Shown piece after piece: positions 1 to 60,088 of a stretch of 60,088 bases of DNA. The position numbers and the translations under genes were made by a program. The stretch is from the IMG/VR virus record IMGVR_UViG_2061766007_003336. One strand, given 5' to 3'. The number at the start of each line of letters is the position of its first letter. Within the stretch, counting starts at the first letter, position 1. Below the pieces are notes generated by a model. The model searched no databases. It was not told the DNA's origin and saw nothing but the letters and a program-made list of their open reading frames with translations. Source of the DNA: an uncultured virus (IMG/VR IMGVR_UViG_2061766007_003336). Taxonomy: Duplodnaviria > Heunggongvirae > Uroviricota > Caudoviricetes.

Positions 1-240
1 GACCAGGCTGGAAGCCATAACAATAATTACAAAGGACCCGGCAAACGCGGATACTCGGCAGACCACAAAGCTGTTGAGAAATCCATGTCGGCCCTGAAGT
101 GCTCCCGCTGCGGTTCTACCAAAAACGTTCAGCGTGCGGAAGTTCACGGATCACACGGCAAGCGGCATATAGCGTTATGCAGGTCCTGCCATGCCAAATA
201 TGATAAGGCTTATGCAAATCTTAACGGAGGGAAAAAATGA
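1..240 (+). CDS. 5'-truncated HNH-like zinc-binding protein
   Basis: Frame 1 reads DQAGSHNNNYKG...KCSRCGS...LCRSCHAKYD...GGKK*. The CxxC plus LCxxCH pattern is typical of small phage HNH proteins. The stop overlaps the next ATG (ATGA). Confidence 0.6.
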   Translation, partial: DQAGSHNNNYKGPGKRGYSADHKAVEKSMSALKCSRCGSTKNVQRAEVHGSHGKRHIALCRSCHAKYDKAYANLNGGKK

Positions 241-1409
241 AATACACTGACCAGTTCAGCGACATGACTTTAAGAAATATCGGTGACTTGTACGACCAGA
301 CGACGAGGGACAAGCTTGCAGGGGTCGTTACAATTTCACGTATTCGCAGAAATGCGTTTCATCCCGGAGAGATGATAAGTCAGCTTCTAGGTACGACTGC
401 ACATGCGTTTCCATCGGACAGCCCCGTAATGGTCCGCATTGTTAAGATTTCTGCACAACCAGCAGGGTCAGCGGAAGACGCCGTGATGGAAGCGTTGATG
501 AACGCCCACATGAGCGAAGGCAGGGGCATGTTCAAGGAAATCGGATGCTGCCCGGATGATCCTGCGTTCCGCAGTGCACTCGGCAGACAGCTTCCCTGCG
601 TAATTCCGGAAGAGGGTATGTTCCCGGTGAATAATCCGCTGCAGGCGCTCCTGAGTTTTATTTTCGCTCATGGTCAGAATATGCCTAAGAGACTTATGGA
701 ACGCTTTGACCAGCCGATGATCAGAATGTTCGGCCCCAAGACTTACCGCAAGATGCAGACAATCGTTGATGAAATGTCTGCTGCACAGCTTACTGATGCA
801 AGCAATATTATCGAAGCGGTACCGGAACCGGACGACGGTATGCCGAAAGTTCAGTCGTTTCTTCCGAGACTTATTTTTGAGCTTGTAAAGCTCAATCTCT
901 CCCTCAAAGGTAAACTTGACGAAGTTCTCAGTTATGTAACATCACTTCAGAATGATAAAAAACAGCTCACGACTGCTGACAGAGACATCCAGCGCAGCCT
1001 TATGGACCAGATTACCGAGTTGTCCGGCGGAGAAAGCGAACTTAGGAAAAGGACCGGGGGAAGAACGGCTAAAGATCTTGTTTTCAATACCCAGTTTGGT
1101 AAGGACCAGCCTGAAATCCTTAAAGTCGGTGACTTTTTTATCGACAAGAGCAAACTTGAGACTCTTCCCTATCAGTCAGGCGCAGCTTCATTTTCTTCAT
1201 CCGTAGCCGATGCGATCTATACCAGAGATAAGAAACACATCGATTTCAAAGCCCTTGTCGAGCTGATTGAGCGTCTCAACAAGCTCCTCGAGGATCCCAA
1301 GATCGAGGACGGTGAAAAGAAAGAGATCCAGGACCGTGTGCTGGGCCCGCTGAGACTCTTCCTTGAGCCTGACGGCAGTGTAGTGGATAAGATAGTCGTG
1401 ATGCAGTAG
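237..1409 (+). CDS. hypothetical protein (390 aa)
   Basis: Long ORF with GGAGG RBS, coupled to the upstream gene; no recognised motif. Confidence 0.8.
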   Translation: MKYTDQFSDMTLRNIGDLYDQTTRDKLAGVVTISRIRRNAFHPGEMISQLLGTTAHAFPSDSPVMVRIVKISAQPAGSAEDAVMEALMNAHMSEGRGMFKEIGCCPDDPAFRSALGRQLPCVIPEEGMFPVNNPLQALLSFIFAHGQNMPKRLMERFDQPMIRMFGPKTYRKMQTIVDEMSAAQLTDASNIIEAVPEPDDGMPKVQSFLPRLIFELVKLNLSLKGKLDEVLSYVTSLQNDKKQLTTADRDIQRSLMDQITELSGGESELRKRTGGRTAKDLVFNTQFGKDQPEILKVGDFFIDKSKLETLPYQSGAASFSSSVADAIYTRDKKHIDFKALVELIERLNKLLEDPKIEDGEKKEIQDRVLGPLRLFLEPDGSVVDKIVVMQ

Positions 1410-1416
1410 GTGACGC

Positions 1417-2670
1417 ATGCTGATGCTGCAACCTCCTTCAAAAAGTCTTTGTGAGGCTCTGGCAAAGGACGCTGGGAACTCACAGTTTCCCATAGAAAAG
1501 ATAGGTTTTCTGCTTTATCAGGAATACAGCTATGACCAGTTGCTAACGCTGGAACCTGAGTTTATTCTCGAAAATATGCTGAAAAACACCAGCATCCACC
1601 AGGAGGAAATAGACTCGAATTTTATCACGAAACTGTATGCTCTGGTGGCGATTCTCAATCAGCCGCTGCTGATCACGCAAAGTCTTATGGCTTTTTACAA
1701 TACGGTGCTAGTATGTAACAACCTGCCGTCGGGGGTAACTGATTTCTCAGAAGTACGACTGCTGCCGTCGAGATACCTGTTCAGGACTTTTCTGGCGGTA
1801 AACGCACTTCTCCCGGACGACATGGACTTTGATCAGATGTACCTGCATCCTAATATTAAGAGTTTTATTTATGACTGCTACAAGGCTGACGACGACATGG
1901 TATTAGACCCGTGTTTTGAGTACCTGCAGGACGAATTTATGGCCCACGAATACACCGAGGCCCAGACAGATCAGTTTCTGCCAGTCGTCGAAACCATCAG
2001 AATGAAGCTGATGCCGATCAGGAAGATAGTCATACATTGTATAAAGAATACTTCCGATCCGATTTCTGAGGACGACAGTGATTTGGGCCAGACGTTGTAT
2101 CATACAGGGGATGACCTGCTTCAGCTCAGACTTAGAATGTATCGGGAGCAGTTCATGCTCAGGGAGCGCGAGCTCTTGTCTCTGTATCCTGAAGACAGCT
2201 ATGAAGGGCGTATGGTAAAGATGGCCCTCGGTAATCTGTTGTACGGGTATTTATTCTGGTTTACGGCAGAAAAGATGCGTGACAAGGAGCTTATTCTGGC
2301 GATCGACCTGGCCGCGATCGAATACCGCGGCGGCAGCGCTCTTACTCGTGTAGCGTATACTGTAGCCTCATCACTGCAGCAGACTTCAGAGGGCTCCCGC
2401 ATAGAACTGGTGTATAAGAAGGAAGATTCTGAGGCTCTTGCGGAATTATACGATAAGATGAAATCTGACGACGTGAAAGAGATTTCGCTTGAAAAGCACA
2501 AGCTGGAATCCGAAGGCAACAGCGTTGACGAGATCAATTCATATATTTATGAGAAATACGGACCGCCCAACATTCTGGTAATTCTTACCTCAAAGGCTGA
2601 AGCGGTCGCGTCAAACATAAAATCTTTCAAGGAATCCCACCCCGGGTGGCAGGTCTACATTCTTACTTAG
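1417..2670 (+). CDS. hypothetical protein (417 aa)
   Basis: Long ORF following the previous one; no recognised motif. Confidence 0.8.
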   Translation: MLMLQPPSKSLCEALAKDAGNSQFPIEKIGFLLYQEYSYDQLLTLEPEFILENMLKNTSIHQEEIDSNFITKLYALVAILNQPLLITQSLMAFYNTVLVCNNLPSGVTDFSEVRLLPSRYLFRTFLAVNALLPDDMDFDQMYLHPNIKSFIYDCYKADDDMVLDPCFEYLQDEFMAHEYTEAQTDQFLPVVETIRMKLMPIRKIVIHCIKNTSDPISEDDSDLGQTLYHTGDDLLQLRLRMYREQFMLRERELLSLYPEDSYEGRMVKMALGNLLYGYLFWFTAEKMRDKELILAIDLAAIEYRGGSALTRVAYTVASSLQQTSEGSRIELVYKKEDSEALAELYDKMKSDDVKEISLEKHKLESEGNSVDEINSYIYEKYGPPNILVILTSKAEAVASNIKSFKESHPGWQVYILT

Positions 2671-3211
2671 ATTTAACGAAAAAACTGTCGAAGAGATCTT
2701 CGGCAAATTGTTTCGGAAGTTCAGGCGCATTGATTTTGTAAAGCCATTCGATTTCTGCGGTCATGGCAGCGACAAACCTGTACAGCGTATGTTCAAGGTT
2801 TTCTTTCGTACTCTGACGTACAGCAGTAACCTGTCTCAGGTATTCCCTTAGCGCGTCCAGTATTGACGCCATCGGACCAGTGGTTTCCCTGGCTACCAGC
2901 GCCTGCCACAACGAGCGTTTGTGTTCGAAGCAGTACTGGGCGACGTTTATCGTAAGGGTGATCAGCTTCAGGTCAGGCGACAGCGCAGACGGCAGTTTGG
3001 TTTTCAGAATCTGGCTGATTTCCGCATCTTCGAACTCCTGGGCAGCCGCGAGCATTTCCTGTTTGTTGTCGAAGTAGTGGTACATTGATGGGACTGTAAT
3101 TCCGGCAGCTTTCGCAACTTTTCTCAGAGAAATGGACTCCATTGTTTCTGTACGGAGAAGCGTTCGTATAGCCTCGAAGATACGTTCTTTAGTCGACATT
3201 GCATTTGTCAT
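2663..3211 (-). CDS. TetR/AcrR-family transcriptional regulator
   Basis: N-terminal HTH TKERIFEAIRTLL...ISLRKVAKAAGITVPSMYHYFDNKQEML; GGAGG RBS. Confidence 0.9.
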   Translation of the reverse strand: MTNAMSTKERIFEAIRTLLRTETMESISLRKVAKAAGITVPSMYHYFDNKQEMLAAAQEFEDAEISQILKTKLPSALSPDLKLITLTINVAQYCFEHKRSLWQALVARETTGPMASILDALREYLRQVTAVRQSTKENLEHTLYRFVAAMTAEIEWLYKINAPELPKQFAEDLFDSFFVKSK

Positions 3212-3264
3212 TGTTTACCTCCATTAAAAAGCACTCTTCCGCCACCTAACAGGTGGCTTGATGG

Positions 3265-3293
3265 ATATTATATCGGCGTATAAGCAAAGTCAA
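3265..3293 (-). promoter_or_regulatory. sigma70-like promoter for the tetR gene
   Basis: Minus strand TTGACT-N17-TAATAT; a GCCACCT-aac-AGGTGGC palindrome lies at 3241-3257 in the leader. Confidence 0.5.
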
Positions 3294-3350
3294 GTTTTTA
3301 TCGAAAAAAACTAGCAAGTGAAAAAAGTGGAAAATTTTTTTTAAATTTAC

Positions 3351-3378
3351 TTGACAATCATTTTAGTTAAGTTAATCT
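3351..3378 (+). promoter_or_regulatory. sigma70-like promoter for the methyltransferase operon
   Basis: TTGACA-N16-TAATCT with an AT-rich upstream tract, then a GAGGAGG RBS. Confidence 0.45.
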
Positions 3379-3412
3379 ACCGGCGTGGACAGGTTCTAAA
3401 GAGGAGGAGTAC

Positions 3413-4588
3413 ATGACACAAGTTTACAGGGTTGCAGATCTTTTCGCCGGGGTCGGCGGAATCAGGCTTGGATTCGACCAAGCCTTCGGCAGTATGGTGA
3501 AAACAGTTTTTGTCAGCGATATAGACAAGTTCGCTGCACAGGTTTACACAGACAATTTCGGACATGATCCGGAAGTATCAGGGGACATCACGAAAGTCAA
3601 AACTGAATCGGTACCGGACTTTGACATCTGTCTTGCTGGTTTTCCGTGTCAGGCATTTTCCAGAATGGGCAAGGAAAAAGGTTTTGCCGACCCGAGAGGC
3701 GGACTTTTTCAGGAAGTCGTCAGATTGTGTAAGGAAAAGAAGCCTAAAGTGATTTTTTGTGAGAACGTAAAGGCTTTGATGTCCCACAACAAGGGCGAGT
3801 CTTTTAAAATTATCAAGACAGCTTTTGAAAAAATAGGATATAAAGTTTTTTACGAAGTTGCCAACAGCAGTCAGTTCGGCGTGCCTCAGGGAAGAGAGAG
3901 ATTGTACATCGTATGCTTCAGGAGTGATATTGCTCCCGAGACGTTTGCAGTGACAGGTACGGGGCGCACGGCTCTTAAAGGCGGCATCGAAAGAATCCTT
4001 CTTCCCGACAGCGAAGTAGGTAAGTATGTGCTGTCTGACAGGTATATGGCTTTCCTGGAACGCCGTCGTGAGAAAAATAAAGCAGCCGGCAACGGTTTCG
4101 GATACAAGATTCGTGAAAAAGGCGATATCGCAGGCACTTTAACCTGCTCCGATACCAGTCTCGACGGTAATCTCATCAGATACAAGGACAAACTCCGCAA
4201 ACTCGCTCCGAGAGAATGCGCCAGACTGCAGGGCTTCCCTGATGATTTTAAACTGACGCTTTCTGATACTCAGATCTACAGGCTTATGGGGCAGACAGTT
4301 TCTGTTCCTGTTATTACCAGTATTGCCCGTAGTATTAAAAAAGCGTTAGGGTGTGGTACAGACGAAGTTGGTGTCAGGGTGATTGAAGTCCAGGAGCCAG
4401 AGGCCCCCACCGGTAAAGTTGATCATGTTGATGCCCCTGACGTTTCCGTTCAGGAGAAGTCCCAGCACCTCCGGCATCGTAACAAACGGTATTCCAGCTG
4501 CTGCTGCAGGATGCAGAATGACGGCCGGCCTCTATCGCTTCAGTGCAGGGCCTGTATTGCCAGATTTAAGAGGCGTATGGGGCTCTAA
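3413..4588 (+). CDS. dcm: DNA (cytosine-5)-methyltransferase
   Basis: Motifs DLFAGVGG (I), GFPCQAFS (IV), ENV (VI), PQGRER (VIII), RECARLQGFP (IX), MGQTVSV (X); ~75-aa extra C-terminal tail. Confidence 0.95.
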   Translation: MTQVYRVADLFAGVGGIRLGFDQAFGSMVKTVFVSDIDKFAAQVYTDNFGHDPEVSGDITKVKTESVPDFDICLAGFPCQAFSRMGKEKGFADPRGGLFQEVVRLCKEKKPKVIFCENVKALMSHNKGESFKIIKTAFEKIGYKVFYEVANSSQFGVPQGRERLYIVCFRSDIAPETFAVTGTGRTALKGGIERILLPDSEVGKYVLSDRYMAFLERRREKNKAAGNGFGYKIREKGDIAGTLTCSDTSLDGNLIRYKDKLRKLAPRECARLQGFPDDFKLTLSDTQIYRLMGQTVSVPVITSIARSIKKALGCGTDEVGVRVIEVQEPEAPTGKVDHVDAPDVSVQEKSQHLRHRNKRYSSCCCRMQNDGRPLSLQCRACIARFKRRMGL

Positions 4589-6045
4589 TGGTATCACTGA
4601 GACATTATCAGGAAGAAGATATCCGTAAATGGGCTGCCAACGGTTGCCGCGGAGGATGGTTCTGGGACCCTGGTCTGGGCAAGACTCATACAGCAAGTTT
4701 TCTTGTCAGGCGTATGCTGAAGCTGAAACAGTGCACCCGTGTGTTTATCGGATGCCCTGCAGTTGCAGTCAGTACCTGGTATGATTTCCTCGTAAGTAAG
4801 GCAGGTTTTCCTGCGGAGATGATTTACAACTGTTCGAACCCGAAGCAGGATGCGCGATCTCCACTGGACACCGAGAAAGTAATCATCTGCAATTATGAGA
4901 AGCTGCCGTCGAGGAAGAAACAGCCGGACTACAAGACCAAAATCACATTTGACGAGCAGGGCCTGCCTAAGGTTGAACGTGTCAAAAACACCCACAAGCG
5001 CAAACAGAGAGTCTTCCCTGAAGACATTGACTTCTGGGTACTCGACGAATCACACTATCTGAAGGAAGCGTCAAGTAATGCCTTCAGGTTCTTTTTCAGC
5101 AAGGTTCGCCCCGAGCACCGGCTGCTGCTTATGTCCGGAACCCCGTTTCCCAACAGACATATCAGCTGCTGGACACAGCTTACACTGATTAAGCCAGGTG
5201 TTCTCGGAAGAAACATTACGGAGTTTCGCAGTACGTACTGCTATCTGGTCAACAAGGAGATCCATAAGTACGAGCTAAGATCAAGGTACATTCCTCTGAT
5301 CGACAGACTCGCTGCAGAAAACTGTTGTTTCAGGTCCGCTGCAGATCACCTGGATATTCCCGCAATTACGTTTGACAATATTAAATATAATCTTACCGAT
5401 CAGCAGAAGTCCTGTGTCAATACTTTGATTGCACATAACAGGATACAGGATAAGCTGCTGAAAACCAGAGGAACATCGTTCCTGATGGCATCACAGGCTT
5501 TGTCAGGCTATATCGACATGGAGGTCCAGGCACAGGGAGAGCCGCTGAAAGTTCACATCACCGAGGAGTTCGATCAGTGCGGCAAGGACGATGCTCTCAG
5601 GCTGTTTGTCGAGTCACTTGGCAATAAGAAGGCGATTATCTGGGTGCATTTTACCAATACAGCAGAACGGGTATACAGATATCTTACAGAGGTTCTCGGT
5701 AAAAAGGCCGAATATTTTACGGCTGAACATAAGAAAGATCTGACTGGAACGATTGATAACTTTGTAAACGGGGATATTCAGTTTCTTGTATCCCACCCGA
5801 AGATTATCGGTATTTCCGTCAATTATTTTACTCCGATCCAGTATATGCTGTGGTATGAGCTGACCTACGACTGGGCTGTATACGAGCAGGCCGTAGACCG
5901 AATTTACCGCAGTGGTCAGGAACAGGCTACATTCTGTTATCATCTCGTCGGGCACCGGCTGGATGAGTTTCAGCTTGCAGCTTTAAAGGCAAAAAAAGAT
6001 GTACATATTGAGCTTGGGTCGTATACACCTGAGCAGTGGAAGTAG
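4588..6045 (+). CDS. SNF2-family (SF2) helicase
   Basis: LRHYQ, DPGLGKT (Walker A), LDESH, SGTP, QAVDRIYRSGQ. Confidence 0.9.
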   Translation: MVSLRHYQEEDIRKWAANGCRGGWFWDPGLGKTHTASFLVRRMLKLKQCTRVFIGCPAVAVSTWYDFLVSKAGFPAEMIYNCSNPKQDARSPLDTEKVIICNYEKLPSRKKQPDYKTKITFDEQGLPKVERVKNTHKRKQRVFPEDIDFWVLDESHYLKEASSNAFRFFFSKVRPEHRLLLMSGTPFPNRHISCWTQLTLIKPGVLGRNITEFRSTYCYLVNKEIHKYELRSRYIPLIDRLAAENCCFRSAADHLDIPAITFDNIKYNLTDQQKSCVNTLIAHNRIQDKLLKTRGTSFLMASQALSGYIDMEVQAQGEPLKVHITEEFDQCGKDDALRLFVESLGNKKAIIWVHFTNTAERVYRYLTEVLGKKAEYFTAEHKKDLTGTIDNFVNGDIQFLVSHPKIIGISVNYFTPIQYMLWYELTYDWAVYEQAVDRIYRSGQEQATFCYHLVGHRLDEFQLAALKAKKDVHIELGSYTPEQWK

Positions 6046-6057
6046 GGAGAATATTTT

Positions 6058-6288
6058 ATGGCAAAAACGCTTTATGTTTCAATTTGTGAATCAGAAAATG
6101 AAATTCTTGGCAGCAGCGCAGGGCTGAAGTGTGAGGAACAGGGGAAGCCTCAGCTGGTGTTTGTTTCAGGCGACGGGACGATAGGAGAGCGGATCGAGGC
6201 CGACCGCATGATCCGCGAAGCCCTGGAAGTACTTACTAAATGGATCAACGGAAAGGAGGCTGAAGATGGTGAAAGCCCGAGATACTAA
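6058..6288 (+). CDS. hypothetical protein
   Basis: ORF with RBS in operon, overlapping the tmk start. Confidence 0.6.
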   Translation: MAKTLYVSICESENEILGSSAGLKCEEQGKPQLVFVSGDGTIGERIEADRMIREALEVLTKWINGKEAEDGESPRY

Positions 6289-6916
6289 AAATCTGTTCAT
6301 TGTTCTTGAGGGGATAGACGGCAGCGGCAAAAGTACCGCGATGGAAACAGTAGGCAGTGTTCTGAAGAATTTAGGTTATTCCGTAGCGCCGACGGCTGAG
6401 CCTGTCCAGGAGTTTCTGGGTCCGGTAATCCGTGAGTATCTCAAACCGGACAGCAAGGTGTCAGACGCTGCGATCGCTATGCTGTTCGCCGCTGACAGAC
6501 AGCTGCATTCTGATAAAATAGAGGGTCGGTTAAATAACTGGGACGGAGATAAGCCGCTGGCCGTAGTTTCCGACAGATACATGATGAGCGGTTTGGCCTA
6601 TCAGACTGCTAACCTGCCCTGGGCGTTTGTGTGGAATCTGCTGATGTACAATAAACGTCCTGATATTACGCTTTATTTTGATATCCCGGTCAACGATGCG
6701 ATTCACCGTCTGAATATTAACGGACGTCCTAAGGAGATGTACGAGAAGGAAACATTTTTATCAGATACGAAAGTACGATATGAGAGAGCTTTCAGGATGG
6801 CAGATGTAGATCCAGTGAGAATCGATGCCTCCCAGTCTCTTGACAGGGTACGTCAGGAACTGACATACAAGTTAACCGAGGCTGTACGGAAAGCAGTCCG
6901 CAGGGGGAAGAAATGA
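6266..6916 (+). CDS. tmk: thymidylate (dTMP) kinase
   Basis: FIVLEGIDGSGKST P-loop, LFAADR, SDRY..SGLAYQ, PDITLYFDI. Confidence 0.93.
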   Translation: MVKARDTKNLFIVLEGIDGSGKSTAMETVGSVLKNLGYSVAPTAEPVQEFLGPVIREYLKPDSKVSDAAIAMLFAADRQLHSDKIEGRLNNWDGDKPLAVVSDRYMMSGLAYQTANLPWAFVWNLLMYNKRPDITLYFDIPVNDAIHRLNINGRPKEMYEKETFLSDTKVRYERAFRMADVDPVRIDASQSLDRVRQELTYKLTEAVRKAVRRGKK

Positions 6917-7024
6917 TGTGTTTGTTAGGTATTGTTACAGTACTGGGGATCGTAGTACTGTTGAGGCTGTGCGAGAAGTATGATGATGCAGGCCAAATAA
7001 TAATAATTATTGAAAAGGAGGAGA

Positions 7025-7519
7025 ATGATGGGTGATGAAAAAGCACGGATGTCAAGGACGTTTATGACAAGACAGGAGACAAGAGAGTTTTTATTTCAAT
7101 TAAAGGATGATCCCCAATGGAACATTGATGAAGGTGCCTACTACGAGGAGAAGACAAAAGCGATCCTGCTTAAACTGCACTTGGGAGAAGGTATTTCAGC
7201 GTTTCTGAGGGTCGCTGAAGGAACCAATAAAGTGACGCTCGAGTTTGGGTTTCTTGGTAATGTTTACAAAGAGAAGACTGTGAACCGTCTATGGCGTTTC
7301 ACGGCAGAATTTTTGTCGGGTGATCTTAAAAAAGTCGCGCCAGCAGGTGAACGATCCGGACAGGTAACTAAACTCCCTTCCAATATGTCAGGGACCGGAG
7401 ACAAAGTGTACAAACCTTTTGACGGGACCGTTTCAGGAGGTAGTGTAGACCGTGTGGTTTTCGATGACATGTATACAAGTGTGGACCCGCAGACCGGCGG
7501 GAGTTTTCACGGGTGCTGA
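7025..7519 (+). CDS. hypothetical protein
   Basis: ORF; start moved to the ATG after AGGAGGAG. Confidence 0.65.
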   Translation: MMGDEKARMSRTFMTRQETREFLFQLKDDPQWNIDEGAYYEEKTKAILLKLHLGEGISAFLRVAEGTNKVTLEFGFLGNVYKEKTVNRLWRFTAEFLSGDLKKVAPAGERSGQVTKLPSNMSGTGDKVYKPFDGTVSGGSVDRVVFDDMYTSVDPQTGGSFHGC

Positions 7520-7528
7520 GGTGGGCTG

Positions 7529-8134
7529 ATGACTATTGATTCTGATCGTCAGATCTACACTATAACAGCTGAAGTTAAAGGCAGAGGCGGTGTCTCTGCG
7601 GACGTTAAAGTCGGAATATCGGCAGAGACTGCCACTGGTGAGTTGAGAGAGCTCGACTACCCTGAGCAGTGCAAGTCCCTGCCTGCGTATCTGGCTTTTG
7701 ATAAAATCGTTAAAGCGTTTGATCCGGGGGCCAGAACGGCTGTGGATATTGCAGCAGAGCTCGTTGCAACCACCGTGCTCAAGGCGATGGTGCTGGACAA
7801 TAATGTCATATTTCCGGAGCATCCGACATCAAGGTGGATGACAGCCGTTTTAAGGCGTTATCCCAAGCTGATAGATACAGGAGTGGAAGACGCCAAACAC
7901 CAGTCTGAGGCGAACAAGCATCCTGAAACGGTTACCAGGCTGATAGAATACCTGGCGAAAAACATACTCGATCCTGAGGATATCAGCCGGATAGCGGAAG
8001 AAACGCTGAAGGAAATGTGCAGGAAAGTTCCCTGCGAGGGCAATCGGAAACATAATGTGGGTTACCGGAAAGTTTACAAACCCAGACGGCAGAAAGAGCC
8101 TGGAAAGAAGGAGAAGAAGAATGGGAAAGTATAG
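7529..8134 (+). CDS. hypothetical protein
   Basis: ORF with GAGGTG RBS in operon. Confidence 0.7.
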   Translation: MTIDSDRQIYTITAEVKGRGGVSADVKVGISAETATGELRELDYPEQCKSLPAYLAFDKIVKAFDPGARTAVDIAAELVATTVLKAMVLDNNVIFPEHPTSRWMTAVLRRYPKLIDTGVEDAKHQSEANKHPETVTRLIEYLAKNILDPEDISRIAEETLKEMCRKVPCEGNRKHNVGYRKVYKPRRQKEPGKKEKKNGKV

Positions 8135-8765
8135 AGTAATTATTGAAGTAGAGGACCGTACAAATGCAGAAGCATCTGTAAGAAGATATTTTCAGAAAAT
8201 GGATGACCACGGCAGATGGAAAGCTCTTGACCTCAGCTCATGCGACAGCGTACCGGCGTATGTTATCTATGACCGTGTATCTAGAGGGGTGGGCTGCTTT
8301 AAAACCAGAGACGTCTTAGCTGAGGTGACAGTCATGCTGGTCAGAGCGATTATCGCTGCGATAGGTATCCACAGTCTTGGTGAGGACACAGCCGTAGTTG
8401 CCGACAGACTTGAGCACGAGTTTGCTACAGATATCAGGGAAGTCGTTGAGAAATATATTCGGTATGCCGAAGCCGAGCAATCTCCGTTGATTGTGGCTTT
8501 AATTCAGCATTTTTTTGCTACATTGAATTACCAGGTGCTAGCTGAAATGATTATCGATGAAGCGAAGGAGATGCGAACTGAGTATGGTAACAGGATTGCC
8601 GCCGAGCTTGAAGCTGCCGGGGAGCAGACTGACAGGCCGTCTGATGCAGATCCAGGCCATACACCGGAAGATTATACTATTACTTATCAGGGATACGATG
8701 CTGAAGCTGCTAAAGCGTCTCTGAGTCAGATATCCGGCGGGAAAAAAAAGAGGCTGCGTAAATAA
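8121..8765 (+). CDS. hypothetical protein
   Basis: ORF; start moved to MGKYRV after AAGGAG. Confidence 0.7.
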   Translation: MGKYRVIIEVEDRTNAEASVRRYFQKMDDHGRWKALDLSSCDSVPAYVIYDRVSRGVGCFKTRDVLAEVTVMLVRAIIAAIGIHSLGEDTAVVADRLEHEFATDIREVVEKYIRYAEAEQSPLIVALIQHFFATLNYQVLAEMIIDEAKEMRTEYGNRIAAELEAAGEQTDRPSDADPGHTPEDYTITYQGYDAEAAKASLSQISGGKKKRLRK

Positions 8766-8768
8766 TCA

Positions 8769-9848
8769 TGTCCCCCGCCTCCCATAGGCAGGCAGAGGAC
8801 ATTCATCTGCCGTCAATAATAATAGTGCAGATGTCTGGAACGAGTTCAGGTTCGGCGGTGAGCTGGGTCCGTGAAACCGAAGGATGGAAACAGAGCAAGA
8901 CATCCAGGATACCGGCAGGTGCGGGCCTGAACGCGCCTGCTGGGTATACTGGACGTCGCAGCTCTCCATCCGGAGGCGGATCAGCTCCTCGCCGAACTGA
9001 ATCGTGTAAGCATTTGCACGATGTAATTGTTGTATAATTAACTCCAGCAGCGTTGCTGCCTGAAGACAGATGCCTTGAGCAGGAGAGTTCTACGTTAATA
9101 AAGGAAGCTACTGAATCCCAGGTCAGAGCTTGTACACGGATACCAGGCGAGGCGCAGCCAGCCGGGTAGCCTGTACAGCTATGCCTGGGGGGCAGTGAGC
9201 TGAGTTACTTAGTAGAGAGGACCTCTTATAACGGCAGCATTACCGCCTTAAGACACCTCTCCTGCCCGCTTGTTTAGAATCGATACGGATCCTGAAAGAG
9301 GCTCCTTCAGCTGCCGGATGTGGGCTTTGGAAGAGCATACGGGGCGTTAAAGGAGAAATGCCCCGTGTGCCCGAAGCCCACGCCGGAATGCTGAAGGGTG
9401 CCGCTTCAGGAGAACGAATGAGAATTAAATTCCCATTAACAAACGACGGCTTACTGTCATAAAACAAGTAAATGCCTGATTTCAATAATAACGGCGCCTC
9501 AGGAGTCTCATCCCCGGAGAGGAGCCTACCACGTACTTGTGAATTGATTACGGCGGACGTCGTCTTCGCTGTGAGGGTTGATGCGTCCGAGCGTTGCTGC
9601 TCGGGGTGCGCCGCAGTAAAGGCGAACGCGCGAGCCTGCACGAGAAGCATCACCGGCAGCATGAGAGGTACGCAGAAACTCCTTCACAGTTGAAGATGAC
9701 GCCGACGGTGATCACGATATTCACATACGTGGTCGGCGGAGCCCCGGGGTGAGTCTCCGGAGGAGCTTGGTGAATACAGATATTGAACCTGCAGTCAGTT
9801 GCTGACGTGTATCAGCGAAGTCAGGCGTGAAGAAACTATTTTCTTCAC
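8769..9848 (+). ncRNA. large structured non-coding element (~1.1 kb) of long imperfect rod hairpins; family unknown
   Basis: Hairpins at 8825-9019, 9106-9201, 9290-9411 and 9497-9763. Long-range stems 8787-8798/9256-9266, 8807-8813/9231-9237, 9472-9482/9818-9828. Non-Watson-Crick pairs are mostly G-T on the + strand. No credible CDS. Confidence 0.75.
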
Positions 9849-9862
9849 ATTTACTTATGACA
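9827..9862 (-). promoter_or_regulatory. recurring TGTCATAAGTA motif with adjacent 9-bp hairpin, pointing left into the structured element
   Basis: TACTTATGACA at 9852-9862 is identical to copies at 21895, 31902 and 59408; hairpin GTGAAGAAA/TTTCTTCAC at 9827-9848. Confidence 0.55.
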
Positions 9863-9899
9863 TTTTTCCACCGCTGGGGTAAGTTTTTTTATTTTTTTC

Positions 9900-9944
9900 T
9901 TGACAACCTAACATTTATTATTAAGGTACCTAACAGACTGTTAG
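9900..9944 (+). promoter_or_regulatory. promoter and operator-like palindrome upstream of the DNA polymerase
   Basis: TTGACA (9900-9905), TAAGGT (9922-9927), perfect palindrome CTAACAG-A-CTGTTAG (9930-9944). Confidence 0.5.
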
Positions 9945-9988
9945 TCATGGACAGGCTGCAGTCGGACAGAAAAGAACAGGAGGTTGAT

Positions 9989-12979
9989 ATGGAACAGTAC
10001 GCACTTTTTGAAGATTACCCTGAATACGTTCAGACCATGATGTATGAGATTACCGGCGATGCAGAGCTGTATAAGTACTGCCCTGTACGTGAAGGCAGAC
10101 TGAAGATGGTTCTGGGAAACAAGGGCATGAGCTACACTGATGCCGAAGAGCAGATTGTCAGGATCAGGTCTTATTTTACTAAAACCGTGAAAGCGTCTTT
10201 GAGAGAAGACACTATCGTGATTTTTCCGGCGTATTTCTCTGCCAAATCAGGACGACCGAATATGACCTGCGCCGAGAAGCACTTTTCTTTATTTACGAAT
10301 TACATCAGCTGTATGACAAGCACGGACGGGGAGAGACCGAGGATCCTGTGTATGCGATTCAACTATGCGGCACAGCGGGACCCTTACACCGGCAATTTTC
10401 CGAGTCGCAAAGGACGTAGTGCATCCGGCAACGAAATTCCTATTGAAGACGAGACTATTACGGCTAAGCACCTTACTGTGATAGCGTCAGGCATCAAATA
10501 CTGGCTTAAGTCACATCCTGAGATTAAAAACCTCGTTTCACCCTCACTGGAGTTACTGTCAGTTTTGTTTCCTGATTCAGGACTTCCGGGATCATTCAAA
10601 GGAGCTGCCCTCCGTTTATTTACAGGAGCATTGGCGTTCGGAGCAGGCGACAACCTGGAGCACAGGGATTATACGTTTACCGTAATGCCGAGTATGCTCA
10701 AGTACGTTAAATACGGCGACGGCATGCTGGATGTTACCGCCGACATTCTTTCTTACATATTTCATCCGCAGGAACAGCCGGAGGTCAAGAGCGTAATAAT
10801 TAACGATATGAAGGCAGTCGAGCAGATCAAAGCTAAGGCTAAGGCTGCAGGACTTCCCATCTCGCTGGACTTTGAGACGACAGGTCTCAATCCCAGATAT
10901 TACGATCAGCACATTATCTCCTGCCACCTGTCGAACGGCAGGGTAGCCTGGGGGTTTCTGGTAAACCACCCGTGCTATCCCGAGACTAACGGGATGCCGA
11001 TGGTAGAGGCTCTGATGGATGATCCTGAAATGACACTGATTATCCAGAATGCTGTGTATGATACCAAGTGGTATATGGCAATGACAGGAAAGTTCCCCAA
11101 GGCTAAGATATATGATACCATGCTTCTTGACCACTGGTTAAATGAGACGCTTGGATCCACCTCTTTGAAAGCCGGCATGGGTGGAGCCTACAGCATGGAC
11201 CTGCAGATCCCGCGCTACCTGCATTATTCATCACATAAGCCGATGCTTGACGAGGCCATGGATAAGATTGAGTTTGTCAATCCGTACAAGGCCCCGTCAG
11301 CAGCCGAGATCGAAGCATTTACTGTAAAGGAGGTACGTGAACTGGTGCAGCTGGTCAATGACCCTGAACGGCGTGAGCCCAATTCAGGAAAGTATGCAGG
11401 TCTCAGCTATGATATGCTGTTTGATTACGGTAACAGTGATGCTGCGGCGACCTGGCGCATATTTGATAAGCAGCGCGAAATGATCACAAAGCAGTGCGGT
11501 GAGAAGTGGCCGAGAGTTATCGAGGAGCTCATGCCGAAACTGATTTACAATACGGCAAGAATGGAGATAACCGGTGCACCGCTGAATTATGAAATGATCA
11601 TTGAAAAGATCAAGGACGTCAATTTGTCCGCAAAGCAGTGCAAGGACAGGGTCGAAGAAGCTACACACTTTCAGTTTGATCTTAATTCACCCAAGCAGCT
11701 TCTTGACTACCTTACCGAGCATGAGAAAATTGATCCTGAGATGCTTTACAGTGTTAAGAAGGATGACATCTGCGTTGACATAGAAACACTCAGCCGGTTT
11801 GAGAAGACGATTCCGTGGATGCCGGATTTTCTTTCCTACAAGAAGGCTATGAAGTTGAAAAACACCTATCTGATCCCGATAGTTTTGAAAAGTCACTGCG
11901 GTGTTCTGTATTTCGGTATCGATCTTACAGGAACTGTTACCGGCAGACTTGCCAGCCGAAACCCCAACATTCAGAATCTGCCCAAGGCGCTCAAGATATG
12001 TGGTAAGAAAGTAGGACTCAAAGAGGTTATACAGGCTCCGGAAGGCCATATCTTCTCTGATATGGATTTGTCATCTGCTGAGGTTAAAGTTCTTACGGTC
12101 GTATGTCCTGATGAGAAGCTGGTCGACGTTTTGAAACGCGGTCTTGACGCTCATTCCTACACCGCGTCTCTGGTATCACAGACTTCGCCGAATCCTAAGT
12201 CCTACGAGGAGATTTATCACTCTCATCAGAAGGCAGACCACGTCATTGACGAACCGATGACGGAAGAAGACGGCGTGAATGAAGCATTAAGGAAGAACGC
12301 AAAACGAGTTACGTTCGGGGCTATTTACCGGATAGGGAAGCAAGGTCTGGCAACGCAACTTGTGTATAAATACCAGGACAATCCTGAGCTCAGCTTTAAG
12401 CAGAATCAGCTTGAGCGTCAGAAAGTAGGGGAAGTTATCGCTCAGGATCTGCTGGACAAGCTGTTCCACGAGGTTTATCCGACACTTGGAAAATCGTTTG
12501 AGCGGTCGGACTTCAACGTCTTCAACAGGTATTACGGAGAGAGTATCTTCGGACGGCGCAGACGCTATACGCATTCGATTATCCCGATGGTGAACCATCT
12601 GTTCCTCGGTACAGGGTTGTACGCTAAAGACGGGGCCTCAACACTTAGTCTGGCGGACTGTATGACGTTTATTCCGTCACAGCGCTGTTTCAGGCAGAAT
12701 GTCAATTTTGAGGTTCAGTCGCCAACTTCCGATTATATGCAGTTCTATATCAACTATATAATTACGCAGTGCAGTGATATTCCTGACTTTAATTTTCATT
12801 TGACTGTCCACGACAGTGCTTTGTTCTCGTTTGTGGATACAAAAGAAAACTACGACAAATTCAAAAAAGTCTGCGACTACGGTATGGACGTATACCTGAA
12901 GTCACTGGATGACAGACTGCCGGTAACGATCGGTTACGGTATGGATACGGCTTACAATTATTGCAAGATAGGAGGCTAA
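9989..12979 (+). CDS. polA: family A DNA polymerase with 3'-5' exonuclease and an extra N-terminal domain
   Basis: SLDFETTG (ExoI), QNAVYD (ExoII), YGNSDA (ExoIII), TVTGRLASRNPNIQN, DLSSAEVK (motif A), RKNAKRVTFGAIY (B), TVHDS (C). Start placed at the ATG after AGGAGG rather than the track's 9827. Confidence 0.95.
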   Translation: MEQYALFEDYPEYVQTMMYEITGDAELYKYCPVREGRLKMVLGNKGMSYTDAEEQIVRIRSYFTKTVKASLREDTIVIFPAYFSAKSGRPNMTCAEKHFSLFTNYISCMTSTDGERPRILCMRFNYAAQRDPYTGNFPSRKGRSASGNEIPIEDETITAKHLTVIASGIKYWLKSHPEIKNLVSPSLELLSVLFPDSGLPGSFKGAALRLFTGALAFGAGDNLEHRDYTFTVMPSMLKYVKYGDGMLDVTADILSYIFHPQEQPEVKSVIINDMKAVEQIKAKAKAAGLPISLDFETTGLNPRYYDQHIISCHLSNGRVAWGFLVNHPCYPETNGMPMVEALMDDPEMTLIIQNAVYDTKWYMAMTGKFPKAKIYDTMLLDHWLNETLGSTSLKAGMGGAYSMDLQIPRYLHYSSHKPMLDEAMDKIEFVNPYKAPSAAEIEAFTVKEVRELVQLVNDPERREPNSGKYAGLSYDMLFDYGNSDAAATWRIFDKQREMITKQCGEKWPRVIEELMPKLIYNTARMEITGAPLNYEMIIEKIKDVNLSAKQCKDRVEEATHFQFDLNSPKQLLDYLTEHEKIDPEMLYSVKKDDICVDIETLSRFEKTIPWMPDFLSYKKAMKLKNTYLIPIVLKSHCGVLYFGIDLTGTVTGRLASRNPNIQNLPKALKICGKKVGLKEVIQAPEGHIFSDMDLSSAEVKVLTVVCPDEKLVDVLKRGLDAHSYTASLVSQTSPNPKSYEEIYHSHQKADHVIDEPMTEEDGVNEALRKNAKRVTFGAIYRIGKQGLATQLVYKYQDNPELSFKQNQLERQKVGEVIAQDLLDKLFHEVYPTLGKSFERSDFNVFNRYYGESIFGRRRRYTHSIIPMVNHLFLGTGLYAKDGASTLSLADCMTFIPSQRCFRQNVNFEVQSPTSDYMQFYINYIITQCSDIPDFNFHLTVHDSALFSFVDTKENYDKFKKVCDYGMDVYLKSLDDRLPVTIGYGMDTAYNYCKIGG

Positions 12980-12980
12980 T

Positions 12981-13088
12981 ATGCTGGGAGCGGTAGCAGT
13001 ATTTAGCGCAGGGCTTCTGCTAGGGTTTATCCTGCATGGATTTGTGTATTCGATTTTTGAACTCTGGAAAGATTTACGGGATAAATAA
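12981..13088 (+). CDS. small membrane protein (35 aa)
   Basis: MLGAVAVFSAGLLLGFILHGFVYSIF..., AGGAGG RBS, stop overlaps the next ATG. Confidence 0.55.
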   Translation: MLGAVAVFSAGLLLGFILHGFVYSIFELWKDLRDK

Positions 13089-13708
13089 TGTACTACGAAA
13101 AGGATTACAAGGATAAACTAGCCTCGATGTATCAGGATGTTCTTATACGGTATGAGGTCCCTGTCGACGGAGTTAGGGCGGACGCTGTTGCATTTACTGA
13201 TCCTATAACTGCGTTCGAGATCAAAAGTGAACACGATGATCTTTCACGGCTTAGAAACCAGGTGGAGAAGTATTTCAGGGTATTTACCCGCGTAGTGACG
13301 TTGGTGCATGACTCCAAAGTTTCAGCAGTTGCTGATCTCTTGAGTGACACTCCGGCAGGAGTCTGGTACATGAATAAGTGGAAGGAAGTCAAAGTGGCGG
13401 TTGACGGCAGGTTAAGTGATGAATATATCAGCTATGCGGCTATATATAATATGCTGCGCAAGCCGGAGCGCGAGTTCCTTCTGCGGAAGTATTTTGGTGA
13501 ACTGCCGGATGTCGGCGACTTTAAGCATTATACCGACCGGCTGGAACGGTTTCAGAAAATACCTAAAGCCAATTTGATTACGGATCTGGGTCAGGTTCTG
13601 AAAGTAAGGTATGAATATGAACAGCGATCCGGTTTTCCCAGTAGTGGTGATGTGATTGTGAAACTTTTGCGATGCGACATGGAGAAAGGCGATGGATGTA
13701 ATAATTGA
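13088..13708 (+). CDS. sce7726-family PD-(D/E)xK nuclease-like protein
   Basis: E..V...RAD...AFEIKSEHDDLSRLRNQV..Y..VF signature. Confidence 0.75.
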   Translation: MYYEKDYKDKLASMYQDVLIRYEVPVDGVRADAVAFTDPITAFEIKSEHDDLSRLRNQVEKYFRVFTRVVTLVHDSKVSAVADLLSDTPAGVWYMNKWKEVKVAVDGRLSDEYISYAAIYNMLRKPEREFLLRKYFGELPDVGDFKHYTDRLERFQKIPKANLITDLGQVLKVRYEYEQRSGFPSSGDVIVKLLRCDMEKGDGCNN

Positions 13709-13925
13709 GTCTGCGATCGTATTCGTGCTGGCAGGAGTGCTGCTGTTCCTGCAGTTCGAAGTCGTTACTGACACTGATGAGCTGGACAGGCAGAATACGC
13801 GGTTGCAGAGGGACTTAGTCCGGTTGACCATAAAGATGATTAGAGCAAAAAAATCGATACAGAAAAGGAGAGTGAGATGGCAGATCAAGAAAAGACTAAA
13901 TACGAACTTCAGATCGAGGCGTTGA
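13692..13925 (+). CDS. small membrane-anchored protein
   Basis: N-terminal hydrophobic helix then coiled coil; overlaps both neighbours. Confidence 0.5.
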   Translation: MDVIIESAIVFVLAGVLLFLQFEVVTDTDELDRQNTRLQRDLVRLTIKMIRAKKSIQKRRVRWQIKKRLNTNFRSRR

Positions 13926-14524
13926 AGCGCTGGTTGAAAGACATCGGCGCTGACAGGAGCGTTAAAGCATTACAGTTTGCTGCAAAGAGTCATAAAGGTC
14001 AATTCCGTAAACCCAGAAGAGACAAGGTACCCTATATTGTGCACCCGGTTGAGATGACGCTGCACGCACTGTCTCTCGGGATCGAGAACGATGATATGCT
14101 TGCCGCCATATTGCTTCACGATGTAGTTGAAGACTGCGATGTAGCGTTGAAGGATCTGCCTTGTTCCGACGATACCAGACGCTGGGTCCGTCTTCTTACG
14201 AAGGACAAGCAGAACTATTCCGCCAAGGAGTACTATGCTGCAATAGCAGCTGATCCCAAAGCGAGCTTCATTAAGTGCCTTGACCGGATAAACAACCTTT
14301 CCGGCGCTGCTACCGGTTTCGAATCGGTGGCTAAAGTCAGGGCTTACGCTTTGGAAACAAAAGAATACTTTGACGCATTGATCCAGGCAGTCGGCAGCTA
14401 CCCTTTTGCAATGTATTGCAAGGCAGCATGGCTCTTCGGTCATCAGTTACATGGGCTGGTGACAACTATTCTGAAGCTCACTGAATCTTCTGAAGCAGCT
14501 CCGGCGGAATCTGACCCGTCTTAG
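13877..14524 (+). CDS. RelA/SpoT-type HD hydrolase (small alarmone hydrolase, Mesh1-like)
   Basis: FAAKSHKGQFRK...PYIVHP...AAILLHDVVED...IKCLDRINNL. Confidence 0.85.
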   Translation: MADQEKTKYELQIEALKRWLKDIGADRSVKALQFAAKSHKGQFRKPRRDKVPYIVHPVEMTLHALSLGIENDDMLAAILLHDVVEDCDVALKDLPCSDDTRRWVRLLTKDKQNYSAKEYYAAIAADPKASFIKCLDRINNLSGAATGFESVAKVRAYALETKEYFDALIQAVGSYPFAMYCKAAWLFGHQLHGLVTTILKLTESSEAAPAESDPS

Positions 14525-15098
14525 GCTCAATGCCGATATGATCGAGTGTGGCGAACAACGGTTGGCCGTTGTCATCGTACCGGGCAAAATACTGTTCCGG
14601 TGTAACGCTCTCGTAGAATTTTTTATTTCGCTTTTTCCCTCCGGGTTTCGAGCCTTTGCGTCCCCAATCCACGGCAGCTACTGCATTTTGAACCTCAGGG
14701 TCATTCATATCCAGCATGTATATGTTCTTGCCCTTCAACGATTTGGTCATATTAGGACCGAGATCCGGTGTAGGCGGGTACGGGAAGAAGTAGATGCGGT
14801 TGGCACCTCCTTTACCTCTTACCTGTTGCAGACCAGAAACAATCTCCTCATTTGTAAGTGCCTCAGGCTGTTTATTTGGATATATACCCCAGTCGCCGGT
14901 AAGCCGCTTGCGGTATTTGTCAGTCATTTTACGGAATAGTTCCGGGTCGTCCGCAGTTTCCAGAGCGTATTCAGGGCTGATGAGCCCTTCACTCTCTACA
15001 TCTGCCTCTTCAGGGGCGAGATGGAAAAACGGCAGTTCCCCGTCGTCGATTTTACGCTTGACGATTTCAACAAACAGCTGACTTGCTCTCTTTCCCAT
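14478..15098 (-). CDS. hypothetical protein
   Basis: ORF with GAGG RBS, convergent overlap with the HD gene. Confidence 0.65.
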   Translation of the reverse strand: MGKRASQLFVEIVKRKIDDGELPFFHLAPEEADVESEGLISPEYALETADDPELFRKMTDKYRKRLTGDWGIYPNKQPEALTNEEIVSGLQQVRGKGGANRIYFFPYPPTPDLGPNMTKSLKGKNIYMLDMNDPEVQNAVAAVDWGRKGSKPGGKKRNKKFYESVTPEQYFARYDDNGQPLFATLDHIGIEPKTGQIPPELLQKIQ

Positions 15099-15119
15099 GT
15101 TCAGATTTCCTCATACTTC

Positions 15120-15211
15120 TGACTACTCCTACGACTAAAGTCATAGGGTTCTTGGGGCAAGCATAGTCTGCTGACTTACTTTATGCCCACAAAGGGATAG
15201 CCCTTCCCTCA
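15120..15211 (-). mobile_element. orphan IS200/IS605-type right end / TnpB omegaRNA-like scaffold remnant
   Basis: Minus strand ends ...CAAGAACCCTATGAC-TTTA-GTCGTAGGAGTAGTCA, resembling the IS605 subterminal hairpin plus TCA end. Two further hairpins precede it. No tnpA or tnpB in the window. Confidence 0.55.
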
Positions 15212-15305
15212 CAATCTACTATAGCGGGAGACGAAAACTTTTCAAGTTTTCTGCTGACAGGGTTGTCATCCCACTGCTGAAGTGGGGGGGTCTTCCCCCC
15301 CCCGC

Positions 15306-15869
15306 CTAAGACTCATAAGAATCGTAAATTGACCATACCGTATCTTCCGGGAGATATGCGTTTACGGCAGCCTCGATAGATTCTGCAGCAATGTATTTCG
15401 CAGCACTGGCATTGCTCATAACAACGAAAATACCTGCAGAATACGCTACGGTGAAAATGTGCGCTGATTTGAAGGTACTACCCATACTCATTATCTGCCA
15501 GATCTTGTCGACCCCGTGGATTTCGCACCAGCGCCAGGCTAGCTCCGCGAAGTCATCACAGTCCCTTCCGAAGCGGGAAGGGACAGTTCCGCAGAAGTTC
15601 AGCCAGGGAAGCCTGTAGGTGAAATCAAGAAGGCCGCCCTTGCGTTCGGGAAGCCAGTCGTAGCGCTTAAGCTTTTCTCTGAATTCAGCCGTGGTAGAGG
15701 AGTGAAGCATCTCTTCCCAGATAACTCTTGCTGCGTATTTGTCTTCAACCGAGATCGTCCAGCGGATAAACAGGAACCATAGGAGCCAGAAGATAACCGG
15801 GCTGTAGATCTTCCTGAACCAGCACATAAATCTTAAGCAGAATTTAACGAATTTCTTGTTTTTAAACAT
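15306..15869 (-). CDS. membrane-anchored transglutaminase-like cysteine protease-fold protein
   Basis: N-terminal TM segment; RDCDDFA motif followed by AHIFTV. Confidence 0.5.
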   Translation of the reverse strand: MFKNKKFVKFCLRFMCWFRKIYSPVIFWLLWFLFIRWTISVEDKYAARVIWEEMLHSSTTAEFREKLKRYDWLPERKGGLLDFTYRLPWLNFCGTVPSRFGRDCDDFAELAWRWCEIHGVDKIWQIMSMGSTFKSAHIFTVAYSAGIFVVMSNASAAKYIAAESIEAAVNAYLPEDTVWSIYDSYES

Positions 15870-15889
15870 CCTATTTCCCCCATACGTTG

Positions 15890-16360
15890 TTAGTTCTGTT
15901 TAAGCACCACGGCTCCGGTGGCAGTCACCGATATAAGTTTATGTTCAGGATCTGCCGGCATAGCCGTGACCTTCCAGGTCACCGCTTTGCCTTTAGACGT
16001 ATCCTCGACGAGAAGCAGTTCTACTTTAGCCTCACGCAGTGAAGGGTAGCTTACACTGTTGCCGTTCAGATCCTTTTCTTCAAGCAGCGCAGCCGCAGTG
16101 TTCTGAAGTTTAGGCAGAAGGTCATTGGGACTGATACCGAAGCCTAGAAATTTCAGCCTGTCGGCTGCCTTAGGGTCAGGGTTACCGTCTGCCATAGCTT
16201 TGACGATTCCGTCGTAAATCCTGGTGCTGAAGTTGGTATATACACCATTGTTTGATTCGGAAAAAAAGACCGAATAGATCAGGTCATTGACAAAATTTGC
16301 AAGGTCGGGGTCAACACCGTAAGTATTGGGGAGCAGGTTGATCGTGGTGTTCCTGGTCAT
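15890..16360 (-). CDS. hypothetical protein, possibly a gp25-like baseplate subunit
   Basis: Start moved to MTRNTT after GAGGTG; the gp25 resemblance is only from size and pattern. Confidence 0.55.
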   Translation of the reverse strand: MTRNTTINLLPNTYGVDPDLANFVNDLIYSVFFSESNNGVYTNFSTRIYDGIVKAMADGNPDPKAADRLKFLGFGISPNDLLPKLQNTAAALLEEKDLNGNSVSYPSLREAKVELLLVEDTSKGKAVTWKVTAMPADPEHKLISVTATGAVVLKQN

Positions 16361-16453
16361 AATCCACCTCAAAAAAATAAACCAGAAAATTATAACTGGA
16401 GCCTGCCGAAAGTCCATAGGATTTGCCAGGGACATTCCTGTCCCCGGCGAATT

Positions 16454-16918
16454 TTAGAACCAAAGTACGTACATAAGCAGGATGACGCCAAGTGCCGCCA
16501 GAACCGAGGCAGCAGCGCAAAGCTTTTTTCGGCTTCCCGGAGCCGGCAGGGTCTGTATCAGCTGTGACCATGTTGAAAGAGGACGCTTTCCGTCATTGTC
16601 TTCATCCCAGACAGGCATGCAGGTCAGCGTGATAATGTATTTCCACTTACCGAGATGATCCTGTTCGAGGCTGACGGAAACGACGGTAGCTGTTATGACC
16701 TCGTTTAGGTTCTGCAGCTTGACCAGACAGGTCGGGTTGATACCTTCGGGCAGGCCTTCTACCTTACCCGTGTTCTTTCCGACTCTTTCCGGAAAGGTAA
16801 TATCAAGTTCGGTTTTAAATTTGTCCGTCCAGGTTTTGACACGATCCCGGACAAGGGTAATTTTGCCGTCCAGCTTGAATTGCTGGTAAGTGTGACGGCC
16901 CACGTGAAAAGTAATCAT
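16454..16918 (-). CDS. hypothetical protein with C-terminal TM helix
   Basis: AGGAGGAG RBS before MITFHV; hydrophobic C-terminus. Confidence 0.65.
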   Translation of the reverse strand: MITFHVGRHTYQQFKLDGKITLVRDRVKTWTDKFKTELDITFPERVGKNTGKVEGLPEGINPTCLVKLQNLNEVITATVVSVSLEQDHLGKWKYIITLTCMPVWDEDNDGKRPLSTWSQLIQTLPAPGSRKKLCAAASVLAALGVILLMYVLWF

Positions 16919-16934
16919 ACTGCTCCTCCTTAGG

Positions 16935-17162
16935 TTATTTACATGCGAAAAAGGACCACTGCCGCTCATCCAATGTCATACCGATACATTCACCCTTGCT
17001 GAGTATCTCATCAAGGCTCTCTGTGTCAATGTTGGGAAGACTGGTACGTCGTTTGAACTCCAGTTCGTCCCTGATTTCATCTATATTTACACCGGCATTA
17101 CCTGCAGTTGATACCGTGGGTGTCAACAGCAGCATACCTAATGCTATCAACAGCTTTTTCAT
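16935..17162 (-). CDS. small secreted hypothetical protein
   Basis: Signal-peptide-like MKKLLIALGMLLLTPTVSTA; GGAGG RBS; TTGACA-N17-TAGAAA promoter at 17190-17218. Confidence 0.6.
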   Translation of the reverse strand: MKKLLIALGMLLLTPTVSTAGNAGVNIDEIRDELEFKRRTSLPNIDTESLDEILSKGECIGMTLDERQWSFFACK

Positions 17163-17219
17163 CGTTATCATCCACGACCTCCGTCGTTTTTTCTAGCAAT
17201 TTCGGGAAACGATGTCAAC

Positions 17220-17253
17220 AAAAAAGCCTCCGGCGACTGCTACACCGGAGGCT
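17220..17253 (-). terminator. intrinsic terminator after the SPFH gene
   Basis: AGCCTCCGG/CCGGAGGCT stem followed by a T run on the minus strand. Confidence 0.8.
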
Positions 17254-17260
17254 GTGTATC

Positions 17261-18160
17261 CTATTTGACTTCGAAGAACGGGATTGGGGCTCCAGCATAG
17301 ATACTCTGCGGTAGCTCGCCTTTCCACTGCTGCGCCTTGATCTTTTCGATCTGGACGCGCTCGTAGTCCAGCAAGGACTGCGCCTGCCTCAAAGATTCAG
17401 TCTTAAGGCGGATCGCCTCAGCCTCTGCAGTAGCTTTGATCTTGACGGCTTCTGCGTCTGCTCTGGCTTTGACCAGACGCTGTTCCGCTTTCTGCTGTTC
17501 AACTTTAGTGACGTTAGTTTCTTTTTCGACCTGACGTGCAGCAACGTCCCTTTCCTGTTCAGCTGCTTTCTCGGCGATCCGTTTCTTTTCTATGGCACGT
17601 TCATACTCATCCGAGAACTCTATATCCCTCAAGCGGATGGACTCCGCTTTCAAATTGAGGTCTTTCAGTCTGTTCTGCAGCACTTCGGTTGCCTCTTTTT
17701 CGATCTGACCACGTTTTGCGATCAATTCCGTTGAGTCATACTGGCCGATAGCCTGCTTAATTGCAGAATCAGTTTCTGAGGCCAGCCTGTCAGCATAGGC
17801 TAGTTTGAAAGTCCGATAAAGAGTCAGTGCTGCAGATCTGTCAATCTGCCAGTTGACGTAAAATCGGAGTGTCGCTTCCTGCAAATCTTTAGTATAGGCG
17901 GACATTTTTTCTACTTTGTCCTTCTTTCCAGGTTTACTCCCGTCGTACTGCTGCATCCTTGCGTCAAGACAAACTATGTCAGTAATAATGCCGTTGTAGA
18001 ACGTAAGACCTGACGGCAGCATCTTGTCGTCATATTTTCCGAGCGTGACTTTGAAGCAGGCTTCAGTATCATCAACCTGCTCGACGCACATGCCTATGCA
18101 GACTGCGATGATGATGAAAGTTAATACAGCAAACGCTGCGACTACGTGATACATTTTCAT
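17261..18160 (-). CDS. SPFH/prohibitin (band 7) family membrane protein
   Basis: N-terminal TM, AYTKDLQ, IEFSDEYERAIEKK, A.A.AEA coiled coil, KAQQWKGELP. Confidence 0.88.
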   Translation of the reverse strand: MKMYHVVAAFAVLTFIIIAVCIGMCVEQVDDTEACFKVTLGKYDDKMLPSGLTFYNGIITDIVCLDARMQQYDGSKPGKKDKVEKMSAYTKDLQEATLRFYVNWQIDRSAALTLYRTFKLAYADRLASETDSAIKQAIGQYDSTELIAKRGQIEKEATEVLQNRLKDLNLKAESIRLRDIEFSDEYERAIEKKRIAEKAAEQERDVAARQVEKETNVTKVEQQKAEQRLVKARADAEAVKIKATAEAEAIRLKTESLRQAQSLLDYERVQIEKIKAQQWKGELPQSIYAGAPIPFFEVK

Positions 18161-18282
18161 TGTTTCCTCCTTGGTTTAGATTGTTTTTTGTTGTTTTTCG
18201 GCAGTTTTTCTACCGCCCATGCAAATATTACGGCTGCGCAGGCGATGGCCACCGCCGCAGCCAGAAGTTTGATCAACCACAT
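18157..18282 (-). CDS. small membrane protein (41 aa) coupled to the SPFH gene
   Basis: MWLIKLLAAAVAIACAAVIFAWAV..., AGGAGG RBS, ATGA overlap. Confidence 0.6.
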   Translation of the reverse strand: MWLIKLLAAAVAIACAAVIFAWAVEKLPKNNKKQSKPRRKQ

Positions 18283-18291
18283 ACTTTCCTC

Positions 18292-18969
18292 CTAGAACGG
18301 AATATTCTCATCTTCTTCAATGTCCGGGTCCGGATCAGACTGCCGGGGGCGGACAGACTCAGGGTCAGTATACTCTGCGGGCAGCATTTTCCTAGCCTGA
18401 AGTATTCTTCCGGCAAATACGGTGCGGCGGTCAGCGTACCTTTTGACGGTCTTATTGATGTCCTCTATGCCGTCCTGCATCACATCGATGGTGTGGTGCA
18501 GAGCTCTTGCAAGCTCCATCGTCTCGTCCTGAGTCAGTTTATTGTCCGGACTCATGTACTTTTTGAGGTAGTTCCAGACAATTCCTACTAGTTCAACGCG
18601 CATCAGTTCCATGTTGCCTGAGTAAATGTCCAGCACTTTGGGCAGAATGTCGGAGCAGGTTTTGATCTGCTGGTAAGCTATAAGCACTTTGTCCAGCATT
18701 TCAAGCAGCGTAAACAGCACCCTGTGTCTGTTCTCAGGAACTCTGGACCACCACCCAGGATCATCGCCGGGTTTGAGACTTTCAGGGATGACCAGGTCAA
18801 GCCTGCGTAGTTGGGTGATGATGACTTTTTTACCAGCGGCATCCTCAGCGCAGAGATAGTCGCCGCCGTGGTTGACAAGATCGATTCTGACTGGCGCCAT
18901 TTCTCTTTGGGGCTTCGGCCGGCCATCTTCAGGCACAAAGTAACCTAACAAGATTTTTTCGTTACTCAT
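18292..18969 (-). CDS. hypothetical protein with SSB-like acidic C-terminal tail
   Basis: Ends DPDIEEDENIPF. Confidence 0.7.
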   Translation of the reverse strand: MSNEKILLGYFVPEDGRPKPQREMAPVRIDLVNHGGDYLCAEDAAGKKVIITQLRRLDLVIPESLKPGDDPGWWSRVPENRHRVLFTLLEMLDKVLIAYQQIKTCSDILPKVLDIYSGNMELMRVELVGIVWNYLKKYMSPDNKLTQDETMELARALHHTIDVMQDGIEDINKTVKRYADRRTVFAGRILQARKMLPAEYTDPESVRPRQSDPDPDIEEDENIPF

Positions 18970-19567
18970 TGGATGCCTCTTTGGTCAGTTTTTTTGCACT
19001 TGCCAGAAATTTCTGTGCTGTCTGCTCATAACGTTCCCGCTCTTTCCGATAAGATTCAGCCTTAGCACTGAGTCGGTCTCCCTGACGCTTTATGTATTCA
19101 GCGCTGACTTTTCTTTCCAGAGGTTGCAGACGGTCATACTCAGCACAGAGTTTGATCCACAGGTCTTCCTGCAATTTCCAGAGAGTGTCATAGATCACCG
19201 GTTCCTGTGACTTTAGAGGTTTAGCAGCTGTTTTAATGCTCACGGCTGCTTCGAGCAGAGCATTAAACGTTCCGAGTTCCCTGGCTTCGTCGAGCGCTTC
19301 ATAAAACACGGCCCCTTTTGCTTCACGGTCCTTTTTGCAGTCAGGGACACACCACCAGGCGTTGCGGACTTCAGAAGCTGATGCGAAATCGTGAAAGCGG
19401 TATGCAGAGCGTTTGGCTTCCGCCCTGACTACGATTCCTTCAAACTCGCTCCAGTGCACTGTTACATTCGCATTCTTCCAGGCGTTGCCCCAATAACTGG
19501 ACTTATCGATCCACCCGAGCATAAGCTCTCTGGTTCGCACTGTGTTAAATTTTTCATTTTTGCTCAT
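18962..19567 (-). CDS. hypothetical protein
   Basis: ORF in an overlapping gene run with RBS. Confidence 0.7.
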   Translation of the reverse strand: MSKNEKFNTVRTRELMLGWIDKSSYWGNAWKNANVTVHWSEFEGIVVRAEAKRSAYRFHDFASASEVRNAWWCVPDCKKDREAKGAVFYEALDEARELGTFNALLEAAVSIKTAAKPLKSQEPVIYDTLWKLQEDLWIKLCAEYDRLQPLERKVSAEYIKRQGDRLSAKAESYRKERERYEQTAQKFLASAKKLTKEASNE

Positions 19568-19910
19568 CGCTACCTCCTTGACAAGATTCGTAAAGATCCA
19601 TCAAAAAGTTCAGAAATTCAACAGCCAGCGGGTCGTATCCGGGCTGGCCGGCATAAGGTACAGCAGGATGCTTGCTTAGGTCTTCAATCACAGTCCAGCA
19701 GACATCTTTCAGCGAATTGTGGACTGAGTTTTGAATCCCGTCTTTCATTAGGAACAGTAGTTTCATCAGATTCAGCCTTGAACTTTCGTCCAGAGACCTG
19801 ATCCACCTTCCTGTAAACGTGTTAGTGTTGCGCAAAGCGGCTTCGCGGTCACCGTTCTGTGCTTTGATCCGGTCATCATCAACCCTGCTCATCATGCTCC
19901 TCCTCGTCAT
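19554..19910 (-). CDS. hypothetical protein
   Basis: ORF in an overlapping gene run; start uncertain. Confidence 0.6.
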   Translation of the reverse strand: MTRRSMMSRVDDDRIKAQNGDREAALRNTNTFTGRWIRSLDESSRLNLMKLLFLMKDGIQNSVHNSLKDVCWTVIEDLSKHPAVPYAGQPGYDPLAVEFLNFLMDLYESCQGGSDEQK

Positions 19911-20052
19911 GTTTCATTTCTTCGACGATCTCCCCGACTTTCTGTTTGATCAGATGTGCCAGTTTGACGCCGTGTCTTTCAAAATGTTTGAACTTCTCCA
20001 TCAGCTCAAGATGATCGAGCCAGTCATTGAGTTCCTGTTTACTCAGTTTCAT
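19879..20052 (-). CDS. small hypothetical protein (57 aa)
   Basis: MKLSKQELNDWLDHL..., AAGGAG RBS; fills the gap between neighbours. Confidence 0.55.
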   Translation of the reverse strand: MKLSKQELNDWLDHLELMEKFKHFERHGVKLAHLIKQKVGEIVEEMKHDEEEHDEQG

Positions 20053-20572
20053 TGTCTTTCTCCTTTACTAATATGGTTGATAATAATGAGTCTACGGGCT
20101 CCGTTGCTACATAGAACGGACCCGATGTCGGAGCTTTGTACCACTTGCCGCGGCATGCTGATACCGGGCTTGCCCAGAACCAGTCTACGCCAAGCAGCAT
20201 ATCAGCCAGTTCCCTGTTGGGCTTGCGGGACTTGGCCCCTTCCCGTCCTATGGCTATAGCTTCTGGCCTTGTCGGCAGTCTCCATCTCCCGAGCGGATTC
20301 TGGGCGGCCACCGCTTCATGGGCTGCGTGCTTTCCTTTCAGAAGCACGATCTCGGATACCTTACCGAGATGTCTTGCTGGTTTGTCCAGCTTGACATGTT
20401 TGAAAATATCTGAAGCCTGGAACGCACCGGAGAGCTCTGCTCCGTTTTCATTTGAGTACAAAGTCTGCAGCGCTTCCTGGGCAGTTGAGCGCAGTTCCCT
20501 GATCTCCTCCCTGATTTCCTCCATGCGGCTAACGATGTCCTTCAGCATAGAGTATGCCTCTGCTTTATTCAT
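20039..20572 (-). CDS. coiled coil plus DUF1566/Lcl-like domain protein
   Basis: N-terminal coiled coil, WRLPTRPEA and WFWAS motifs; start moved to MNKAEAY. Confidence 0.55.
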   Translation of the reverse strand: MNKAEAYSMLKDIVSRMEEIREEIRELRSTAQEALQTLYSNENGAELSGAFQASDIFKHVKLDKPARHLGKVSEIVLLKGKHAAHEAVAAQNPLGRWRLPTRPEAIAIGREGAKSRKPNRELADMLLGVDWFWASPVSACRGKWYKAPTSGPFYVATEPVDSLLSTILVKEKDNETE

Positions 20573-21092
20573 TTTTTTCCTCCCACGTGTATAGAGTTGC
20601 CAGCATACATGCAAAAGACTGCTGCTCTCGGTCAAACGGAACCCTACGGTATCCTGCGCTTTTTTCAAACCATCTGGGATACGCTGTCAGGACATCAGTA
20701 AATTTCAGGATCATATTGACAGGGCTTACAGCAAACTGCTTAAGACACTCTGTGAAATGATCTGAAATGACTTTTGCCTGGGCATTCCAGGCTTTGGTCA
20801 GGCTGCGGTCAGGTGTCGTGTCATAGTCATAAATACGACAGTAAGTCTGTTGAATGTACTCATATACCCAGACGCTCAGTGGTTCGTCGCAGCTCCATCT
20901 GCCGACTGCTTCTATAAGACACTGCAGTTTGATGAGAATCGGAGCCTTAGATCCCAGGATCAGTTCGGACATAAGCCTGTTATCGTTCATTTCCGTAAGC
21001 AGGAGCTGACAGCAGGTCTCAAGGTCGATAGGATTTGCGTCCAGTTTACTGTTAATCGGTGTTAGTTGTAATTCCATTTTTCCCCTCCTCAT
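20565..21092 (-). CDS. hypothetical protein
   Basis: ORF in an overlapping gene run. Confidence 0.65.
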   Translation of the reverse strand: MRRGKMELQLTPINSKLDANPIDLETCCQLLLTEMNDNRLMSELILGSKAPILIKLQCLIEAVGRWSCDEPLSVWVYEYIQQTYCRIYDYDTTPDRSLTKAWNAQAKVISDHFTECLKQFAVSPVNMILKFTDVLTAYPRWFEKSAGYRRVPFDREQQSFACMLATLYTWEEKNE

Positions 21093-21595
21093 AGCCTGGT
21101 TTCGTTAACCAAAACAACTGTTCTGATGTTTTTCAAGGGATTGACAGCATGACATCCCTCTTCCGCATCGACAACGATTCTGAGACCTGTCTTCGTGCAT
21201 TCTCCGGTCCATATACCGTCGCCTTTACTGAAGGAAGAGTCTCCTTGTTCTAACGCTAACTTAAGAATGGTCTCGGCTTCGACCGAAGACGGCAGCCTCC
21301 AGTTTCCCTGAGCAACTTTAAGGGCTCTGTCCAGCCCTGCACGGTATTTGTAGATTCCGAAGATTTTAACTCTGGACAAGCCGCTGGTGTGCTCAGGTAC
21401 AGGGTACACTTTTCCGTCCTGACCGGGACGAAAGGGTCCTGCTACGGTGGTCGGGCGCAGCTTATCGGCAAAGGTTTGGAGCTCTGCGAGTTCCTTCTTG
21501 AGGCTGGTCATACGATCGTCCATGTCCCCGATCAGTTCTGTTACAGCATTTATGCGCTGCTGCAGCTGATTATAGACTTTTTCAGTTACTGGCAT
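21089..21595 (-). CDS. coiled coil plus DUF1566/Lcl-like domain protein (likely paralog of 20039-20572)
   Basis: WRLPSSVEA and GIWTG motifs; start moved to MPVTEK after GGAGG. Confidence 0.55.
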   Translation of the reverse strand: MPVTEKVYNQLQQRINAVTELIGDMDDRMTSLKKELAELQTFADKLRPTTVAGPFRPGQDGKVYPVPEHTSGLSRVKIFGIYKYRAGLDRALKVAQGNWRLPSSVEAETILKLALEQGDSSFSKGDGIWTGECTKTGLRIVVDAEEGCHAVNPLKNIRTVVLVNETRL

Positions 21596-21857
21596 GACGC
21601 GCCTCCAGCTCCGCCGTGAGAGCATTGATATCCGCCGGTAAGGGTTTTGACTGCCCTTCGCCTTCAAAGATCCGCCTGACAGCGTGAGTCAGTTCGACTT
21701 CCATAATAGTGATCATCTGCTCAAGCGCGTCGTTTTTGCCGAACAGATTATACACTCCCTGTTTCAGCATTTTACGCTGATTTTTCACGGCAGTTTTCAC
21801 CGCCTGCTGAAACTGCTTTTTCAGCTCCTTTTCTCTCTTGTCCATGACTTCCTCCAT
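21582..21857 (-). CDS. hypothetical protein, first gene of a leftward operon
   Basis: ORF with RBS downstream of the recurring promoter motif. Confidence 0.65.
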   Translation of the reverse strand: MEEVMDKREKELKKQFQQAVKTAVKNQRKMLKQGVYNLFGKNDALEQMITIMEVELTHAVRRIFEGEGQSKPLPADINALTAELEARHASN

Positions 21858-21873
21858 AAGTAATTGATAATTC

Positions 21874-21905
21874 GGGAAAGTCTTTCCCTACATATACTTA
21901 TGACA
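21874..21905 (-). promoter_or_regulatory. recurring TGTCATAAGTA motif with hairpin
   Basis: TACTTATGACA at 21895-21905; GGGAAA/TTTCCC hairpin at 21874-21888. Confidence 0.6.
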
Positions 21906-21908
21906 AAT

Positions 21909-22310
21909 CTAAACGATTTCGAGTGTGAATTGACTAATACCCTTCAGACTGTCCAGAAATTGCTGCATAGCTTTTTTAGACTCAGTCACCATGAAGCTTT
22001 TGCCGTAGGGTCGGATATCTTTCCCTACAAGAATACAGCCCCTGGTACTCGAGGTGAAGTTGCCCTGGTGGAACAGGATGCCTGCCCTGTCTTTTACGTC
22101 GCAGACTATAAATGTCTCCCCGAACTTTTTGCTCCAGGTACGTTCACAGCGGTATATCCCGGGGGGAATGCAGCTGCAGCTCGGCTTGTTGTCGTTCCAC
22201 GGGAGTTCGAGAGTACTGAACTCACGGGATACCCCGTCGGCGTCAGTGTAGGCAAGCGTGCCTGGTGTACAGGTCTGAGAGCAGGTATTTCTTGTAAGGA
22301 TAATCCTCAT
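21909..22310 (-). CDS. DUF5675-family protein, candidate endolysin
   Basis: TLELPWNDN...CIPPGIY...RAGILFHQGN...TRGCILVG; coupled to the spanin genes. Confidence 0.75.
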   Translation of the reverse strand: MRIILTRNTCSQTCTPGTLAYTDADGVSREFSTLELPWNDNKPSCSCIPPGIYRCERTWSKKFGETFIVCDVKDRAGILFHQGNFTSSTRGCILVGKDIRPYGKSFMVTESKKAMQQFLDSLKGISQFTLEIV

Positions 22311-22594
22311 TCGTCCGGGTCCTTGTGCTGTGCGGTTCCGCGGAGACACCTGATAACGGCTTTAAGTTTTTGGACGTAACTGTTCTGCTTTACGATATTA
22401 TCAAGCAGTTTACGGAGCTTGACGTTCTCAGGATCTTCCGCATTGATAACTTCAAATACCGGAGGTTCAGGATCCAGACACAGTTCATGTGTCAGGGGAG
22501 GCAGCTCAGGTTTACTCTGAGCAGTGCCCGAACAGTTCGTTAAGACGGGGAACGATAGAATCAAAATCCCCAGCATCCATACATACCGCTTCAT
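22307..22594 (-). CDS. outer-membrane lipoprotein, o-spanin (Rz1-like)
   Basis: Lipoprotein signal ending VLTNC, Pro-rich body; overlaps the end of the i-spanin gene. Confidence 0.7.
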   Translation of the reverse strand: MKRYVWMLGILILSFPVLTNCSGTAQSKPELPPLTHELCLDPEPPVFEVINAEDPENVKLRKLLDNIVKQNSYVQKLKAVIRCLRGTAQHKDPDE

Positions 22595-22871
22595 TGGTAT
22601 CTAGCTCCTGTTTTTCGTTGTTCGTGATCGTATTGATGGTTTTAATGTACAGTTTGACGGTTTCGGCATCTTTGATAACTAAGGCCATTTTTTCGTTAAG
22701 AACTGCGATTTCGGCATTTTTTGTTTCGATTTCAGCGTTGAGCCTGTCAATTTTGTCTGACATCCGTTCAAGAGTAAACCAGAGGATAAAAAAAACCAAA
22801 GCTGTCAGAATGATAATAATTTCTTTGCGGTGATCATAAAGATACCCCCATACCGCAAGACCGGCAAGCAT
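22512..22871 (-). CDS. inner-membrane i-spanin (Rz-like)
   Basis: N-terminal TM then coiled coil with a C-terminal Cys; overlapped by the lipoprotein gene. Confidence 0.7.
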   Translation of the reverse strand: MLAGLAVWGYLYDHRKEIIIILTALVFFILWFTLERMSDKIDRLNAEIETKNAEIAVLNEKMALVIKDAETVKLYIKTINTITNNEKQELDTNEAVCMDAGDFDSIVPRLNELFGHCSE

Positions 22872-22872
22872 A

Positions 22873-23304
22873 TTACTGCCTCCCGTATACTTCGTTGAGT
22901 TTGGCTATCAGATAAGGACTGACGAATGGCGCAGCTGCTCCGCCAATACCGGCACCGAGAAGGCCGCCGCCGATTGCTCCGGATATGCCGCCATTGATGA
23001 GAAGTCCGAGACCGGCTCCTGTAATACCCCCGAACCCAGCTCCGTAAAGTGCAGCGGTTTCGGGGGTAGGAATCTGAAACGGTACCGGAGCTGCAGGAGC
23101 ACTGGGAACTGTTTCAGCCGGCATAACGGGAACTGTTCCCGGGAGAGTGTACTCTCCCGAGAAGTCAAAACCCTGCGGAACAGTAGTATTGATGAACAGT
23201 TCCGGACTGATTTCCTGCGGGGTGCGTTCCGCCTGACGCCGCCACAAACGCGGTAGTACGAAAGGCAGCGGACAGAACATGTTTTTTACTCCGTATTGGA
23301 TCAA
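22873..23304 (-). CDS. glycine-zipper membrane or virion protein
   Basis: GxxxG repeats (GAGFGGITGAGLG...GGGLLGAGIGG). Confidence 0.6.
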   Translation of the reverse strand: MIQYGVKNMFCPLPFVLPRLWRRQAERTPQEISPELFINTTVPQGFDFSGEYTLPGTVPVMPAETVPSAPAAPVPFQIPTPETAALYGAGFGGITGAGLGLLINGGISGAIGGGLLGAGIGGAAAPFVSPYLIAKLNEVYGRQ

Positions 23305-23314
23305 CTAAAACTCC

Positions 23315-25642
23315 TCAATCATTGCGACGAATAAATTTCGCCAGGGTGTATATAATTCCTGCGGCAAAATCGTGTACAGTAAGAGACTTTATATAATCCG
23401 ACCACGATTCTCTGCTAAGAACGAGGGAGTTTTTATTTTTGCCGTAGATATACGGAGTAGTATCAAACGTTGCTCCCTCATTGCATAGGATCAAGTGGTC
23501 CGCTTTAGCCTTCTCGAATACGTCGACAGCACCTGAGGTCGTAAAATAAGCTTCTGCCTGTGAGGTATAATGGAACGTAGCACCCCACCTGCCAGTGGTT
23601 TCATTATGCGTCCATGTAAGGTTACCGTTAACAAAATCTCCCGTTAAGAATGTTCCCGAGAAATACGGATCCCATCCTTTCCAGGAGAGGATGCAGGCGG
23701 TTTTGCTGTTAAGCATGTCTTTGCTCTCGGGAGTAAAATCAGGCTCAGCGTCTACAGGAGTTATTTCTGCTGCCAAGCCGACGGTAGTAGTAGCGTTAGT
23801 GTAGAATACGCTGGCAGCTTCGAAAGATACAGTTGACATTGAGCCGTCCTGAGGCATATACTCAAACTGCATACCTGGTGCTGCCATCTGAGTAACAGTC
23901 TGAAACTCATATCTTTTAGCCTCGCCACCATACATTTCCGGGGCGTACTCTTCTGATGCCCATGCGTCAGCAACCGTGCTTACCTGATTGTAATCAACCC
24001 AACGGTCTTCGGCTTCTGTCTTAGTAAACTTAGCCAGGACGAATGCTCTTGAAGACATGGTCGGGTTACTGAAGTCACAGAATGTAGAGATCTCTGCTGC
24101 TGTGTCTGTAGAGTTCTTGGCGAAGAGAAATTTCCAGTCCCCTGACCCCTCCACTTTCTTTATCTCAGTGCACTGATAGGACATGTCCATACCCCCTTCC
24201 TGTTCCCTGGTGTATCCGTTGAGGCAGGTAAGGTTGAGAGAAGCTTCCGCCAGTTGGTTGGCTATCGTTACCGGCAGCCACTTAACATCATTGCTGCCGT
24301 TTACAAATTTAGCCAGATCGGCAAGGCGGCTAGTAGCATCGGAAGACGGAATGTTCATTCTGATACTCTGGAGCTCTTCATCCGGCATAATCCTCTTACT
24401 AAATTCTGTCCAGCCGCACTCCCTGCTCGGGTCAACCTCTTCTCTGGTGCCGGTTAGCGGAGCGTAGAAAGTAGTATAATAACTGTCTGCAGTGATGCTC
24501 TCGTATGCTCCGAAAGCTAGTTTAATAACGTTGGGGAACAAAGGTCCGGAGTATGGAAGAGATATGCCTGAAAGAGCTACATTACGTTCGTCTGTTATTG
24601 TGTTATTACGGAAAGTCTTAACCATATATGTTTTATAGGTGTCGACATAATCGTCAGTCGGATTCCGGAAATATCTGATCTGATCTCCGAATTTGGTTGG
24701 GTTAAGCATATCGCCGGTCCAACGTACCTGGTTGAGTTTATCAACAGGAACAGAACCGTCAGACGTATCTCCAGGCTGGAAGAATATCTCACCTACGGAG
24801 CCGCCGGTCCACCCGTAAGTATAGGTAACCACAGGCGCCCTTGTAGGTTCGGTATCTGAAGGAGTATCATTGTCTTTACTCGGGTCATAGTGAGCAACGT
24901 GATGGAAATTGCGTTCAGGATACTCTTCCTTAACCCCGAAGTCCATAACACCTACTGTGTCTGGATCTGTACCTATGCCGTAAAAGTAGCACGGCAGCTG
25001 CGGATTCCTGCTGCTGACTGTCGCATTTCCCTGCGCATCGAATGAAAGTCTGAGGTCGTCTTTGCTACCCAGAAAGCCTGCACGCCACAATAAAAGATTG
25101 AGCCATTTGAACATACCCGGATCTGTTTCTGTGCCGAGATCGAGGATACCTTGTGCGGCTGCCGCCTGGCATTTGCTGAAGAAACTGGTTTCAGAGTCTG
25201 TATATACGTAGTCATCCCAGTCCTTGTCCGCGAAATTACCTTGTGCTATGTCCGTATAAATCCTGTCGAAATCAGCTATATGGTTGTTCATAAGATAGTT
25301 ATAAGCCAGATTAAGCATAGTAGCCAGTTCTGTAGGCACAGCCTTATCCTCGCCGGTTTTAACTGTGTACTCGTTGGGATTTGATTTATATCCTGTTATC
25401 GACTCAAACAGAGTTCTGAATACTCTACCGGCAGCTTTGCCCGTCATGTATGTCATCCAGTCTTTGATTTCACTTACAGTCATCTTTCTTGTAACAGCAT
25501 GACTGAAGTCAGTAACTTTCTCGGGACTGTCTTCATTAGTAGCGTCACCGTCTACGTCAATGATAGGCATGATGTCCTGATTATTGGGCATATTACCCTG
25601 ATAATCTTCAAGTTCCCAGATGGGTTTTGCTTTAATAGTCAT
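23315..25642 (-). CDS. large acidic protein (775 aa), probably virion-associated
   Basis: Long ORF with GGAGG RBS in the structural region; no catalytic motif seen. Confidence 0.75.
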   Translation of the reverse strand: MTIKAKPIWELEDYQGNMPNNQDIMPIIDVDGDATNEDSPEKVTDFSHAVTRKMTVSEIKDWMTYMTGKAAGRVFRTLFESITGYKSNPNEYTVKTGEDKAVPTELATMLNLAYNYLMNNHIADFDRIYTDIAQGNFADKDWDDYVYTDSETSFFSKCQAAAAQGILDLGTETDPGMFKWLNLLLWRAGFLGSKDDLRLSFDAQGNATVSSRNPQLPCYFYGIGTDPDTVGVMDFGVKEEYPERNFHHVAHYDPSKDNDTPSDTEPTRAPVVTYTYGWTGGSVGEIFFQPGDTSDGSVPVDKLNQVRWTGDMLNPTKFGDQIRYFRNPTDDYVDTYKTYMVKTFRNNTITDERNVALSGISLPYSGPLFPNVIKLAFGAYESITADSYYTTFYAPLTGTREEVDPSRECGWTEFSKRIMPDEELQSIRMNIPSSDATSRLADLAKFVNGSNDVKWLPVTIANQLAEASLNLTCLNGYTREQEGGMDMSYQCTEIKKVEGSGDWKFLFAKNSTDTAAEISTFCDFSNPTMSSRAFVLAKFTKTEAEDRWVDYNQVSTVADAWASEEYAPEMYGGEAKRYEFQTVTQMAAPGMQFEYMPQDGSMSTVSFEAASVFYTNATTTVGLAAEITPVDAEPDFTPESKDMLNSKTACILSWKGWDPYFSGTFLTGDFVNGNLTWTHNETTGRWGATFHYTSQAEAYFTTSGAVDVFEKAKADHLILCNEGATFDTTPYIYGKNKNSLVLSRESWSDYIKSLTVHDFAAGIIYTLAKFIRRND

Positions 25643-25722
25643 ATCGGTGTCCTCCGAAAAAAAACGTTTAATTTCTACAGGAACGAACCTGCTCTGTTAT
25701 TATATTATTGTAGGCGAGGAAA

Positions 25723-26475
25723 TCAATCTAATTGTTCTTGAAGGTTCTGGCCGCGCAGAATCGTTCGGGCGTTGAAGTCTCCCGGAATAGCTACGGAGCT
25801 GATGTCAACGAAGTAACCGATTCCGTTCATCATATAGACTGGAACGCCGTCGACGACGGAGCCGACCATGGTTGCAAGATGTTCGCATCTGTCACTCGGA
25901 ATACGGTTGTGGTGTCCGCATACGGAGCAGAACTCACCGGATTCGGGCGGAAGGTCAGGTGCATAGATCCTGTAGCCCATACTGACCAGAAGGCATTTGT
26001 TTCCTGCGATGCGCAGACATTCTCTGGTAGCAAGACCCCAGTCGTATCTGATAAGGATCTCGAGCCGTTTATACTTTTCGTTGTAATGAGCATCGATAAT
26101 ATCTCCGATGGCGTTGTCTTTTGATCTGTACTGATGGTTCCTCGAAGCGATGGCTTTTTTCGCGAAGCTGTGCTGCGTTACCGGAAGTGTTCCCTGCTCC
26201 GAAATTTTAGCGAAAGGGCGCGAGTACAGCGCATCGCCGTTGTCATTCGGACCGAAATACTCCCACGGGGTAGCAGCAAGCACAAGAACTACTTCGTCTT
26301 TAGGATGTTTTTTTGCAGCAAGACCTTTGGCCATCAGAGCATCATAATATTCCCGGTCTTCTTCAGGAATACCTGAAGCAAGCTTGTCGTTATTCTTATT
26401 GTCCAGCCTGAAAGCCAGGGCGGTGTCAATGAATTTGGTGTCATCATATTTGAAATCTTTGATCGGATCATCCAT
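25723..26475 (-). CDS. prohead (capsid maturation) protease-like protein with zinc-binding insert
   Basis: NDNGDA...RNH...AIGDIIDA...VSMG...CSVCG...CEH...DISSV.IPGD pattern of large-phage head proteases. Confidence 0.7.
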   Translation of the reverse strand: MDDPIKDFKYDDTKFIDTALAFRLDNKNNDKLASGIPEEDREYYDALMAKGLAAKKHPKDEVVLVLAATPWEYFGPNDNGDALYSRPFAKISEQGTLPVTQHSFAKKAIASRNHQYRSKDNAIGDIIDAHYNEKYKRLEILIRYDWGLATRECLRIAGNKCLLVSMGYRIYAPDLPPESGEFCSVCGHHNRIPSDRCEHLATMVGSVVDGVPVYMMNGIGYFVDISSVAIPGDFNARTILRGQNLQEQLD

Positions 26476-26477
26476 TG

Positions 26478-27290
26478 TTACTCTCCCATGTACTGCGCTG
26501 CCAGAGCTTTATGAGCCTGCGTGTAGGCGTTTTCCCTGCGTCTGAGTTCAGCGGCGGTGTATTTATCAGAAGTAGCTCCGTAAACGTCGTTTTCAAGTTC
26601 TCTGGCCTGGCGGAGTGCCGAGTTGTTACCTGCCAGAGCACCTACGGTTCCTCCGAGAAGCAGGCCGCCCAGAGCCGCTCCCGGAACAGCCAGACGGCGC
26701 CAGCCTTCAGCTTCGTTGATCTTGTTGGCATTTATCATGTGCTGACGTGCAAGGATACGTGCACCGTAATCGGACAGACCGTATGCGCCTGCCAGGGCGC
26801 TTATTACACCAGCGCCAGTCAGGAAACCCTTAAGTGTTCCTGCGGTTTTATCCCACGGTGCTCTGCGGAGTGACGAATACTTAGCGTAGTCCGGCAGAGT
26901 GCGGTTGGCTCTTGCGATCGCAGCCCTGTCAGCGGAGCGTTCTGCCATCATGTTGCGGTAGCCTGCACTGCCTTCCATCCCGGTACGACCGGTAAGGATG
27001 CCGCCGATTGTGCGGACACGTTCTCCCGGAGTTGCAGCTTCAGACAGTCTGTCGCTGCCTGGGCTGGTAAAGAGTTTGGCTGCTGCATAGCTGCCGAGCC
27101 CGCCGAGCGCGAGCCCGCCGAGCGCGGCACCGATTGCAGGTTTGACTGTATTTTCCGCATCCTGCTTCAACTGCATGGCTCTTTTCAGATCCATGTAGTT
27201 GGCGTATGCAGGACCAAAGAGGTTATATCCGGCAAGACCCAGACTGGCCAGGCCTGTGCTGAGGAGCAGAGCTTTTGTTCCGATTCCCAT
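26478..27290 (-). CDS. Gly/Ala-rich glycine-zipper protein, probably virion-associated
   Basis: Several GxxxG hydrophobic segments; start moved to MGIGTK after GGAGG. Confidence 0.7.
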   Translation of the reverse strand: MGIGTKALLLSTGLASLGLAGYNLFGPAYANYMDLKRAMQLKQDAENTVKPAIGAALGGLALGGLGSYAAAKLFTSPGSDRLSEAATPGERVRTIGGILTGRTGMEGSAGYRNMMAERSADRAAIARANRTLPDYAKYSSLRRAPWDKTAGTLKGFLTGAGVISALAGAYGLSDYGARILARQHMINANKINEAEGWRRLAVPGAALGGLLLGGTVGALAGNNSALRQARELENDVYGATSDKYTAAELRRRENAYTQAHKALAAQYMGE

Positions 27291-27309
27291 AATATCCTCC
27301 CGTGCTTGC

Positions 27310-27840
27310 TTATCCGAGGGACTGCTGAGCACGCGCCATATTGTAAACGTAGTCAGCTCTAAGTCCGGTTGAGTCGGTCAGAAGTGCGTTCTGAATTGCG
27401 GGAAGAACTGCCGAAGGAGCCTTTCTGACGAGATCAGGAGCGATTTTACCGACCTGGGAATAGAGAGCCCTGGCCTTAGCTTCGCCCATAGCCTGAACCG
27501 ACGGATCGTTTTTGATAAGGTCAAATTTTTTGCTGAGCTTGTACTGATCGTACGCTTTGCCCGGCATATCGAAAAGGGAGTTACCGAGGTCAGTGACTCT
27601 GTTCTTTACAAGATCAATAGGCGTGTCGAACATAGCCTCGTTAATCTTCTCCTGACCCATTACATAGCGTCTGGTTCCGCCGCTCTGCGCCCACGCCTTA
27701 GCTTCACCCTGCGCGTTCCACGTCGGTTTGTTAAGAGCAAGCCATCTTTGTTTGGCGAGATCGAAGATGTTGTTTGAAAGTGCATAAATGGCAGCTGCTC
27801 CGCCTAAGCCGCCGAGAAGAGTAGTAGCTGCACCAGCCAT
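27310..27840 (-). CDS. hypothetical protein, probably virion-associated
   Basis: Start moved to MAGAATT after AGGAGG. Confidence 0.7.
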   Translation of the reverse strand: MAGAATTLLGGLGGAAAIYALSNNIFDLAKQRWLALNKPTWNAQGEAKAWAQSGGTRRYVMGQEKINEAMFDTPIDLVKNRVTDLGNSLFDMPGKAYDQYKLSKKFDLIKNDPSVQAMGEAKARALYSQVGKIAPDLVRKAPSAVLPAIQNALLTDSTGLRADYVYNMARAQQSLG

Positions 27841-27925
27841 GGTAAAACCTCCTATATAAAAAAACAAAAAAAACATACGTACAAAACCGGCCTCAGCCGG
27901 TCCGTATTATAACCGCTGGTTCAAC

Positions 27926-28141
27926 CTAATGCAAGCCTTTTGCGGGTGAATCATAGTCTTCCGGCGTCGGGCCGTAATACCTGATGAGGCTGGTTTTTAC
28001 GCTGCCGCCGTCAGGATTTCCGTATCTGCGGTAGACTGTGTCCGGCGTATTGACCGGGTCTGACCCGACTTCACCCGACATTTCTGCAAGTTTGTCCGCT
28101 ACGTAGTGTACATAGACGGATTTTCTCCAGTCATATTCCAT
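27926..28141 (-). CDS. small hypothetical protein
   Basis: ORF with GGAG RBS. Confidence 0.55.
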   Translation of the reverse strand: MEYDWRKSVYVHYVADKLAEMSGEVGSDPVNTPDTVYRRYGNPDGGSVKTSLIRYYGPTPEDYDSPAKGLH

Positions 28142-28150
28142 GGCTGTCTC

Positions 28151-28354
28151 CTAGTAGAGCACGATTTTGTCAGCCTTTTTCGGCAGAACAGGTGTGTCCG
28201 AATACTTGCCGTTGATTTTTAGGTTGCCGTCTTCGTCAAGTTCCATACGGGTAACTTTGTCCCCGACGTGGATCTCAGCGCGTCTTCTGTTGTATGACGG
28301 CTTTTCTTCAAGTTCGCTATAAGCGATTTTGCTTACCACCGCTTCCATGCTCAT
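28151..28354 (-). CDS. small hypothetical protein
   Basis: GGAGG RBS before MSMEAVV. Confidence 0.55.
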   Translation of the reverse strand: MSMEAVVSKIAYSELEEKPSYNRRRAEIHVGDKVTRMELDEDGNLKINGKYSDTPVLPKKADKIVLY

Positions 28355-28432
28355 GGTTTCCTCCGTAAAAAACACATACCTATCTATAATAAGCGGAAAA
28401 AAAACAAACGCAAAAAAAGCAGAGCTGAACCT

Positions 28433-28457
28433 GGACCCCCGCCGGAGCGGGGGTCCT
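28433..28457 (-). terminator. GC hairpin after the 28463-29266 gene
   Basis: GGACCCCC/GGGGGTCC stem; T runs follow a short distance downstream on the minus strand. Confidence 0.5.
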
Positions 28458-28462
28458 GAATA

Positions 28463-29266
28463 TTAGCCGATCTGGAAAAGTTTGTCACCCTTCCGGACTT
28501 TCTGGCCCGGATTGACCAGAATATCCAGAAGGACACCTTTCTGGCCGGCCGTAACACGGCCGGACGACAGGATCAGGACTACGGTCTTCGGTGTGACTGC
28601 CTGCCCCTCGCAGGCTCTCACCTCGATGACGTTTGCGGCCTTCGTGGCGCAAACGTAACCGTTGCCCTCATCCTCAGCCTTCGGCTCTTCAGCCTTGGGT
28701 TCAGCCTTGGGTTCCGGTTCTGGCTCTGCCTTCGGCTCTTCAGCCTTGGGTTCAGCCTTGGGTTCCGGTTCTGGCTCAGCCTTCGGCTCTTCAGCCTTGG
28801 GTTCAGCCTTGGGTTCCGGTTCTGGCTCTGCCTTCGGCTCTTCAGCCTTCGGCTTTGGCTCAGCCTTGCCTCCCACTTCAACAAGTTCGTTGGCGGGAGG
28901 ATTTTTGAACAGCATCTGTGATATTGCTGTGTTTCTCGTTAAGTCGAGAAACGCGAATATCCATAACAGCACTGAGCCAACCCCCCAGCCCATGAGCCAG
29001 AGGATTCCTCCCCAGATAACCAGGGTTCCCTGGGCCAGGTATTCAACCGCCCATCTTTTAGGCGATCCTTTCTCATCGAAGACACCAGCGGTTTCTGCCA
29101 CGTCTCTAACTACTGGCAGATGCCAGTGGCAGGACAACCACATAATGACCGCTAATAATACCGCCGGGAACAAGTCCCAGCAGATCCAGGTTACCCCAAA
29201 GCCGACGCATCCGTCGACTAGTCTAAATTTTCCCAGTCTTGTGTTTACTAATTGTCTTTTTTCCAT
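28463..29266 (-). CDS. membrane protein with Pro/Glu/Lys/Ala linker and C-terminal biotinyl/lipoyl-like domain
   Basis: Two hydrophobic blocks, KAEEPKAEPEPEPKAEP repeats, C-terminal EGQAV...GVLLDILVNPGQKVRKGDKLFQIG. Confidence 0.75.
   Translation of the reverse strand: MEKRQLVNTRLGKFRLVDGCVGFGVTWICWDLFPAVLLAVIMWLSCHWHLPVVRDVAETAGVFDEKGSPKRWAVEYLAQGTLVIWGGILWLMGWGVGSVLLWIFAFLDLTRNTAISQMLFKNPPANELVEVGGKAEPKPKAEEPKAEPEPEPKAEPKAEEPKAEPEPEPKAEPKAEEPKAEPEPEPKAEPKAEEPKAEDEGNGYVCATKAANVIEVRACEGQAVTPKTVVLILSSGRVTAGQKGVLLDILVNPGQKVRKGDKLFQIG
28677..28855. repeat. 51-bp tandem repeat (~3.5 copies) encoding a 17-aa linker
   Basis: GCCTTCGGCTCTTCAGCCTTGGGTTCAGCCTTGGGTTCCGGTTCTGGCTC(T/A) units at 28677, 28728 and 28779, partial at 28830. 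Confidence 0.95.
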
Positions 29267-29300
29267 AGATCTCTCCTTCTTTTAAGTAAAATCCTTTCAA

Positions 29301-29352
29301 TTTGGGAATCTCGGGTTGTCACATCAACAACCCGTTCCCAAATATTTATACC
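29301..29352 (-). promoter_or_regulatory. GGTATAAA motif plus hairpin between the RT and the downstream gene
   Basis: TTGGGAA..CGGGTTGT/ACAACCCG-TTCCCAA hairpin adjacent to TTTATACC (29345-29352). Confidence 0.45.
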
Positions 29353-29358
29353 TAAAAT

Positions 29359-31320
29359 TTACCCGCCGTTTTGAGGCTGTTTATCCACCTTGTTCGGTTT
29401 TGGCTCGCTGCCGTCTTTGAGGCTTCTGGCATAATTGCCGCCCATGTATTTCTTTACATGGAGATACCAGTTTTTCTGCCCCTCATCAGTCTGATCCCAG
29501 GTTTTCTGACCTTTATAGACTGCGATCAGTTTCTGGTTTATTTTTCGACGATATCGCCTGGACAGTCTTACGTTTCCGTCTTTGTCCAGAATCAGGCCCA
29601 GAAGCTTGACATCAGCCTTCTCCCTGTCGAAGTTCATAATTTTCCAAGGCTTCAGCAGGTTCTTGATGCAGGCGTCTGGCGGAAGATTACGATAGACGGC
29701 TTCAGGCAGCTCACGTTTCAGTATGTTGGCCATATTAAACGGAGCATTGTAAAAGACATAGAGATTGTCGCTGTACACGATCGTCTCCATACCCGCCCAG
29801 CATTTCGGCTGACGGAAGTCTTCCAGTATGTGTCCCAGTGCGTGCTGGATCAGGCGGGAAATAGCCGCTCCGGCTAAGTTAGCTATGTCCCCGCTGAAGG
29901 ATGAGCCCTGAGGCACACCACGCTGTACCAAGGGCACATACGGTGCCACGGTTTTGTGCAGGTTTGCTATCTTCTCAAAATTCCTGGGTTTGATAATAGC
30001 ATTTTTGTATCTGACATCATGTTTGCTGACACCGTTGACCTGAAGAGATCCGTCGCATGCTTCGATGTCATAGCCTCCAAGCTCCCTCTTCCACAGCGGC
30101 AACGGTGTTGTGAACATCTCCAGCAGCCCCTGCTTTATAGTAGACAGGTCAGAGTAGTCTAAGTCAGTCAAGCGGTTCATTACTTTGACAAATCCGAGCA
30201 GCGGGGCACCTTCAAGAAACAGATAGTACAGCTGTTTCTCGGTAAGGGAGGTGCGGAACAGCGCTGCGAGCGTTGCGGGTTTTAGATTCGTAAAATAGTC
30301 CTTCAGGTCCACCTGAAGGCAGTATCTGCCTGAATTTTCGATGCTCAAATGCTTTTCTGCCAGCGTCTTGACGTAGTCTATCCCAGGGCAATAAGATAAC
30401 GTGCTGCCCCAATATTTATTCAGCGGCGTACCGCCGTCTACCAGCGGGCCGTGGTGAGCCAGAGCCTTGTGAATGGCCGCTGCTTCCGTCTTCAATCCGC
30501 CCCTCGGAGCAGAGATCAGTCTGTACCCGTCTTTACCGTGTTTAGGGATAGCCCAGTGCTTATACAGGTTATCGTACCGCGCCCACGGCTTTCCGGGAAT
30601 GCGGTAGCGTTTCAGACGGTTAAGAGTTCTGATTGCACGCATTGCAAGCGTGCGTTTCAGACTCATATACTCATAAGCAGATTGCGGCCAGGTTACATCC
30701 AGGTCATAGATCATCAGAAGTTCTGCTGCTGAGACTGACGCCTTGCAGACCTGCTTTACCGACGGTCCCGACAGTACCATGACAGTATCGACATCCTGCA
30801 TGCGGTCCACCAGCACGGTAACGGCACCGTTGTCTGTATTGAACTGTATTGAGAACCACCGCTGTGCAAGCAGATATTCCGCTTCTCGTGACGGCAGGGA
30901 CAGGATCAGCACCGAATCCGTAAACCTGAGGTAACCGTGGTTGTATTGCGTCGTGATGAGCACAGTTTCTGCGTCCGGTTTTTTCAGTTCTGCGGAATCT
31001 ATAGACTCTCCGCGTCTGCGGTAACTCCAGCTGTAGGAGGTTACCGGACCCTTTTTCGGTACTACCATGCGCCAGTAGCCGCTCTTGGCTACAACAGGCA
31101 TATCCTGCCTGTCGATATCGGTGTGGATCTCGATATCATTGCAGTTCCATATGATAGACAGCATGGACCCGTCCTCACTGTGTCTGGTCCTAAGCGGACG
31201 CAGTTCTACCTCCCAGTCTCTGTGACACGGGTCTGTAGGAAGAGTATACGCAGCACACGTGTCCGACGCTCTGTAAGCTGCTTCTACCGCAGCACGTTTA
31301 AACCAGTTAATCCTGCTCAT
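29359..31320 (-). CDS. retron-like reverse transcriptase (653 aa) with long N-terminal extension and YSDN motif
   Basis: IPKHGKDGYRLISAPRGGLK, SYCPG...LAEKH, LQVDLKDYF, GVPQGSSFSGDIANL, IVYSDNLYV, KLLGLIL...VRLSRRYRRKI, in canonical RT order. Confidence 0.9.
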   Translation of the reverse strand: MSRINWFKRAAVEAAYRASDTCAAYTLPTDPCHRDWEVELRPLRTRHSEDGSMLSIIWNCNDIEIHTDIDRQDMPVVAKSGYWRMVVPKKGPVTSYSWSYRRRGESIDSAELKKPDAETVLITTQYNHGYLRFTDSVLILSLPSREAEYLLAQRWFSIQFNTDNGAVTVLVDRMQDVDTVMVLSGPSVKQVCKASVSAAELLMIYDLDVTWPQSAYEYMSLKRTLAMRAIRTLNRLKRYRIPGKPWARYDNLYKHWAIPKHGKDGYRLISAPRGGLKTEAAAIHKALAHHGPLVDGGTPLNKYWGSTLSYCPGIDYVKTLAEKHLSIENSGRYCLQVDLKDYFTNLKPATLAALFRTSLTEKQLYYLFLEGAPLLGFVKVMNRLTDLDYSDLSTIKQGLLEMFTTPLPLWKRELGGYDIEACDGSLQVNGVSKHDVRYKNAIIKPRNFEKIANLHKTVAPYVPLVQRGVPQGSSFSGDIANLAGAAISRLIQHALGHILEDFRQPKCWAGMETIVYSDNLYVFYNAPFNMANILKRELPEAVYRNLPPDACIKNLLKPWKIMNFDREKADVKLLGLILDKDGNVRLSRRYRRKINQKLIAVYKGQKTWDQTDEGQKNWYLHVKKYMGGNYARSLKDGSEPKPNKVDKQPQNGG

Positions 31321-31837
31321 CTGACACCTCCTGCATACCTCCGATCATAGCGTTGATTCCTCTCATTTCTTCTTCAGCAGCCCTATCGAGGTCTTCAGCC
31401 TTAGCATCCGGCTTTTCCGGACCGGAATTACGCACCCTGCAGTTGTGGCGGTGTGCATCAAGGAATACGCTGAAATCGATTGTACATTCGTCAGCGTCGG
31501 TGCCCTGGTCGAGACACACATGGGTCAGACTCGAGAATTTTGTTCTGCAGTTCTTTATGTGTGCAACATAAAGGCTGCTGTCGGATACTTCCGAGTTTTC
31601 CGCAATGCAGGCTTTCAGTTTCGAAAACCATATGTTAGATCCGTTAAGGCCGCAGTTGTTGAGCTTCGATTCAAATACTCTGCAGCTGATCAGATCAGCA
31701 TACGTGAGCTCACATTTGTTGAACTCACAGTTCCTGAATACCAGCGGAGCCGGCGGAAAGGTCACTTTTTCAAACCTGAGATCCGAATACTCCGTTACAG
31801 CGGGGTCGCTGTGGAAATCACTTGAGATTGTTTGCAT
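31307..31837 (-). CDS. pentapeptide-repeat-like (beta-helix) protein overlapping the RT start
   Basis: 5-residue periodicity FRNCE-FNKCE-LTYAD-LISCR-VFESK-LNNCG-LNGSN; GGAGGAG RBS; 14-bp overlap with the RT. Confidence 0.75.
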   Translation of the reverse strand: MQTISSDFHSDPAVTEYSDLRFEKVTFPPAPLVFRNCEFNKCELTYADLISCRVFESKLNNCGLNGSNIWFSKLKACIAENSEVSDSSLYVAHIKNCRTKFSSLTHVCLDQGTDADECTIDFSVFLDAHRHNCRVRNSGPEKPDAKAEDLDRAAEEEMRGINAMIGGMQEVSDEQD

Positions 31838-31875
31838 CTGTCTCCTCCAAGATTAGCGTTACTAATTTTGTGACC

Positions 31876-31912
31876 GAAACCCTTGTTTCTGTCTTTACAA
31901 GTACTTATGACA
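31876..31912 (-). promoter_or_regulatory. recurring TGTCATAAGTA motif upstream of the pentapeptide-RT operon
   Basis: TACTTATGACA at 31902-31912 with a short adjacent hairpin (CTTGT/ACAAG). Confidence 0.6.
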
Positions 31913-32152
31913 ATTTTTCGACTGGCAGCCTCTAAAGGTGTTCCGCCTCTTACGGGGCGGAACGGGCTGTTTTCATCATTTTTTTAGGAGTTCCGGCAGG
32001 ATCTAAACACGGATACCGGAATTAGTCAAGAGGAAACGTACTGGAATCCGAAATCCCGGTCAGACTTGAAAATGATTCTATATCATCATATAATAAGGCT
32101 GTGTCCGTGCAGGACTGTTGTGGATTTAGACAGTGAGGCGATCAGACGAAAA

Positions 32153-32890
32153 ATGACAACTACGATCAAGCACGTCAGAGACGTAAACAACTTTATAAGA
32201 GAAGCTATTACGAAGGGTACAGATCTTCAGGATCCGGCAGCGAGAGACGCTCTGATCAGAAGTTTTCTGTCAGACTGCCTTCCTGCAGGGTGCAGGATGA
32301 TGACACCCGAGCTTTTCCTTTTTTTCCTCCAGAAGCTGAATGCCCACGCACTCTACGAGAGTTTCGACAATGCGTCTTACACGATCGTGTTCCCGACGTA
32401 TATTCCGTTCGACATCGCAGCTGTAGCGGAAACATACGGCTACCCGGACATTTTCAAAAGAGTTGAACGCAACCTTATGGACCGTCAGGCGAAAGTCGGA
32501 ACTACCAAGACTGCTGCCAGGATCTTCAATGATCTCGGTGGCGTTGACTACATGGACAAGGTTGCCAGCTACAACAGTACTGCTACAGACCAGAAACAGT
32601 TCTCCAGGATGCGTGATCTAGCAGAGTTCGACAAACGTGCCGAGATCCGTGACCTGAGATCGGAAGTCGGCAGGATGTACTGGACGTATTCCAACCTTGA
32701 GGACTTCACCAAGCTCGAGGCGTTCCGCTGCAATCCTCACTGGGCTCCGCTGTTCGACGATATCAAGTCCCATACTCCTATCATGGGAGGCAAAGACAAG
32801 ACTGCAACTCTCCGTGACTATAACAGGCTCACGGAGCTCCTGGATAAAATCGACGGTCTTGAGCATACCGGAACAGGGAGAAAAGGTTAA
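32153..32890 (+). CDS. hypothetical protein
   Basis: Long ORF; start moved to MTTTIK. Confidence 0.7.
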   Translation: MTTTIKHVRDVNNFIREAITKGTDLQDPAARDALIRSFLSDCLPAGCRMMTPELFLFFLQKLNAHALYESFDNASYTIVFPTYIPFDIAAVAETYGYPDIFKRVERNLMDRQAKVGTTKTAARIFNDLGGVDYMDKVASYNSTATDQKQFSRMRDLAEFDKRAEIRDLRSEVGRMYWTYSNLEDFTKLEAFRCNPHWAPLFDDIKSHTPIMGGKDKTATLRDYNRLTELLDKIDGLEHTGTGRKG

Positions 32891-33690
32891 TGATAATTGT
32901 TCCTGAGAAGTCCCCGACGTCATCCAATCCTGAGCTGATTCCGATCCGTATGATCCTTGAGACCAGACTCGATGCCCTGGCACTTTTTCTCAGAGTGTTC
33001 AGATACCTGGGTCAGAAAGGGGCCTGGGGCGACAAGCTCAGATGGAGTGATGATCCCGAGAGTGAAGGCATCTACATAGCCAAGTATTCTTCAAATTCGA
33101 CAGGCAAGGACGCTAACCCGCTTCCCGCTATTCTCCTGGGAATCGGCGGATACCAGACCGGAGAACAGTTTCTCTCACAGTCCGCAGTTGATATCAATCA
33201 GACTGAAGGCACTACCAAGATGACCCGGGTCAGCACAGGAGTATCCGTATCGGTAAGGGCGCAGAACGAGCAGCAGGCGTACTTTATCGCTGATACCACG
33301 TCGTTGCTGCTGGATGCCGTCAAGCCCGAGATAACGGCTGCAGCCCTGAACCTTGACTATATGTCCGGGATCAATGTAGGGCCGGTGAATAAGCTGACTG
33401 ATCCGTCGGGCAACCCGTATCTGTGGGAGTGCAATCTGAGCTTCAATATTGTAGTCAACAGATTTTTCAACATAAAAAAATACGCAGGATTTAAGTCACC
33501 CGATCCGGCTGTAGACGAAGACGGTCTGCATCTCGGTATGGCCGGAGAAGTTAAGAGAAAAAATTACAAGGAAGACCGGCCGATGCTGGCCCTGGCAGAT
33601 TTCAGGGCTACTGTTGACGGGATCGAGGAAGTTGACGGCGAACCGTATGTAACTGTCTTTGAGACCAGTATCTACAATCCTCCGCGCTAA
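32890..33690 (+). CDS. hypothetical protein, possibly tail terminator/completion-like
   Basis: LPAILL...VSVSVRAQNEQQAYFIAD pattern; weak similarity by eye only. Confidence 0.6.
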   Translation: MIIVPEKSPTSSNPELIPIRMILETRLDALALFLRVFRYLGQKGAWGDKLRWSDDPESEGIYIAKYSSNSTGKDANPLPAILLGIGGYQTGEQFLSQSAVDINQTEGTTKMTRVSTGVSVSVRAQNEQQAYFIADTTSLLLDAVKPEITAAALNLDYMSGINVGPVNKLTDPSGNPYLWECNLSFNIVVNRFFNIKKYAGFKSPDPAVDEDGLHLGMAGEVKRKNYKEDRPMLALADFRATVDGIEEVDGEPYVTVFETSIYNPPR

Positions 33691-33695
33691 CTTTT

Positions 33696-33734
33696 AAAAA
33701 AAAAGAAAAGGGAGACGACTTGTCATCTCCCTTT
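33696..33734 (-). terminator. intrinsic terminator of a leftward non-coding transcript
   Basis: AAAGGGAGATGAC-AA-GTCGTCTCCCTTT then TC and T9 on the minus strand. Confidence 0.8.
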
Positions 33735-34140
33735 CCGGTTTTCCCCTTTGCACAGGGTTGTCGCGGATCCTACCCCGCGAACTGCTCGGGCTGTGCGGGC
33801 CTTCGCAGACGACCTGTTTGCAACCAGGCCGTACGCCTTATACCCTCCATTGGAGCTCCACAGGCCGACGCTTCCTGTGTTGCTCATGCACTAGGGCGGT
33901 ACCACCCGTCATCCGAATCCGCCGATACCAGAGTGCACTTCCGATATGGCGGCCTAGAGCCCTGTGTGTGTGGTGTCGCATCAATAGGCGGCATCCATAC
34001 CTCTACAACCCCTGCTCCCCGACTCTCTAGGTTGCTGTCGGTTTGCAAAGCCACCCACCGGTCTTATACCAGTGGTTTCCAGGATTGCAGAGCTGAGGTT
34101 AACCTCAGCGTACTAAGCTAGGCGGCTTGACCTACGCCCA
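33696..34140 (-). ncRNA. putative ~440-nt structured ncRNA, family unknown
   Basis: Bounded by TGTCATAA (34146-34153) and the terminator. Many stems with G-U pairs on the minus strand. Perfect palindrome GCTGAGGTTAACCTCAGC at 34092-34109. Confidence 0.7.
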
Positions 34141-34179
34141 TTTTTTTATGACATGTTTTCTGAAATATTTTGAGAGGGA

Positions 34180-34490
34180 ATTGTGCGGTGAAGCGCAGCT
34201 TCTTTGACCTGTCGGTCCGTCGGATTATACGGACATAGGCGGCGCCGCACGCGCCTGTACACTCATTCGGACTTGTAGGCCCGGGCCGCTGACGCAGGAC
34301 AAGAAGTACATCCCGGAAGGTGAGTTATGGAGCACCCTCCCGCCGCAGAGGTGTTGGAGCACGTGCGGAGCGGCACGACGCGATGAGCGATACCGCGTGG
34401 AGAAGGAGAGCATGCGGAGTCCCGAAAGCACAACGCAGAGACAGCACAAGAGAACCCTTTCTCTCCACTGACGGCCTTCTCCGTGACCGT
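34180..34490 (-). ncRNA. putative second structured ncRNA (~310 nt); strand uncertain
   Basis: GC-rich non-coding stretch with several stems, downstream of GGTATAAG (34495-34502) plus a hairpin. Confidence 0.45.
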
Positions 34491-34615
34491 GTTTCTTATA
34501 CCTGATTCGAATTAAAAAATCACTTTTTCACGGAACTTTTCTTCCGGCCGTTTTCTTGTCTTTCCTACTCCTATATATATAATGGGGCGTTATTGAGTTT
34601 TTGAGGGAGACTGCA

Positions 34616-37600
34616 GTGGGACCGTTCGATTCCGAAAAGATTAAAGGAACTTTCAGCAAGGATATTTCAGAAGTCAGACAGAACGACGTATGGTCATCGG
34701 CAACGATCAATAATTTCGTCAGGACCGTGTATGATTTGTTCAGAATGGAGTCGGCGTACAGGCTGACCTATAAAAATTCCGGCCAGGAGATCGGGGAGCG
34801 GCTGCTCAAGGATTTTGACGGCAGCAGTCCGGATTATCCTTCTCCGTCTCACCGCCCGTTTGCTATGATCCCGGATCTGCATTTCAGTGTTCAGCAGGAT
34901 GAAGGCGGCCAGTCAGGCTATATTAAGGTTACTCCGGTGTTACGGCCGATGCCTGGTGACGCTGAGGATGACTCCGTCTTTACTCACAACGATCGCGACA
35001 ATGAGCAGCGCTACAGATTGTTTTACGGCACCGGGGATGTCTCTCAGGACGTAAAGCCATATTCAATGTTCCGTTATCCCCGGACTTCCTCAGGAGAGGA
35101 GAGTGTTCCGGGAACAGGAACTGCTGCAGAGGATAATTACTGCATTATCACTTATCAGTGCGGTGCTGATAGCGCTGGTTATGGAGGGTCAGGGTCTGTG
35201 ACTCCGAAGTATTCCAGAATGGTTGAGATAGTCTGTATCTATGACCCTGGTATCAGTGAGGGGAACAGTGTTATTACCGTCGAGCGGGCTACTGATATGC
35301 CTCACACTCTGCCTCCGGTAAAGTTTACGTTTACGTTTGGAAAATCGGTTACAGTGCAGAACTTTGCAGACAGGCTTAACGGTCTGGTTTACGGGGAAGG
35401 GGCCCCTGACAAGATATTCATTGCCCGTTTGGCAGGAGATACCGGCGAGGCTAACGACGCCACTCTTCTCGAAGCCTTATTCGATGGAGACGAGGCGACG
35501 CGGCAAGTCAGAGTGCTGAGGTTTGTTCCCGTACGGTCCTGCATATCTTTCCATCCTGCACCTGGCGGAGGTGATACTTTGGATTTAGTTTCCATTGAAA
35601 GTCTGACGGGCAGGGGCGACAACTTTGGAACCATAAGTCTTACCGAATATGATGGAACCTGGGAAACAGGCGCTGTCTTTAGACATACGGGAACGTACGG
35701 CTTTATCATAAAGAACAAAATCAACGAAGCTCCGAGTATTGAGTATGCCTCAACTCTGCCGCTGGTTTATATTCCGAACAAAGTCAATACAGAGCATTAT
35801 GAGCCGGTAGTTACTGATTCAGAGCCGACCACGCCCGTCTCTCTCCCTGCCTGGTATGAGGATATGAGCAGCAAAAAGATCACTATGGCTGATACAACGG
35901 ACTTCAGTTCGGATTACTTTTTTGTTCCGTACATCACAATCACGGACAGAACGATCGAAATTGCAGGCTTTAGTATCGATATTGACACTCTGCTGCTTTA
36001 TGAAGAGTTGACAGCTGCGGTTATCCCTGGGCCTTACATGCCAAAACTCGAGGAGTCTAAGGTTCTGTATGATTCGTATAAGTCGTTTAGTAATAAGCCG
36101 TCCAGAAAAAGACTGACTGATAAGGCTGCTACCGTTTTCCAGGAAATGCAACCGGCGGTCAATCCTGATTTACTAAGCGGATCTGAAGATATTGAACTAG
36201 GTTCGTCACAGGCGCTTGGTTTAGGTGCAAATAAAAAACTTAAAGGCGACGGTGCGGTAAAGTCTTTCGCACTTGACCGTACTCTGCAGATGATGCTCGG
36301 TCTGAACTGGAAACTGAATGATATTATCTGGATCGACCCGTTGCTGCTTGGAAGGCCTGATTATGAGGACCGTCAGCGCCACATGTACGGATCTGTTGCG
36401 CGTGCTATCGAGGACGATGCGAAGTGGGGCAGAGGAAGTCTGATACGTCCCACAACGGTGTTTATCCATGTGACTGACGCAGAAGACGACAGCCCTGCTT
36501 ACTCGAATGATCCTGAAGACAGCACCTACCAGAGCGAGGCGTCGTCACCACGGCGTAACATGTGGCGGGAAATCTATGCCGACTACCTTCCTGAAGGAGT
36601 CCGCCATCTTGCATTGCGTGCGACAGTCAGCAGTAGGGAGTCTGCTATAACTCAGCCCGGATTCGGGCTTGATTTCGCCTATGGAAAGACCAATCTGTAT
36701 CTTAGAGTGATTCAGCACCCTGCATTATTCAGTACAGTTGCTTCAAACTGTTGGGAGCATGACTCTACAGTCAGTGACGGCACTGGGATGAAGCATTTGA
36801 TCTGTCATACAGACCTGTATCAGCAGAGTAGCGGCAGTCAGGCTTTTCCAGGGTTCGGCGACATTGATCTTAACGTAGACTACCACCCGCTTAAAGGGCA
36901 GGATTTTTCCGGGGTTCGCCACGTCTGTATAGATGATATGTATGCCGGACGTCGTGTACCGAATAAAATTCCTAACAACAAAGTCCGTTTGTCAGGCATT
37001 AAAGCACATACCCTGACCTATATACCGAGAGCTTTCTGTTTTGACGGCTCAAAGTATGCAGCACAAGGCCTGACTTGTCTTAAGTCCTCTCCGTCAGATA
37101 CCTGGGAAGAATACGGAAACTATATTAAGATCCCTGGAACAGACGCTGCTGGGATACCGGATGGCGGGCGCTTGGATTGGGTCGGGTTTAACCGTGAGGT
37201 TATAATAGACCAGGACTGCGCGATAATGTCTGTTGATATGTCTATAGATGTTACAGCGGAAGGATGTACACCTAGCAGTCGGGTCATCACGGGTAGCTGT
37301 ATTTCTTATCTTAATTTTAACGCCAGCATTCCTACTATCAGACTAGTTCACGGACGCATGGATGTTTCTTACCCGCAGGGTGGTGATTCTTCATCGTGCC
37401 CGGTTACGATTCCAGCAGCCGGACAGCTTATGTTATGGAGGAGCGATTCAGGCTCTACCTGTACAGCGGATGTTACAATGCTACAGATAATGAACCGCAA
37501 AGCATCTCATGGAGGCGATAACACTGTGGTGTTTACTCCGGTAGCATGGCCGTTCAGGATTTCGGTTACCGGGCAGCTGATGTCTCCGTTTGCTCCAGCG

Positions 37601-40321
37601 TACTCATATGCAATTACAGAATCTAACGGTACATTCATCCTTAGTTCCGGCTGGCCTGACAACAAACTGGTTTCACTTGGTATGGCTAATAAAGTTTACG
37701 CTCCGCTGGAAGGAGGCCGCATTGATTTGACGTTATGTTTCGAAGACCGGACCCGGGCAGCATTTGAGACGGGTGGGTCTTTGTCAGTTGACTGCGAGAC
37801 TCGTGACTTATCTCATATAGGAGCACTTATCAAACTCGAACGGGACCTCAGAAATCTGGATTTTGCGGTACGGATCAATGATTCCGGTTTGAAATCCAAT
37901 AATTGGGCAATTATACCTGATAATCCTTCAGGGGTTACCTACAACGCTGATGAATGGCAGGCATTCGATCCGGAGATTTTTCTGCCAAGGGCGCCGTGGT
38001 GGGTTTCGTCTGATCCTGCAATACGCTTTCCGAAGGTCTTTTTGTTTATCGATTGCGGTTTGGCGAAAAGTAACACAGCTCTTTCGAGCCGGTTTATTAA
38101 CTGCAATATTGAAGTTGATCTGACTAATGATCATATACTTGAGGAGCGGAGTTATTACAATTCAGAGCATAGTGCCTGGAGGTTGGCACCGTTAGCTCAG
38201 TTTATGGCTTCGCGGTTTTTCCGCCGTTCTCCGTACTTGTTTTATTTTGGAACAGGTGCTCCGCATTTGTACGGGACAAGTACCATCCTGGCAGGCACTG
38301 CCCTGCACTGGGATGTGTGCCAGTCAGAGAATACCTCCGTATCGTTTGTCTGGGACAGTCAGATTTATGCTGCGGCTGTATTTCCTGAAATTGTGAATGA
38401 GGACGGGAGCGAGGTGACTCATTTACCAGACAGTGGAAGCCATACTCTTTTTACATCCCGGGGAACCTTTATTTTTATGTCCGGTCTAAAAAGCGGAAAA
38501 GTCAGCATTCCTTCTCTATATATGCCCCCTGCCGGTGTTCCAAGGCTCAAGGCAAATGAGTCTGACTACGGACCCACGTTCCGTAGGGGTAACGCTGTTG
38601 CACTGTTTGAGTGTATGACCGGCTGTGAACTTAATGTCGGACAGCTCGATACCTTGTACAGACTGAATAACGACATGCTGCTCTCCGGTAGAACCGCGGC
38701 TGAGCCGATTGTTTACAATGAGCCTGAGCAGGGTTTTGTATTCTTTATATACCCCAGAGATCTCAGCAGTTCAGGTACAGACCGGCAGATTAACTGCAAT
38801 AACAGGCTTTATGTGGGCCGTTGGCACACGCGCATGCTGCTAGCGGGTATTTACGGATTATATGATTCATCCGTAGAAATTCACTATGCGTTCAACGATA
38901 TGGTGCATTCTCTCGGCTTGAATCAGTCTGTTACATCAAATACTTCCAGAGATATTAACTGGGGTATGAAGAACATGCGCCCCGGCGTAATGCGTAAGGT
39001 AACGCAGTGGATGAGTAAGGAAGTAGAAGAGTGTCATTTTTGCTACCTTCCCGCTGCTCCGCTGTTTTATCTCGCAGAAGTACATTCCTGCAGTATTAAA
39101 TTTGTGCCTACCGAGAAAAAAGGAGTATACGGGGTTACCCTGCTGGGAGGTACGAGACAGTTGAGCCCAGAGGTGTCCATGCGCGATGCTTATTACAGTA
39201 TCAGCCAGGGTGAGAATAATGAGTATAACAGTTATATTGCCAACTTCAGGAATACGGATGGCCGAGACTCCTTCAGACCCATTCGACTGGCAGTAGGTTG
39301 GGTACTGAGCGGTAACTCCGACACAACTACTATAACCGGAGAATACGTCTCTCCGAGTTCGAATAATACAATAAATTGTACAGTAACCCGTGCCAATCTT
39401 ATTGCCGGAGCGATGAATAAAGTTACAGGGTGGTGCTACAGACTGCATGCAGTGAAGTCCGATGATCGTGTACCTGAGCAGTACCATTACGATGCAAACA
39501 GGTATCCTGTAGTCAACCCTCTGTTTAGCGATATCTATTTTCCACCGTTATTGCCGGGTAGTGGGAGGCCGCTAGTAAACAGCCTGACCCTTAGAGACTC
39601 AGGGCCGTTATCTTTTCATCCCTGGGCGATGACTGTTACGACCGAAAGGGCTCTTGATGTGTGTGTGCCGGGTTTGTCAGCTCAAGACGGCAGACAGTCA
39701 GACGAGCCTGAATTACTTAAGAAATGCGCTTTGCTATTTGCGGACGCTACCTTGGTTGGGAACCCTGAGACTTATCACCCGTCTACTCCTTGGCTAGATG
39801 CAGCGGCTCCCGAGGCTACGTTAGAGTATTCACATGCCGTGGCTTCGGTAAGAAACAAGGATATTTTCCGTTTAAGTACCGGGTTAGCGCTTGGGTATAC
39901 CTTAGGGGAGTCTGCGATAGACTTGGCAGACGAGCATACCTTTGCAGGGTCAGTACCTGCCGACGCGGTAACTCTTCACCCGGTAGTCGGAGATGCTGCA
40001 GTTGCTGATGACCCGATGACTGCAGCAGCAAACCTTTTGCTTTCATCGTATTTAACAGGACCGAAGGTGAATACTCTCTGCCTGCTTAACGCTGCTAACA
40101 GTGTGGAACTCAGTACTCTGCTTGTAGCAACCTCTGACACCGAGTATAATCCCGAACTAACTGAGTTTGAGGCTGAAAGGGATAAGTCCTACGATGTCTC
40201 TGCCCCTGGAGCCGGTACTTACGGTACTTATATGATTTACGCAGGAGCATTATTGCATACGGTTGTTGTGGCTGGCTATGGGTTACCAGAGGTGCAACCA
40301 AATGAGGAACCTAGTAATTAG
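34616..40321 (+). CDS. very large virion/tail-associated protein (~1900 aa)
   Basis: 5.7-kb ORF heading the baseplate operon; GTG start after GAGGGAG; no motif recognised. Confidence 0.8.
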   Translation: MGPFDSEKIKGTFSKDISEVRQNDVWSSATINNFVRTVYDLFRMESAYRLTYKNSGQEIGERLLKDFDGSSPDYPSPSHRPFAMIPDLHFSVQQDEGGQSGYIKVTPVLRPMPGDAEDDSVFTHNDRDNEQRYRLFYGTGDVSQDVKPYSMFRYPRTSSGEESVPGTGTAAEDNYCIITYQCGADSAGYGGSGSVTPKYSRMVEIVCIYDPGISEGNSVITVERATDMPHTLPPVKFTFTFGKSVTVQNFADRLNGLVYGEGAPDKIFIARLAGDTGEANDATLLEALFDGDEATRQVRVLRFVPVRSCISFHPAPGGGDTLDLVSIESLTGRGDNFGTISLTEYDGTWETGAVFRHTGTYGFIIKNKINEAPSIEYASTLPLVYIPNKVNTEHYEPVVTDSEPTTPVSLPAWYEDMSSKKITMADTTDFSSDYFFVPYITITDRTIEIAGFSIDIDTLLLYEELTAAVIPGPYMPKLEESKVLYDSYKSFSNKPSRKRLTDKAATVFQEMQPAVNPDLLSGSEDIELGSSQALGLGANKKLKGDGAVKSFALDRTLQMMLGLNWKLNDIIWIDPLLLGRPDYEDRQRHMYGSVARAIEDDAKWGRGSLIRPTTVFIHVTDAEDDSPAYSNDPEDSTYQSEASSPRRNMWREIYADYLPEGVRHLALRATVSSRESAITQPGFGLDFAYGKTNLYLRVIQHPALFSTVASNCWEHDSTVSDGTGMKHLICHTDLYQQSSGSQAFPGFGDIDLNVDYHPLKGQDFSGVRHVCIDDMYAGRRVPNKIPNNKVRLSGIKAHTLTYIPRAFCFDGSKYAAQGLTCLKSSPSDTWEEYGNYIKIPGTDAAGIPDGGRLDWVGFNREVIIDQDCAIMSVDMSIDVTAEGCTPSSRVITGSCISYLNFNASIPTIRLVHGRMDVSYPQGGDSSSCPVTIPAAGQLMLWRSDSGSTCTADVTMLQIMNRKASHGGDNTVVFTPVAWPFRISVTGQLMSPFAPAYSYAITESNGTFILSSGWPDNKLVSLGMANKVYAPLEGGRIDLTLCFEDRTRAAFETGGSLSVDCETRDLSHIGALIKLERDLRNLDFAVRINDSGLKSNNWAIIPDNPSGVTYNADEWQAFDPEIFLPRAPWWVSSDPAIRFPKVFLFIDCGLAKSNTALSSRFINCNIEVDLTNDHILEERSYYNSEHSAWRLAPLAQFMASRFFRRSPYLFYFGTGAPHLYGTSTILAGTALHWDVCQSENTSVSFVWDSQIYAAAVFPEIVNEDGSEVTHLPDSGSHTLFTSRGTFIFMSGLKSGKVSIPSLYMPPAGVPRLKANESDYGPTFRRGNAVALFECMTGCELNVGQLDTLYRLNNDMLLSGRTAAEPIVYNEPEQGFVFFIYPRDLSSSGTDRQINCNNRLYVGRWHTRMLLAGIYGLYDSSVEIHYAFNDMVHSLGLNQSVTSNTSRDINWGMKNMRPGVMRKVTQWMSKEVEECHFCYLPAAPLFYLAEVHSCSIKFVPTEKKGVYGVTLLGGTRQLSPEVSMRDAYYSISQGENNEYNSYIANFRNTDGRDSFRPIRLAVGWVLSGNSDTTTITGEYVSPSSNNTINCTVTRANLIAGAMNKVTGWCYRLHAVKSDDRVPEQYHYDANRYPVVNPLFSDIYFPPLLPGSGRPLVNSLTLRDSGPLSFHPWAMTVTTERALDVCVPGLSAQDGRQSDEPELLKKCALLFADATLVGNPETYHPSTPWLDAAAPEATLEYSHAVASVRNKDIFRLSTGLALGYTLGESAIDLADEHTFAGSVPADAVTLHPVVGDAAVADDPMTAAANLLLSSYLTGPKVNTLCLLNAANSVELSTLLVATSDTEYNPELTEFEAERDKSYDVSAPGAGTYGTYMIYAGALLHTVVVAGYGLPEVQPNEEPSN

Positions 40322-40344
40322 AATAAAAGTCAGAGACGGAGGCA

Positions 40345-42870
40345 TTGATGAATATTGTGACTAACAGCGCTGAAGTAGCTGAAGAAATAATCGCCAGAGT
40401 CAAGCAGGCGACGCCGAATGCAAGTATCGTGCCCGGAACGCCGGTTTATGACCTCCTGGTTAACCGTCTGGCGGGCATCATTGCCGACGAGCGCGAGCTT
40501 GTGAATGTAGCGACGAATATCGCCAGAGTGGCTCCCATGTTCGGGGATGACGGGAAGTTACTGCCGGAGTTCAGTGATATGGCTGATTATCTTACCGACA
40601 GATTCTTTCTTACAAGACCTGAGTCGAGTGAGATTTACGACACAGTCTATCTCAGGTTCACCAACCGTACCGGCGTCCGCATTCTCGCTAAGAGTGAACT
40701 CTGGTACGGAACGCTACGTCTGCAGCTGGCCCCGACATATATTACCGAGGATTCGCCTCTATGGAAAGTCGAAGTTTATAACGGGTATTTTACTTATACC
40801 CACCCGGTCGATGTAGCGACAAGGATTGACACTGCTGTCACTATTCCGGCTACCGAAGAGTGGGTAACCGGCGGAGTGCAGGTCGAGTCCAAGGACCCTG
40901 TCGTTGTGCTTGGGGCAGTCAGCCGCAAGGCTATCAACACCACCGCTGAGCCGGAAGTGACGTTTGACTACCTCAAATACAGCATATCCAACAGGTCGTT
41001 GTCCAACACTAGAGCGGTCCTGTACAATCTCAGAACGAATCTGGGCTTTAATCCTGACCGGCTGGTCAAGGCCAGAGTGCTGCATACAATGGAGCCTTGC
41101 TTCATAGAGCGCAGGAAAATCCTGTATGAAGACGGCCCCGCAGGAGGTATATCCGACGATGCCGGTCTCGGCAGGACCGACAGCACCGGTTTCCGTCTTA
41201 TGACTGCGGTAGTCAGCGGCGACGGTAAGATTATGCTCGATTACGGGACCGGATTATACAAGGCTCCTGTGGATGCTGTGCGTATAGACCGTAGTGACCC
41301 TCTCTACAGTGAGCTTAATCCGCTTATTAAAGACGATGACCCTGCAGACGCTGTGACCGAGCTCAATCTCAACGGCGCCCGCGACCTGACAGGTAAGGTC
41401 ACACTTACTCCGCTTGCACCTTCCGAAGCGCAGGATACGGATGTCGTAACCCGTGTGACAGTCACCGTGCACGTGACTGAACCTGAGGAGGCCCATTATA
41501 CAGGCGAAGAGGATATCTCTGGAAGATTTGCCAGAATATGGCTTTACAAAGAAGACTCTACGGAGGGAATTGCCGCTGACCCTTCAGGCTGGATTTCGCT
41601 TGACTGCGATATCGACCGCTTCACACAGGAAACAGCATCTGCTTCTGTAACGTGGTCAGCAGACTTCAGGTACCACCGTGACAACTATATGCTGTTCAGA
41701 ATAGATACAAGCGGTCTCGGACTGCTCAGCCCGGTTTCGATCGGTACAGAGTCCGACATGGACGCACTCACGGAGACGCTGACATCAGTGGATCCCGATG
41801 AGCTGATCCCGTCGGGGACACGTGCGTCAGTCGCATATCCCGGGTCTACGCTTGTCGTTCACGGAAATGTTCAGAACGGCAACCGTTTGTTTTCAAATGT
41901 TGATTTTACGATGCGGCGTCCGTCAGATGGAATGGCGGTAAACAATAATCTGATTCTGCCCGGAGGCGGACCGCTTTACTGGAAAGTGCTCCGCAAGCAG
42001 GGAGTTTCAGATGTACGGTACATTGTTTTGTCAACAGATCCTGAGTTCAAGAACCGTGATAAGGGTCTCGGTGCACTGGAGGTTTCCTGCAGCGGTTTAC
42101 CCTCAGGAAGCGTAACGAGGCAGCTGAAGCTCAGCTCGGATATAACGCTGACACTGACATTCGATATAGCGGTGCTGTTTACCTGGAATGTCAATCTTCA
42201 GAAATCCTCGGAACAGTATTTTTATCCGGCCGCAGGCTTTATAAGAAACAGTAACCGTTATCTTGTTTACGCCGTCAACCCCTCAGGCACTGTATCTGAT
42301 GAAAATGTCAAAGCATGGCTCCTTTACTACGGTACTGATCCCGATCTGATGACCAGAGCCCAGGAGCTCTATCTTAACAGTCAGTTCATGGAAGTCGGCA
42401 ACAGGATAACTGTTTCCCCGTTCCGGCCGATGGTTTTCACTGCCTACTGGGGCCCTGACTACGTAACCCAGTTCATTCCCGAGAGCAAAGCGGACGATGA
42501 TCCTGAACGTTATGATACCGTAAGATCACAGTTTATCGATCTTCAGGCATGGCTCGAAGACTGGTTCTCATCATATGCAGGCGATATTTCGGATATAGAT
42601 TTTGCAGAAGTGGCAGCCGGAGGACAGCAGGCCACTGGGCTCGTTATCAAGCGCCTTGACTGGACGCTGTTTACTCAGAGGGGTTATACTGTCCGCGGTG
42701 TGCTTGACATAAATCTCGATCATACCTGCCGCATTGACTGGCAGAAAGATGTTGTAGATGTTGTTGAGTCGTCAGTAGGATTTAACAGAGCTTTTGTTAC
42801 TGAAGAACGTGAGTCTGCAGTAACTGACGAGAGTCTTTACAGACCTTTATTCAGCAGGGTGGCTCCATGA
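40345..42870 (+). CDS. baseplate J-like wedge protein
   Basis: N-terminal PGTPVYDLLV...DYLTDRFFLTR...VYLRF pattern and gene order. Confidence 0.65.
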   Translation: MMNIVTNSAEVAEEIIARVKQATPNASIVPGTPVYDLLVNRLAGIIADERELVNVATNIARVAPMFGDDGKLLPEFSDMADYLTDRFFLTRPESSEIYDTVYLRFTNRTGVRILAKSELWYGTLRLQLAPTYITEDSPLWKVEVYNGYFTYTHPVDVATRIDTAVTIPATEEWVTGGVQVESKDPVVVLGAVSRKAINTTAEPEVTFDYLKYSISNRSLSNTRAVLYNLRTNLGFNPDRLVKARVLHTMEPCFIERRKILYEDGPAGGISDDAGLGRTDSTGFRLMTAVVSGDGKIMLDYGTGLYKAPVDAVRIDRSDPLYSELNPLIKDDDPADAVTELNLNGARDLTGKVTLTPLAPSEAQDTDVVTRVTVTVHVTEPEEAHYTGEEDISGRFARIWLYKEDSTEGIAADPSGWISLDCDIDRFTQETASASVTWSADFRYHRDNYMLFRIDTSGLGLLSPVSIGTESDMDALTETLTSVDPDELIPSGTRASVAYPGSTLVVHGNVQNGNRLFSNVDFTMRRPSDGMAVNNNLILPGGGPLYWKVLRKQGVSDVRYIVLSTDPEFKNRDKGLGALEVSCSGLPSGSVTRQLKLSSDITLTLTFDIAVLFTWNVNLQKSSEQYFYPAAGFIRNSNRYLVYAVNPSGTVSDENVKAWLLYYGTDPDLMTRAQELYLNSQFMEVGNRITVSPFRPMVFTAYWGPDYVTQFIPESKADDDPERYDTVRSQFIDLQAWLEDWFSSYAGDISDIDFAEVAAGGQQATGLVIKRLDWTLFTQRGYTVRGVLDINLDHTCRIDWQKDVVDVVESSVGFNRAFVTEERESAVTDESLYRPLFSRVAP

Positions 42871-45053
42871 TAAACTGGAAAGGATACGTTCCCGATCTGA
42901 TACCGCTTTTCTGGCGGTACACGGATGATTCCGTACACAAAGTGCTTACTGCGGCCGAAGACAGCCTGAAGGATCTGTTTCAGGACGTCGAGACACGGTA
43001 CAAGGCTCTGGCGATTGAGACCTGTGAAGACTATAAGCCTGAGCTGCTCCGCCCGATGTACCTGTACATGCTTACGGACGATGACGGTAGGTTTCCGGAG
43101 GCTCAGTGGAAGAAGTTCAAGGAATACCAGAAAAAGTTCTTCAGGGACCGTTATTTTATCTATCCCGAGAGCCCTGATCCTGGTACCTTACTCTGGAAAA
43201 GTATCCAGGAGATCACTGACTGTACTGCTCTATATAACGGCATTACCGTAACGAAGGATACCGGTTATTTCTGGATTGAAACACCGGACGGCGGTGGTCC
43301 TGGAACTATAGTGTTCAAGACTAACCCGTTTGACGTGTTTCTCGGCAGGTGGACGGAAACAGAGATTACCGCTCCGTGGAAGCGTACTTACAGATGCAGA
43401 CGGCTGGTGCTCCGGGTATCCGGCTTGAACATGTCAGAATCCGTTATGGAGACACATTACGCCGACCTGATATCAACACCTGAAGTGATCGACATGTTCC
43501 GTGATGATGGTGCTCTTTCAGCGTTCGTCTATAATTTTTACAGAACTTTGTACCGCGGCGCTACTCAGATGTCGATCGCGGCGTTTGTAAATTCGCTCGC
43601 CGGTTATGATTATATAAAAAGTGATTATGAGACCGTGGGAACGTGGGGTGTATCGTATGATCCCGAAACGGGGACTGAGTTAAACAGGTGGCTTCTGACA
43701 GATAAGAACAAATATTACCTGCCGTTTGATGTAAATTTCGGCCGCTGGGTCAAACCTGGTGCCGTTTTGCCGAAATACACCCCGCTGGCCAGACTGCTGG
43801 ACGTTTATTCCTATGACGATGATCCCGACTGGATCTTTGATTCTACTACGGGAGCAGCAGGGTATCTTGAAGGCGTGGTCACGACCAGAGGAGGCGCCTC
43901 GGGCGCAGTAGATAACCCGTTCTTCATGTTTGCCACTGATCAGCCGAACCCGCCGAGATTCGATTTGTGCCGCCAGCTTGAACGCAGAAACCTCTCCTCT
44001 CAGGAAGGCAGCCCCGTCAACCACTTCCAGACCCTTGAGGAAGGATTGTGGCACAATCTGGTGGGTCGTAATATTGTTTACGTCGTATTCAGAGATCAGG
44101 AGCTGTATGAGAAATACTGCAACGTGATTTATGATTTGCTGCTTGAGGTTGTTCCCATACACGTTCACTGCATAGTGGATTATGAGCTTGACGGCTGGTT
44201 CTTTTACGATCCGGAGCTTACGGATGAAACCGGTGTTACCTGGTTTGCCGACGAAGATTTTAAACTTATTGAAGATCCTGAGGGTAAGGACATTTATGGC
44301 GAGCTCAGCATTTACCACCCGCTGCCGGCAGATGAGGAGAATGTGTACCATTACGGTGATACCGTGTCAGTAATCGGCAGGGCGCCTGTAAATTCACTTG
44401 TTAAACTGACTCTTACTGATTCCGGCGGTAGCACGTTTACACCTGAATCCCTTGAGCCTGCACTGCTTCCGAATCCGTTTTATGTGTACGGCGACGGCCT
44501 GTTTGAGTTTGATTTCAAGGTCATTGAGACTCTCCTGCCGAGGAACGCTGTTCTCAGACTGACTATCGTTCCTGAAGACGGAGAGGACAGCGATCCCAGA
44601 GCTGCCGAAGTTCCCGTCAGGATCGTTGAGCATACTCTTGACTTTAGTACGCCTTCAGGGTCCTACGCATGGCACGGGTACGATTTTACTCTTACCGGAA
44701 CTACGGATGCTCCCGACGGACATTGGGTGAAACTCACCTGGCCCGGGGACCCGACTGATCCGGGCAGTGCGACGGTAGAAGCTGAAGTTCACGTAACCGG
44801 CGGCGTGTTCACGTATACTACGGATAGTCTTCCAGCAGGTGAATATACTGTATATGCAGACGTACGGAACGGAACCCGCAGGAGCGGGTCCGCCGGAGAG
44901 GACAGGTTTACTGACAGACCTGCTTCGGTATCACTCAGGGTAATGCCCAACGAGATTGACTATGCTGAGTGTACGCTGTATGAGGGCAGCGGTCTCAGAG
45001 ATGATTTTGAAATAACCTATCCTGTACAGGATCCCGATGAGGAGGAGGAATAG
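42867..45053 (+). CDS. baseplate wedge protein with C-terminal Ig-like domains
   Basis: LLEVVPIHV motif; FTLTGTTDAPDG...LPAGEYTVYA Ig-like segment; lies between the J-like and fibre genes. Confidence 0.6.
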   Translation: MINWKGYVPDLIPLFWRYTDDSVHKVLTAAEDSLKDLFQDVETRYKALAIETCEDYKPELLRPMYLYMLTDDDGRFPEAQWKKFKEYQKKFFRDRYFIYPESPDPGTLLWKSIQEITDCTALYNGITVTKDTGYFWIETPDGGGPGTIVFKTNPFDVFLGRWTETEITAPWKRTYRCRRLVLRVSGLNMSESVMETHYADLISTPEVIDMFRDDGALSAFVYNFYRTLYRGATQMSIAAFVNSLAGYDYIKSDYETVGTWGVSYDPETGTELNRWLLTDKNKYYLPFDVNFGRWVKPGAVLPKYTPLARLLDVYSYDDDPDWIFDSTTGAAGYLEGVVTTRGGASGAVDNPFFMFATDQPNPPRFDLCRQLERRNLSSQEGSPVNHFQTLEEGLWHNLVGRNIVYVVFRDQELYEKYCNVIYDLLLEVVPIHVHCIVDYELDGWFFYDPELTDETGVTWFADEDFKLIEDPEGKDIYGELSIYHPLPADEENVYHYGDTVSVIGRAPVNSLVKLTLTDSGGSTFTPESLEPALLPNPFYVYGDGLFEFDFKVIETLLPRNAVLRLTIVPEDGEDSDPRAAEVPVRIVEHTLDFSTPSGSYAWHGYDFTLTGTTDAPDGHWVKLTWPGDPTDPGSATVEAEVHVTGGVFTYTTDSLPAGEYTVYADVRNGTRRSGSAGEDRFTDRPASVSLRVMPNEIDYAECTLYEGSGLRDDFEITYPVQDPDEEEE

Positions 45054-45055
45054 AT

Positions 45056-46498
45056 ATGACTTTAACAAGCAGATTTACCAATGCAGGCCTTGATTTACTG
45101 GCCGACTGGGCAGCCCATCCTGAACATGCCAGGCCTTTTTCGATAATGAAGCTCGGCACACTCACTGATGCCGAGTATGAAACAAAAGAGTATGACGGAT
45201 CCGAAACTGATATTACGCATACAGGGTCTGATGATCCGGTTGCAGAACTCGTCGTTACAACGGTAAAAGTCACTTCCACTGGAGGTTTGGCAGGCAGCGC
45301 TGTGGCCAAGGTCACCGGAGCGCTTCGTCCGAACGTTGCCGGAGAGGGTCGTGAGCTTAGAGGACATCACATCCGGGAGATAGGTTTGTTTATCGACGGG
45401 GCATCTGTGCCCGATCCTATGATCCTGGTCTGGATAGGCACCTTCCCTGATCAGTATATCCCTACAGAAGAAGAGTCGTCCATCGATGTGCAGATGAGCA
45501 TAACAGTTCCGGTGAAATTTGACAATGCGGCGGCTGTGCAGGTCGTTACTGACAATGCGCTTGTCGAGCAGCGCGTCGCTACGCTTGAGAATGATGTTCA
45601 GACTATGAACGGCGGCGCAGCCACTGTAACGCCGAAGGCAAGTCAGGCTGATATGGAAAAAGCTGCCAAGTGTATCAATAAGATGAATGCTTCAGGCACC
45701 CCTGGGCCAACCTTGCCTGAGCTGAGTCAGGTAAACCTTAAAGCGGATCAAGCGGATTTTGAGACGCTGCAGAAATATGCCAGGATACTGAATACTGGTG
45801 ATGAGACTAGTACCACCGCCGCCAAGCAGAAGGCCAACCAGACTGATTTCGAGGCGTTGCAGAAATATGCCAGGAAAATGAATACCGGGAATGAGAATGA
45901 CAGTACAACAGCAGCAGTTCAGAAGGCGAATGCGTCTGACGTAACCGAGATTGCCCGGGTATTAAATAAACTGAATACCGGAGGGTCAGGAACGACAATA
46001 CCTCAGATTGGTACTGTTAGTGAAAAAATCAGCGGAAAATTTATACAGGCTGGGGATATGCAGCCGATACCATCAAGGCCCTACCCCCGACCTTTCCCTA
46101 CTGATATGGAATTAGCCTGGCTTCAATGCGCTAGTACTGAGGGTGACACAAGTGTGATAAGGGCGCTGAGCAATGTAAAGCCAGGGGTGTCCCGGCCAGC
46201 GTTTCTAACCGGCACATACCCCCTTGCGCTGCCGGAAGAGGGAGACGAAGTCAGGTTACACATCGATATCTGGAGGCTAGTTTTTGAGGATAATGTGGGC
46301 AGAACAGAGATGGTTAACAGTTTTGATTTATACATAAATTTTACTCAGGGAAGGACAGGAATTGTAGGTACAGGGATAGCGTATGCCTCAGAGACGAGTG
46401 CTGTGCTGGTTACATCAGACAGATGGCTCTTTTTTGACTTTAACAGCAGTATAAGCGGAGGCGGAACCTTGTTTTATTCCGCCGTATACCTATATTAG
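45056..46498 (+). CDS. tail fibre protein with tail-collar (P2 gpH-like) N-terminus
   Basis: FTNAGLDLLA...GHHIREIGLF N-terminal motif; internal helical repeats. Confidence 0.75.
   Translation: MTLTSRFTNAGLDLLADWAAHPEHARPFSIMKLGTLTDAEYETKEYDGSETDITHTGSDDPVAELVVTTVKVTSTGGLAGSAVAKVTGALRPNVAGEGRELRGHHIREIGLFIDGASVPDPMILVWIGTFPDQYIPTEEESSIDVQMSITVPVKFDNAAAVQVVTDNALVEQRVATLENDVQTMNGGAATVTPKASQADMEKAAKCINKMNASGTPGPTLPELSQVNLKADQADFETLQKYARILNTGDETSTTAAKQKANQTDFEALQKYARKMNTGNENDSTTAAVQKANASDVTEIARVLNKLNTGGSGTTIPQIGTVSEKISGKFIQAGDMQPIPSRPYPRPFPTDMELAWLQCASTEGDTSVIRALSNVKPGVSRPAFLTGTYPLALPEEGDEVRLHIDIWRLVFEDNVGRTEMVNSFDLYINFTQGRTGIVGTGIAYASETSAVLVTSDRWLFFDFNSSISGGGTLFYSAVYLY
45635..45985 (+). repeat. 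four ~30-aa internal repeats in the tail fibre
   Basis: KA.Q.D.E...K...K.N.G units; near-identical DNA at 45755 and 45845 (90-bp period). Confidence 0.8.
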
Positions 46499-46580
46499 TA
46501 TCCTGCAAAATGATATAAGTCTTTGAGCAGACAAATCCGTCTGCCGTCATATTATCTAAATTTAGTTTAAGGAGCTGAAC

Positions 46581-47177
46581 ATGAAGAAAATTGCTGAGAT
46601 TCTGTCTGAATTTATCGGAGAACACAAGTGCATATGCTGGCTTGCGCTCCGACAGCTTGACAGGATGTTTGAAAACGAGGTCGACGGGGACAGCGACAGT
46701 AAGGACGATCTGTTCCTTGTTTTTCTGAAGGAGAACATGACTGAAACACAGTACGCAGAGTTGTTTGAAGCTCTGCAGACAGACAAAGAAAATATTCCGG
46801 AGAGTTTCACCGAAGCAGTCCGGAAGGAGCTTCAGGACTACAAGCCTTCTCTGGGAGAAACACTGCTTTACCTGAAAAAGAACCGACTCCTGCTTGCCCA
46901 CATTGAGGAGACCGTATTTTCCGATGATACGCTGCCGTACGGAAGTATGGCACCTTACTGGCTTCTGTTCGGAGCTCTTAGTGTTATCACGGATGACGAA
47001 GGAGCGCTCAGGATGCTGTCACGGGCATTGCTGAATGCCAACTGGTGGTTTTCGATGGTAGCCGCCAGGCTCGAGGGCAATACGGATGATGTTTCATGTG
47101 ACATCAGAGAATATCTGACTGAGGCTATCAGGGAGCTACGGACACTTACGGCGCATAACGGAGGGCTTGAAAAATGA
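46581..47177 (+). CDS. hypothetical protein
   Basis: ORF with AAGGAG RBS. Confidence 0.7.
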   Translation: MKKIAEILSEFIGEHKCICWLALRQLDRMFENEVDGDSDSKDDLFLVFLKENMTETQYAELFEALQTDKENIPESFTEAVRKELQDYKPSLGETLLYLKKNRLLLAHIEETVFSDDTLPYGSMAPYWLLFGALSVITDDEGALRMLSRALLNANWWFSMVAARLEGNTDDVSCDIREYLTEAIRELRTLTAHNGGLEK

Positions 47178-47533
47178 AAGACGGTAAATCCCTTCGTCAC
47201 TATCTGAAGCCATGGTCTCTGCGTACCGACAGCAGGGAGTTTCTTGAAGCGCGGGATGCGGCAGTAAGAGAGCTGCAGAAGACTTGTGCAGGACTTAGTC
47301 CGGATGACATTGAAACCATCGCTATGTCAGCGTTCTTTCTCGGGGCGAAGTTCGGCTTTACACAGGGATTGAAGCTCGGCGAGATGCTCGGCTGGGAGGC
47401 AGGTAAAGAGGACGGCTGCGACGGTGCGTTCGACGACTGGCGCAACTATGATCAGCTGAAGAAGCTGGAGAAAGAAAACCAGGCAGATATCGAGGCGTTT
47501 AAAGCCATCGCATATACGGAGAGTAAAGAATAA
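47174..47533 (+). CDS. hypothetical protein
   Basis: ATGA-coupled ORF with G..G..G repeat; followed by hairpin GGAGCAGC/GCTGCTCC near 47567-47597. Confidence 0.65.
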   Translation: MKDGKSLRHYLKPWSLRTDSREFLEARDAAVRELQKTCAGLSPDDIETIAMSAFFLGAKFGFTQGLKLGEMLGWEAGKEDGCDGAFDDWRNYDQLKKLEKENQADIEAFKAIAYTESKE

Positions 47534-47683
47534 AGGAACAGCGGGCAGACGTACTAGAATCCGAAGGGAGCAGCGGGATGAATTTCCTGCTGCTCCGTTA
47601 CGAATTTTTCGGTATGTTCTTGCCTTAGATACAGGAAACGGCTATTATTAGGTGTTGATTTTTTTGTTTCCGGAGGACTCAGG

Positions 47684-48112
47684 ATGACAGCTACCAGTAA
47701 GAATTACGTAGTTAAAACAAGTGATGTCTACAGCCCTGGTCACAATACCGACCTGGCAACAGTTCTCAATAATATTGACGATAAGCTCACACCGCATATC
47801 GTAACTATCGACACGGCGGCTCCGAGCATCACTCTTGCAGATAACACTATATACAATGCACCTGCAGCCACGGAACTCACAAGTATAGTGATAGATTTCT
47901 CATCCACACCTTATCCTGTCGACATGGGAGCACAGCTCAATTTCAGCAGCGGCGCTACCGCTACCGCTTTCACTGCTCCAGGATCAGGCATACTCTGGTA
48001 CGGTGATGATCTCGTATCGGATGTTTTCGTTCCTCAGGCGAACGTAAGATACAATATACTGTTCTATTCCGATGGAGCAGGAACCATTCGCGCCATCGTA
48101 CAGGGGGTGTAA
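47684..48112 (+). CDS. small tail-fibre-associated beta-rich protein
   Basis: GGAGG RBS; FSSGATAT...ILW...PQANVRYNILF pattern; adjacent to the fibre gene. Confidence 0.6.
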   Translation: MTATSKNYVVKTSDVYSPGHNTDLATVLNNIDDKLTPHIVTIDTAAPSITLADNTIYNAPAATELTSIVIDFSSTPYPVDMGAQLNFSSGATATAFTAPGSGILWYGDDLVSDVFVPQANVRYNILFYSDGAGTIRAIVQGV

Positions 48113-48113
48113 A

Positions 48114-48407
48114 ATGTACGTCAAGCTCATAGATAAATACACGATCAAAAAAGCTCCCGTTCTGCTCAGGGATGACCGCAGGACCTATGCCAACCCTCTT
48201 CCTGATGTACTGTTCCGCTTTGGCTACCTCCCTCTCATAACTGCTCCTGAACCTGATGACGGCGGCCGGTATGAGCGCAGCTACGTCAGTGACGGTTCGT
48301 CTGTACTCGAGGTCTGGACGCCTGTAGTTTTTGAACAGGAAGAGCTAGAGTCCATACCAGAAGATGAAAATACCGGCATGGAGTCAGAGAATGAAGCTGA
48401 GATATAA
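48114..48407 (+). CDS. small tail-associated protein
   Basis: Start MYVKLIDK after GGGGG; NP....L...GY.P motif. Confidence 0.6.
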   Translation: MYVKLIDKYTIKKAPVLLRDDRRTYANPLPDVLFRFGYLPLITAPEPDDGGRYERSYVSDGSSVLEVWTPVVFEQEELESIPEDENTGMESENEAEI

Positions 48408-50748
48408 ATTGCCTTTTTTTAAATGGCTGGCACAGCTGTTCCAGAAAGTTTCAGGTATTCCCCCGCTCACTATGCAACGCGCCAGAGCCGGCGGTCTTAC
48501 CAAGCTCACGGCATACGGCGGGCTTAAACTCCAGGCGAAAGGCGTTCCCAACGGTTACACTGTCGTCGACTGGGTGTCAAACAATGCTAATACTCTCGTT
48601 CCGACGGGAGTTGTCATCCATGATGGTGAAGAGTTTGAGATTGAGGTTACATGCGCTGCTGTTACAGGGTCTTTTTATCTTTTCCAAGCGAGAGATATTA
48701 CGTCGGGAACTATAGTCGGTTTGTCAGGTTCTGAGACAGGAAATACGATCATAGCAGGATCAGGGTATGGTGTAGGCTGTACCTCCGCAATCACCCGAAT
48801 AGCTCAGAACTGGTACCACACATCAGCTGCTTGCACGTTTGATACCCTAACTGTAACAGTGGAGACTAATGGAAGAAGCGATACAAACAGCACTTCTTTT
48901 GACCCAGGCCTGACAGGCAGACCTACTACAGATATGTGTTTGTTCGGCAATAAAGCTATTAGAACAACAGGTGCAATCAACCGCTTGCCCGCTGGCTGCA
49001 AAGTCGAATTTGCAAAACTCAAGATCAACGGCACATATGTACTTGACCTTAAACCTGTTACAAGAGACTCCGACGGCACGCCAGGGTTTATAAATCTGGT
49101 TGATGGCACGTTTCTGACGGCTACTGAAGGATCACTTAACGCGGGACCGGTTACGGAAATTGTTCCGACACCCACAAATCCTATTCCTTTGATATGCAAT
49201 AACGGTGAAATCAAAGTCGATACACTGCTTCCTGGCGGCTACACGAGGCTGGAGTATCTAGAAAAAAATTCTGACGGCTGTTATATTGACACAGGTCTGG
49301 TTCCTGACGATACATTCGGATTTAGAGTAATTGTAAGCTGCAACGATGTGGTTACTGACCGGTCTGTCTTCGGCTGCCGGGAATCTTCTTCAACAAACAG
49401 CCGCTGCTTTTTTGGTTATACCAATAATACCAATATCTGCGGATGGAACAGCTATTTTTTAGCAGGTGTGGCAGCCGCAGACGAATTTCAGGATGTTCAG
49501 TTGAACTACTTAAATGCCAGAAAGTGTGTTATTGATGAAGTTGTACAAACATCAAACTTAGAAACACTTACTTCCATTACACAGACCTTTACATTGTTCG
49601 GAACGAAAGTCAATGGGAGTGTTCGCGCAGGAATAGATAAAAATTCAAAAATACAATTAGCAGTATTTACCCGTGGCAATACTATTATTCAATATCTCAT
49701 TCCAGTCAAACGCAACTTAGACAATGTATTAGGAATGTATGATACCGTTTCAGGAACTTTCCTTACAAACGCTGGGACTGGAAATTTCGTCGCTGGTCCT
49801 GCACTAGGCAATATTTATTGTGACGGTCTTACAGAGACTTTGAGAATCAGCACTAAAAATCTGTATGATGTAAACGCTGTAACAGAAGGAAAATACATTG
49901 GAGTGAATGGTGTCATTGGCGATGATAATAAGGCGTGTTATTCGGATTTAATTAAAGTTAAAAGTGGGCAACAATATACTTTTAGTGGTATATGCGGAAA
50001 TATTGGAATAGAGTCAAATTACAAACGAATACACGGGTATATTGATGGTGTGTGGGATTCTCAAATAATGCAAAGACTTGTTCTTAAAAACCAACCTTAT
50101 TCAATAACCTTTACGATTCCACAAAACGTTAATGGAATAAGAATAAGTTGTTGGAAAGATGATACAAAAAGAATGGTTGAATTGGGCTCTTCTGCAACAA
50201 CCTATGTTGATTACAACAACTCCACCGCGACTACCGAAATGCTTTTGAAGTTGGGAGATTATGTAGATTCTCAGGATATTTTGAACGGTATTGTGAATAG
50301 GCAGTTGGGAATACAAACTCTCACAGGGGATGAAACTTGGACATGGCTAGCTAACAGCCAATGGAAAGCTCGCGTTTCACTACCAACAATTTCATGGTCT
50401 CAGGAGACTGCAGCACCTATACTATCAAACCAGTTTATTGCGCGTGCATGGAACGATTATGATCAAACACAACCGTACTTTTCTTTAATGGAAGCAACAA
50501 CCAACAGAAGGATGGCATTCGCTGTTAACTGGAATTCAAATATAACTTCACTCGAAGACTGGCAGCAGTGGCTTCAGGATCAATACAACAATGGCACTCC
50601 GGTCATTGTAGTGTATCCGCTGGCTACCCAGACAACAGAAGCCGTCACTCCCCAGCCGATGTCGATTGTTGATGGTGATAACACTCTTGAAATCGTGCAG
50701 GCCTCCCTCACAAGCCTTGAACTGGAAGCCGAATATAAAAGGCACTGA
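48391..50748 (+). CDS. modular tail fibre / receptor-binding protein
   Basis: Two related modules (PNGYTVVDWV...PVTRDSDGTPGFINLVDGTFL; PGGYTRLEYL...PVKRNLDNVLGMYDTVSGTFL), a KNLYD module and a C-terminal VVYPLAT motif. Confidence 0.8.
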   Translation: MKLRYKLPFFKWLAQLFQKVSGIPPLTMQRARAGGLTKLTAYGGLKLQAKGVPNGYTVVDWVSNNANTLVPTGVVIHDGEEFEIEVTCAAVTGSFYLFQARDITSGTIVGLSGSETGNTIIAGSGYGVGCTSAITRIAQNWYHTSAACTFDTLTVTVETNGRSDTNSTSFDPGLTGRPTTDMCLFGNKAIRTTGAINRLPAGCKVEFAKLKINGTYVLDLKPVTRDSDGTPGFINLVDGTFLTATEGSLNAGPVTEIVPTPTNPIPLICNNGEIKVDTLLPGGYTRLEYLEKNSDGCYIDTGLVPDDTFGFRVIVSCNDVVTDRSVFGCRESSSTNSRCFFGYTNNTNICGWNSYFLAGVAAADEFQDVQLNYLNARKCVIDEVVQTSNLETLTSITQTFTLFGTKVNGSVRAGIDKNSKIQLAVFTRGNTIIQYLIPVKRNLDNVLGMYDTVSGTFLTNAGTGNFVAGPALGNIYCDGLTETLRISTKNLYDVNAVTEGKYIGVNGVIGDDNKACYSDLIKVKSGQQYTFSGICGNIGIESNYKRIHGYIDGVWDSQIMQRLVLKNQPYSITFTIPQNVNGIRISCWKDDTKRMVELGSSATTYVDYNNSTATTEMLLKLGDYVDSQDILNGIVNRQLGIQTLTGDETWTWLANSQWKARVSLPTISWSQETAAPILSNQFIARAWNDYDQTQPYFSLMEATTNRRMAFAVNWNSNITSLEDWQQWLQDQYNNGTPVIVVYPLATQTTEAVTPQPMSIVDGDNTLEIVQASLTSLELEAEYKRH

Positions 50749-50812
50749 CGTCCGGCACCGAGTCTAATCAAACAGACTAAAGCAGACCAGAACCTGTAGG
50801 TTTTGGCCGGAG

Positions 50813-50853
50813 AAAAAAAAGAAACCGCAGCATACTAAGTGTAAACTGCGGCT
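50813..50853. terminator. terminator between convergent gene blocks
   Basis: CCGCAG/CTGCGG stem preceded by an A run. Confidence 0.55.
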
Positions 50854-50879
50854 TTAGAGGCCCGTGGAAATGTCCGTTC

Positions 50880-51371
50880 CTAGACGAGAAACCGATTTTT
50901 CTTATATAGGTCAGTCTTCCTACCTTCCTTAAGGGCCTGACGCCAGTCTTCCGGTTCCGGACGTGTTTTCGCAATTTCGGGGTCGTAGACTAACAGCTCT
51001 TTTATATGCCCCCATATCTGGTTCATCCGGTCTTCAATGCCTTTTATCAGGTCTTTGGCCAGACGATTTTGTTTTGTCTTCTGCGCCGCGGTTTTGATGA
51101 CTTTTATAGAGCTTCCTAGTTCGTTATACTCTCGTAAGAGCTTTGTCAAGTCTAAACAAGCCGAGTGGGAAATACCTCTCAGTAGTGCGGTTTTATGCCC
51201 TTGTGCAGGAAGCAGGACTGCCAGTCTTTGGGCCGAATCCGGAGTCCACCATTCTACACAAAGTTTAACCGGACCACTCTGCAGTAGGATCCTCCCGTTG
51301 CAGTCTCTACAAAGTTTATGAATTCCCCTAGGTAGTGCGCCAAGCACTATTTCTTCTGGTGTAACTTTCAT
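50880..51371 (-). CDS. hypothetical protein
   Basis: AGGAGG RBS. Confidence 0.65.
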   Translation of the reverse strand: MKVTPEEIVLGALPRGIHKLCRDCNGRILLQSGPVKLCVEWWTPDSAQRLAVLLPAQGHKTALLRGISHSACLDLTKLLREYNELGSSIKVIKTAAQKTKQNRLAKDLIKGIEDRMNQIWGHIKELLVYDPEIAKTRPEPEDWRQALKEGRKTDLYKKNRFLV

Positions 51372-51405
51372 TTTAACCTCCTATGCCTATTATAAAGTAC
51401 ACGGG

Positions 51406-51924
51406 CTACTCAGATTCTTCATCCCACGGCTCAGTATCGAGTCGGTATGGCGGCTGCGGCCATTTTGACTGCGTGTCTTCGATTTTCTGTTTATTAGCTC
51501 CGCAGCCGCAGCTCGGCCATTCCGTAACAGACCATTTGAAAACCTGTACCCCGAGCAGCACGATAAAAACTATAACTGCCCTAAGAATCCATTTTGACCA
51601 CAGTTCCGATCCGTCAGTAAACAGCCATAATGCCACAGAGATTATGAGAGCCAGGATGGACCAGGTCCAGAGCATGTTCAGCAGAGCGGAGAATTTTCCG
51701 CCTGAAACCGTCCATTTGAAGACCTGCAGTCCGAAAAGAACACAGAACCCCAGTGTGGACCAGTAAGTATACCTGATATATTTTTTGTATTTTTCTAAGG
51801 CTGACTGGCGTTCATGGTCATACTCTACTGAATTGCATACTAGAGCGGCCAGGACGCCGAGAAGTATGGTGCTGCAGATTGATATCGTCCAGAGCGTGTT
51901 CATCAGTGCTGATAATATCTTCAT
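51406..51924 (-). CDS. multi-pass membrane protein with internal duplication
   Basis: Four hydrophobic segments; SAL.N.LWT.SI and G.QVFKW.V each occur twice. Confidence 0.7.
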   Translation of the reverse strand: MKILSALMNTLWTISICSTILLGVLAALVCNSVEYDHERQSALEKYKKYIRYTYWSTLGFCVLFGLQVFKWTVSGGKFSALLNMLWTWSILALIISVALWLFTDGSELWSKWILRAVIVFIVLLGVQVFKWSVTEWPSCGCGANKQKIEDTQSKWPQPPYRLDTEPWDEESE

Positions 51925-51934
51925 ATTTCACCTC

Positions 51935-52141
51935 CTACATTTTACGGCAGTTTGATCTTGCCCTGCACTGCACCGGTTTCGGTCTGAGCTCAACCATGCG
52001 TGCTGCTTCAGGTTTTGCAAGCGTCTGTTTCATACACCGTTCCGCATCTGCTTCCCACGGTCTGACCACCAGGACCATGTCCTGACACAGGCGGTAGATA
52101 CGGTAAGCCTCTCTAAAATAATTTTCAAGTAATCCAAACAT
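51935..52141 (-). CDS. small hypothetical protein
   Basis: GAGGAG RBS before MFGLLEN. Confidence 0.5.
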   Translation of the reverse strand: MFGLLENYFREAYRIYRLCQDMVLVVRPWEADAERCMKQTLAKPEAARMVELRPKPVQCRARSNCRKM

Positions 52142-52603
52142 TGTCTTTCTCCTCATTAAAGTTAGCAAATTCGGGGAAACAGCCGCTCCGGACCGCTTCC
52201 CTTCTCTTTCTTTTACGTGCAGCCGTCGGTGAATCTGTCACCAGCGGCTGGAGACCTTATGAAATCTTTTTAAATAATAGAAATCTGGATGGTGGTAGCG
52301 TAAGCTCTGTATGTGTGTGTCAGATCCTCGGAGCTGTTTGCGAAGCAAAAACACACATTAGGAGCTGTAGCGGAGACGATCCAGACGGTCGTTAAAAATA
52401 ACGGTCGTACGTATCCCGGAGGCTTACCTCCTTAAAAAGATTAGTCAGTTGGTCTCTCGTGAAGTTTCATACATAGATATTTGTATCCAGGAGTCCTACG
52501 CGCTGGCTGCGGTGTCATAGCCGCAGGAGATGATGCCGCGCCGAGCGTGGGCATCTGGATACTAAATAACGGATAGAATGATATCCGCTTTCGGTATCGG
52601 CAG

Positions 52604-52653
52604 NNNNNNNNNNNNNNNNNNNNNNNNNNNNNNNNNNNNNNNNNNNNNNNNNN
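52604..52653. other. assembly gap (50 N)
   Basis: Run of N. Confidence 1.
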
Positions 52654-53142
52654 CTCCCGACGCTTTACTTCTTCTTTTGCGTCTTCCAGAGCAGCCTCGG
52701 CCTCAGCTATCTGCTCGTTGCGGATTTTGGCGCGGTACTGTTTTGCTGTTTCCGTGTCAAACGCCAGAACATGCGCCCTGATCTCTTTCCAGGTGCGGTC
52801 AGAGGCATCCTCACGGATTCTGTACAGAACCTCTCTGTCGACTTCAAGAAGACAGTCGGCACCGCTGTTGGCGAAGATAGCATCGATTCGTTCCTGCAGA
52901 TCGTTGTTGCTCTGAGTCAAGGCTTCAATTTTCCGAATTCTGTCCGGTGACAACCCTGCAGCGGGTGCCTGAGGATCGCAGCACTCAGGCGTCTGGAACG
53001 CGATTATCGGGCACGCTCCCTGCAACAGTACGAAAGTTGCTTCAGCCTTACCTGATTTTACACCGATGAATCCGTTCTTGTCTCTGTACAGAAACACGTC
53101 ACAGTTGTTGGCTCTTCCGAGCTCGATTTTTTCTTCTTCCAT
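52654..53142 (-). CDS. hypothetical coiled-coil protein, interrupted by the gap
   Basis: GGAGG RBS before MEEEKIEL; the frame runs into the N gap, so the true end is unknown. Confidence 0.65.
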
Positions 53143-53168
53143 TTTTTCCTCCGTATTAAGTGTTTGTA

Positions 53169-53334
53169 GAACTGTTTTCGTTGTCCTAAGCGAAAGGAGC
53201 ACGCCCCCCGGAACGGCCCGCTTCTAGACCCTTCAGGTCTAGAGCGGGCCTGAGGGAAACAGGGCGTGTGAACCAGGCGTTCGGTTCACGTGTCTTTTTC
53301 AGTAGAACCGGCGTTACCGGCTGCAGAACAGTTC
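53169..53334 (-). ncRNA. multi-stem structured leader or small RNA (~165 nt)
   Basis: Closing stem GAACTGTT/AACAGTTC, CACGCCC/GGGCGTG, GGCCCGC-TCTAGACC/GGTCTAGA-GCGGGCC, GTGAACC/GGTTCAC. Confidence 0.45.
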
Positions 53335-53402
53335 ATATAAGGATCCGCAAAGTTTAGTTATAATCGGGGAACCTTAACCAGGACGCTCCGCGGGTTAGGG
53401 AA

Positions 53403-53675
53403 TCAGACGACGTCAGAGAGTCTGATCCCGTCCCGCGGGATCGTCATGGTGTAGGTGAAGCATCCAGATGTGGAGATACCTCTTCTGTGCGCAGGCTTAC
53501 CTGCTGAGCTTTGCTTATTTTTTTTAAAAGGCCTGATCTGAAAGAGATAACCCGGAGGGCTTATCGGTTCCAGAAGGGAAATGAACACGAAGTAATCTGC
53601 GCGTTCCGCGCTGTGCCTGAAAGCGGAGTGTTCATCCCGAATGCTTTGATACCGCCTGCGGTTACAGGCTTTCAC
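53403..53675 (-). CDS. possible small hypothetical protein
   Basis: ORF fills the gap on the local coding strand; weak support. Confidence 0.3.
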   Translation of the reverse strand: MKACNRRRYQSIRDEHSAFRHSAERADYFVFISLLEPISPPGYLFQIRPFKKNKQSSAGKPAHRRGISTSGCFTYTMTIPRDGIRLSDVV

Positions 53676-53681
53676 GCCTTT

Positions 53682-54269
53682 TTACTTTGTGTGCTTCTGG
53701 ATAATGTCAGCGCACAGCTGACCTGAAGGAGCAATGATGTCGAGCTCGACAGGGTCACCTGGCAAGGAATAATTGCGGTAATCGATTTCAGGATCCGTCA
53801 GGAGAGTCGTCCAGTTTACCTGCTTTATTTCATCGTTATTAAGTATAGTAAGCCAGGCACGTTTTTTATTACATAGTGAGAGGACGGTTTTCCTGAACGA
53901 AAGGGTCTCACTTATCCATTCGCGGCCGATATTCTCGCCATGATAATAGTAATCGCAGCCAGGGGCTTCAGCCCAGGCTCTGACCCTGAGCTCGGGCCAG
54001 GTTTTCGCCATGTCTTTGTAAACGGCGTCGGGAGCTTCTCCTGTAGTTGCAAACCAGAAACCGGCCTGTGTCTCCTCTTTGTTTGACTGTTTGATGGCTG
54101 GATCACCGCATTCGATACCGAGGTCCGCGTCGGGATTGACATCGCTGTCGAGCCTGATCTGTGTCGGGCAGATCCTGAACGTGTTTCCGTCTGTGATTGA
54201 GTCCAGGAATTTGAGAAGAAGTGTCCGGTTTCCTGTTACCTTGAGAACATTTACACATTCGTCCGACAT
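53682..54269 (-). CDS. DUF1281/YubB ferredoxin-like domain protein
   Basis: M...C.N.L.VTG...F.T...AP......MA..WPEL......E.PG.DY pattern. Confidence 0.6.
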   Translation of the reverse strand: MSDECVNVLKVTGNRTLLLKFLDSITDGNTFRICPTQIRLDSDVNPDADLGIECGDPAIKQSNKEETQAGFWFATTGEAPDAVYKDMAKTWPELRVRAWAEAPGCDYYYHGENIGREWISETLSFRKTVLSLCNKKRAWLTILNNDEIKQVNWTTLLTDPEIDYRNYSLPGDPVELDIIAPSGQLCADIIQKHTK

Positions 54270-54478
54270 GGCCTCCTCCGTGCTGCTTTAAGGATTTCGG
54301 TAATGTCACCGGTTTTATCGAATTTGATATGCTGGAGCTCAAGCAGCCCCTTGAGCATTCTGACATCTCTCTCAAGCTGCTCTGCTGCCCTGTCCTCAGA
54401 TGCCCTGTCTGTTTGTGCAAACAGTACACCGATATCCTGTTCGATCTGCGTGTACAAAACCTTAATTGTATTTGCCAT
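54251..54478 (-). CDS. small hypothetical protein
   Basis: GAGAGG RBS; helical. Confidence 0.6.
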   Translation of the reverse strand: MANTIKVLYTQIEQDIGVLFAQTDRASEDRAAEQLERDVRMLKGLLELQHIKFDKTGDITEILKAARRRPCRTNV

Positions 54479-54482
54479 CTAT

Positions 54483-54529
54483 TTGACCTCTCTTGTGTAG
54501 TTTGATAAAGTTGACACCATATCTTGTGT
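54483..54529. promoter_or_regulatory. NrdR-box-like site with a degenerate second copy 31 bp away
   Basis: ACACCATATCTTGTGT at 54514-54529; TCTTGTGTA repeated at 54491 and 54522. Confidence 0.5.
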
Positions 54530-54568
54530 ATGGTATGTTGACCTGAACCTAACGGTTCCGACTCCTGA

Positions 54569-54637
54569 TTTTTCTTTTTTTTTCCTGTCCAGCCGGCCTG
54601 ACAGTTCCTGAAGGAACTGTCTGACCGGTCTTTTTTT
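54569..54637. terminator. long hairpin terminator
   Basis: CCGG..GACAGTTCC-TGAA-GGAACTGTC..CCGG followed by a T run on +. Confidence 0.6.
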
Positions 54638-54839
54638 ACTTCAGGTTGTAGATGAAGACATCGACAGCTCCTGCTATCAGAAGGATCACAAAGGAAATTT
54701 CAACGGCGATTTTTCTGAATGTTTCTTCGGAACTGTTCAGGTCAGTCCAGGTTGGCAGGAAAAAGCCGATAAAAACAATAGAAACGGTAGGAACGTACAG
54801 TGCTCTGCAGAACGCCGTTAATATGACCAGCGTGTTCAT
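54636..54839 (-). CDS. small two-TM membrane protein
   Basis: AGGAGAG RBS, two hydrophobic helices. Confidence 0.6.
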   Translation of the reverse strand: MNTLVILTAFCRALYVPTVSIVFIGFFLPTWTDLNSSEETFRKIAVEISFVILLIAGAVDVFIYNLK

Positions 54840-54851
54840 GCTGCTCTCCTG

Positions 54852-55736
54852 CTAATACAACGGTTTAGGTTCATCTTTTACACTGACAGGCTGAGAGCTG
54901 GCCATATCCGATAGATGAATCAGATATGCTTCCGGAGTCTTGGGCGGCACTGCTGCACCCCACTCAGGACGCCCGTGGTGGCTCAGAATGCAGTGATCGA
55001 TCTGCTTGAGCGTATCCGCATCAACGCACTTGGCAAAGACTTTATTTACCAGATTCGTGCTCAGAAAGTGGTGTCCGATCAGGATACCGTCTTCGCTGAA
55101 TCCGGTGAACAGGCCGAGCGGATTGATCTCGTACTCGTAGACTTTTCCGATGTCGTGGAAAAGTCCGGACACTGCCAGAACCGTACGGTTCAGTTCCAGG
55201 CCGTGGTACTCTTTCTGAGCGTCTGCCATTTTGAGAGCCGTTTCGCAGACTTCGATCGAGTGCTGCAGCAGGCCGTGCCTGTAGGCATGGTGATGACTCA
55301 TTGCAGCAGGGACATACAGAAACCTGTCCCAGATACCTGCAGCCTTGAGTTTCTCAATTCCGGCTTCCAGCTTGTATTCCTGAATATAGCCGTTGAGCTT
55401 TTCCTCGAGCTTCTCTTTCGGAACCGGAGCCATCTGTATCAGGCCGGCCGCCTCCTCGGGAGTAAGAAGAGAGACCGATGAGATCTTCAGACTTACCGTG
55501 CCTCCGAAGTCATCGCTGACTGCAGATTTGAGTTCAACCGCGTTGCCGCTGGCCATCAGGTTCATCATAGGATTGACATTGTCCCACACCTTGAATCCCA
55601 TCGTCCCTGTGGGATCCATTACAGTACCGGTAAGATACTGTTTGCCGGTTTTGGTCGTTTTTACTTCGAGACCTGCAACGACACACTTAACGCCGGCGGC
55701 ATTGATGTTCTTATCGTTAATCTCTATCAGCTGCAT
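54852..55736 (-). CDS. yhaM: YhaM/Cbf1-like OB-fold plus HD-domain 3'-5' exonuclease
   Basis: TKTGKQYL...DPTG...KVWD (OB fold); PAA.SHHHAY..GLLQHS, FHDIGKV.EY, ILSHHG.PEWGA...PKTPEA. Confidence 0.88.
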   Translation of the reverse strand: MQLIEINDKNINAAGVKCVVAGLEVKTTKTGKQYLTGTVMDPTGTMGFKVWDNVNPMMNLMASGNAVELKSAVSDDFGGTVSLKISSVSLLTPEEAAGLIQMAPVPKEKLEEKLNGYIQEYKLEAGIEKLKAAGIWDRFLYVPAAMSHHHAYRHGLLQHSIEVCETALKMADAQKEYHGLELNRTVLAVSGLFHDIGKVYEYEINPLGLFTGFSEDGILIGHHFLSTNLVNKVFAKCVDADTLKQIDHCILSHHGRPEWGAAVPPKTPEAYLIHLSDMASSQPVSVKDEPKPLY

Positions 55737-56454
55737 CTATCGCCTCCTGTTCTAACTGTTTTGCCAGAACCGTGCAGTACGGTGCGTGAATACACGTCAC
55801 ACAGTCAGGACCTTTGTCACGTTTCGTCTCAACCAGAGAAGACAGGATCTTCTTCAGAGTCACCTCAGGTAACTCTGTAAGGTCGCTCTTTTCGAGCCGG
55901 AAGATCTCTTCTTTTCCTCCATCCCGGACTATAGGCAGCTTTTTAAAGACGACCGCCGTTTCGTTATACATGCTGCAGAATGCCAGCAGCACGTAAATCA
56001 GTACGGAGAGTTCGTCAGCAGCCGCCGTTTTAGCCTTTGACAGCTTTACCAGCGTCAGGTCGCCGTTCTCCCTGACAACAAAGTCCACACTGCCCGTCAG
56101 GATCTGGAAGAATCCCTCCGACAGCACGAACTTCGGTTTGATCCTGGTTTCACCGCCTGCCGCTTTTGAGTTCAGCAGCAGATCAGCAGCCTTTTTGATC
56201 TTCGCCGGATCGTATTCGTCCGATACCTCCGGCATCATCCCCGTGTCCAGACACTCTCTGAACGCGCCTACCAGCGTTGCCTTTTCGGCGAACGTCTCCC
56301 TGACTGCTTTGTTAAACGCCGCAGCCGCAGCCGAACGGACTGCGGTGCAGCGTGTTGTTGCAGAGAAGACGGAGGTAGGAATAATGTCCTTGAATGTATC
56401 TGATTCCGGGAGTTTTACCTGTTGCAGATATAGTTTCTTTAGGTTCTTCATCAC
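55717..56454 (-). CDS. degenerate PD-(D/E)xK nuclease-fold protein
   Basis: LTGSVDFVV...TLVKLS and C-terminal GPDCVTC...YC; the canonical D/ExK is not intact. Confidence 0.55.
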   Translation of the reverse strand: MMKNLKKLYLQQVKLPESDTFKDIIPTSVFSATTRCTAVRSAAAAAFNKAVRETFAEKATLVGAFRECLDTGMMPEVSDEYDPAKIKKAADLLLNSKAAGGETRIKPKFVLSEGFFQILTGSVDFVVRENGDLTLVKLSKAKTAAADELSVLIYVLLAFCSMYNETAVVFKKLPIVRDGGKEEIFRLEKSDLTELPEVTLKKILSSLVETKRDKGPDCVTCIHAPYCTVLAKQLEQEAIDAADRD

Positions 56455-56684
56455 AACTTCCCCATAGCATCAGTGATCCTCATCGATGTCAGGATATTCT
56501 CAATCACGCCATTGTCAGGCTTGACTACCATCTCGATGTGATCACCTTCAAGTTTGTAAACAGCAGTGAACCCCTCATGTTTTACTTCGAGATCCACCGG
56601 GCCCTTCAGATCCGCCCCAGGTTCGTCCTGAAGCTCATTGAACCTCGACAGGGCGAGGATGTCGGTGTCAAAGGCTGCTTTCAT
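56451..56684 (-). CDS. small hypothetical protein
   Basis: AAGGAGG RBS, overlapping neighbours. Confidence 0.6.
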   Translation of the reverse strand: MKAAFDTDILALSRFNELQDEPGADLKGPVDLEVKHEGFTAVYKLEGDHIEMVVKPDNGVIENILTSMRITDAMGKL

Positions 56685-57708
56685 CGTCAGCCTCCTTACC
56701 TTCTATTTTCCAGTCATCACTTGTGACTGCACGGTCGCAGACTGCTTTATAGTCGCAGCTGGCACAGCCGTACTGACTGTGAGCAAAGATCTGGACGTTG
56801 CCTGAAACAAGTTTTTCGGCATACCTCATCACGTCCTCAAACTGCCTGTCATACTGCTCGATGTCGGGAAGCACTCCGCGTTCGATCGTGATCTTATACG
56901 ACGACGGTTTTACCTTACGCCGTGTACCAAGGTCGATTATCATGCGTGATATTTCGACTTCCGGCATATACGGGGTTACTCCCATCTGCACCAGACTCTT
57001 TCCGTACAGCCAGAGCTGGAATTTGGTCATCATCGACGACCAGATCGCCTGATTGTTGCTGAACGTAGTCTTCAGATCACAGATCCTGAGTTTCCCGTCA
57101 GGACCGATCTTCAGAAGATCTATATATCCCAGATAGGGAATCTTATGCTCCCCAGGCATATATACGACAGGGAGCTCAGCCCCTACTACCGGGTGCTCCA
57201 GTAACTTGCCGAGATGTTCTTTCGTTAGGGACTTGGCCATTGTCTCTACCGTAGCGAATATCTCATTTCTGAGGTCGCTGTGTGTCATCCCTTCGGGATA
57301 CAGCACCTCGGTCTGACTGGCTGCTATGGACATCAGCTCGTTATCTGCCGCATCCGTCAGAAGACGTGACAGGTCGAGTTTTCCGAGCACTTCGTCCTTA
57401 TAGGTTTCATACTCCCTGAGGAACTTCTGAAACTCTGCCATATCAGACCACAGCATCGGCTTACCCTCAGTAAATCCGGTCAGAGCATCTGCAGCATGCT
57501 CCAGTACACTGTGACATATCGTTCCCAGCATAAGCGCCGGTTTAGCCAGGCGGAATCTGCTCTTGAAGTGGAATTTGTTCGCACATTCAAGAAGAGAATC
57601 CCCTGACGACTTTGACAGATGGTGTACACCGAACTGTTTGAGAGCCCACGTTCCCGCTTTGGCATACGCCTCGGCGGAGACATCGTTAAGCGTTTTGACT
57701 TCCGTCAT
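56668..57708 (-). CDS. RecB/AddB/Cas4-like PD-(D/E)xK exonuclease
   Basis: LSKS...EC, LGTICH, E.P, GYIDLL, ICDLKT, QLWLY, C..CDY...C. Confidence 0.85.
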   Translation of the reverse strand: MTEVKTLNDVSAEAYAKAGTWALKQFGVHHLSKSSGDSLLECANKFHFKSRFRLAKPALMLGTICHSVLEHAADALTGFTEGKPMLWSDMAEFQKFLREYETYKDEVLGKLDLSRLLTDAADNELMSIAASQTEVLYPEGMTHSDLRNEIFATVETMAKSLTKEHLGKLLEHPVVGAELPVVYMPGEHKIPYLGYIDLLKIGPDGKLRICDLKTTFSNNQAIWSSMMTKFQLWLYGKSLVQMGVTPYMPEVEISRMIIDLGTRRKVKPSSYKITIERGVLPDIEQYDRQFEDVMRYAEKLVSGNVQIFAHSQYGCASCDYKAVCDRAVTSDDWKIEGKEADDESSL

Positions 57709-58417
57709 CGGCAGCCGCCTTTTTCTTCTGCGCCGGTTTCTTTGCAGCTGCAGTCTGCGTTACCGGAACGACCTTCAGCTCATACTGAGGCTGATAAGTC
57801 TTTGAAATTATAAGACCTGTCATCATGTCAGCATGCGCCTTGATTTCCTGAAGAAATTCCTCAGGCTCGGCGCATTTCATCGGCGTACAGTCTGCTTTCG
57901 CCAGAATGACACGGACATTCTTCAATGCTTTCGCATTGATCTCCGGCAGGCCTTCCTGCTCGTGCGCTACCGGCACGAGAGTCTTGACGAGCACGATCCT
58001 CTGTCTGACCTCGTAGACTGCCGTAACGTCAACACCTACCTTAACCTGTTTGATTTCTTTGACTTTCTGAACTTCCAATTTGCCTTCCTGATTTTTTACG
58101 ACAAACATTTTCTCCTCCACTATGCAAAAACGTTCTACGGCGCGTGCGTGGTCGTCGCAGCACACCATGTTATATGCGCAATACGCACGGGACGCATTGC
58201 ACCAGCTCTTTGTTTTCGGGCACCTCCCGTGAAGATGCCGTTTGCTTTCCCTGAATTTTTCAGCGTCTTTCGGTACGACCATTAACTGACTTAACGCTGC
58301 TGCTGAAGCTTCTGCGCACCCGCCGCACGCAGGGCAGCGGGATTGCAGAACGTAGTTAGGAACTCCGTCAGTTTCCAGGGTCAGCTTGGGACACATTACC
58401 CAGCCTTTCCTGTCCAT
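57686..58417 (-). CDS. Cys-rich (zinc-binding) hypothetical protein
   Basis: Multiple Cys clusters in the N-terminal half; GGAGG RBS. Confidence 0.7.
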   Translation of the reverse strand: MDRKGWVMCPKLTLETDGVPNYVLQSRCPACGGCAEASAAALSQLMVVPKDAEKFRESKRHLHGRCPKTKSWCNASRAYCAYNMVCCDDHARAVERFCIVEEKMFVVKNQEGKLEVQKVKEIKQVKVGVDVTAVYEVRQRIVLVKTLVPVAHEQEGLPEINAKALKNVRVILAKADCTPMKCAEPEEFLQEIKAHADMMTGLIISKTYQPQYELKVVPVTQTAAAKKPAQKKKAAADDGSQNA

Positions 58418-58429
58418 ACTGAGCCTCCC

Positions 58430-59353
58430 TTAGAACGGGAGATCGTCATCGTCGTCGCCGAGAATAGCGTTTCCGATGTCCTCAGAGCCCATTGACGGCG
58501 GGACTTCATACGCCGGTTTCTCAGGCTGCGGGGCTGCCTGCGCCGTAGGGACTGACTCCTGCTGTGGAGTCGCCGTCCTTCCGGACTTGGCGGCAAGCTG
58601 TTCATGCGCCTTAAGGTTTTTCTCAGACATGCGCTTGAACATCTGCTCATACAGCTCCATTACCTTGGAATTGATGCCTGCCACGATTTTCACTGCATCA
58701 CCATCCAGGCCGGCTCCGACTTCGATTTCCTTGCTGAACCGTCCGACAGAACCCTGCTGGATTGATTCGCTGACAGCCGAGAGTACACATACGTTGTTGC
58801 TCGGGAACGGGTTGGGGTTGCCCTGTGCCACGAGCATCTGTCTGAATGTGTTCTTCAGGTTGACGAGTGTCCTGACGTTGTTCAGCGTGGAAATGTACCT
58901 TGCAAGCTGGAACGGCTCATCGGTTCCTTCAGGACGGAACAGAAAGACTGCCGTCTGCCCGAGAGGACGGCGGTACAGCTTGTTTCCGTCAGCATCCTTT
59001 GCTTCCGCATAAGGACACTCTTTGCAGACAAAGCCCTTGTTGCTGTAGACCCTGTCGTGGCTGCTGCATACCACAGTGTTGCTCTTGTCGTCACGCAGTG
59101 TGCAGCGGCACTGCGTTTCCTTGATCTCAGAGAGGAAGATAACTTCGATCTTCTTCTTCAGAATCGGGTCCGAGTTCCCGGGGTGCGAGAACTTGAACAT
59201 CCCTGACTTGTCGATGCTGCACCTCCACGGTACGAACATCGTTCTTGAAGTGGGATCACTGGGATCTTCCGGAACGATCCAGCGGTCCAGCCCAAGGATC
59301 TGACTGGCGGTAATCGTCGTTGCAGCCGCCCCTGCGTTAGCTTTTGCCATCAT
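58430..59353 (-). CDS. putative phage ssDNA-binding / recombination protein
   Basis: Acidic tail GDDDDDLPF, a CSS.D.....G..CKECPY motif, and position heading the nuclease cluster. Confidence 0.65.
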   Translation of the reverse strand: MMAKANAGAAATTITASQILGLDRWIVPEDPSDPTSRTMFVPWRCSIDKSGMFKFSHPGNSDPILKKKIEVIFLSEIKETQCRCTLRDDKSNTVVCSSHDRVYSNKGFVCKECPYAEAKDADGNKLYRRPLGQTAVFLFRPEGTDEPFQLARYISTLNNVRTLVNLKNTFRQMLVAQGNPNPFPSNNVCVLSAVSESIQQGSVGRFSKEIEVGAGLDGDAVKIVAGINSKVMELYEQMFKRMSEKNLKAHEQLAAKSGRTATPQQESVPTAQAAPQPEKPAYEVPPSMGSEDIGNAILGDDDDDLPF

Positions 59354-59384
59354 GGCCTCCCTATTATAATGAGGGTTGATAATC

Positions 59385-59418
59385 GGAGACGGAAAACCTT
59401 CTCCATATACTTATGACA
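59385..59418 (-). promoter_or_regulatory. recurring TGTCATAAGTA motif with hairpin
   Basis: TACTTATGACA at 59408-59418; GGAGA/TCTCC hairpin at 59385-59404. Confidence 0.6.
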
Positions 59419-59430
59419 TTTCTGCGCATA

Positions 59431-59766
59431 CTAAAATTTTTTCTTATACCGGCTTTCAGATTCAAGAAGCGTCGACTGCGACCAGCAGTCTATATAAATA
59501 TCCTGATCGGGGAGATTGATTCCGGAAGCACTCGGCACGTCACTGTCTTCGATTGACAGGATGAACCCGTCAGGAGCACACTTGACGACCCTGTAAGGTT
59601 TTTCGACCGGGGTGTAAGCCGGGCCGCTGGCGTCGGAAGTCATTGAACCATGCCCTACGCAGTACCACGCTCCGAGTTCCCTGCGGTACACGAAAGGCCC
59701 TTCGTACGATCCGCAGTGTTCGCATCTTATCGGTTTGCCGTCCTTATCCGTCTGTACTTCGGTCAT
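59431..59766 (-). CDS. small zinc-finger-like protein
   Basis: CEHC...WYCVGH. Confidence 0.6.
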   Translation of the reverse strand: MTEVQTDKDGKPIRCEHCGSYEGPFVYRRELGAWYCVGHGSMTSDASGPAYTPVEKPYRVVKCAPDGFILSIEDSDVPSASGINLPDQDIYIDCWSQSTLLESESRYKKKF

Positions 59767-60088
59767 TGTTTCCCCCTTGTTACCACTACGGGTTTCACCA
59801 GCACCTTCCGGTTATAGATCATGTTCATCAGCAGATCCTTTCTCCCGTTACGCTTCGGCAGTTTTGTGCAGCACTTCCAGGCCAGTTCGCACCGGTACTC
59901 TAGCTCTGGCCTTGCGAGAAAAAATCCTTGAACAGCTCCGTAAACCTGGAGTTCAGGAGACGGCCTGCGTAGAGGAATACCCTGTACAATGCCTTGCCGC
60001 GTGCAACACCTTCGGCAACGGAAACATTCAGTGCCGAACTGGAATCCGAAACTGCGATTACGTAGCTGAGCAGATACCAGAGCTCAGG
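59763..60088 (-). CDS. 3' part of a gene with an apparent -1 frameshift
   Basis: The frame from the window edge stops at 59900-59902; the -1 frame continues to a TGA overlapping the next ATG. Confidence 0.4.

What the first reader, a model, noticed from the sequence alone, without database searches (positions are those of the whole stretch)
8769..9848. 1.1-kb non-coding element built from giant rod-like hairpins next to the DNA polymerase gene
Seen: four long imperfect hairpins lie at 8825-9019 (~195 nt), 9106-9201, 9290-9411 and 9497-9763 (~265 nt). Example arms: GCATACGGGGCGTT/AATGCCCCGTGTGC and TGTGGGCTTTGG/CCGAAGCCCACG. Long-range stems (8787-8798/9256-9266, 8807-8813/9231-9237, 9472-9482/9818-9828) close them into two domains. 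TCAATAATAA occurs near the start of both domains (8813, 9482). Bulges and many G-T pairs argue for selection on a folded single strand rather than a recent inverted duplication. I do not recognise it as tRNA, tmRNA, RNase P or an intron. Inference: a large ncRNA (or two) of a possibly new class, a dsRNA-like decoy, or a folded ssDNA element.
Basis: partly seen in the sequence, partly recalled or inferred. Interest (0 to 1): 0.88.

Follow-up and report, generated by a model that had tools for sequence, protein, structure and literature searches.

The report
Phage noncoding RNA of giant hairpins
A 1.1-kb gene-free stretch of an uncultured gut phage folds into four very long imperfect hairpins, turns up in RNA libraries, matches no known RNA family, and is most likely a new kind of stable phage noncoding RNA whose job is unknown.

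Summary
The hairpins are real and far beyond chance. Against 100 dinucleotide shuffles, H1, H3 and H4 give z = -10.7, -11.4 and -11.4 on the + strand, and H2 gives -4.7. Coding controls give about 0. The stretch is the strongest folding outlier in the 60-kb window.

It is not protein-coding. The only ORF with a relative is broken by a stop and frameshifts in the window. That frame changes at about 11% of residues between two phages whose polymerases are 99.3% identical.

The 22 substitutions inferred in that relative leave the fold energy unchanged. Random substitutions of the same kinds cost 11-30 kcal/mol.

Metatranscriptome contigs from two studies lie on H1, H3 and H4 but not on the upstream genes.

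No Rfam family matches, and no copy was found in the phage, plasmid, IMG/VR or GTDB collections.

The element is accessory. A relative with 68-88% polymerase identity carries unrelated ORFs at this site.

Best reading: + strand, stable long-hairpin noncoding RNA(s). A decoy function for double-strand RNA binders is only inferred. The closest analogue is the ICP1 noncoding RNA. Multi-sequence covariation, strand and transcript ends remain untested.

The parts
8766..9884 (+). Whole accessory noncoding module. It runs from the stop of the upstream gene (8765) to the point where similarity with relatives resumes, at the polymerase promoter region.
   Evidence: No Pfam or PHROG hit for its ORFs. 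Loose ends of other contigs fall at 9884/9885. L084 shares only the promoter and polymerase.
8769..8801 (+). Short hairpin directly after the upstream stop codon; a weak terminator or processing hairpin.
   Evidence: pair probabilities 0.75-0.99. No T run follows it.
8813..8822 (+). TCAATAATAA motif, copy 1, single-stranded, 3 nt before H1.
   Evidence: only two exact copies in 60 kb, both in the element.
8825..9019 (+). Hairpin H1, 195 nt, 75 predicted pairs.
   Evidence: z -10.7. Mean pair probability 0.92. RNA contigs at 8809-9052 and 8869-9039.
9064..9275 (+). Hairpin H2 (core 9106-9201, outer stem 9079-9087/9257-9265, side hairpin 9224-9253). It is the weakest of the four.
   Evidence: z -4.7 on +, -5.6 on -. 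No RNA contig lies on 9053-9256 in either RNA run.
9290..9411 (+). Hairpin H3, 122 nt, 50 pairs. It holds the longest uninterrupted helices (14 and 12 bp) and has the apical loop AAAGGAGA.
   Evidence: z -11.4. RNA contigs at 9270-9411 and 9274-9422. Five natural substitutions leave the energy at -85.7 against -84.9.
9455..9483 (+). 5' strand of the stem that closes domain 2; pairs with 9817-9826 and 9849-9862.
   Evidence: Three substitutions in a relative (9455, 9470, 9473) fall here, and their partners could not be seen.
9482..9491 (+). TCAATAATAA motif, copy 2, just before H4.
9493..9767 (+). Hairpin H4, 275 nt, 103 pairs.
   Evidence: z -11.4 on +, -6.4 on -. RNA contig at 9400-9835. Eight natural substitutions give -153.8 against -153.9.
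9817..9862 (+). 3' strand of the domain-2 closing stem. It encloses a 9-bp terminator-like hairpin at 9827-9848.
9885..9988 (+). Boundary feature, not part of the element: the polymerase promoter-like TTCTTGACA region, leader and ribosome-binding site.
   Evidence: The same TTCTTGACA lies about 90-110 nt before the polymerase start in L084. Single pattern match in the window.

Best explanation
The gap 8766-9884 is an accessory, non-protein-coding module of an uncultured gut phage. It is expressed as RNA from the + strand, the same direction as the flanking replication genes.

The RNA folds into a chain of very long imperfect hairpins: H1, H3 and H4, with a weaker H2. These survive as stable RNA species while the neighbouring mRNA does not.

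Shown: the fold, the absence of coding capacity, natural changes that are neutral to the fold, presence in RNA libraries, and accessory status.

Inferred: the + strand; production by read-through from the upstream operon followed by processing in the A/U-rich single-stranded linkers, including the two TCAATAATAA sites; and the function.

The function I consider most likely is action in trans as long double-strand-like RNA that binds and titrates a host factor recognising structured or double-stranded RNA. Candidates are RNase III, an RNA chaperone or an RNA-sensing defence protein. This would resemble the way adenovirus VA RNAs work (recalled, not tested here).

My odds: an RNA-level functional element of any kind about 0.65; trans-acting stable ncRNA(s) 0.4; the decoy mechanism specifically about 0.2.
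For: 1. Folding. MFE is -527.7 kcal/mol on + against -500.3 on -. z is -10.7, -11.4 and -11.4 for H1, H3 and H4 on +, and always weaker on - for these three. The element is the top outlier of the whole window.

2. Not coding. Three ORFs in the gap have no Pfam or PHROG hit. The 89-aa ORF has no relative. The 140-aa minus-strand ORF has one relative, P0099 (HMMER over 1.84 billion proteins adds none). Against P0099 the window frame carries a stop and two frame changes. That frame differs at 22 of 192 compared residues, while the polymerase on the same contig is 989/996 identical. Indels of +2, -1 and +1 nt occur in other relatives.

3. Fold kept. The 22 inferred substitutions give -85.7 against -84.9 (H3), -153.8 against -153.9 (H4) and -287.0 against -286.7 (9270-9848). 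Random substitutions of the same base changes give means of -73.9, -140.0 and -256.3. They are as stable as the natural set in 6 of 300, 0 of 200 and 0 of 60 trials.

4. RNA. In two metatranscriptome runs from two studies, 5 of the 6 laid contigs lie on 8809-9052, 8869-9039, 9270-9411, 9274-9422 and 9400-9835. One lies in the polymerase gene and none on 7500-8808.

5. Strand hints. G.U 18 against A.C 6 among arm mismatches. Unpaired bases inside the hairpins are 116 purines to 40 pyrimidines.

6. G+C is 0.54-0.56 in the element against 0.40-0.50 in the flanks.

7. Accessory. The site is occupied by unrelated ORFs in L084, and distant relatives have gaps of about 60-110 nt.
Against: Contigs cannot show strand, ends or level, and RNA libraries can hold DNA (caveats). 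The runs were also found with this stretch as the query.

Only one relative gave usable substitutions. They were inferred from amino-acid changes, so changes silent in that frame are invisible.

Checked pair by pair against the window's fold, 10 of the 11 changes at paired sites break the pair, 1 keeps it, and 9 lie at unpaired sites. Stability is kept only after refolding.

Region 9455-9862 loses 5.8 kcal/mol.

The fold is kept on both strands and is also strong with DNA parameters.

Templated quasi-palindrome correction could mimic selection (my inference). The purine and G.U asymmetries match the general skew of this + strand, so they may be mutational.

No convincing promoter or terminator was found: 3 promoter-like sites against 1.9 expected, 4 terminator-like against 1.2.

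H2 has no RNA contig. No partner protein is known. The element is seen only in one narrow phage lineage.
Confidence: 0.4

Rival explanations
1. A cis-acting RNA element of the polycistronic transcript. On this reading the hairpins form an array of processing and stabiliser structures, for example RNase III-type sites and 3' protective hairpins as between phage T7 genes (recalled). They would separate the upstream operon from the polymerase unit and have no function in trans.
For: The orientation matches both flanking gene blocks. The element sits exactly between a stop codon and the next promoter-like site. Other gene spacers of this phage are also hairpin-rich: z -9.0 at 52200-52603, -5.8 at 53203-53681, -4.2 at 54270-54851. 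The RNA contigs fit stable processing products.
Against: Over 1 kb with stems of 50-100 pairs is far more than processing or protection needs. The weaker spacers elsewhere show what suffices. The hairpin region at 52200-52603 is more stable on the strand opposite to its neighbouring genes, which points to independent RNA genes. A relative manages without the element at this site.
Confidence: 0.25
2. Non-functional or selfish palindromic DNA. On this reading the hairpins are decaying inverted duplications or miniature mobile elements (long imperfect palindromes such as ERIC or Correia, recalled) that landed at a recombination-prone module junction. They would be transcribed passively, and the RNA would persist only because it is hard to degrade.
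For: The element lies at a module boundary that differs between relatives (loose ends at 9884/9885). It is confined to a narrow lineage. Its sequence divergence is similar to or above that of the coding flanks: in run X6, 27 differences in 716 nt for element pieces against 43 in 1665 nt for coding pieces. An earlier scan note (e1-947539) read similar palindromic repeats this way.
Against: There is no second copy in the window, in 160 related loci, or in the phage, plasmid, IMG/VR and GTDB collections. The four hairpins are unrelated to each other. Natural substitutions spare the fold. Arm mismatches are mostly transversion-type A.G (38) rather than the transition types expected from decay (G.U 18, A.C 6). 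The divergence is below the synonymous rate of 0.11 seen in the upstream genes of run X4, though the count inside the element for that run was not shown.
Confidence: 0.2
3. A DNA-level element that acts as folded single-stranded DNA or as cruciforms. Examples are a replication origin, or lagging-strand priming signals like the single-strand origins of rolling-circle plasmids and filamentous phages (recalled), placed next to the replication genes.
For: It lies next to the SNF2 helicase, thymidylate kinase and family-A polymerase genes. The fold is also strong with DNA parameters: -56, -40, -44 and -78 kcal/mol against -22 for a control. Fold conservation is not strand-specific. No primase was recognised in the window, though most of its genes have no annotation.
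Against: The element is G+C-rich rather than A+T-rich. It has no iterons or tandem repeats and no skew switch. It is absent from the same site in relatives that keep the polymerase, which is odd for an essential origin. RNA contigs cover whole hairpins.
Confidence: 0.12
4. A protein-coding gene on the minus strand, namely the 201-aa ORF seen in a relative, of which the window's 140-aa ORF is a broken copy.
For: The ORF is open for 201 codons in one relative. A gene caller listed the 140-aa version.
Against: In the window the frame has a stop and two frame changes. There are further indels in other relatives. There are 22 changes in 192 residues against 7 in 996 for the polymerase of the same two phages. 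No Pfam hit appears even at E <= 10. No other relative was found among 1.84 billion representatives.
Confidence: 0.03

Closest known systems
Abundant ~800-nt noncoding RNA of Vibrio phage ICP1 (Barth et al. 2020, PMC7567579; passages of section 9 read)
   Same: Both lie in an ORF-less gap of about 1 kb in a lytic-type phage, have no tRNA beside them, have RNA detected, and have unknown function.
   Different: There is no sequence similarity to any record in the phage collection. ICP1's transcript is shown by RNA-seq of infected cells to be the phage's most abundant. Here there are only metatranscriptome contigs. I did not examine the architecture of the ICP1 RNA.
ROOL and GOLLD large ornate RNAs (Weinberg et al. 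2017, PMC5737381, passages read; cryo-EM preprint 10.1101/2024.12.08.627333, abstract only)
   Same: All are large (500-800 nt and more) structured RNAs often carried by phages. ROOL was first found in cow rumen data.
   Different: No match to any Rfam model at E <= 1, and none at gathering score. [quoted passage not shown] This element is a chain of long rods with no tRNA in 60 kb.
Adenovirus VA RNAs and similar viral double-strand-like decoy RNAs
   Same: Both are abundant viral RNAs built as long imperfect hairpins with purine-rich internal loops, and both are accessory to replication.
   Different: VA RNAs are eukaryotic, about 160 nt, and have a known target (PKR). No bacterial target is known here. 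This is a resemblance in design only.
Phage RNAs that engage host defence: cabRNA sensed by CBASS cyclases (Banh et al. 2023, PMC10686824, search listing and start of abstract only); pseudo-ToxI and RNA anti-CRISPRs (recalled)
   Same: These are structured phage RNAs that bind host immune proteins. They show that phage RNA can be a ligand or a decoy.
   Different: cabRNA is transcribed from terminase genes and activates defence rather than blocking it. No defence system or host is known for this phage.
RNase III processing hairpins between phage T7 genes (recalled)
   Same: Both are imperfect hairpins with internal loops in gene spacers of a phage transcript, and the cleavage products are stable.
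   Different: T7 sites are single hairpins of roughly 50-60 nt. Here there are four hairpins of 96-275 nt filling 1.1 kb.
Long palindromic MITEs (ERIC/IRU, Correia; recalled, and earlier scan note e1-947539)
   Same: Both are noncoding imperfect palindromes of 100-270 bp in spacers that are transcribed as hairpins.
   Different: MITEs are multi-copy families. No second copy of any of the four hairpins was found.

Membership tests
Any Rfam family (ROOL, GOLLD, OLE, HEARO, introns, ribozymes, tmRNA, RNase P) | Match to the family covariance model | tested here: not met
   No match at E <= 1 on 8000-10500. At E <= 10, three chance-level matches, the best a miRNA-precursor model at 22 bits against a gathering score of 74. 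Nothing in the whole window at gathering score.
ROOL / GOLLD | Frequent adjacency to tRNA genes | tested here: not met
   ARAGORN finds no tRNA or tmRNA in the 60-kb window.
ICP1-type abundant phage long ncRNA | ORF-less gap of about 1 kb in a phage genome | tested here: met
   Gap 8766-9988. Its ORFs have no family and the one with a relative is broken between close relatives.
ICP1-type abundant phage long ncRNA | Highly abundant discrete transcript during infection | tested here: inconclusive
   RNA-library contigs from two studies cover H1, H3 and H4 and not 7500-8808. Contigs give no level, strand or ends.
ICP1-type abundant phage long ncRNA | Sequence homology to the ICP1 RNA | tested here: not met
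   blastn with 11-nt words against 50,697 phage records gives no match.
MITE / palindromic repeat family | Multiple dispersed copies | tested here: not met
   No other copy in the window or in 160 loci, nor in phages, plasmids, IMG/VR or GTDB. The host genome is unknown, so copies there cannot be excluded.
MITE / palindromic repeat family | Terminal inverted repeats with target-site duplication | not tested
   No empty site at nucleotide resolution was available. L084 differs in all upstream genes.
Phage replication origin | A+T-rich unwinding region, iterons, strand-skew switch | tested here: not met
   G+C 0.54-0.56. Only short two-copy direct repeats. No tandem repeats here. Cumulative skew rises through the region.
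Single-strand origin / priming signal (ssDNA hairpin) | Strand-specific folded ssDNA recognised for priming | not testable with these tools
   The fold is stable with DNA parameters on both strands. Function needs a priming assay.
Protein-coding gene | Reading frame kept and under purifying selection among relatives | tested here: not met
   Stop and frame changes. 22 of 192 residues changed against 7 of 996 in the polymerase. No Pfam family.
RNase III substrate / dsRNA decoy | Binding or cleavage by a dsRNA-binding protein | not testable with these tools
   The longest uninterrupted helix is 14 bp.

The most novel reading that the evidence does not exclude
This phage carries a previously undescribed class of viral RNA. 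The class would be a cassette of independently folding, 120-275-nt, double-strand-like hairpin RNAs, possibly with a second, smaller cassette at 52200-52603. The RNAs would accumulate in infected cells and act as decoys or sponges for a bacterial factor that recognises double-stranded or structured RNA, such as RNase III, an RNA chaperone or an RNA-sensing immune protein. That would make it a bacterial counterpart of adenovirus VA RNAs, carried as an exchangeable anti-host module.
Probability: 0.2. Interest if true: 0.85.

Novelty: new variant of a known kind. Interest (0 to 1): 0.6.

Why it matters
Large noncoding RNAs of phages (GOLLD, ROOL, the ICP1 RNA) are abundant but unexplained. This element adds a structurally different example: rods rather than ornate junction-rich folds. 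It also comes with unusual support for an uncultured phage, namely natural variants that spare the fold and signal in RNA libraries from two studies.

If the hairpins titrate a host RNA-binding or RNA-sensing protein, that would be an RNA-based counter-defence in bacteria of a kind so far known mainly from animal viruses. It would also give a handle (RNA pull-down) for finding the host factor.

If the element is only a stable processing by-product or palindromic junk, it is a caution for structure-based RNA discovery in metatranscriptomes.

Tried and rejected
**Homologues of the element**
- blastn against phages and plasmids found nothing.
- Exact patterns from H3 and H4 found nothing in IMG/VR, and the H3 pattern found nothing in GTDB genomes.
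- blastn and tblastx against 160 fetched loci and the rest of the window gave only chance-level hits.

**Polymerase relatives**
- The single protein found none in IMG/VR. The alignment A1 found only 21-32% matches there and none in GTDB.
- It found eleven family members in JGI metagenomes. None has the element before the polymerase.
- The closest relatives (P0001-P0005) are in collections whose DNA I could not fetch.

**Variants and covariation**
- The variant table of read laying was cut at 8474, so the letters that differ inside the element were never seen. No covariation test on real alignments was possible.
- Pair-by-pair inspection of the inferred substitutions does not by itself show compensation.

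**Other dead ends**
- There is no whole genome for this window.
- ORF searches found no relative for the 89-aa ORF, and four other ORFs are not in the protein collection.
- The upstream protein 8121-8765 gave no usable look-alike in the ESM Atlas.
- The promoter and terminator scan is near chance.
- A promoter reading of TCAATAATAA does not fit an RNA contig that starts at 8809.
- I considered avoidance of helices long enough for RNase III, then dropped it. By a rough hand estimate, a longest run of 11-14 bp is about what random placement of the interruptions would give.
- The Obelisk/viroid-like idea is rejected. The element lies on DNA contigs of 13-120 kb, and the 201-aa ORF is not conserved.
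- Earlier scan notes hold nothing for this genome or for look-alike stretches.

Full report
**What the window is**

The window is a piece of an uncultured phage.
- Around the finding, all on the + strand, lie a C-5 DNA methylase, an SNF2-type helicase, a thymidylate kinase, three proteins with no family match and a 996-aa family-A DNA polymerase starting at 9989.
- Of 38 further ORFs only 4 match a PHROG family.
- The best polymerase match among 50,697 phage records is 24% identical.
- No whole genome is held.
- The runs that hold most of the stretch are bovine gut metagenomes that may be the source. The laid runs include a sheep gut metatranscriptome.

**The observation**

Between the stop codon at 8765 and the polymerase start at 9989 there is no ORF with a family.

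Folding is exceptional.
- The + strand of 8769-9870 folds at -527.7 kcal/mol and the - strand at -500.3.
- The fold holds H1 8825-9019, H2 9106-9201 (outer stems to 9064-9275), H3 9290-9411 and H4 9493-9767, with 394 pairs of which 24 are G.U.
- Against 100 dinucleotide shuffles, z is -10.7, -4.7, -11.4 and -11.4 on +, and -8.9, -5.6, -8.1 and -6.4 on -. Two coding controls are near 0.
- In a G+C-corrected scan of 300-nt windows over all 60 kb, the four strongest + strand outliers are all in the element.
- Mean pair probabilities in the hairpins are 0.92-0.97.

Its two long-range stems in domain 1 have probability about 0 and are replaced by 8809-8814/9445-9450 and 9079-9087/9257-9265.

TCAATAATAA occurs only at 8813 and 9482 in the whole window.

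**Not a known RNA, not a protein**
- Rfam gives nothing at E <= 1, three chance-level hits at E <= 10, and nothing at gathering score in the whole window. There is no tRNA or tmRNA.
- The 89-aa + strand ORF over H1 has no relative.
- The 140-aa minus-strand ORF (9240-9662) has one relative, P0099, of 201 aa. HMMER over 1.84 billion representatives adds none, and Pfam finds nothing in it at E <= 10.
- Laid on the window, P0099 needs two frame changes and reads through a stop.
- In the three ungapped segments compared, 22 of 192 residues differ. One of these is the start codon and was left out of the substitution list.
- P0099 lies on a 16,486-nt contig of the same length as the one that carries polymerase P0106. 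P0106 is 989/996 identical to the window's polymerase. The frame is therefore not under protein-level constraint.
- Indels of +2 (9268/9269), -1 (9468) and +1 (9661) in other relatives point the same way.

**Is the fold under selection?**

No nucleotide sequences of relatives could be fetched. I therefore inferred 22 nucleotide changes from the amino-acid differences of P0099 (20 single changes and one double).

Taken pair by pair against the window's fold, the result is unimpressive. Of the 20 single changes, 9 lie at unpaired sites, 1 keeps its pair and 10 break it.

After refolding, however, the variant is as stable as the window:
- H3: -85.7 against -84.9.
- H4: -153.8 against -153.9.
- 9270-9848: -287.0 against -286.7.

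Random sets with the same base changes, at sites visible in the same frame, average -73.9, -140.0 and -256.3. They reach the variant's stability in 6 of 300, 0 of 200 and 0 of 60 trials.

Some details fit this reading.
- In H3, 9373 G>A turns U.G into U-A.
- 9334 A>C together with 9371 C>G can form a new C-G pair one step along the helix. This is my reading.

Limits of this test:
- It rests on one relative.
- Changes silent in that frame are invisible.
- Indels were ignored.
- The result holds on both strands.
- Region 9455-9862 loses 5.8 kcal/mol, because three changes hit the 5' strand of the closing stem and their partners lie outside the ORF.

On divergence, element pieces in run X6 differ by 27 in 716 nt against 43 in 1665 nt for coding pieces. 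In run X4 the upstream genes show pS 0.11 and pN 0.027. X4's count inside the element was not shown.

**RNA or DNA, and which strand?**

In two metatranscriptome runs from two studies, 5 of 6 laid contigs fall on the element:
- 8809-9052 and 8869-9039 (H1).
- 9270-9411 and 9274-9422 (H3).
- 9400-9835 (H4).

One contig lies in the polymerase gene. None lies on 7500-8808 or on H2.

Contigs do not give strand, ends or level, DNA can contaminate RNA libraries, and the runs were found with 8600-10100 as the query. This is a hint of a stable RNA, not proof.

The + strand is favoured by several observations:
- The energy gap between strands.
- G.U 18 against A.C 6 among arm mismatches.
- Purine-rich unpaired sites, 116 against 40.

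All three could also reflect the general purine and G excess of this + strand.

G+C is raised in the element, 0.54-0.56 against 0.40-0.50. That suits a structured RNA and does not suit an unwinding origin. There are no iterons, tandem repeats or skew switch.

**Accessory status**
- Eleven polymerase relatives were found in JGI metagenomes.
- L084 (68% identity over the N-terminal half; L081 from the same data set is 88% over the C-terminal half) has 1494 nt upstream. These hold ORFs unrelated to anything upstream of the window's polymerase. Similarity begins at a shared TTCTTGACA promoter-like motif.
- Four relatives of 35-46% identity (L082, L085, L087, L091) have only about 60-110 nt before the polymerase. 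L086 (40%) also has a large ORF ending about 100 nt upstream.
- Contigs in X4 and X6 break away from the window at 9884/9885.
- The element is therefore an exchangeable module at a junction, seen only in a lineage about 93-99% identical to the window.

**Mechanism**

The best-supported reading is a + strand noncoding RNA module. It is probably made by read-through from the upstream operon, since no convincing promoter was found. It would then be cut in the A/U-rich linkers, leaving H1, H3 and H4 as stable species.

The function is inferred. Long, imperfect, double-strand-like RNAs carried as an accessory cassette most plausibly act in trans by titrating a host factor that binds structured RNA.

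The rivals are:
- a purely cis-acting processing, stabiliser or insulator array;
- selfish or decaying palindromic DNA;
- a DNA-level priming or origin element.

Protein coding is nearly excluded.

**Comparison with known systems**

The closest functional analogue in print is the roughly 800-nt, most abundant, unexplained transcript in a 1-kb ORF-less gap of phage ICP1 (PMC7567579, section 9 passages). That paper itself compares the transcript with GOLLD and ROOL.

The element is not a member of ROOL or GOLLD: there is no model match, no tRNA neighbour, and the architecture is rods rather than junctions (PMC5737381 passages).

VA-RNA-like decoys, T7 RNase III sites, single-strand origins and ERIC/Correia elements are resemblances recalled from memory.

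Three literature searches found no description of such an element. A fourth search served only to cite cabRNA. Four searches cannot show that nothing is in print.

**Verdict**

The feature is real and statistically extreme, noncoding, and most likely a new family of phage structured RNA with an unusual rod-chain design. Evidence for expression and for selection on the fold is suggestive but thin. The function is open.

Noticed in passing
window 52200-52603 (the gap starts at 51925; a run of 50 N lies at 52604-52653): A second hairpin-rich noncoding stretch with two imperfect hairpins of about 90-100 nt. MFE is -164.2 kcal/mol (z -9.0) on + against -132.6 (z -7.0) on -, although both neighbouring ORFs are on the - strand. 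The + strand purine fraction is 0.54 in the core against 0.43-0.49 in the flanks. It has no significant sequence similarity to the main element. The run of N cuts it short..
   Followed up: partly
window 8818, 9487, 52273, 52397, 52565 (+ strand): AATAATAG and AATAACGG together occur 10 times in the window on both strands. Five of these lie on the + strand inside the two hairpin-rich noncoding stretches, mostly in single-stranded linkers next to a hairpin. In 100 shuffles each, 5 reached the observed 4 copies of AATAATAG and none reached the observed 6 of AATAACGG. This may be a shared processing, binding or promoter motif.
   Followed up: partly
window 53203-53681 and 54270-54851: Two further gene spacers of about 500 nt are moderately structured (z -5.8/-6.0 and -4.2/-4.0). 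They hold terminator-like hairpins and some 70-100-nt hairpins.
   Followed up: partly
window 9885-9925 and L084 1385-1420: A shared TTCTTGACA promoter-like motif lies about 90-110 nt before the polymerase start in the window and in a 68% relative. Contigs of other runs diverge from the window exactly at 9884/9885, and a short look-alike of this region exists elsewhere in run X4.
   Followed up: partly
L086 655-1297: In a relative with 40% polymerase identity, an A+T-rich ORF-poor stretch carries many repeated GTGACA / ACGTCAT-like words and folds with z -9.1. It looks more like an origin or operator region than like the element studied here.
   Followed up: partly
window 7529-8134 and 8121-8765: The two proteins of unknown family upstream of the element look alike by eye in a central stretch (SLPAY... 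/ SVPAY...). They may be paralogues. I did not align them. The second gave no usable Atlas look-alike.
   Followed up: no
window 28673-28849: A 51-nt unit repeats 3.5 times at 97% identity, nested with 12-nt periodicity, inside the minus-strand ORF 28463-29266. This suggests a repetitive protein segment.
   Followed up: no
window 2663-3211 (-), 3413-4588 (+): A TetR-family regulator gene lies opposite a C-5 cytosine methylase gene at the start of the replication block.
   Followed up: no
window 34601-40321: A 1906-aa ORF, followed by ORFs of 841, 728, 480 and 794 aa, has no PHROG match at E <= 1e-5. The structural and late region of this phage is essentially unannotatable by that library.
   Followed up: no

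Follow-up and report, generated by a model that had tools for sequence, protein, structure and literature searches.

Few very large structured RNAs are known from phages, and several known systems bear comparison with the element reported here. GOLLD and ROOL adopt a compact, multi-junction fold. ColE1 RNA II and the T7 primary origin are examples of transcription-primed origins of replication. The T4 late promoter, TATAAATA, and the T7-type promoters are short, invariant signals that consist of a -10 element only or are recognized by a phage polymerase. Retrons produce hairpin-rich msDNA, and no msDNA is known to approach 1 kb. Set beside these systems, the locus analyzed here combines a long array of hairpins, a promoter-like motif with no gene behind it, and a position directly upstream of a phage DNA polymerase gene. 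Our preferred reading, to which we assign a probability of roughly 0.45, is that it holds a new, cassette-like accessory gene on the minus strand, encoding a structured phage RNA of ~1.1 kb.

A noncoding gap upstream of polA

The DNA derives from an uncultivated rumen phage. We analyzed a stretch of 60 kb (60,088 nt, hereafter the window) within a large phage-like genome; this DNA or close variants of it are present in bovine and sheep gut sequencing runs from 12 studies. On the plus strand, genes for a C-5 methylase, an SNF2-type helicase, a thymidylate kinase, and three unknown proteins lead up to an open reading frame (ORF) at 8055-8765, whose stop codon forms the left border of a gap. Directly to the right of the gap lies polA (9947-12979, plus strand), encoding a family-A DNA polymerase whose best match among 50,697 isolated phages is to T5-like phages at ~24% identity, such that no close relative is found in that set. 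The gap (8766-9946, 1181 nt) thus separates two plus-strand replication genes and contains no credible gene. Its last part, 9885-9946, carries a T-rich tract and a TTGACA element (9890-9895) that together resemble a sigma-70 promoter and probably serve polA itself; this leaves a module proper of 1119 nt (8766-9884). The polA end of the gap is AT-rich (tract 9863-9946), with a G+C fraction of 0.385 at 9800-9999. No tRNA was found.

The longest ORF in the gap (9240-9662, minus strand) could encode 140 amino acids. In sequencing run X5, this frame is broken by three indels (two nucleotides inserted at 9268/9269, one deleted at 9468, and one inserted at 9661). A single homologue was recovered among 5.8 billion proteins: P0016, a protein of 201 amino acids on a 16.5-kb contig, which uses another start and follows a path through three different frames of the window. 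We found no homologue of an 89-aa ORF that lies over the leftmost hairpin. The module is thereby shown to lack a conserved ORF, as the reading frame is not kept in relatives.

Start-like and stop-like signals bracket the gap on the minus strand

At 9852-9862, facing left, lies an exact copy of the motif TGTCATAAGTA. Three nucleotides further on, a perfect 9-bp hairpin (9848-9827) is predicted to form the 5′ end of a minus-strand RNA. Both the copy and its hairpin had been noted in a preliminary description of this DNA made from the sequence alone, and both are confirmed here. The window contains four copies, all of them exact and all on the minus strand (9862, 21905, 31912, and 59418), and no variant with one mismatch was found. 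With up to one mismatch allowed, 0.66 matches would be expected and 1 of 100 shuffles reached four; at two mismatches, the count (16, with 13 expected) falls to the chance level.

The positions of the other copies speak for a function in transcription. All three lie 49-64 nt upstream of a ribosome-binding site (GGAGG) and ATG of a minus-strand gene, namely the ORF at 21582-21857, a pentapeptide-repeat ORF at 31307-31837 that precedes a gene for a reverse transcriptase (RT)-like protein, and the ORF at 58430-59353. A leftward, promoter-like role, proposed earlier, is thus supported; of these three copies, the preliminary description had noted only the one upstream of the RT operon. Short hairpins follow the motif at these three copies as well. 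Two copies abut the stop codon of the preceding minus-strand gene, which leaves no room for other signals. The four copies further share five A-rich nucleotides upstream and NNTG downstream, and have no -35 element in common. We infer that TGTCATAAGTA is a candidate phage-specific, invariant promoter. Given its 11 invariant bases and the lack of a common -35 element, it may be read by a phage sigma factor or a phage RNA polymerase; a gene for either was not identified within the 60-kb window. Only the copy at 9852-9862 has no gene downstream; it points into the noncoding gap. The operons behind the motif have an anti-defense flavor, encoding a Qnr-like pentapeptide protein, the RT-like enzyme, and a PD-(D/E)XK nuclease.

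A shorter word, TGTCATAA, does face rightward at 9455-9462 on the plus strand, and had been taken to make convergent motifs with the leftward one. We judge it a chance match: besides the four full motifs it has three hits, with 1.6 expected in shuffles, and it is not conserved. One relative carries an inferred T>C change at 9455, and X5 has its 1-nt deletion in the same region, at 9468, such that both readable lineages are changed there.

At the opposite end of the gap, an unbroken 13-bp stem with two further apical pairs (8802-8768, minus strand) is followed by GAUUAUUUA, giving a hairpin and U-tract that together span 8802-8758. This element, which a simple terminator scan did not list, abuts the stop codon of the plus-strand ORF 8055-8765. 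A G+C-rich stem followed by a U-tract, the layout of an intrinsic terminator, is found here on the minus strand, and the U-rich tail follows the hairpin on that strand only. Of its 15 pairs on the minus strand, 2 are G-U, which on the plus strand become A-C mismatches. Accordingly, the 41-nt piece 8766-8806 folds at -26.9 kcal/mol on the minus strand vs. -16.5 kcal/mol on the plus strand. A longer, 76-nt piece (8755-8830) reaches -30.4 kcal/mol on the minus strand (z = -4.9, with none of 200 shuffles as good), vs. z = -2.85 on the plus strand. The element is a candidate terminator that, by its predicted fold, would work on the minus strand only, and no plus-strand terminator was found after the stop codon at 8765. 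As the start-like and the stop-like signal lie on the same strand and bracket the gap, they delimit a putative minus-strand unit of ~1.09 kb.

Four rods and their strand preference

A sliding scan with 200-nt segments identified 8800-9500 as the most structured part of the 60 kb; it accounts for 5 of the 12 segments with z < -3.5 and for the lowest values of all. Folding the gap revealed a string of four rod-like hairpins, whose minimum free energies (MFE, in kcal/mol) we measured against dinucleotide shuffles. Rod A (8814-9036, ~220 nt) folds at -119.1 on the plus and -101.7 on the minus strand (z = -10.3 and -8.7). Rod B (9064-9275), the weakest and partly branched, folds at -84.2 and -90.1 (z = -4.2 and -4.7). 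For rod C (9283-9411, ~129 nt), region 9280-9415 gives -85.7 and -69.4 (z = -10.8 and -8.9), and for rod D, an imperfect hairpin of ~275 nt (9493-9767), region 9490-9780 gives -154.5 and -134.5 (z = -9.8 and -8.1). The rods show no sequence likeness to each other or, the motif apart, to the rest of the window, and we rejected the idea that they are repeated mobile hairpins on this ground.

The preliminary description had seen a paradox here: a promoter pointing left, and wobble pairs indicating that the fold belongs to the plus strand. The wobble asymmetry holds for rods A and C, which have 6 vs. 1 (8820-9025) and 5 vs. 1 (9280-9415) G-U pairs in the MFE structure on the plus and minus strand, respectively, or 11 vs. 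2 jointly. It fails elsewhere, with 6 vs. 5 in rod D (9490-9780, the domain that the same description had delimited), 4 vs. 7 in rod B, 0 vs. 2 in the end hairpin (8766-8806), and 27 vs. 28 over the whole gap. In terms of energy, the plus strand is favored in rods A, C, and D, with a raw advantage of 14-20 kcal/mol that falls to 7-12 kcal/mol once the shuffle means are subtracted; folds computed with DNA parameters also prefer the plus strand (e.g., -77.8 vs. -70.7 for rod D). Over the whole 1181-nt gap, the plus strand folds at -540.1 and the minus strand at -518.8 kcal/mol. About half of this difference, 21 kcal/mol in 540, reflects base composition, as the plus strand keeps an advantage over the minus strand when both are shuffled.

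Overall, two or three rods do prefer the plus strand, though modestly, and the strand paradox is weak: it arose mostly from base composition and from a wobble count confined to two of the four rods, and the three strongest rods still reach z values near -8 to -9 on the minus strand. As either strand yields a strongly folded rod array, no cDNA is needed to reconcile the signals, and the exotic explanation that had been offered for them can be dispensed with.

Natural variants spare the folds

We used natural variation to ask whether these folds are maintained, drawing on contigs from read runs (40 of 136 differences were used) and on the P0016 lineage. X5 provides a 13.3-kb contig across the whole compared stretch, with 92 differences (~97% identity), and X20, a sheep-gut run, carries 9 of the 10 X5 differences listed in rod A at 8897-8998. 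Three of these ten fall in loops and three rearrange the apex; the other four exchange Watson-Crick and G-U pairing, three of them on the plus strand and one (8998) on the minus strand. Together, the ten natural substitutions keep or improve the fold, shifting the energy from -115.3 to -120.0 kcal/mol on the plus strand (-4.7) and from -101.7 to -107.7 kcal/mol on the minus strand (-6.0). When substitutions of these types were placed at random within the same 110 nt, the energy changed by +11.8 ± 6.0 (plus) and +9.5 ± 6.1 kcal/mol (minus), and only a fraction of 0.005 (plus) or 0.015 (minus) of 200 random sets were as good as the natural one.

For the P0016 lineage, we deduced 21 base differences from amino-acid changes that have a single possible one-base explanation. 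Silent changes are invisible to this procedure, so that it underestimates compensation. Rod C changed by -0.8 (plus) and -7.1 kcal/mol (minus), vs. +12.1 and +7.6 for random sets (fractions as good, 0.013 and 0.007 of 150). Rod D changed by -0.1 and -1.3, vs. +11.6 and +7.6 (0.027 and 0.047 of 150). Two short hairpins adjacent to the motif showed no such sparing in this lineage. Among paired variant sites kept through G-U, a hand count gave five on the plus and two on the minus strand, a difference that is not significant. Rods A, C, and D hence avoid fold-breaking changes in two or three lineages, which supports selection on the hairpins, without naming the strand. Spared folds together with frames broken by indels support a conserved, structured, noncoding unit.

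A hint of expression

Among the sequencing runs that carry the module, X20 is the only RNA library. We placed its contigs on 3001 nt around the module and found four (8809-9052, 9270-9411, 9400-9835, and 10197-10386), with word depths of 6.4, 3.7, 13.3, and 3.0, respectively, which as contig depths cannot rank genes. The contigs cover ~810 of the 1119 nt of the module (~72%), vs. 190 of 1882 flanking nt (~10%), and coverage of the 1 kb left of the module is zero. The contig at 8809-9052 covers rod A and that at 9270-9411 covers rod C. The rightmost module contig reaches to 9835, 13 nt short of the predicted minus-strand start, whereas DNA contigs of runs X6 and X7 extend to 9874 and 9865; on the left, coverage stops at 8809, short of the proposed terminator. 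Contigs carry no strand, start, or end, and an RNA library may hold DNA, so the presence of this stretch in X20 does no more than hint at an abundant RNA from the module. Regions that no contig covers, such as rod B in X20, count neither for nor against expression.

A probable accessory cassette and a second unit of the same layout

Searching with a polA alignment recovered one viral and eight metagenome loci (L001-L009) whose polA is 28-68% identical to that of the window. In all nine, genes are packed right up to polA, with neither gap nor rods before it, and blastn of the gap against these loci gave chance hits only. The relative with 68% identity (L002) has a similar TTGACA promoter before polA and different genes to its left. 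Closer relatives, with polA at 76-99% identity (P0001-P0005), are known as proteins alone. A single polA query against viral contigs and the polA alignment against genome contigs gave no match. One contig of run X6 matches the window rightwards from 9885 and is unlike it to the left, which places the right end of the module at ~9884/9885, just before the polA promoter. The site before polA therefore looks like an exchange place for accessory cassettes, with the module as one such accessory.

We found no nucleotide match to the gap in 50,697 phage records, and exact 24-mers from rods C and A had no hits in viral or in genome contigs. None of 4227 Rfam families matched the window at its gathering score; when the threshold was relaxed to E values up to 5 for 8600-10050, only three chance-level hits emerged (two miRNA precursor families and one lncRNA region).

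The minus strand carries another unit built in this way, at 34153-33705. It begins with a variant motif, TGTCATAAAAAAATG, at 34153, which shares 13 of 15 bases with the copy at 9862, continues with ~440 structured, G+C-rich nucleotides (-187.2 kcal/mol on the minus strand, z = -4.2, vs. -163.3 on the plus strand), and ends in a terminator with a 14-bp stem and T9 (33736-33705), the strongest minus-strand terminator in 20001-40000. Like the rod unit, it is flanked by plus-strand genes, and it has no Rfam match. Noncoding units that run on the minus strand amid plus-strand genes thus seem to recur in this phage, and this lends weight to the minus-strand reading of the unit upstream of polA.

The RT-like gene and the idea of a retron-like cDNA

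The preliminary description had further suggested that a minus-strand RNA of this region is reverse-transcribed in trans, in the manner of an oversized retron. We therefore examined the RT-like protein (653 aa; 29359-31320, minus strand), whose gene follows the pentapeptide ORF behind a 64-nt leader. RVT_1 and retron RT models match residues ~249-358 only, far below their curated cut-offs. Against NF038233, the protein scored 45.8 bits (cut-off 235), so that it does not pass this curated model of the retron RT clade, and the PADLOC model RT_II-A matched the same short stretch (E = 1.2e-8). A search of PDB gave no sequence match. Motifs A (D338) and B (Q471, G472) are canonical, and motif C reads YSDN in place of YxDD; S517, D518, and N519 are invariant in all 24 aligned family members. 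The family is small, with 34 representative clusters at E <= 1e-3 among 1.84 billion, and it is probably undescribed and confined to phages. The listings and abstracts surveyed on phage RTs with noncoding RNAs, rumen phage RTs, YSDN, and T5-type origins with inverted repeats contained nothing relevant.

In retrons, the noncoding RNA lies directly upstream of the RT; here, the rod array lies 20 kb from the RT-like gene. A distant relative of 183 kb, G001, encodes an RT-like homologue, also with YSDN, and a scan of its whole length found neither use of the motif nor a rod array. Retron noncoding RNAs also carry a1/a2 inverted repeats at their ends and a priming guanosine; the only end-to-end complementarity found in the gap (8842-8853 with 9785-9796; 12 nt, 83%) is not above chance. 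No template/variable repeat pair of a diversity-generating retroelement was found in the window. The sole repeat near the RT-like gene is a coding tandem repeat (28673-28852); a structured signal at 28351-28700, tried as a candidate for the RT's own noncoding RNA, was rejected, since it is this coding repeat. With retron models far below cut-off, a distance of 20 kb, and a relative that has the gene without the rods, the retron-like proposal finds no support.

Weighing the explanations

Under our preferred reading, transcription would start near 9848, directed by the promoter-like motif at 9862-9852, and run leftward, antisense to the direction of the flanking replication genes. The RNA would consist of the short 5′ hairpin followed by rods D, C, B, and A, and would end at the hairpin and U-tract at 8802-8758, giving a length of ~1.09 kb. 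It may act as an RNA, possibly as a stable, largely double-stranded platform or decoy for a dsRNA-binding factor, and would be expressed alongside the operons that the motif heads elsewhere (RT-like/pentapeptide and nuclease/HD). Transcription against the plus-strand genes may further limit read-through into polA, a gene with a promoter of its own. The main challenge to this minus-strand RNA gene comes from the plus strand. The rods could be a structured part of the replication-gene transcript, formed by read-through from 8055-8765 or as a long polA leader and serving as processing or stability sites, with the minus-strand motif being incidental or producing a regulatory antisense RNA. The better plus-strand folds of rods A, C, and D, the G-U excess of rods A and C, the five plus-compatible vs. 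two minus-compatible variant sites of the hand count, and a stop codon at 8765 that no plus-strand terminator follows all fit such a transcript. However, polA has its own TTGACA promoter at 9890, as does the polA of L002; the only plus-strand promoter-like site (8796-8823) scores 9/12, which is the chance level; and the X20 contig begins at 8809, upstream of any start that this site could provide. The end hairpin (8768-8802) and rod B prefer the minus strand, and the wobbles of the whole gap are balanced at 27 vs. 28. We consider this explanation unlikely. The two strands could also be used together, the plus strand by read-through and the minus strand from the motif, as a sense/antisense pair for mutual or polA control in the manner of ColE1 RNA I/RNA II. 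This would accommodate minus-strand signals alongside a plus-leaning fold, but no plus-strand start or stop signal rises above chance, and a perfect duplex of 1 kb would make intramolecular rods pointless, yet the rods are conserved; such a pair seems quite improbable.

The location invites a different thought, namely that an orphan promoter within the replication module, directly upstream of polA and next to an AT-rich tract (9863-9946), primes replication by making a structured primer RNA or by opening the DNA. Nevertheless, the GC skew tracks gene orientation, with no turn at this place, DnaA-box matches (13, with 11.6 expected) are at the chance level, and the module is missing at this place in relatives and replaced left of 9885 in a variant contig. 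Absence or replacement in relatives fits an accessory cassette rather than a core origin, and we hold an origin to be very unlikely. The plus-strand element, the sense/antisense pair, and the origin are the main competitors of our reading. We are more doubtful still that the rods are DNA-level palindromes without an RNA function, such as protein-binding or recombination sites or remnants of hairpin-forming mobile DNA. Both strands do keep their folds about equally in variants, and G-T and A-C appositions are balanced overall, but the rods resemble neither one another nor the rest of the window in sequence, transcription signals bracket the module, and the module appears in RNA-library contigs. 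Last among the alternatives is reverse transcription of the minus-strand RNA in trans by the RT-like enzyme into a plus-strand, multi-hairpin ssDNA, resembling an oversized msDNA. The same motif heads the RT-like operon and the rod unit, the best (albeit weak) family matches of the RT-like protein are to retron RTs, and DNA-parameter folds prefer the plus strand. Against this, the motif heads two further operons, so that being under its control does not single out the RT; matches of the protein to RT models are confined to residues 249-358, far below cut-off, with YSDN rather than YxDD; only a 64-nt leader, and no msr/msd-like element, adjoins the RT-like gene; the plus-strand preference is weak and partly compositional; and G001 has the RT-like gene without the rod array. 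This explanation strikes us as extremely unlikely. A broader version, in which a YSDN-type RT-like polymerase uses the rod array in trans as its template or partner RNA and the pair makes a multi-hairpin cDNA or an RNA-protein particle early in infection to counter host defense, is a long shot as well; were it true, it would represent a retron-like principle in the service of a phage, with template and enzyme unlinked in the genome.

Returning to the minus-strand RNA gene, its cassette-like behavior and a promoter word shared with anti-defense-flavored operons would make it a candidate RNA-based factor for host manipulation or counter-defense.

Comparison with known systems

With retron msr-msd elements, the module shares a hairpin-rich noncoding unit that is apparently under the same control as an RT-like gene, and hairpins that would fold as DNA too. 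It differs in lying 20 kb from that gene rather than adjoining it and in its size of ~1.1 kb with four rods, and the RT-like protein, unlike retron RTs, fails the model cut-offs and carries YSDN in motif C. The likeness to ColE1 RNA II/RNA I resides in a structured RNA of several hundred nucleotides, an orphan promoter beside family-A polymerase functions, and possible antisense partners. Unlike in ColE1, there is no origin signature here, the module is dispensable at this place in relatives, and no second promoter for a counter-transcript was found.

The motif TGTCATAAGTA resembles T4 late and T7-type promoters in being a short, perfectly conserved word that has no common -35 element and precedes several operons; its sequence differs from theirs, and the 60 kb yielded no sigma factor or polymerase that might read it. 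As a candidate promoter word, it could be used for mapping regulation in this phage group.

The closest parallels are GOLLD and ROOL. Like them, the module would be a phage-borne gene from a gut or rumen habitat for a long (>500 nt), highly structured RNA that encodes no protein; unlike them, it matches no Rfam family and forms a string of four separate rods. If it is a true RNA gene, it would represent a new architecture among the few very large phage RNAs, with four conserved rods of 130-275 nt arrayed in a transcript of ~1.1 kb.

A second candidate noncoding RNA and other structured stretches

Beyond its exact copies, the 11-nt promoter-like motif occurs as a variant, TGTCATAAAAAAATG, at the head of a minus-strand unit at 33705-34153. 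Downstream of this variant lie approximately 440 structured nucleotides, followed by a strong minus-strand terminator (33736-33705). Folding of the unit gave -187.2 on the minus strand (z -4.2) and -163.3 on the plus strand, and no Rfam family matched it. A plus-strand ORF (33720-34121) overlaps the unit; it has no match to any family and may be a spurious gene. With its variant motif, structured body and terminator, this unit is a candidate second noncoding RNA.

Additional stretches drew attention between 52 and 55 kb. The noncoding gap at 54479-54851 contains nested inverted repeats (54579-54602 with 54741-54764, and 54593-54609 with 54612-54628) and two promoter-like sites of the TTGACA type on the plus strand. 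Unusually good plus-strand folding (z -3.6 to -4.0) was found at 52251-52650 and 53351-53550, in or near gaps separating minus-strand ORFs. Within the ORF at 28463-29266, tandem repeats of 51-nt period (28673-28852) account for the apparent structure signal there.

A boundary at the polA promoter

The family-A DNA polymerase gene, polA, has its own TTGACA-type promoter with an upstream T-rich tract (9885-9946), which is kept in L002 (1380-1494), a locus whose polA is 68% identical. Since the DNA to the left of this promoter is completely different between the two loci, and a contig from sequencing run X6 diverges from the window exactly at 9885, this boundary looks like a point of cassette exchange.

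The RT-like operon and its protein family

The RT-like operon opens with a gene for a pentapeptide-repeat protein (31307-31837, minus strand), whose resemblance to Qnr-type DNA mimics is weak and below the cut-off. In the divergent region between this operon and the plus-strand genes starting at 32066, a G+C-rich 11-bp hairpin (31939-31964) sits immediately upstream, in the minus-strand sense, of the motif copy at 31912.

The RT-like protein itself (29359-31320, minus strand; L010, a locus carrying a relative, 1330-3369) belongs to a small family, with 34 representative clusters among 1.84 billion proteins. Our literature search found no paper in which "YSDN" appears together with "reverse transcriptase". 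The family retains motifs A and B, and its motif C reads YSDN rather than YxDD, invariantly in all 24 aligned members.
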